This document shows, piece after piece, positions 1 through 17,840 of a stretch of DNA of 17,840 bases. The notes beneath the pieces are model-generated. The model was not told where the DNA came from, did not search any database, and saw only the letters and a list, made by a program, of their open reading frames with translations. The stretch comes from Promethearchaeia archaeon (lineage in GTDB: Archaea; Asgardarchaeota; Lokiarchaeia; Sigyniarchaeales; SOKP01): contig JAHQWJ010000128.1 in NCBI GenBank assembly GCA_029856125.1, positions 1 through 17,840 of the forward strand, written 5' to 3'. Within the stretch, counting starts at the first letter, position 1, and the number at the start of each line of letters is the position of its first letter. The position numbers and the translations under genes were made by a program.

Positions 1-1164
1 AAAATAAGTGATCTTTGCATTGAATTAGGAGATGATTCTCTTGGGAAGGAATTTTATGAAAAATCACAAAAAATTAAAACCATGCTTCAAGCAGCTAGTA
101 TCCCTCAAACAGAACCAGTTCAAGAACAACCTGAACCTATAGCAACTCCTCCTGAACCCATAGAAGCACCACCTGAACCTATAGCAATTCCACCTGAACC
201 CATAGAAGCACCACCTGAACCTATAGCAACTCCACCTAAACCCATAGAAGCACCACCTGAACCTATAGCAACTCCACCTAAACCCATAGAAGCACCACCT
301 GAACCTATAGCAGAGCCACCTAAGATTAAAAAGCCTACATTACCAGATAGTCCTATAGTTGAAGGTTTAGTGAAACCAAAAATACCTACTGCTACTCCAC
401 TACTTAAGCCTAAAGAAGTAGAAGTAGCTGGAAAAAAACCAGAATTAGTAGAACCAATAGAACAGAAAAAAGTAATAATCCAAAATCAAACTGAATCTGA
501 GAAGCTTGTTCAGCCACAAACCAAAAAAACTGTTGCAGGTTTGAATTTAAACCCCGAAGATTTTATGGTGAAACAAAGACCAAAAACTGTAACGGTTGTA
601 CCTAAAGATGCAAAAAATAAGCTGAAGACATCACCATTCGCCCACGTTTCTAATCCTACGGTATCAAAAAAACCCGTACCAATTTCACCAACAGAGTTAG
701 TAAGTAAAAAAATCCCTTTGGGATTCAAACCACCTTTAAAGAACGCCACACCTAAGATTCCAACATCTGAGATGTCAGAGATACCAAAAGAACCCACTCC
801 ACCTCCTATACCTGTGAATCCCACTACTTTAATTAAACCTCCCCCGAAAATAGCACCTCCCAAACCTCCTAAAGAACCTAGTGTAAAGACTCAACCTGAT
901 GTTGCGCAAGTTGAAACTACAGCAGATATGCCGACAAAAACGATACTTGCCGATGCAACGCAAAAAGCAAGTTTAGAAAAATCCTTAATGGATTTAAAAA
1001 TAAAGAAAGCGAATACTACTAAAATGTCGTTGGATTTTGACATGAAGGAACTTACAGGGGAAATCACTGCAGAAGAACTTGAGGAAAAGAAGAATAAGTT
1101 ATCTACAATTGAAAAAAATATTAATGAACAAATTAAAGAAACTGAAAAATTACTGGGAAGATAA
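1..1164 (+). CDS. 5'-truncated proline-rich protein with a tandem 7-aa repeat and a C-terminal coiled-coil/SHOCT-like helical hairpin
   Basis: Frame 1 is open from base 1 (KISDLCIELGDDSLGKEFYEKSQKIKT precedes the ATG at 82), so the true start is probably upstream of the window. It contains P(E/K)PI(ATP/EAP) repeats, a long P/K-rich low-complexity region and a C-terminal charged helical segment containing ELTGEITAEELEEKKNKL. TAA stop at 1162-1164. Confidence 0.8.
   Translation, partial: KISDLCIELGDDSLGKEFYEKSQKIKTMLQAASIPQTEPVQEQPEPIATPPEPIEAPPEPIAIPPEPIEAPPEPIATPPKPIEAPPEPIATPPKPIEAPPEPIAEPPKIKKPTLPDSPIVEGLVKPKIPTATPLLKPKEVEVAGKKPELVEPIEQKKVIIQNQTESEKLVQPQTKKTVAGLNLNPEDFMVKQRPKTVTVVPKDAKNKLKTSPFAHVSNPTVSKKPVPISPTELVSKKIPLGFKPPLKNATPKIPTSEMSEIPKEPTPPPIPVNPTTLIKPPPKIAPPKPPKEPSVKTQPDVAQVETTADMPTKTILADATQKASLEKSLMDLKIKKANTTKMSLDFDMKELTGEITAEELEEKKNKLSTIEKNINEQIKETEKLLGR
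130..318 (+). repeat. Intragenic minisatellite: 9 x 21-nt units in two alternating types (42-nt higher-order period)
   Basis: Units CCTGAACCTATAGCAACTCCA (PEPIATP) alternate with CCT(G/A)AACCCATAGAAGCACCA (P(E/K)PIEAP). They start at 130, 151, 172, 193, 214, 235, 256, 277 and 298, in frame, with no spacers. Confidence 0.95.
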
Positions 1165-1333
1165 TTTTACCTAAAATCTCTTATTTTTATAACTTATTTT
1201 CTAGATTTTTAGAATTTTAATAAAAATCATTCAGATAAAGAACCTTAATTCCAACATACTAATAAGACTTTTTTCTTTTTATACTTAGATAAGGTTATAT
1301 TCTTCAAATATTAATATTGCATGAGTGTATATT

Positions 1334-2776
1334 ATGACTCCAATTGTTATTATGAAATTTGGTGGAAGCTGTTTAATTGATATGGATGCTTTCAAGAAAA
1401 TTCTCGAAATACTAGAAATTTATAAGGATGATAAAAAAATAATTGTGGCTTCAGCTCTTAATGGAATAACGGATTTGTTATTGAATACAGCACAAAATGT
1501 TAACAATTCAAAAATCCTTGATGATAATATAGCTATCTTGGAGAATAAGCATATTAATACTATCGAACAAATATTTGACGAAGATACTGAGCATTACACT
1601 AATGCAAAAGTTTGGGTTGACAAAAAACTTAGCGAATTGGAAGACGCTTTAGAGGATATTAAAGAGTTCGGATTAGAACCGTATTACAAAGATTATGTCT
1701 TAAGCTTTGGCGAGGTTTTATCCACATACATCTTGAACCAATATGTCTTAAGTAAAGGGCTAGAATCAGTTTATATTCCAGCAAATAAATTGATTATAAC
1801 AAACGACGAGTTTAACAACGCTTATCCTTTTTATGAATTTACTAATGTACGTGTTAAAAAAATGATAATTCCTCTATTAGAGAACACTAAAAAAGATATT
1901 ATAATCTCAATTACTGGTTTCATTGGGAGAAATAAAATTGGATACACAACCACTTTAGGGAGGGGGGGTTCAGATTATACCGCAACTATTCTTGCACATT
2001 CGATATACGAAGTTGCGAATGATAAGAACATAAAAGTAATTTTATGGAAAGATGTAGATGGTTTGCTGGCTATTAATCCAAAATTCGTCTCAAAATCAAC
2101 GCTCATAAAACATTTAGACTACAAAGAAGCAAAACACATTGCAAATTTTGGCGCAAAAATACTCCATCCGAAATGTCTTGAAGCAATTGAAAATCAAAGA
2201 ATTCCACTTGAACTGAGAAACTTCAACAAACCTCTTGAGAGAGTTGAATTTACAAAAATATCTGCAATGACTGATAAAAATGAAATCAAGGGAATTTCCA
2301 CTGTTGAAGATGCTGTAATAATAACTGTATCCTCAGGGAGTTTAGTTGATGTACCTGGCGTTTTAGCCAAAATATTTAAAGTCATGAGCAAAAATAGAAT
2401 AAGCGTCTCTTTAGTTGCTCAAAGTGCTTCGGAAATTAGTACTTCATTTATCGTGAAAGAAGCAGATTCCATCAGAGCAGTAAAGACGTTAGAGAGCTCT
2501 GGTTACTTTACAGATTTTTTTGAAATCAAATCTGAAAAAGTCGCAATAATTAATGTTACAGGTTTTAAGATCTTAGAAAATTTAACTAAAGTAATGATTT
2601 TCCAAGCTTTAGAAAAAGAAAAGATACAAGTGAAAGCTCTAACTCAAAGTACTGAGGAATTGAACATTTCTTTAGTTATAAAGAGAGAAGATATCGAAGT
2701 CGCCATTAAAATTATTCACAATGATTTATGTGGAAATTTCGAAGAAAAAGAAAACAATTTATGTAATCAAACGTAG
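1334..2776 (+). CDS. lysC: Aspartate kinase with C-terminal ACT domains
   Basis: Motifs IMKFGGS, IIVASA, VLSFGE, TTLGRGGSDYTA, LWKDVDG and FGAKILHP, followed by ACT-like repeats (VPGVLAKIFKVMSKNRISVSLVAQSASEISTSFIV; QSTEELNISLVI). The ATG at 1334 is preferred over the GTG at 1325. Confidence 0.93.
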   Translation: MTPIVIMKFGGSCLIDMDAFKKILEILEIYKDDKKIIVASALNGITDLLLNTAQNVNNSKILDDNIAILENKHINTIEQIFDEDTEHYTNAKVWVDKKLSELEDALEDIKEFGLEPYYKDYVLSFGEVLSTYILNQYVLSKGLESVYIPANKLIITNDEFNNAYPFYEFTNVRVKKMIIPLLENTKKDIIISITGFIGRNKIGYTTTLGRGGSDYTATILAHSIYEVANDKNIKVILWKDVDGLLAINPKFVSKSTLIKHLDYKEAKHIANFGAKILHPKCLEAIENQRIPLELRNFNKPLERVEFTKISAMTDKNEIKGISTVEDAVIITVSSGSLVDVPGVLAKIFKVMSKNRISVSLVAQSASEISTSFIVKEADSIRAVKTLESSGYFTDFFEIKSEKVAIINVTGFKILENLTKVMIFQALEKEKIQVKALTQSTEELNISLVIKREDIEVAIKIIHNDLCGNFEEKENNLCNQT

Positions 2777-2817
2777 TTAAATCTAAATTTTAGAATTGTA
2801 AAAGGAATTAGTTAAGA

Positions 2818-3345
2818 TTATTGAGTTCTTGACTCAACAATTCTACGGGTAAGTTCAGTAAAGGCGTCGTCAACGTTAATACCTGTTTTTGCGGAAGTCT
2901 CAATGTAAATACTACCTTCCGCCTCAGCAAAAGCTCGAGCCTCTTCTCTATCTATTACTTCTCCGACATCTTCAACTAAATCTGCTTTATTCCCTATTAA
3001 TACAAAAGGTATGTTTTCGCTGCTAAATTGTCTTATTTCAGTTAACCATTTTCTTGTTTCGATGTAAGTCTGTTCTCTTGTTAAATCAAACACTAATAAA
3101 GCGCCAGCAGCTCCCTTATAGAATGTTGATCGGATGAATTCGAAGCGTTGTTGTCCACCAATATCCCAAATTGAGAGTGTTGCTACTTCGCCTTGCCTAA
3201 ATTCCACATCCTTAGTTAAGATGTCTACACCTACCGTTAATTTGTAGTTCGCCGCAAATCGGTTTTTGATAAATCTCTGAACAAGACTCGTCTTTCCAAC
3301 AGCAGCAGCACCCGTAAGTAAAACTTTTAATTTAAAAATTGACAT
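2818..3345 (-). CDS. Rab-like Ras-superfamily small GTPase without a C-terminal prenylation motif
   Basis: G1 GAAAVGKTS, G2 YKLTVGVD, G3 WDIGGQ, G4 NKAD and G5 ETSAK. RabF-like segments FYKGA and LVFDLT. The protein ends ...RRIVESRTQ. Confidence 0.95.
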   Translation of the reverse strand: MSIFKLKVLLTGAAAVGKTSLVQRFIKNRFAANYKLTVGVDILTKDVEFRQGEVATLSIWDIGGQQRFEFIRSTFYKGAAGALLVFDLTREQTYIETRKWLTEIRQFSSENIPFVLIGNKADLVEDVGEVIDREEARAFAEAEGSIYIETSAKTGINVDDAFTELTRRIVESRTQ

Positions 3346-3350
3346 AAAAG

Positions 3351-3355
3351 ACCTC
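3351..3355 (-). promoter_or_regulatory. Shine-Dalgarno-like element for the GTPase gene
   Basis: The minus strand reads GTAGAGGTCTTTT-ATG, with GAGGT 5 nt before the start codon. Confidence 0.45.
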
Positions 3356-3582
3356 TACCTTGAAGTTATTAATTAAATTATTACAAAAATTAATTGAATA
3401 TAATTTATTATCTTTATTATTAAATTCTATTTATTTAATTGTTTTTATAATATTAATACTATTTCTGATAAAAGTTTTATATATTTCTATCTTAAATACT
3501 TTTACATTCTTTTCGTAGAATAAATATATCGTATTAAAGGTTTCTGGTCTTTAAAATTAATCCTACAAATTTTAATTTTAAT

Positions 3583-3619
3583 ATTTTCCGAGTAGTCAAA
3601 ATACGAACTATTTTTAGTT
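3583..3619 (+). repeat. Imperfect direct repeat, copy 1 (upstream of the small membrane-protein gene)
   Basis: ATTTTCCGAGTAGTCAAAATACGAACTATTTTTAGTT aligns to 4086-4119 with 3 mismatches and one 3-nt indel. Confidence 0.75.
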
Positions 3620-3692
3620 CAAAGAAATATATGTTTAAAATTACATATATAAAATAAATTAATCTTGTTAGAGATTTTTCTATAACCAAATT

Positions 3693-4046
3693 ATGAAAAA
3701 AAAAGGACAAAATATTTTGTTTCTCATTAGTGGGATCATTTTTATGTATATTGGCATCACTCCCTTAGTTTACTTTTATGCTACTTTTCATGGAGAAGTA
3801 GGTTTCGATTATCTTAACTTTCAAAGAAATACTAGATTTTTTTTAGAATTATTTACCTTCACATATATGTTTTTAAGCATAAATTTTCTTATTCTTGGAT
3901 TAAATTTGTTCTTAAATAATAAAATAGAAAAAGTGTTCTCAATTAAGCGAATCTTTTATGTTCTTATAATAACGGGGGTATTTTTGTATATTCTGATGAC
4001 TCTTCTATTCCCCCCTATGGTTTTTTTTCAATATGTTTCTCTATAG
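3693..4046 (+). CDS. Small hypothetical integral membrane protein (about 3 TM helices)
   Basis: ATG start and basic N-terminus (MKKKGQ), followed by three long hydrophobic F/I/L-rich segments separated by short polar loops. It fills an otherwise empty intergenic space. Confidence 0.7.
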   Translation: MKKKGQNILFLISGIIFMYIGITPLVYFYATFHGEVGFDYLNFQRNTRFFLELFTFTYMFLSINFLILGLNLFLNNKIEKVFSIKRIFYVLIITGVFLYILMTLLFPPMVFFQYVSL

Positions 4047-4085
4047 GATGTGTAATGAGAGCAATAAGAATACATTTTTCTGAAC

Positions 4086-4119
4086 ATTTTCCGAGTCAAA
4101 ATCCGAGCTATTTCTAGTT
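4086..4119 (+). repeat. Imperfect direct repeat, copy 2 (downstream of the small membrane-protein gene)
   Basis: ATTTTCCGAGTCAAAATCCGAGCTATTTCTAGTT; 31 of 34 aligned positions are identical to 3583-3619. Confidence 0.75.
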
Positions 4120-4151
4120 ATAATGGAGCCAAGTACTAATTTTTAAGAGAT

Positions 4152-6119
4152 TTACCTTTTTGGGATATGCGCATATTCTTTTAGACTAGGAAATAGATTC
4201 AAGTTTAAGTGAGGAAAATACATTGCTGAAGCAAATTCTTTTTGGAAATCTTTTTCAACTGCAATTTCGACGTACTGTATTTTTTCTTGTAATTTTCGAG
4301 CCTTTTTTCTTAAATCAACATTTAATAAGCAATTTTGCGCTCCGATCCCGGCAGCATTTCCAATTTGAAACAGTTTTTCGTCGGGTATATCGGGAATCAT
4401 CCCAATAAATTTGGCGTTTTTTTTATTAATGTAATTTCCAAATGCTCCAGCTAGAAGGATTTGTTTAATTTCTAAGTCGGAATTGTTTAAGCGATTTAAG
4501 TGGTTTAAAATCAAGCGTGTTCCGGAGAAGAACGCCCCTTTTGCCATTTGCAATTCTCTAACATCGCTCTGTGAAATCGTTATGTGTCTCTTAATTGGGG
4601 TGTCATCTTTATTTACTAATATAAATTTAATGTCTTTCTCTTCTTTTACTATACGCGCGTTGCCTATGAATTCTTTATTAAAGTTGCCGCTTCTGGTAAG
4701 CAGTTTCGCTTTTAACATTTCGGCTACTGTGTCAATAATACCAGAACCACAAATACCTATGGGTTTTTTGCTATTAATCGTGGTGTATTCAACACCAAAA
4801 TCACTCGGGTTAATTTTTAGAGTGTCAATAGCTCCTGCTGCTGCTCGCATGCCGTGTTGAATATGAGCGCCTTCTAAGGCAGATCCAGCTGCACAAGATC
4901 CCGTAAAAAGTACATCCTTATTACCGATGATCAATTCACCATTAGTTCCAACATCAATCGCTAACGTTAATTCTAGTTCTTTATCAATCTCTGAAGAAAT
5001 AACTACACCCATTGTGTCAGCTCCAACGAATCCAGCAATTAATGGTAAAACATAAACATATCCGCTTCTAGAAATCTCAAGATTAACATCTTTGGCTTTA
5101 AGGTTTAAGTCACTCTTCAGTGCCGGCACATAAGGACTTAAACCTATATATGTAGGATTTATTTTGAGGAATAAGTGATGCATAACCGAATTTCCAACGA
5201 TTACTGCCTCATATATTTGATTAACTGAAACATTAGCGCTAGTACAGGTTTCTTTTATTATTGAGTTTAAAGATTCTATCAGAATAGAATTCAATTTTTC
5301 AAGTCCTGCGGGATTATCTTTTGCGTATGTTATACGCGAAATTACATCTTCCCCGTAGGCTGTCTGTGGGTTAAGAGCCGATGCAATTGAATATATTTTT
5401 CCATTGTGCAAATTGATTAAATACCCAACGAGAGTTGTCGTTCCAATGTCAAATGCGATTCCGAAACAATCTTCTGTTTTATTACCGGCTTCGCAATCTA
5501 TTAATTTTTTATTATTATATACTGTTAATGAAATACGATGCTGATCTTCTCTTAAGACGAGGGGAATTTTTCTAATGGTATCAATTTCAAACGAAACATC
5601 TCTAGAAATTCCTGTATTATCCCTAGTTGACGAAAGAGAAGAAAATATTCTTTCAATATCAGGAACGGGGCTTTCTAAGGTTGGTTTATTAATTTCAACA
5701 AAAATTTTCTTTACATTTGGATTAAGGTTTATTTTTTTAGATTTTCCCGACGTCAATATCTTAAAATCTTCACCGAGTATATCTTTGGGAAGAAATATCC
5801 TTAACTGGGGTGGTTGATGTGTTTTAGCTGACTGAATTTTTGTTTTTTTTACTCTACTTTGACAAGCCAACCGCCAGTTTTCTCTAATCTCCGATTGTGT
5901 TAGATATTGCATTTCAGATTTTGTTGGAGGATTTAAGAAATTCATTCCTTCTTGGACCAGTATTTTACACTTTCCACATGTTCCCTTACCACCACAAAGG
6001 GACCGCACACGGATACCTGAATTGATCAGTAATTCATAAAAAGTTTCATCCTCGGTGTAGAAGAGTCTTCTCGAGATCGGTTCAATATCGACTGTAATCT
6101 GATTATTATTGCTATTCAC
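4152..6119 (-). CDS. ASKHA-family ATP-dependent reductive activator of corrinoid proteins (RACo/AcsV-like, DUF4445) with an N-terminal [2Fe-2S] ferredoxin domain
   Basis: N-terminal CGGKGTCGKC...RLAC 2Fe-2S motif. ASKHA motifs GIAFDIGTTT, NPQTAYGEDVISRI, FVGADT, IDVGTNGE, SCAAGSALEG, GICGSG, LAGAFG and GNAAGIGA. GTG start preceded by GAGGA. Confidence 0.92.
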   Translation of the reverse strand: MNSNNNQITVDIEPISRRLFYTEDETFYELLINSGIRVRSLCGGKGTCGKCKILVQEGMNFLNPPTKSEMQYLTQSEIRENWRLACQSRVKKTKIQSAKTHQPPQLRIFLPKDILGEDFKILTSGKSKKINLNPNVKKIFVEINKPTLESPVPDIERIFSSLSSTRDNTGISRDVSFEIDTIRKIPLVLREDQHRISLTVYNNKKLIDCEAGNKTEDCFGIAFDIGTTTLVGYLINLHNGKIYSIASALNPQTAYGEDVISRITYAKDNPAGLEKLNSILIESLNSIIKETCTSANVSVNQIYEAVIVGNSVMHHLFLKINPTYIGLSPYVPALKSDLNLKAKDVNLEISRSGYVYVLPLIAGFVGADTMGVVISSEIDKELELTLAIDVGTNGELIIGNKDVLFTGSCAAGSALEGAHIQHGMRAAAGAIDTLKINPSDFGVEYTTINSKKPIGICGSGIIDTVAEMLKAKLLTRSGNFNKEFIGNARIVKEEKDIKFILVNKDDTPIKRHITISQSDVRELQMAKGAFFSGTRLILNHLNRLNNSDLEIKQILLAGAFGNYINKKNAKFIGMIPDIPDEKLFQIGNAAGIGAQNCLLNVDLRKKARKLQEKIQYVEIAVEKDFQKEFASAMYFPHLNLNLFPSLKEYAHIPKR

Positions 6120-6125
6120 GAAAGG

Positions 6126-6130
6126 TCCTC
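6126..6130 (-). promoter_or_regulatory. Shine-Dalgarno-like element for the corrinoid activator gene
   Basis: The minus strand reads GAAGAGGACCTTTC-GTG, which supports the GTG start at 6119. Confidence 0.45.
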
Positions 6131-6305
6131 TTCTTACCTTTTTTAAAATGAGGTTAAAGGTTAGTTTTTAATAGTAGAATTAATCATCTAAATATAAAAA
6201 GTTTAATTAATAAATCGGTTTAATTTATTGTAGTAAATGTATTGCAATAAATTCACGCTTCACTTATACTTTTTACTAAATATTAAAAGAGGGTTTTAGA
6301 TAAAG

Positions 6306-9300
6306 ATGATGGGAAATGAAGAACTTGCTCAAGAAGCTTTAAAGTATCTCGATTTGGCGCAAAAATTTGAGAATGAAAAAAATTTAGAAAAAGCTGTAGA
6401 GAATTACGAATTAGCAGCAAGCTATCTTAAGAATAGCGGCTTTATGATTGATAAAATAAGTGATATCTATTCTAGGATCGAAGAAATAAAGGATTTTGCA
6501 AAACAAGAGATGATGTATAATCAAGCAAGCGCAAAAAATCAACTTGAGCAATTACAAGACCAAGCCTTTTCTTTGTTAGATGGAGCTCAAAAATTAGAGA
6601 CAGATGGATTTTTGGAAGATGCAATTGAGCAATATAAAGCAGCAATCGAATTATTAATTCAAACAGGTTGGTCTGAAGCTCAATTAAGTAATTTACAAAG
6701 CAAACTAATAACATTATCAGAAAAGTTAAAACACCATCAAGCAATGACCTATGCCAAAATTGGGGAAGTTCAAGAACAAGATATCCTCCCTAAAGAAATG
6801 GAACCACAGGTTGTTAGCGCGTTTGGAAAGACGAAAAGTGTTGAAAAAGCTGGAGAATTAAAGAAGTTTAAAGATATGAAACAGCGAGAACAAGAGATAC
6901 AAAACGATGCCTTTGAGTTAATCGATAATGCAAAGTTTTTTGAAACCGATAAAAATTTCGATAAAGCAATTGAGAATTACGAAAATGCTGTAAAATTATT
7001 GAATTCTATAGGGTGGCACGAACAAACAAAGAATATCACCATAATTATTGAAAAATTAAAAAATGATAAAAAAGAGTATGAGCAATTTCGATCTGAGAAA
7101 CAAATAGAACCAACATTTACTAGAGAACATCCTGATGAATACGAAGAAGTGAAGACAAATATCTACAGAGATGAAGAAAAATTACAAATTGAAGCATTTA
7201 ATTTAGTGGATATTGGTAAAAAATTGGAAAGAGAGAAGAAATACGATTTAGCGATTATTAAATTTAATGTAGCAATTGAATTGTTTAAATCCATTGAATG
7301 GGACTCTTATATTCAACCAATTATAAACATGATCAAAAATATAGAAAATAAGCAAGCGCGCGAAGAGGAAGAGAATATTTCGAGACATAAAAGGGAGGAA
7401 CAGTTAAAAAACTTACAAGATACGATATATATTAAGGAAAAAGATGAAATTGTCGAAACTGCGAGAGAATTGGATAAGAGAAGATTAGAATACGAACAAA
7501 AAAGAAAACTAAATTTGAGGAAAGAAGAAAAGTTGTTTACAATTTTAGACGACGCTGATAGGATACTAAAAGAAGAATCTGATTATACCAAAGCAATTAA
7601 TAGATACACAGAAGCGTTAGGATATCTAAAGGAATTAGGAACAAATTGGGAAACACATGCTTCTACAATTGAAGAGACTATTTTAAGTATTAAAAAGATA
7701 GAAGAAAACAAAATTGAAAAAGATTTGGATCACCAGTCTAAGTTAGAACAACGCAGAAAAAGTGATTTAGAATATCAACAGCTCACCTCAATAGAGTTAG
7801 CAAAGGAAAGAGAAAAAATAAGGCAGAGAGAAGGTATTTTACAAGAAAAAAGAGAAGCTTTAGACCAACGCGAAAGTCGTAAAGCTGACGCGTATAAAGC
7901 TCTAGATGAAGCAGATTATTTCGTAAAAAAATCTGAATTAGATAACGCAATTGTTGCTTACCAAAAAGCAGGAAATATTTTTGCAAGCATACAATGGAAC
8001 GACGAGTTACATTTAATTGAAAATTCTATAAGAGAATTAGAAAATAGGAAAAGAGAACAAGCGTTTTCAAAACAAAAAGATATGATGAAATCCATAGAGA
8101 AATTTAAAGTTGAGCAGCAGTTTCAGGAACAAATATCAAAAAAGCTCCAATTAGAAAAAGAAAGCCTAAAACAGAAAAAAATATTGTTAAGAGATCAAAA
8201 AGCGGAATTGATGCATCGAGAGAAAAAAAAAGATGAAGCTTTTAAGATATTAGAGGATGCTCATTTTTATCTTGAAAAGGGCGATTTTGATAAAACAATT
8301 GAATACTATCAGCAAGTAACTAGCATTTTTGCTGAAATTCAATGGTATGATGAAATGGAAAGGATAGGGAACGCTATAATCGAAATCGAAAATAAAAAAC
8401 GGGATGCTACTCTAAAAAAACAAAGAGATATGGAAATTCTTATAAAGAAAGAAAGAGAGGATAGAGGATTTCAAGAAAAAATCATCAAAGAGATAAACAT
8501 AAAGAGAAAACAACTAGAAGAAAGAGAGATCGTTAAGAAAGAACGCGCTAACGAAATTAATTTTAGAGAAAAACAAAAGGAGGAAGCGTTTAAAATCTTG
8601 GACGAAGCTCAAAACTTTCTTTCTTTAGGAGAATTCAATTTAGCAATTGAAAGCTATAAAAGTGTAAATCAAATTTTTGCTCAAATTCAATGGATTGAAG
8701 AAATTGTGCTTATAAACCAGACAATTAACAAAATCGAAAATAAAAAGAAGGAACAGGAAATTAGGAAACAAAAAGAGTTCGAACAAATCATCAAAGAAGA
8801 TGCCGAACGCAAACAATTTCTTATTAATATTAAAATCCAAAGAGAAAGAGAAAAAAGATTAATCCAAAAAGAAAGGGCAATATTAGAAGTAAAGAAGGAA
8901 TTGAGTTCCCAGAACATTCTAAAACAACAAGAAGCGTTTAAAATTATTGACGACGCTGATGAATTTTTAGTGCAAGAAAATTATAATATTGCCATTGAAA
9001 TGTATCAAAATGCGCTTAATTCACTCAAAAATATAGGATGGACGGGAAACTACATTTTATTATTAGGAGAATCAATTCGAAATCTGCAATTTAAAAGGGA
9101 CGAAATAAAGCGCCAAAAATTACTCGATAAAGAACAGCTACGAAAAAACATCGAAGAAGAAAGAGAATTTGAGAGAAAGGTGACAGAAAGTTTTCAAAAA
9201 GAAAGAGAGAAGATGCTATCAAAGAAGATCGAGCTTCTTAAAAGGGAAGATATGAAGAATTTGATGGAGACAAAAAAGTTGGAAGCCTTTTCTATAATGG

Positions 9301-11231
9301 ATAAAGCAGCACAACTATTAGAAGAAGGGAAGTATGAAGAATCTATAGAGAAATATTATGACGCAGAGTTAATCTTAATTCAAATTCAGTTTCCTACTGA
9401 AATAATAAAAGATACTATAATAAAAATACAAGAAAAAAAACGGGAAGCCAATAAAACTAAACAACAAGAGTTAGAGTATGGAATTAGAAAACAAGAAAAA
9501 GAAAAACACTTTCTTAAGACCGTTGCTGATACAATGAAATACGAAGAAGAACAAATGAGAGTTAAACAGATTAAAATTAAGAAACAAGAAGATCTTAAAT
9601 TACATTTAGAGAAACGCAAAGAAGTGGCTTTTGAATTATTTGACGAAGCTGAAGTATATGTAAAACGTGCAGATTATAATAAAACTTTAGAGTACTATAG
9701 AAGCGCGGAGTTAGTGCTAAATGAAATTAATTACCCTACAAATTCGATTAAAGAGTTAATCGTACAATTTAAGGAGAAGAAGAGAATTAATGACCTCCAA
9801 AAACAAAAATTACTTGAACGAAAACTTCAAAATGAGCGCGAGAAAAATGATTTTCAAAAGAAAATTGCGAAAAATATCGGCAAAGAAAGAGAGCGCTTGA
9901 AGATAAAAAAGATTGAAGCTGAAAAATTAATTTTAACGCAAGCATTTATAGAAGGAAAAAAAGATGAAGCTTTTAATATTTTGGATGATGCTGAACTACA
10001 CATTAACAATTCTAAGTTTGAATTAGCTATTATGAGTTATAGGAAAGCGATGTTAATTCTTAATGAGATAAATTTTCCAACAGATTCCATTAGTGGTATG
10101 ATCGGAAAAGCAGAAGAGCTCAAAAGACGTGGAGAACTTGAGGAGGAACAAAAGTTAAAAAGAGAATTAGAACGGCTGAAAGAGGAAAGGAATTTGGAAG
10201 CTATCTTAACGGAAAGAAGACAGCAAGAAAGAGAAAAGAAGAAAGCTCAGCATATTGCATCTAAACAGAGAGAAAGAATTATTCAAGACCAAATGACATT
10301 TAGAGAAGCAGCATATTCTCTCTTAGAAGACGGTGGAAAATATATTAAAATGAGCACTCCTGATTACGACAAAGCAATTTCGTTGTATATTCAAGCAAGA
10401 GATTTATTAGCTGAAAAAATAGGTTGGGAACCCGAACTTAATAATTTAAACACTTTAATCAAGGATTTGATTAATGAGAAAGAACTTTATTTGAAAAAGA
10501 AAAAAGCAGAAGAAGAAAATACCATTAAAAGACAACAAGAATACGAACTATTTCGCGAAGAGATGAGGAAACAACAAATGGAAACTGTACTTAGAAAAAG
10601 AGAACAGCAAAAGAAATTTAAGCAGTTATATGAAACTCAGAAACAGTTTGAAAAAATTAAAGAAGAAGGATTAAAACTTATAGATGAAGGGAAAGAATTA
10701 ACAACTAAACATGAATTTAAGGATGCTTATATGAAATTTAATAACGCAATTACTAAGTTCAAAAATATAGGTTGGGGTGAACAAACAAAATTTATTGAGA
10801 AGGAAATTGAGAACGCGAGAAGATTCGAGCAAAAAGTAAATGATAGTAATCGGAAAATAAAAAAAATTCAACAAGAACTAGAAAACCAAAAGTTAAAAGA
10901 AGAGCGTAAAAAGAAAGAAGAAGAACAAAAAATTAAAGGAACGATAAAAGAAGTAAGCGTTTTATCAGGAGAAATTTCAGAATTAATCAAAATTAAAAAA
11001 GAAAAAGAAGAGTTAGAGTCTCGGCAGAAAAGAGAAATGGTTGTATCTAAATCAAAGGAATTCCGTAAAGACATGCTAAACTTATTAAATTTTAAGCAAG
11101 ATTTAACACGGGAATTGTTGGAATCAAAAAAAGCAATAGAAGATAAGAAAAAAGAAGCCGAAATTGCAAAGGATAAAGAAAAGGCAGATGAAATAAAGAA
11201 GATGTTGAAGGAAGTATCAAAAAACAAATAA
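6306..11231 (+). CDS. Giant (1641 aa) all-helical repeat protein: 14 MIT/TPR-like units separated by E/K/R/Q-rich helical linkers
   Basis: Uninterrupted 4.9-kb ORF. The consensus EAFxxLDxAxxxxxxxxYxxAIxxYxxAxxxhxxIxW (or IxFP/IxYP) recurs 14 times with highly charged intervening segments. No enzymatic motif, signal peptide or TM helix was seen. Confidence 0.88.
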   Translation: MMGNEELAQEALKYLDLAQKFENEKNLEKAVENYELAASYLKNSGFMIDKISDIYSRIEEIKDFAKQEMMYNQASAKNQLEQLQDQAFSLLDGAQKLETDGFLEDAIEQYKAAIELLIQTGWSEAQLSNLQSKLITLSEKLKHHQAMTYAKIGEVQEQDILPKEMEPQVVSAFGKTKSVEKAGELKKFKDMKQREQEIQNDAFELIDNAKFFETDKNFDKAIENYENAVKLLNSIGWHEQTKNITIIIEKLKNDKKEYEQFRSEKQIEPTFTREHPDEYEEVKTNIYRDEEKLQIEAFNLVDIGKKLEREKKYDLAIIKFNVAIELFKSIEWDSYIQPIINMIKNIENKQAREEEENISRHKREEQLKNLQDTIYIKEKDEIVETARELDKRRLEYEQKRKLNLRKEEKLFTILDDADRILKEESDYTKAINRYTEALGYLKELGTNWETHASTIEETILSIKKIEENKIEKDLDHQSKLEQRRKSDLEYQQLTSIELAKEREKIRQREGILQEKREALDQRESRKADAYKALDEADYFVKKSELDNAIVAYQKAGNIFASIQWNDELHLIENSIRELENRKREQAFSKQKDMMKSIEKFKVEQQFQEQISKKLQLEKESLKQKKILLRDQKAELMHREKKKDEAFKILEDAHFYLEKGDFDKTIEYYQQVTSIFAEIQWYDEMERIGNAIIEIENKKRDATLKKQRDMEILIKKEREDRGFQEKIIKEINIKRKQLEEREIVKKERANEINFREKQKEEAFKILDEAQNFLSLGEFNLAIESYKSVNQIFAQIQWIEEIVLINQTINKIENKKKEQEIRKQKEFEQIIKEDAERKQFLINIKIQREREKRLIQKERAILEVKKELSSQNILKQQEAFKIIDDADEFLVQENYNIAIEMYQNALNSLKNIGWTGNYILLLGESIRNLQFKRDEIKRQKLLDKEQLRKNIEEEREFERKVTESFQKEREKMLSKKIELLKREDMKNLMETKKLEAFSIMDKAAQLLEEGKYEESIEKYYDAELILIQIQFPTEIIKDTIIKIQEKKREANKTKQQELEYGIRKQEKEKHFLKTVADTMKYEEEQMRVKQIKIKKQEDLKLHLEKRKEVAFELFDEAEVYVKRADYNKTLEYYRSAELVLNEINYPTNSIKELIVQFKEKKRINDLQKQKLLERKLQNEREKNDFQKKIAKNIGKERERLKIKKIEAEKLILTQAFIEGKKDEAFNILDDAELHINNSKFELAIMSYRKAMLILNEINFPTDSISGMIGKAEELKRRGELEEEQKLKRELERLKEERNLEAILTERRQQEREKKKAQHIASKQRERIIQDQMTFREAAYSLLEDGGKYIKMSTPDYDKAISLYIQARDLLAEKIGWEPELNNLNTLIKDLINEKELYLKKKKAEEENTIKRQQEYELFREEMRKQQMETVLRKREQQKKFKQLYETQKQFEKIKEEGLKLIDEGKELTTKHEFKDAYMKFNNAITKFKNIGWGEQTKFIEKEIENARRFEQKVNDSNRKIKKIQQELENQKLKEERKKKEEEQKIKGTIKEVSVLSGEISELIKIKKEKEELESRQKREMVVSKSKEFRKDMLNLLNFKQDLTRELLESKKAIEDKKKEAEIAKDKEKADEIKKMLKEVSKNK

Positions 11232-11513
11232 TTTTATTTTCTTAATCTATATCTCTTTTGTTTACCTTCTTATATAATATTCATGCGTAAACTAAACCTA
11301 CAATATTAATTCCTACCTAACTAGTTAAGTGTGAATTGACTGGTTGAAAAACATTCTCTCTGAAACTACCAATAATTAAAAATTGGGAAATGGGAAGAAC
11401 TATGAAGATGATAAAAATTAAACAAGGCTTTCTCAAAAAGAAACACTAAAAGAATTTAAATTTTCTTGAAGGATAATTAATATATATTATAATAAAAATT
11501 AGGGATATTTAAA

Positions 11514-13097
11514 ATGACTGTAAACAACAACAAGGAAGAGATCAAAAAATCCCGTATGTACGCCCGCCAACAATTAATCGACGGTTGGGATCAAGAAATT
11601 GTAAGCAATGGTTGTATCATGATCGTTGGTGTGGGAGCTTTAGGGTGCGAAATAGCAAAGGATTTTGCATTAATGGGTATTGGAAAAATAGTTTTAGTAG
11701 ACCTCGATACCATTGAAACATCTAATTTATCTCGCCAAATGTTATTCAAACCGGGGGATGAGGGGCGTCCTAAAGCAGAAGTCGCAGCTGAAAGGCTTAA
11801 AGACATGAATCCATTCTTGAAAGTTGATTTTTACTTTGAAAAACTCCAGAAATTAGCAATTTCGGTATACGAAGAATGTGATGTCGTCATTGCCGCTTTA
11901 GATAACTTTAACGCAAGGTTAGATTTGAATAAGATTTGTCTTCGGATGAAAAAACCAATGGTAGAGGGAGGAACAGTAGGTTTTGAAGGTCACGTACAAG
12001 TAATCATCCCTAAAGATTCAGAACTCGAATATAAAAACAGAGAATTTGAAATCGAAAATGTTGTAGACACGAGAATGTGGGAATTTGATAATCCAGAGTA
12101 CTTAGATGCTCAAAAAGAAATCGAACAGCTAGAATACTTGATAGAGAGATTAAAGCAAGAGAAACTCGAACCATTTAGAAGGCTAGTAAGAAAACAGGTA
12201 GAAGAAGAATTTGATAAAAAATACGCTGAGGATGTTTTGAATATAACGCCTTGTTACCGATGTTTAGTTCCGATCCCCCCTGCAGATGATAAATTAGTTG
12301 CGGCGTGCACTTTAAAAGGGCTTCCAAGAAACAGAAACCATTGCGTTATAAAAGCGGAGGTTATCTTCGAAAAAGAATACGGTTTTAAACCTGATATGAA
12401 TGTTGACGACGATGTGGTTAAATTAAAGTCTTTAGCTCAAAAAGAATTGGAGGCTCTAAGGGGCAGAGTTTTCAAAGAGAATGTTCCTGAAGAAAAGTTA
12501 GAAACGCTTACGCCAGAAGAAATTACTGAGTGGAAAGAAAATATTAAAGATACATTCGGAGAAGATTATAAATTTGAAGAAATGGAAAACATCTTAGGTA
12601 ATAAAATTGCAGCAATTCAATCAGTAAGTTCTATTATTTCTAGCATTCAATCGCAAGAAGCCTTAAAATTATTATTTCGATTGTATGGAAGAAATATCGG
12701 TCCACCCATGGATCCTCCTTATGTTAATTATAATGGTGTCTATGGCCAATTTGATCAATTACATATTACAAAACGGGAAGATTGTTTAGCGTGTGGGAAT
12801 ATTGAAGGTGAAGAAAATGTACAATTGGTCGTTCCTTTTGATTCCGATGTAGGCTACATTTTCAAAGCTATGAGAATAGTAGGTCACGATCTAGAACCCA
12901 TTCTCTGGATGATCACTAACCCTGTTAATAAAGAAATGTATTGGAATCCTTATATGAGTGGTGAGTTTAAGGATCCAACTATAAAACTAACGAAACTAAA
13001 AATAAAAAGCAACGATATAATAACTCTCACTCCACTTGGTAAGGCTAAAGTAGAATCAGAAATTAAAAAATACAATGTGATTATTACTTTCATGTAA
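11514..13097 (+). CDS. E1-type ubiquitin/Ubl-activating enzyme (ThiF/MoeB/E1 family; UBA3/UBA2-like architecture)
   Basis: YARQ; Gly-rich IVGVGALG; DLDTIETSNLSRQMLF; ALDNFNAR; EGGTVGFEGHVQVIIP. Zn-binding pairs PCYRC and DCLAC. Catalytic-Cys motif AACTLKGLPRNRNHC (C265) resembles the CT..PR...HC motif of UBA3/UBA2. A ~95-aa C-terminal domain sits at the position of the ubiquitin-fold domain. Confidence 0.9.
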   Translation: MTVNNNKEEIKKSRMYARQQLIDGWDQEIVSNGCIMIVGVGALGCEIAKDFALMGIGKIVLVDLDTIETSNLSRQMLFKPGDEGRPKAEVAAERLKDMNPFLKVDFYFEKLQKLAISVYEECDVVIAALDNFNARLDLNKICLRMKKPMVEGGTVGFEGHVQVIIPKDSELEYKNREFEIENVVDTRMWEFDNPEYLDAQKEIEQLEYLIERLKQEKLEPFRRLVRKQVEEEFDKKYAEDVLNITPCYRCLVPIPPADDKLVAACTLKGLPRNRNHCVIKAEVIFEKEYGFKPDMNVDDDVVKLKSLAQKELEALRGRVFKENVPEEKLETLTPEEITEWKENIKDTFGEDYKFEEMENILGNKIAAIQSVSSIISSIQSQEALKLLFRLYGRNIGPPMDPPYVNYNGVYGQFDQLHITKREDCLACGNIEGEENVQLVVPFDSDVGYIFKAMRIVGHDLEPILWMITNPVNKEMYWNPYMSGEFKDPTIKLTKLKIKSNDIITLTPLGKAKVESEIKKYNVIITFM

Positions 13098-13135
13098 AAG
13101 CTGTTATTGTTTTATGTAAAATCAAATCACAGTTG

Positions 13136-13804
13136 TCAAGATTTTTTTATATTTCTTACGTGGTTAATAAGAGTGTCGATATAGTAAGACTCTACTCCTG
13201 CGCTAGCTCCCGCTAATAAATCTTTTTCTACATCGCCAAAATAAATCATTTCTTCAGAATTAACTTTGAAATAATCTAAAATTTTCAATAAGCCATCGGG
13301 TTCTGGTTTCCATTTTCTAACGTCTTCCCGCCCTACAAAAAACTCAAATTTATCAACGATTCCTGCCATTTCAAGTGATTTGAGAATAGTTGATCGAAAG
13401 TTTAGCGAAAAAACCGCCAATTTGGCGTTAGGAGATACTCCAAATAACTCTTTATTATTAATAAAATAAATAGTTTCCTTAATTGGCTCGTTACTCGATA
13501 TATTTTCAAGTTCGTATTGCCGCATAAGATTAAAATTCAGTTGGAGTTCTTCTTCATCACCCATCTCAATGATTCTAGATAAGATTGTCGACATATTTTT
13601 GAAATTGAGATCTTCTCGATTTCTTTCAGTAAATCGGGCATTTAGAGCCTTACGTAACGAATGCCAATCAGCGCCCAATCTTACAATAGTGCCGTCTAAG
13701 TCAAAAACAATAACTTTCTTACCTATAAATGAAAATGGTATATTTTTTGCCATGCGCTCGAAAAAATCTTCTTCTATTACTAATTGTGATAATTTTTTAT
13801 CCAA
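13136..13804 (-). CDS. HAD-superfamily hydrolase (subfamily IA, phosphoglycolate-phosphatase-like)
   Basis: Motif I VFDLDGT, motif II FSLN, motif III KPEPDG and motif IV YFGDVEKD. The start is uncertain (TTG 13804 or ATG 13753). Confidence 0.88.
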   Translation of the reverse strand: MDKKLSQLVIEEDFFERMAKNIPFSFIGKKVIVFDLDGTIVRLGADWHSLRKALNARFTERNREDLNFKNMSTILSRIIEMGDEEELQLNFNLMRQYELENISSNEPIKETIYFINNKELFGVSPNAKLAVFSLNFRSTILKSLEMAGIVDKFEFFVGREDVRKWKPEPDGLLKILDYFKVNSEEMIYFGDVEKDLLAGASAGVESYYIDTLINHVRNIKKS

Positions 13805-13836
13805 ATTAAGTTTTAACAGAGAATTTTATAATGAGT

Positions 13837-14715
13837 TCATAAGCGAGCATAGAATTGTGCCTTATATCCTATTTTATGGAAAGGACATTCCTTAATACAC
13901 ACAGAACACCCCGTAGTTTTGTAAAAGTGTTCTATGCACTTCTCACCGTCGATCCGGGTAACAATGCCGTTTTCTTTAACAATTGGCTCATCGTAAATTG
14001 CGTTCACAGGGCACAGATTAACGCACCTTTTACATTTCTTGCAGTATTGCTCGACATCAACAGTTTCTTGAGCAACATCTGGAAGAGGAGAAATATTAAC
14101 TGAGATTACAGATAACCTTTGCCTAGGACCGAATCTTCTAGTGATTAACAGACCTTGTCTTCCAATTTTACCTAACCCCGCTTTTACTGCCATAGCGGGA
14201 TACAGAATTGGCCCACCAAGAGGATGGCATCCAATTGCTCGATATCCTTTTGATCGAATAAAGTTTGTTAATTTATTCGTGGCTTCACCTAACTCAGCAT
14301 AAATATTTAGAGATTCAATTCCAGCTGGAGGTTCAGGTGCCGTTTCTATAGCCTCGTAGTCCATCTCCATCCCTAAGACGATTGCATTCTCGTACAAAAC
14401 TTCGATTCCACCCACATGATCGTTCTCAAACATAAAATCTTCAACTATTGGGGCAAATCCTACAAGATCAATTCCTAGTTTTTTAGCTTGAACTAACAAC
14501 TCTTCCCAAAACTCTTTAGGAGCAGACTGAACGCTTTCTGGGAGGCCTTCAATCTCCTTTTTATAGGTTGAAATCGCTTTCCGAATCGTTTTAAAGACTT
14601 TTGGTATTATCCTCTTTGTATCTTCAGAGGATGAGCCTTCCATATCTTTTATATGGAATTTGGTCAGTTCAATTAATCTTGATTTCAATCCCTTTGACTT
14701 CTTTAGCATAGCCAT
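13837..14715 (-). CDS. Reductive dehalogenase / epoxyqueuosine reductase (RdhA/QueG)-like cobalamin-dependent 2x[4Fe-4S] protein
   Basis: GIDLVGFA, AIVLGMEMD, FIRSKGYRA and AVKAGLGKIGRQGLLITRRFGPRQRL. Fe-S motifs CKKCKRCVNLCP and C...CSVCIKECPF. No Tat signal was seen. Confidence 0.85.
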   Translation of the reverse strand: MAMLKKSKGLKSRLIELTKFHIKDMEGSSSEDTKRIIPKVFKTIRKAISTYKKEIEGLPESVQSAPKEFWEELLVQAKKLGIDLVGFAPIVEDFMFENDHVGGIEVLYENAIVLGMEMDYEAIETAPEPPAGIESLNIYAELGEATNKLTNFIRSKGYRAIGCHPLGGPILYPAMAVKAGLGKIGRQGLLITRRFGPRQRLSVISVNISPLPDVAQETVDVEQYCKKCKRCVNLCPVNAIYDEPIVKENGIVTRIDGEKCIEHFYKTTGCSVCIKECPFHKIGYKAQFYARL

Positions 14716-14826
14716 CTCGTAAGAACTAATACTTTGCTTTAATCTAATTAATTTTATAAATATTTTTATTATAGTAGCGGTAGAAATAATCTATAAAAAA
14801 TAGGGGATAAAAAATAGTATTTAATT

Positions 14827-15336
14827 CTAATCCATGGCATATTTAGAAGTCCATGACTTAGCTTTTGATTCAAACTTCTTTTGAGCCCTGAAATATTGCT
14901 CACCCGCCTCGTGGTTGAGAGGGTCTCCTGGGTTAAAGAAGGGTGGTTCTACGTGCATCATGCCTTTTAAGGCTTCTACGATATTGGTTAAAGTTTTTGA
15001 TGGAGTCCAGCCCGATGCGCCAGTTGAAGCGTCTACCTTGCCAACAAGGTCCGGATTAATCAGATCTAAACATATATTAAGTTTTCCTGGAGGTATGCTG
15101 CTGTCTATGTTAGGATGCCACATTAGTGTAACTGCGTATGCGTATGGAGGGGCAAATGGATAATTTTCCGGGAACTTGACTTCGAAAATGAACTTTCCTT
15201 TATTATAAGGTGTTCCTTCCTTCCCTATAATTGTAAGTCGAAGATGATCGATACTGCGCCCCCAAGGTTCGATGATAATATTAGCATCATCCTTGTAAGT
15301 TTCAATAGCTTCGGTATAATCGGTTTCTTCTCGCAT
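14827..15336 (-). CDS. E2 ubiquitin-conjugating enzyme (UBC fold)
   Basis: IIGKEGTPYNKGKF, FPENYPFAPP, WHPNI...ICLDLI (catalytic C89), WTPS, DPLNHEAG and C-terminal FESKAKSWTSKYA, all characteristic of E2 enzymes. Confidence 0.95.
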   Translation of the reverse strand: MREETDYTEAIETYKDDANIIIEPWGRSIDHLRLTIIGKEGTPYNKGKFIFEVKFPENYPFAPPYAYAVTLMWHPNIDSSIPPGKLNICLDLINPDLVGKVDASTGASGWTPSKTLTNIVEALKGMMHVEPPFFNPGDPLNHEAGEQYFRAQKKFESKAKSWTSKYAMD

Positions 15337-15613
15337 TAAATTTCACTTTTTTATTGATTTTTTAAATCGTATTAACTATATAGTTAGAGTTTTCTTTAAA
15401 AAAATTTGTGCTATTTTAGATTTTTATCACAAATTAATAGAACAAATTATAAAATTTACCAAGATTGAAAAGTTTTGTTTTTAAAAATTATAAATTCCCT
15501 TCATTCATGCGACATCTAGTAGAAAATCGTAAAAATTATATTGCTATATTAATTAAAAAGTATATCGAAACTTTACCCCCCTTAGCTCAGCTGGTCAGAG
15601 CGCGCGGCTGTAG

Positions 15614-15662
15614 ATCAATATCGCATACTAAGGTTTTTACCTATGAAGTATTGTCAGCCGAT
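15614..15662 (+). other. tRNA intron 1 (49 nt, canonical position 37/38)
   Basis: Removal restores the 7-nt anticodon loop CTGTAGA. C32 can pair with the third-last intron base G15660. Relaxed BHB with one U-C mismatch in the central helix. Internal stems CAATA/TATTG and AGGT/ACCT. Confidence 0.85.
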
Positions 15663-15684
15663 ACCGTGAGGTCCTCGGCTCAAA

Positions 15685-15713
15685 TTATCTGTTCTTTGTG
15701 GAAGAAATGAGAT
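15685..15713 (+). other. tRNA intron 2 (29 nt, non-canonical position 59/60 in the T loop)
   Basis: BHB with 4-bp helix CTCA(15679-82)/TGAG(15708-11) flanked by 3-nt bulges AAT(15683-85) and ATT(15712-14). Inner stem TTCTT/AAGAA. Removal gives a 7-nt T loop. Confidence 0.85.
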
Positions 15714-15798
15714 TCCGAGAGGGGGGACTAATTTCTTCTTTAGAATAATTATATTCTAAAATTTTTTACATCATTAATTCGTCAGTTTTACTTCTTTT

Positions 15799-17745
15799 TT
15801 AATCTCTTACCCTTTTTCTGATGATAACAATTGAGATTGCGAGTATTTGCAAACTTACCAAAATAAGAATATAAAGATCGTATCCAGGTATAGCTTGGCT
15901 AATAATTAAATCTAGCCTGAGTTCACTGTCAGAATCTAATTGAACTAAAATGTAATTATCGTATAATAGACTGACCTTGCTTGGATCGTTTGGTAAAACA
16001 AAGGAAAATTCGGTTGTTCCATTAATCCAGACATCTTCACTGAGTATAAGCTGTTTTGATGCGTCGTAAATAGCTAATGGAACCTGCTGAGAATATTTGT
16101 AATGGTTCAATGGCTCGTTAAGATCTTCAATGGTAAAAGTTAACCTTTTAGTATCTGTATTATAGTTGTGATTTGAAAAAGCATAATTTGGAAGAAATTC
16201 GTTATCAAACCATGGGAAGAAAAACCAATCTAGCGATTGCCCCACTATGTCCTCGAATGCTTGCTGAATATCTGATAATATGACGAGCCCAAATTGGTGT
16301 CTCTCAAAATATAACTTTAATCCTTCTAAAAAGTCTGTAAGTCCGAGAGTTAGGCGTAACTTTTCAAAAATTAGAGGAGCTTTTATATAGGCGATATGGA
16401 CATAATCAGTATATGTAGCTATACATTCGTAAACTGTTTGATTTATTTTTGAGCTTAATCCATACGATGCGTAGTAATAAACTCTCACTTCATCAATATA
16501 TAGCTTATTTTGGAAATATTCCCAGTTGTTGTGATATTTTTCACCGTAATAATCAGTTGACCAACAAGTTAGCCCTTCATCTAAAAATCCCACATCTACT
16601 TCGTCGTTTCCAACTAAATTATACCACCATTGATGACATACCTCGTGAACAATTATTTGCTCTAAGTATCTTCGATTTACTTCGGGAGTATTAGGCCAGC
16701 GTTCTATCGATTCAGAAATGTATACTTGATTTGGGTATTCCATACCTCCATATTCCGTGTATTCTTCTACAACATTAAGTGTTGGGTAAGGATATATTCC
16801 AAAAGTGTTATTAAAGAGAATTAGAGCATTTTCTGTGTGATTTAAGGCATTAACATTCCAAAAATCAAAGTCTTTTTTAAGGAAGAAGGTTGAAACATTC
16901 ACACCATTTGAAATTTTTGATTGTACTTGAAAATATTTCGAAGCTGAAAAAGTGACTTCCCGTACAGGATAAATAGGATTAAAGTGATACAATGTGGTTG
17001 CGCCGTTTTCTAATTTTTTTTCTAAACCTCCGGTTGCTGCTATTATCATATCGCTCGATGCTTCGATAAAGAAGTTATAATAAGCCATATCAAAATAAAA
17101 TGGATCACCCGTGGTCAAATAAGAATCAGTGTTCCAACCGTCTTTATTATCATAAACGCATGGTATAGGATAAAAACTCCCAAACTTATAAATGGTTGAA
17201 TTGTTTATATCGCTTCCATGAGAATTGGATCTATCAATTCCTCCATCTGGAATGGTTGCGTTAAATTGAATCATAAATTCTGCTCTTTTTTGAGGTTCTA
17301 AATTTGCTGTTAGGTTTACCCACATAATTTGTTGATCTGAATATACATCAAACGGGATTGCTAAATTTGGGTCATCTAAATCGGTAACATTTACAATTTC
17401 AATGAGACCCGGTCTTGAAGCGTATTCCATTCCGGATAAATAAATGTGAAAAGGAATTCTTGTATAATTCACGCCATCGTTATTATAAAAATCAACCGTC
17501 AAATTTCCTTCAATAAAAGAGCTTATTTCGTCCATAATTACAGTTAAATTATAACGAGAGAAATTCCCGCTGATTTGAGCTAATTTTGGATAATCAAAAA
17601 CCGTCTCAACACTATCATCTCCCAAAGGAGAGATAAAATCATTATTTTGGAATTTAGGTGGGAACATAAAAACAGAAGTGAAAACACAATCTATTAAGAA
17701 AATACCTATTAACAGGCCAGAAAATTTATGATATTTTTTTTTCAT
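15799..17745 (-). CDS. Secreted/membrane-anchored M1-family zinc aminopeptidase with a C-terminal IPGY-TM-basic anchor
   Basis: Exopeptidase motif GGMEYP; HEVCH-x18-E (HEVCHQWWYNLVGNDEVDVGFLDEG); catalytic Tyr region IAYIKA. The N-terminus is a basic plus hydrophobic signal and the C-terminus reads IPGYDLYILILVSLQILAISIVIIRKRVRD. ATG 17745 is preferred over TTG 17757. Confidence 0.92.
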   Translation of the reverse strand: MKKKYHKFSGLLIGIFLIDCVFTSVFMFPPKFQNNDFISPLGDDSVETVFDYPKLAQISGNFSRYNLTVIMDEISSFIEGNLTVDFYNNDGVNYTRIPFHIYLSGMEYASRPGLIEIVNVTDLDDPNLAIPFDVYSDQQIMWVNLTANLEPQKRAEFMIQFNATIPDGGIDRSNSHGSDINNSTIYKFGSFYPIPCVYDNKDGWNTDSYLTTGDPFYFDMAYYNFFIEASSDMIIAATGGLEKKLENGATTLYHFNPIYPVREVTFSASKYFQVQSKISNGVNVSTFFLKKDFDFWNVNALNHTENALILFNNTFGIYPYPTLNVVEEYTEYGGMEYPNQVYISESIERWPNTPEVNRRYLEQIIVHEVCHQWWYNLVGNDEVDVGFLDEGLTCWSTDYYGEKYHNNWEYFQNKLYIDEVRVYYYASYGLSSKINQTVYECIATYTDYVHIAYIKAPLIFEKLRLTLGLTDFLEGLKLYFERHQFGLVILSDIQQAFEDIVGQSLDWFFFPWFDNEFLPNYAFSNHNYNTDTKRLTFTIEDLNEPLNHYKYSQQVPLAIYDASKQLILSEDVWINGTTEFSFVLPNDPSKVSLLYDNYILVQLDSDSELRLDLIISQAIPGYDLYILILVSLQILAISIVIIRKRVRD

Positions 17746-17840
17746 GTTTCTAATCAAGCAACTTATTACAAAAAATTAAAGAAACGTATATTGATAAACA
17801 TTATTACATACTTCTACTAACTTGATAAAATTCTTATTCT

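Follow-up and report, generated by a model that had tools for sequence, protein, structure and literature searches.

Ubiquitin systems of Asgard archaea are described as compact operons, with dispersal and multiplication of their components coming later, in eukaryotes. The known operonic ubiquitylation systems of archaea include the Ub-E2-E1-srfp cluster with Rpn11 of Caldiarchaeum subterraneum and the Asgard clusters I-III (Hennell James et al., 2017, PMC5654768), and Tromer et al. (2019, PMC6601020) mention only that Asgards possess multiple E2s. In the literature searched, no description of a second E1/E2/ubiquitin set in Lokiarchaeia was found. The E1 and E2 genes analysed here appear to be part of such a set. 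Like the archaeal operon system, it combines an E1 of eukaryotic type, equipped with a Cys domain and, at its C terminus, a ubiquitin-like domain, with an E2 of UBC fold and a modifier of ubiquitin fold, but it differs from that system in several respects. The genes of the operon system are clustered, whereas the E1 and E2 genes of our locus form no operon with a modifier, RING or JAMM gene, and no modifier, ligase or protease gene is clustered with them in the window; the Ubls of the operon have an Ala-Gly terminus, to which further residues may be attached, whereas the candidate modifier is ready-made, with a GG end; the E1 has two additional helical inserts; and the set is paralogous to that of the operon and was found in Lokiarchaeia only. 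We favour, with a probability of about 0.63, the interpretation that this E1 and E2 belong to a second ubiquitin-type system of Lokiarchaeia whose modifier is encoded on another contig, and that the giant rod protein encoded next to the E1 is an inherited neighbour only.

The window, i.e. the whole stretch of DNA that was analysed, is an entire 17.8-kb contig (C128) of a 153-contig MAG. In the following, f1 to f7 indicate families of Lokiarchaeia, and numbers preceded by g, G and C indicate genera, genomes (G000 being the one under study) and contigs. The features of the locus are listed in Table 1. Their coordinates reproduced the layout given in a first-pass annotation of the window, in which the rod gene is followed after 282 bp by the E1 gene and, 1.7 kb further on the opposite strand, by the E2 gene (1729 bp past the E1 stop codon, with the HAD and Fe-S protein genes in between). 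The same annotation had seen no modifier, RING, JAB or ESCRT gene in the window; in agreement with this, a Pfam scan of the 12 window ORFs gave no match to the RING, JAB or ESCRT families, and none of the ORFs of at least 30 aa in the intergenic gaps was ubiquitin-like or had a GG end. Because the window is a whole contig, the absence of a gene from it says little about the genome. Neither ARAGORN nor Rfam detected an RNA gene in the window; on visual inspection, however, a tRNA-like gene is discernible.

Table 1. Position of the genes and sequence features discussed in the text (nucleotide numbering of the window unless a contig is given).
Feature	Nucleotides	Strand	Residues	Remarks
Rod gene	6306-11231	+	1641 aa	ORF layout
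T-rich tract	11232-11262	+		directly 3' of the rod stop codon; read from the sequence
BRE/TATA-like element AAAAGAATTTAAAT	11448-11461	+		53-66 nt 5' of the E1 start codon
E1 gene	11514-13097	+	527 aa	ORF layout
E1 nucleotide loop	11628-11645		39-44	
E1 lineage-specific helical inserts (two)			~167-244 and 315-345	
E1 Zn Cys pairs			247/250 and 424/427	
E1 catalytic Cys	12306-12308		C265	
E1 ubiquitin-fold domain	12810-13094		433-527	AF2 model
HAD-IA hydrolase gene	13136-13804	-		Pfam; weakly PpaX-like, far under family cut-offs
Reductive-dehalogenase/QueG-like Fe-S protein gene	13837-14715	-		
E2 gene	14827-15336	-	169 aa	ORF layout
E2 catalytic Cys	15070-15072		C89	
E2 HPN motif	15109-15117		H74-P75-N76	
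GG-ended ubiquitin gene	G000:C56:9331-9570			other contig

The E1 had been annotated as a UBA3/UBA2-type enzyme with intact adenylation, Zn-binding and catalytic-Cys motifs, and our analysis upheld both statements. The protein contains a ThiF domain (PF00899, 201 bits in Pfam), and residues R18, G39xG41xxG44, D130 (the catalytic Asp), C247/C250, C424/C427 and C265 are invariant across 28 E1 orthologues; in an alignment with yeast Uba1, C265 and its motif AACT coincide with the catalytic Cys. In the AF2 model, a helical Cys domain spans aa 274-362, and the C-terminal unit (aa 433-526), composed of strands and a helix, is beta-grasp-like (pLDDT 78-93 per 10-residue block). The protein therefore shows the adenylation fold, the Cys domain with its Zn pairs and the (predicted) C-terminal ubiquitin-fold domain of canonical Cys-domain E1s, in which this last domain serves to recruit the E2. 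The best full-length Foldseek matches were UBA3, UBA6, SAE2 and UBA1 (E 1e-23 to 1e-18). UBA3 and UBA2/SAE2, the catalytic subunits of the NEDD8 and SUMO E1s, have in common with the window E1 the order of adenylation domain, crossover loop with the catalytic Cys, Cys domain and ubiquitin-fold domain, with an identity to eukaryotic E1s of only 16-20% in structural alignments. In UBA3 and UBA2, however, the Arg finger is donated by a second, inactive subunit, whereas the window E1 is a single adenylation domain that keeps its own Arg-finger helix (YARQ, R18), like MoeB/ThiF, and for this reason it probably forms a homodimer. Uba1 combines an inactive and an active adenylation domain in one chain; the window E1 itself is unfused, but its f4 orthologue is a single chain with two ThiF domains, of which the degenerate first one keeps the Arg-finger helix and the active second one is without it. 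This layout follows the logic of Uba1.

The E2 had been described as catalytically intact-looking, in keeping with its UQ_con score (PF00179, 93 bits, cut-off 27) and with the presence of the HPN motif and C89, both of which align with yeast Ubc1 and another UBC-core chain. E2 orthologues are 82-95% identical inside f1 and 67-76% identical in the other families. The same genome also hosts, on contig C65, a canonical Ubl-E1-E2 operon of the JAMM and RING type. In total, the genome encodes only two E1s with a Cys domain and only two E2s, one pair being encoded in this operon and the other in the window. The window and operon proteins are 48% identical over the adenylation core for the E1s and 37% identical for the E2s, which also share a 13-residue insert C-terminal to the active-site Cys. 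The window genes are thus paralogues of the operon E1 and E2, distinct from the canonical cluster, and the earlier suggestion of a separate E1-E2 pair is supported. We also considered whether one of the two sets is clearly more eukaryote-like, but the bit scores against solved eukaryotic proteins do not show this (E1 138 vs 130 bits, E2 68 vs 61 bits for the two sets).

The distribution of the window genes was evaluated in a sample of 201 Asgard genomes. Orthologues of the E2 were present in 41 of 45 f1 genomes, in all four f2 genomes and in none of the 151 genomes from 23 other families; for the GG-ended ubiquitin, the corresponding figures were 38/45, 4/4 and 0/151. Full-length E1 orthologues were found in this sample in f1 and f2 only, the best matches elsewhere being no better than the operon paralogue. 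A search of 60 relatives from f1 to f7 retrieved E1 orthologues in all of them, and both E2 and GG-ubiquitin were present in each of the five f2, f4 and f7 genomes checked, with E2 present in the single f3 genome as well. E1, E2 and GG-ubiquitin have the same range: they occur in each of the seven families of Lokiarchaeia that were sampled and in none of the other Asgard families. In these seven families, the set would thus be retained in addition to the canonical Ubl-E1-E2-JAMM-RING operon.

The arrangement of these genes varies between families. In f1, E1 and E2 are separated by approximately 0.6-6 kb, and the orientation of E2 is variable; in f3, a distance of 4 kb separates E1 from E2, which is on the other strand; in an f7 genome (G060), E1 is directly followed by E2 and then by a JAB gene. 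The GG-ubiquitin gene adjoins E1 in two f4 genera, in one of which just the last 25 ubiquitin codons are recognizable. Direct E1-E2 adjacency was observed in one genome, and ubiquitin-E1 adjacency in two genomes, both from the same family. E1, E2 and GG-ubiquitin are each present in single copy, megabases apart, in three f2 genomes that are closed. The synteny comparison proposed in the first-pass annotation thus confirmed the proximity of E1 and E2 in f1, f3 and f7, but not in the closed f2 genomes. A search for a promoter motif common to the rod gene and the genes of E1, E2 and GG-ubiquitin found none.

The missing modifier of the window pair is probably the GG-ended ubiquitin encoded on C56. 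Its sequence matches PF00240 (Pfam, 38.6 bits, cut-off 25.4), its reading frame ends in AGG followed by a stop codon, and it gave weak PDB matches to ubiquitin and to the Mdy2/Get5 UBL; full-length copies are 91-100% identical across ten genera of f1. Its tail contains no Lys or Arg close to the C terminus, so that a remnant of approximately 12 residues would be expected after trypsin digestion. In addition, an orphan AG-ended Ubl with no enzymes beside it is encoded on C145 and could be an alternative substrate. A ThiF/MoeB gene (C56:948-1688) is located 8 kb from the GG-ubiquitin gene, but its product of 246 aa is just long enough for a ThiF domain and too short to accommodate a Cys domain or a ubiquitin-fold domain in addition.

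A course of the reaction may be proposed by analogy with canonical E1s and E2s. The E1 homodimer would bind ATP, with each chain using its own Arg finger R18, and would adenylate the C-terminal Gly of the ready-made ubiquitin; C265 would then receive ubiquitin as a thioester, and the E1 would be expected to pair with the E2 of the window. As for the ligase, no E3 for the window pair was found in this genome. In relatives from f5 and f7, the surroundings of the E1 orthologue encode a protein that combines two RWD/UEV-like domains with a Cys/His finger, together with an MPN/JAB protease. The succession of RWD/UQ_con-like domains and a Cys/His-rich finger is reminiscent of FANCL (E2-like fold, double RWD and C-terminal RING), but the likeness concerns the architecture only, the finger giving no significant match to a Pfam RING model; for this reason, we do not call it a RING. 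The RWD-finger protein had no match in this genome by tblastn or profile search. An 18-kb region of the close relative G007 that includes the RWD-finger gene had no DNA match in it either, and the genes of that region had no orthologue-level match.

The rod protein consists of 14 MIT-like three-helix units, from aa 9-63 to aa 1452-1504 as located by a unit profile; in the central part of the protein, they recur every 114-119 aa. The units are linked by helices in which K, E, R and Q are abundant, and are followed by a charged tail of 137 aa; the composition of the protein is 15% K and 16% E, without any Cys. The MIT family (PF04212), which includes the small three-helix bundles of Vps4/CdvC, katanin p60, calpain-7 and Vta1, scored 86 bits (cut-off 30) for the whole protein, distributed over several weak stretches, and TPR models were below threshold; the A-x-x-A-I-x-x-Y signature of the units is common to MIT and TPR. 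The unit profile matched the MIT domains of Vps4A, of calpain-7 and of the katanin-like Vps4 of Sulfolobus. An AF2 model of aa 526-816 (pLDDT 91) showed three-helix units in which helix 3 extends for approximately 90 residues and passes into the first helix of the following unit, the same connection of last to first helix as in spectrin-type rods. Foldseek gave no global match for this three-unit model, and the MIT domain of Sulfolobus Vps4 (2w2u) was its only local structural match (probability 0.98, rmsd 3.8 Å over 63 columns). Each unit is thus MIT-like both as a three-helix bundle and by profile. Known MIT proteins have one to a few MIT domains, whereas the rod has 14 copies, separated by exposed helices of approximately 57 residues, and no ATPase or other catalytic domain. 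It is probably a separate structural rod carrying 14 MIT-like knobs on long helices, with a length estimated from the model geometry at approximately 0.2 µm. A pull-down of rod relatives with Lokiactin could not be confirmed; the proteins listed in PMC13716822 are profilin, gelsolins, an ARF GTPase and BAR proteins.

The first-pass annotation raised the possibility that the rod is a substrate, scaffold or non-RING E3-like partner of the E1-E2 pair, perhaps tied to membrane remodelling or cell architecture, with the caveat that the linkage might be coincidental. As a functional partner, the rod could be a periodic platform for the enzymes, their main Lys-rich substrate or a non-RING E3-like adaptor, maybe connected with ESCRT-III or cell architecture. 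Its Lys content, its MIT-like units and the failure to find an E3 for the window pair in this genome would agree with such a role, as would gene order: in 27 of 27 informative f1 loci, from 10 genera, the rod gene is located 5' of E1, directly or across a subtilase gene, and in f3 an orthologue with seven units lies 2.5 kb from E1. Proximity conserved at that depth carries some weight. However, the linkage is confined to f1 and f3, and in f1 it is part of a syntenic block (AK-Ras-RACo-rod-E1-HAD-E2) of which RACo is kept near the rod gene in f3 as well; since unrelated genes such as RACo are equally syntenic, the linkage between rod and E1 is no stronger than theirs. Moreover, an opposite-strand subtilase gene lies between rod and E1 in 12 related loci (from g1, g20, g24, g28 and f3), so that the 282-bp gap of the window looks derived. 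The ancestral order was likely rod, convergent subtilase and E1, and the small gap would have arisen through loss of the intervening gene. No subtilase homologue was found in this genome; considering that the MAG is in 153 contigs, this absence, like that of the finger protein, could reflect assembly gaps. As judged from the sequence, a promoter-like element of its own is conserved in front of E1: in most of the inspected f1 loci, a BRE/TATA-like element occurs at a similar distance 5' of E1, in some of them with subtilase in place of the rod gene upstream (AAAAGAATTTAAAT itself has 13 copies genome-wide, one of which is in this contig), and the T-rich tract at the end of the rod gene is possibly an archaeal oligo-T terminator. 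The rod family is also undetected in G044, G050 and G060, all of which have the E1/E2/ubiquitin triad, and no ubiquitin genes were found in the vicinity of a rod paralogue on C38. The rod diverges quickly: between genera, its identity is 30-44%, with 4 to more than 24 units, whereas that of E1 and E2 is 64-77% and 82-91%, respectively. The helical inserts of E1 are also present in f2 genomes in which no rod was detected, and therefore do not track the rod. As to membrane remodelling, the Vps4 and ESCRT genes are located on C126, and no link of the window genes to ESCRT was found. A partner role is, on the whole, rather unlikely; most likely, the rod is a neighbour through gene order inherited in one pair of families and not a component of the ubiquitin system. 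A related interpretation, in which the second system of Lokiarchaeia is dispersed in eukaryotic style, with a near-invariant GG-ubiquitin, an E1 and E2 of its own and lineage-specific additions, and the rod is in f1 and f3 its dedicated platform or main substrate, bearing ubiquitin marks at fixed spacing, appears to us distinctly unlikely. The additions considered there are the Uba1-like fused E1, the FANCL-like RWD-finger protein and the MPN protease.

Other doubts concern the pairing of the enzymes with each other and with their modifier. The window pair might serve the AG-ended Ubls (the C65 copies and the C145 orphan) as a back-up or specialized branch of the operon, leaving GG-ubiquitin to another E1-like protein such as the MoeB-like one on C56. 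The clear paralogy of the two E2s with their common insert would fit this arrangement, as would the occurrence of an orphan AG-type Ubl without adjacent enzymes and of a ThiF/MoeB gene on the contig of GG-ubiquitin. Yet, in two f4 genera it is the orthologue of the window E1, and not a MoeB gene, that is found beside GG-ubiquitin, whose range also matches that of the window E1 and E2 family by family, and the MoeB-like protein is too short to contain the domains discussed above; we therefore consider this arrangement unlikely. It is even conceivable that E1 and E2 are both functional without being partners and that their closeness is inherited gene order, given that in the window they differ in strand and are separated by 1.7 kb and two unrelated genes, and that in the closed f2 genomes they are megabases apart. 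This appears very improbable in view of their staying close in three different arrangements (f1, f3 and f7), of their common taxonomic range, and of the fact that, with two Cys-domain E1s and two E2s in the genome, the other pair is together in an operon.

If the favoured interpretation of a second ubiquitin-type system is true, one class of Asgard archaea already has two ubiquitin-type cascades in parallel, and the genes of one cascade are dispersed around the chromosome in the eukaryotic manner. The origins of E1-modifier specificity, of E1-E2 pairing and of single-chain E1s would then be directly testable with proteins of cultured Lokiarchaeia. A tempting but weak inference, that of the giant MIT rod as a ubiquitin or ESCRT adaptor, would be removed. 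Finally, the HAD hydrolase gene recurs beside the E1 orthologue in f1, f3 and one f2 genus, and its product is a possible accessory.

The contig, all of which is taken up by the window, belongs to a Loki-type Asgard MAG of 3.69 Mb in 153 contigs. The distances and motifs described in the first-pass annotation were all reproduced and, as it had stated, no ubiquitin-like, RING, JAB or ESCRT gene was found when the whole contig was scanned. We consider, with a probability of roughly 0.6, that the window carries the E1-E2 pair of a second Lokiarchaeal ubiquitin system, with its modifier encoded elsewhere, beside an unrelated giant repeat protein (the rod). The tRNA-Tyr(GTA)-like gene, which was missed by both ARAGORN and Rfam, contains two interruptions, one of about 55 nt following the anticodon loop and one of about 25 nt inside the T-loop.

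Features of the window, and examples of the subtilase gene lying between rod and E1 in related loci
Feature	Position	Strand	Remarks
Pro-rich repeat protein, 3' part	1-1164	+	PPEPIE/PPKPIE repeat run and long Pro-/Lys-rich region; no Pfam match
Aspartokinase-like (AK)	1325-2776		
Ras-like GTPase	2818-3345	-	
Small membrane protein	3693-4046		
RACo	4152-6119	-	
Giant repeat protein (rod)	6306-11231	+	
E1	11514-13097	+	
HAD-IA hydrolase	13136-13804	-	weakly PpaX-like, far below cut-offs
Reductive-dehalogenase/QueG-like Fe-S protein	13837-14715	-	
E2	14827-15336	-	
tRNA-Tyr(GTA)-like gene	15576-15725	+	acceptor, D-arm and anticodon stem readable by eye
M1 peptidase	15799-17757	-	
Subtilase, locus L070	8228-9778	-	examples, plus 9 more loci
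Subtilase, locus L080	8262-9851	-	
Subtilase, locus L033	4504-5865	-	

All the hallmarks of a Cys-domain E1 are present in the window E1, and each is invariant across 28 orthologues: the Arg-finger helix YARQ (R18), the nucleotide loop, D130, two Zn Cys pairs and C265, whose surrounding motif AACT corresponds, in the alignment with yeast Uba1, to the catalytic Cys motif. The AF2 model of the protein (pLDDT 79) shows a Rossmann core, a long helical insert, a helical Cys domain and a strand-and-helix, beta-grasp-like C-terminal domain, with C265 on a low-confidence crossover loop; its closest structural matches are full-length UBA3, UBA6, SAE2 and UBA1. Having retained an Arg finger of its own, the enzyme is probably a homodimer, by analogy with MoeB/ThiF and the literature on heterodimeric E1s. 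The E2 has the HPN motif and the active-site Cys, immediately followed by a 13-residue insert.

The genome contains exactly two E2 genes and four ThiF-family genes, two of which encode Cys-domain E1s. One E1-E2 set is part of a tight Ubl-E1-E2 run on another contig, C65, a type of operon that has already been described (PMC5654768). The two E2s are 37% identical and have the post-Cys insert in common, while the two E1s are 48% identical across the adenylation core; judged from these alignments, the window set is a paralogue of the C65 set, and the separate E1-E2 pair proposed in the first-pass annotation is therefore upheld. With solved eukaryotic enzymes as targets, the two sets score about equally.

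Three ubiquitin-like proteins of this genome end in Ala-Gly, two of them encoded on C65 and one, an orphan, on C145. The sole frame with a true Pfam ubiquitin match and a Gly-Gly-stop end is located on a further contig (C56:9331-9570). We infer that this GG-ubiquitin is the modifier of the window enzymes, because of its adjacency to E1 in one family (f4) of the seven sampled Lokiarchaeia families (f1-f7; our genome belongs to f1), its matching taxonomic range, and its conservation without need of processing. The adjacency is seen in two f4 genera; in one (G039, L041 5987-6256), the GG-ubiquitin gene is complete except for a 27-nt insert carrying an in-frame stop, and in the other (G045) only its last 25 codons are recognizable. 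As to the range, a single sample of 201 Asgard genomes was used: the GG-ubiquitin was found in 38/45 genomes of f1, 4/4 of f2 and 0/151 of 23 other families, and the window-type E2 in 41/45, 4/4 and 0/151, respectively; full-length window-type E1 was present in f1 and f2, with paralogue-level matches only in the 23 other families, so that the three ranges are the same family by family. Among the relatives searched (f1-f7), E1 orthologues were present in 60/60, E2 and the GG-ubiquitin gene in all five f2, f4 and f7 genomes checked, and the window-type E2 in the one f3 genome as well. Full-length copies of the GG-ubiquitin are 91-100% identical over ten genera, and this conservation, along with the ready-made end, is in keeping with a modifier under constraint from many partners.

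In all f1 loci that extend far enough to include both, the E1 and E2 genes are about 0.6-6 kb apart, with varying E2 orientation and intervening genes; in the f3 genome they are 4 kb apart in a different orientation. In G060 (f7), E2 comes immediately after E1, and next comes a JAB/MPN gene whose product has a long helical tail. Three closed f2 genomes carry single copies of E1, E2 and ubiquitin separated by megabases. The second system tolerates complete scattering of its genes, as in eukaryotes. Besides the window, the HAD-IA hydrolase gene is seen at L038 8381-11221 and L033 9326-9910; it neighbours E1 in f1, f3 and one f2 genus, where the GTPase, E1 and HAD genes all run in the same direction, with gaps of 7 and 2 nt. 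That the hydrolase might clear pyrophosphate from the adenylation step is pure speculation.

A unit profile places 14 units of about 58 aa in the rod, with a central spacing of 114-119 aa; the profile matches the MIT domains of Vps4A, calpain-7 and the katanin-like Sulfolobus Vps4, and also the TPR core motif. An AF2 model of three units, built from 12 orthologues (pLDDT 91), predicts small three-helix bundles, helix 3 of each continuing into the following bundle over a length of about 90 residues. Homologues, annotated as 'hypothetical' or 'TPR', are from Lokiarchaeal MAGs. Syntenic orthologues vary in length between about 500 aa and over 2700 aa, and 4 to 14 units were counted in those checked. 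A paralogue of 1370 aa with 10 irregularly spaced units is located in an unrelated neighbourhood of the same genome (C38 17900-22570; L060 5901-10556, -). The adjoining gene encodes a 131-aa protein, and two f7 genomes have a homologue of it two or three genes upstream of E1, perhaps by coincidence.

The first-pass annotation had proposed the rod as a possible functional partner of the E1-E2 pair. E1 has the rod gene as its upstream neighbour, either immediately or across a subtilase gene, in 27/27 informative f1 loci from 10 genera, and the f3 orthologue is 2.5 kb from E1. But five observations argue that this proximity is inherited gene order rather than function. Synteny in f1 extends over the entire block AK-Ras-RACo-rod-E1-HAD-E2, and in f3 RACo has also stayed close by. 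In 12 loci (from six species of the same genus as our genome, genera g20, g24 and g28, and f3), an opposite-strand subtilase (S8) gene of 450-530 aa, convergent with the rod gene, separates rod and E1, and no subtilase homologue was found in our 153-contig MAG. The ancestral order was therefore probably rod, opposite-strand subtilase, E1, which would make the 282-bp gap a derived state. Most of the f1 loci inspected have a BRE/TATA-like element, AAAAGAnTTTAAAT, at a similar distance upstream of E1, regardless of the upstream gene; a T-rich tract is present at the end of the rod gene. In addition, the window-type E1, E2 and GG-ubiquitin occur together in genomes where the rod profile has no match (G044, G050, G060) or only weak, unlinked matches (G055, G045). 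Finally, the helical inserts of E1 do not track the rod, because they are also present in f2 genomes with no detected rod. It therefore appears unlikely that rod and E1 are functionally linked, and of the original interpretation the separate enzyme pair is retained and the rod as its partner is not.

In f4, the E1 orthologue is a single tandem chain of 792-980 aa (L041 1613-4555, -; L042 9489-11867, -) with a Uba1-like layout: its first ThiF domain, though degenerate, retains the Arg-finger helix (YARQ), and the active second domain is without it. Earlier papers report archaeal systems arranged in operons, the presence in Lokiarchaeota of two discrete Ub and ESCRT regions, and 'multiple E2s' for Asgards (PMC5654768, PMC9192718, PMC6601020, PMC11354881); neither a second set of this dispersed kind nor an Asgard E1 fusion was found described in the incomplete set of papers searched.

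In three genomes of f5 and f7, the E1 orthologue is about 410 aa long, lacks both helical inserts, and follows a gene for a conserved protein of 420 aa that combines RWD/UQ_con-like domains with a Cys/His finger, an architecture resembling that of FANCL; the finger matched no Pfam RING model. This protein was found in 107/151 genomes of the class and in 20/39 of our genus, but not in our 153-contig MAG. A conserved cluster in G060 (L047 6032-12205), also seen in L045 and L046, has the order NTP-transferase/hexapeptide protein, RWD-finger protein, E1. One or two in-frame stops occur in many orthologues of the RWD-finger gene and in some of E1.

Follow-up and report, generated by a model that had tools for sequence, protein, structure and literature searches.

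The window analyzed here, a 17,840-nt stretch of contig JAHQWJ010000128.1 from a Promethearchaeia archaeon, carries the gene of a giant protein together with three other genes that bear on its interpretation:

6306 to 11231, + strand: giant-protein gene, a single open reading frame, stop codon included, encoding 1641 aa (196.7 kDa, pI 6.8)
2818 to 3345, − strand: small GTPase of the Ras/Rab family
11514 to 13097, + strand: eukaryote-like E1 of the ThiF family, 527 aa, co-directional with and 283 nt downstream of the giant-protein gene
14827 to 15336, − strand: E2 (UQ_con)

The giant protein is an all-helical repeat protein without cysteine, probably cytoplasmic, and no transmembrane segment was predicted in it. 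It is large, conserved and single-copy, and literature searches found no description of its family. A phmmer search of the whole protein against PDB sequences gave no match, Foldseek gave none for the whole model at E <= 0.001, and in the ESM Atlas all hits, to unnamed or TPR clusters, scored below 0.9. Across related loci the giant protein is only 38-89% identical, whereas the Ras/Rab GTPase is 83-98% identical at the same loci.

The neighborhood offers one functional reading, in which the giant protein is a scaffold or substrate adaptor of the adjoining ubiquitin-like conjugation system. In 70 of 78 related loci an E1 homolog follows downstream in the same orientation, and 55 of the 78 contain an E2 homolog. 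The whole neighborhood is equally syntenic, however, including unrelated metabolic genes for aspartate kinase, RACo, HAD and M1 peptidase, so that the adjacency of E1 and E2 may merely reflect conserved gene order. Also against this reading, which we regard as very unlikely, are the intergenic gap of 283 nt and the presence, in several loci, of an opposite-strand subtilase gene between the giant gene and E1.

The original prediction had described 14 helical units at ruler-like intervals in this protein. All 14 motif starts fall in frame 0 of the open reading frame, with first codons at 6336, 6564, 6909, 7194, 7533, 7890, 8238, 8586, 8934, 9285, 9627, 9969, 10311 and 10668. Each encodes the residue that opens a motif of the A[FY]xx[LI][DE]xA type, degenerate in units 1 (AL), 5 (LF) and 14 (GL). 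The reported nucleotide spacings were reproduced (228, 345, 285, 339, 357, three of 348, 351, three of 342, and 357), corresponding to 76, 115, 95, 113, 119, three of 116, 117, three of 114, and 119 aa. A profile made from the units independently recovered all 14, and the shared endings were as described, with units 6-8 terminating in IQW and I(Q/N)(F/Y)PT closing units 10-12. Tandem Repeats Finder detected no ~348-nt repeat at the DNA level, which rules out a recent origin of the repeats. Between paralogous periods, protein identity is no higher than 17-48% while their lengths are kept, as the prediction of conserved length despite diverged sequence had held; together with the lack of a DNA-level repeat, this indicates that the repeats are old and that length alone has been preserved. 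The differences between periods of 114, 116, 117 and 119 aa sit in loops inside the units.

Links between units were measured core to core, as the distance from the core Ile of helix 3 to the Phe of the next helix 1. The protein is organized as follows:

6327 to 6728, + strand: units 1 and 2, adjacent, at 76-aa spacing, with a core-to-core link of 30 aa in 72/72 loci
6729 to 6899, + strand: linker 2-3, containing Pro and Gly, of different length between species (core-to-core 57-74 aa, 11 values)
6900 to 7073, + strand: unit 3, the best single Pfam MIT match (residues 201-258, profile positions 3-57, 26.9 bits alone)
7074 to 7184, + strand: linker 3-4, containing Pro, of variable length (core-to-core 48-66 aa, 12 values)
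7185 to 10832, + strand: regular rod of units 4-14, with periods of 113, 119, three of 116, 117, three of 114, and 119 aa

Within the rod, the core-to-core link is 68 aa between units 4 and 5 and 71 aa in all nine later links of the query. The same value of 71 aa was found in 780 of 787 links from 72 species-level genome loci, and all 48 class-A orthologs carry 71-aa links from unit 5 on, with the exception of one outlier link. The spacing signature was unchanged in 44/48 full-length orthologs and also in the 72 loci, a recurrence far beyond chance. In the same proteins the Pro-containing linkers 2-3 and 3-4 take 11-12 different lengths, and linker 2-3, by its variation, provides an internal control: indels do occur in the giant gene.

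The number of units does vary among homologs, orthologs having 14, 18, 20 or 25 of them. The 18-, 20- and 25-unit forms retain the period lengths of the 14-unit form, and the extra blocks of the longer orthologs repeat units 7-10 or 6-11 in collinear order. Block duplication, which had been suspected from the shared unit endings, was thereby verified at the sequence level in the orthologs with 18 and 20 units, and protein size among orthologs changes by whole modules only. Members of the orthologous group occur in a single Asgard family only; its distant relatives include DSAG12_01611 of MK-D1, and a search of such relatives for informative fused domains found none. Some paralog families have longer periods (120 and 127 aa), for which added helical turns in the connector were considered and rejected, as the extra residues lie in a Pro-containing loop between helices 1 and 2 of a variant unit type. 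The residue-exact conservation of length among orthologs suggests, at the level of sequence, that the protein may function as a ruler, tether or cytoskeletal element.

Structure models were obtained as AlphaFold2 single-chain fragments (pLDDT 85.3 and 87.4). Each period was modeled as two short helices and one helix of 93-94 residues, the latter starting as the third helix of one bundle, passing through the spacer and ending as the first helix of the following bundle. These continuous helices span model residues 46-139 and 162-254 in one fragment and 51-143 in the other. Two of the predicted helices are placed on the window as follows:

8346 to 8627, + strand: predicted continuous 94-residue helix, aa 681-774, comprising unit 7 helix 3, the spacer and unit 8 helix 1
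10776 to 11216, + strand: predicted C-terminal single helix of ~147 residues, aa 1491-1637, beginning as unit 14 helix 3 and modeled without a fold-back

Along the aa 681-774 helix, pLDDT was ~80-94 per 10-residue block, with values of 90-94 from model residue 91 on, and the next long helix covers the 93 residues of aa 797-889. The bundle helices measure 17-21 residues, and ~52 exposed helical residues separate one bundle from the next.

The proposal that the units are isolated three-helix bundles rather than a contiguous TPR array is thus borne out by the models, in which neither a solenoid nor stacking of units was observed. The motif of helices 1-2 does resemble the TPR consensus A-I-x-x-Y-x-x-A, and JGI names some homologs TPR repeat proteins, both of which would fit an ordinary TPR solenoid protein. 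Every Pfam TPR family nevertheless scored below its cut-off (the best, TPR_11, 24.8 bits against 26.8), and the units lie 113-119 aa apart instead of forming the contiguous 34-aa repeats of TPR proteins. With the unstacked arrangement of the models added to this, we consider a TPR solenoid extremely improbable.

The spectrin-like chain topology that had been proposed was also recovered, with helix 3 running unbroken into the next helix 1, on bundles that are short and a connector that is long and exposed. Helix continuity from bundle to bundle, a segmented rod and a strictly kept repeat length are features shared with spectrin, alpha-actinin, dystrophin and the plakins. The spectrin repeat itself (PF00435) gave no hit in the Pfam scan, which extended to E <= 1, and spectrin repeats differ in being abutting bundles with helices of ~30 residues and a 106-aa period, compared to 17-21 residues and 113-119 aa in the giant protein.

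The bundles had been predicted to be MIT-like, and both Pfam and structural superposition support this. MIT (PF04212) was the only Pfam family above its cut-off, scoring 86.3 bits over the whole protein (E 1.5e-24, 6 stretches, cut-off 30 bits), a value that is the sum over several weak units; the best single stretch reached 26.9 bits, and no unit reaches the cut-off. When units were compared singly to MIT, 7 of the 14 matched at E <= 0.01 (best 1.8e-6), with unit 2 among the two most MIT-like by sequence. An hhalign comparison to the MIT domain of the same genome's Vps4 was weak (38% probability over 23 columns), and in profile searches the strongest sequence signal of helices 1-2 was the generic TPR consensus.

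Structurally, the best matches were the MIT domains of MITD1 (Z 10.5, rmsd 1.6 A over 63 residues), katanin p60 (Z 10.4, rmsd 1.3 A over 65 residues), NRBF2, VPS4A (Z 9.6) and Sulfolobus Vps4 (Z 8.9-9.0). Over all these MIT matches, which hold in a search not seeded by Foldseek, Z was 8.9-10.5 and rmsd 1.3-1.9 A for 60-68 residues, although a Z of ~10 is not clearly separated from designed bundles and TPR fragments and is not far above unrelated helical bundles, three-helix bundles being a common arrangement. In the known MIT family (Vps4/CdvC, katanin p60, MITD1, NRBF2/Atg38, Vta1, USP8, calpain-7 and ULK3), the domain is the same asymmetric up-down-up three-helix bundle of ~60 residues with a TPR-like signature in helices 1-2. 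To our knowledge, known MIT proteins have a single MIT domain or a pair of them, joined by flexible linkers; the giant protein, in contrast, has 14-25 bundles, mostly welded into a rod by continuous helices. A parallel to this continuity is NRBF2/Atg38, in which an MIT bundle likewise runs straight into a long helix. The NRBF2 MIT alignment extended into the beginning of that long helix, covering 73-81 residues (Z 9.1-9.8), and Atg38 appeared in the profile search at E 0.018. NRBF2/Atg38 is, however, a single module whose long helix serves dimerization in a PI3K complex, while the giant protein is a repeat.

MIT domains bind MIM motifs, and the genome encodes Vps4 and two ESCRT-III (Snf7-family) genes whose tails carry MIM1-like ends of the L-x3-L-x2-L type. 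A related pattern is found at the end of the giant protein:

11166 to 11228, + strand: C-terminal end of the protein, where the DKEKADEIKKML motif is almost invariant, with an I-x3-L-x2-V pattern four residues from the end

The L-x3-L-x2-L of the same genome's C126 ESCRT-III copy likewise stands four residues from its terminus. We treat this likeness, seen in the two sequences, as a lead only. Folding of the C-terminal motif back onto unit 13 or 14 was also considered and found no support, as AlphaFold2 did not dock it there in cis.

These features could be combined into a multivalent ESCRT-III adaptor, in which the MIT-like units would bind MIM tails, or the protein's own C-terminus would recruit Vps4, with the rod templating or cross-linking ESCRT-III polymers. 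The Pfam match and fold, the Vps4 and Snf7-family tails that the genome encodes, and the matching placement of the two C-terminal patterns all favor such an adaptor. The giant gene nonetheless lies apart from the ESCRT cluster, which is on a different contig; similarity to the genome's own Vps4 MIT is weak; the models show no cis docking on unit 13/14; and the orthologous group is limited to one Asgard family, whereas ESCRT is found across Asgard archaea. An ESCRT survey (PMC10936438) mentions no such protein. On this evidence, we judge an ESCRT-III adaptor rather unlikely.

The spacers were examined for the composition and periodicity expected of the single alpha-helix (SAH) or coiled coil that had been proposed. 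They are almost free of Pro, as had been noted, with none from unit 4 on; the protein's ten Pro residues are confined to linkers 2-3 and 3-4 and to intra-unit loops. They are also rich in E/K/R/Q (E 0.20, K 0.18, Q 0.11, R 0.085), with E+K+R+D at ~0.50 and LIVFM at 0.23. A simple home-made test of opposite-charge pairs, not a calibrated predictor, found no enrichment at i,i+4 (z = 1.0), with z = 3.65 at i,i+3. No heptad or hendecad periodicity rose above shuffles, without a 3.5 peak in either the query or the conserved-position profile, and hydrophobic pairs at i,i+3, i,i+4 and i,i+7 were not enriched. The continuous helix that had been anticipated was therefore obtained in the models, but with 23% hydrophobic residues, a conserved Phe, no heptad and no i,i+4 charge enrichment, the spacers appear by sequence to be neither a typical SAH nor a typical coiled coil. 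The same distinction applies to the comparison with ER/K helices and protein rulers (the SAHs of myosin VI/X, nebulin and tape-measure proteins), with which the giant protein shares a stiff charged spacer of defined length scaling with modules; its spacers are only ~50% charged, 23% hydrophobic and without the i,i+4 enrichment.

Spacer conservation is nearly that of the units (0.75 against 1.0 bit entropy). Hydrophobic positions in the spacers are conserved and specific to each period, forming sparse conserved seams, and include an invariant mid-spacer Phe at 606, 722, 838 and 955. The N-terminal part of the spacer extends the core face of helix 3, and the C-terminal part leads into the core face of the next helix 1. 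These observations could point to a self-assembling filament or bundle former of the intermediate-filament, crescentin or spectrin-like kind, in which the polymer itself would be the cytoskeletal element. The spacer hydrophobics and Phe would then pair with a second chain, parallel, antiparallel or staggered, the bundles would be structural knots, and the exact lengths would keep many contacts in register. Such pairing would account for the hydrophobic share of the spacers and its conserved, period-specific placement, for the continued core faces, for spacers almost as conserved as units, and for an invariant Phe that is unusual on a lone exposed helix; the 147-residue helical tail would fit as well. 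We hold this possible, if on the whole unlikely: the lack of heptad or hendecad signal and of enriched hydrophobic pairs speaks against it, and an in-register parallel dimer alone would not demand residue-exact conservation between species.

We propose instead that the giant protein is probably a rigid modular rod of 14 MIT-like bundles on fixed-length helical connectors, which may act as a docking scaffold or ruler. Units 1 to 3-4, on flexible Pro-containing linkers, would form a 'head', and units 4-14 would be strung on unbroken 93-94-residue helices, followed by the 147-residue terminal helix with its conserved end motif. Because the connector is one continuous helix, a one-residue indel would displace everything downstream by 0.15 nm along the axis and by a rotation of ~100 degrees. 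Such connector indels would have been purged almost entirely by selection, and other lineages would have gained whole blocks of 4 or 6 periods. From ideal helix geometry, we estimate that the rod would advance ~11 nm per period, giving ~0.15 micrometer for 14 units and up to ~0.27 for 25. The bundles and conserved basic and aromatic spacer patches would thus be held in fixed spatial register, an arrangement that would suit a multivalent docking scaffold or a ruler whose partner is itself periodic, for example a filament, a lattice or copies of the protein. By analogy with MIT domains and their MIM motifs, the bundles would most likely bind short amphipathic helices.

One candidate for a periodic partner is archaeal actin (lokiactin), with the giant protein as a nebulin- or tropomyosin-like side-binding scaffold or ruler. 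A period of ~11 nm would correspond to a pair of actin subunits on one long-pitch strand. A lokiactin co-IP table lists an enriched 270.5-kDa protein, GNAMCCOK_04068 (log2 ratio 2.0, adjusted p 0.0015), that would be a putative relative, but the text of that paper names profilin, gelsolins, an ARF GTPase and BAR proteins, and not the giant-protein family (bioRxiv 10.1101/2025.11.30.690169). Searches turned up no relative named for L. ossiferum, no collected family member weighs 270.5 kDa, and any such relative in that organism would be a distant paralog. We therefore regard lokiactin as quite unlikely to be the partner. More broadly, and only tentatively, the rod could be a true ruler or a register-keeping side-binder of a lokiactin or ESCRT-III filament, docking every ~11 nm at fixed azimuth, with the unit number (14, 18, 20 or 25) setting a cellular length such as the size of a protrusion or filament bundle.

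Near-fixed connector lengths, linkers that are free to vary and size that changes in whole modules are together the signature of a structure matching something periodic. A distant relative is present in cultured MK-D1 (DSAG12_01611), which makes the question open to experiment. The partner, once found, could bring to light a cytoskeletal or ESCRT-linked element that is new, and would show whether MIT-type modules served as multivalent scaffolds before eukaryotes arose.

The repeat protein is encoded by one long ORF in the window:
6306-11231, + strand, giant repeat protein of 1641 aa

All 14 predicted unit starts lie in the frame of this ORF and each opens a motif of the A[FY]xx[LI][DE]xA type; their spacings (76, 115, 95, 113, 119, 116, 116, 116, 117, 114, 114, 114 and 119 aa) were also recovered independently with a profile built from the units. 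The predicted unit ends were likewise seen (IQW in units 6-8, I(Q/N)(F/Y)PT in units 10-12), and the spacers, expected to be rich in E, K, R and Q and nearly free of proline, have these residues in abundance and no proline from unit 4 onward. No tandem repeat of ~348 nt was found at the DNA level in the window, and paralogous periods are only 17-48% identical; the units are therefore old, and length is what persists.

With units mapped to the profile, link length was defined as the distance from the conserved Ile of helix 3 (profile position 50) to the helix 1 Phe of the next unit (position 5). In the giant protein, link 1-2 is 30 aa, link 4-5 is 68 aa and each of the nine links between units 5 and 14 is exactly 71 aa, the differences among the 114-, 116-, 117- and 119-aa periods coming wholly from loops within units. 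These values are constant in 48 full-length 14-unit orthologs, one outlier aside. Across 72 species-level genome loci, links 1-2 (30 aa) and 4-5 (68 aa) are kept in 72/72 cases each, and of the 787 later links 780 measure 71 aa and the remaining seven 68 aa, which bears out the proposed conservation of length despite diverged sequence. The proline-containing linkers 2-3 and 3-4 of the same proteins occur in 11 and 12 lengths, respectively. Indels thus do arise in the giant gene and are purged from the helical connectors only.

AlphaFold2 models of residues 636-1000 (alignment of 32 orthologs, pLDDT 85.3) and 1325-1641 (51 sequences, pLDDT 87.4) share one plan, namely a helix 1 of ~21 aa, a helix 2 of ~17 aa and a single long helix (93-94 residues) that begins as helix 3 of one bundle, continues through the spacer and ends as helix 1 of the following one. 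C-terminal to unit 14, a single ~147-residue helix is predicted as far as the protein end. Neither model shows TPR-like stacking or a solenoid, and every Pfam TPR family stays under its cut-off for the whole protein, in agreement with the original prediction of isolated three-helix bundles rather than contiguous TPR arrays.

The suggested likeness to MIT also found support. In Foldseek-seeded and unseeded searches alike, the best superpositions of single units are with solved MIT domains (structural Z of 10.5 and 10.1 for MITD1, 10.4 for katanin p60, 9.8 for NRBF2, 9.6 for VPS4A and 8.9-9.0 for Sulfolobus Vps4; rmsd 1.3-1.9 A over 60-68 residues), these Z values being little above those of designed three-helix bundles and TPR fragments. 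In neither search did a low-rmsd match to a solved chain extend beyond a single unit. The whole protein scores 86.3 bits against Pfam MIT (cut-off 30); tested singly, 7/14 units match MIT and 0/14 reach 30 bits. Because of this shortfall, the near-generic Z values, the weak similarity to the Vps4 MIT of the same genome and the generic TPR consensus in the helix 1-2 hairpin, the units are described here as MIT-like and not as proven MIT domains.

The spacers had been proposed to be single alpha-helices or coiled coils. The long unbroken helix is indeed predicted by AlphaFold2, but it corresponds to neither textbook form: i,i+4 charge pairs are not enriched, unlike in an ER/K helix (i,i+3 pairs are), and the heptad periodicity of a coiled coil was not found. 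Charged residues make up ~50% of the spacers, Gln 11% and hydrophobic residues 23%. Spacer conservation comes close to that of the units (entropy across orthologs averaging 1.0 bit in spacers versus 0.75 bit in units): certain hydrophobic positions are kept, helix 3 is directly followed by a basic K-K-R patch, and a Phe in mid-spacer (F606, F722, F838, F955) is invariant. Conserved hydrophobic positions of the long helices (7185-10832) also gave a periodicity peak at ~3.1 residues (power 4.3 versus a shuffle maximum of 2.9 +/- 0.4) and none at 3.5 or 3.6. The conservation of exposed spacer residues suggests that they touch a partner or a second chain. Self-assembly of the giant protein into a filament is a possible rival to the reading as a docking scaffold or ruler.

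Orthologs fall into sharp size classes of ~1641 aa (14 units), ~2121 aa (18), ~2340 aa (20) and 2927 aa (25), with identical period lengths in all. Unit-by-unit comparison identified the extra units as collinear copies of units 7-10 in the 18-unit form and 6-11 in the 20-unit form, the ends of both forms being still orthologous, as expected from the suggested block duplications. Every homolog is from an Asgard MAG that carries the label Promethearchaeota or Lokiarchaeota. The orthologous group, with one locus per genome, is present in at least 112 of 134 genomes of the GTDB family to which the window belongs. In a sister family there was one weak match and in 266 other Asgard genomes none; all of these are minimum counts, since the search applied a strict first look. 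One same-genus ortholog (G245:C252:921-5813) has two in-frame TGA codons, which could be sequencing error, a pseudogene or recoding.

Two paralogs of the same unit family are present in this genome:
contig C38:16986-21098 (= locus L097:1486-5598), - strand, 1371-aa paralog
contig C36:1458-2819, - strand, 454-aa paralog

Both are irregularly spaced, the larger with 116-119-aa periods only now and then. A one-period profile matched 764 cluster representatives at E <= 0.001, among them an 18-unit protein with 116-117-aa periods throughout, families whose periods measure 120 and 127 aa, and DSAG12_01611 from the cultured strain MK-D1; many of these proteins also have the 71-aa link. A longer connector was ruled out as the source of the 120- and 127-aa periods, the extra length being a proline-containing helix 1-2 loop. 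Two distant relatives, P0203 (DSAG12_01611, QEE15784.2, 2547 aa) and P0280 (WP_457556872.1, from the closed genome of Ca. Harpocratesius), keep the 116-aa period and, at both ends, 71-aa links, and also have long regions that are non-repeat or variant-repeat (127-aa periods).

A scaffold of the ubiquitin system is an alternative reading raised by the neighbouring genes, which include a Ras-family GTPase, a eukaryote-like E1 and an E2:
window 2818-3345, - strand, Ras/Rab-family small GTPase, two genes upstream of the giant gene
window 11514-13097, + strand, eukaryote-like E1 (ThiF, 527 aa)
window 14827-15336, - strand, E2
L012:14934-16469, - strand, subtilase (Peptidase_S8, ~511 aa) between giant gene and E1 in a related genome
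L031:17048-18592, - strand, the same type of subtilase at the same place in another

Most of 78 related loci share the gene order aspartate kinase, Ras-like GTPase, RACo, giant gene, E1, HAD, (ferredoxin), E2, M1 peptidase. The tie to the ubiquitin system is nevertheless weak, because metabolic genes unrelated to it are retained to the same degree, a 283-nt gap separates the giant gene from E1, and subtilases on the opposite strand intervene in some genomes, so that no operon is obligatory. No ubiquitin-like modifier gene was seen within the window. The E1 carries a large insertion, since its Pfam match spans residues 21-425 against a 238-position profile. The GTPase gene always lies on the opposite strand, two genes upstream; its product shows unusual conservation, at 83-98% identity between loci whose giant proteins are only 38-89% identical.

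An ESCRT-III adaptor is another candidate role. The ESCRT-III tails of this genome end in MIM1-like helices, and the nearly invariant C-terminus of the giant protein has the hydrophobic spacing and distance from the end of one ESCRT-III copy (the C126 copy). This resemblance is a short-motif lead only, and the AlphaFold2 model shows no docking of the C-terminal motif in cis. Vps4 shares another contig with one ESCRT-III gene, and a third contig holds the second ESCRT-III gene. Binding to the side of actin is a further candidate role. In a lokiactin co-IP, L. ossiferum GNAMCCOK_04068 (270.5 kDa), for which no tie to the present family was found, was enriched (82 peptides, log2 ratio 2.0, adjusted p 0.0015; bioRxiv 10.1101/2025.11.30.690169, Suppl. 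Table 2, 'CoIP Lokiactin'); it is not discussed in the text of that preprint. No published description of the giant protein was found in the literature searched.

Support is good for both the structural plan and the pattern of indels. Given helix geometry, in which each residue adds 100 degrees of turn and 0.15 nm of rise, the connector would be a rigid, phase-keeping spacer. The advance per period is estimated at ~11 nm and the total length at ~0.15-0.27 micrometre for forms of 14 to 25 units. The giant protein may serve as a periodic docking scaffold or ruler.
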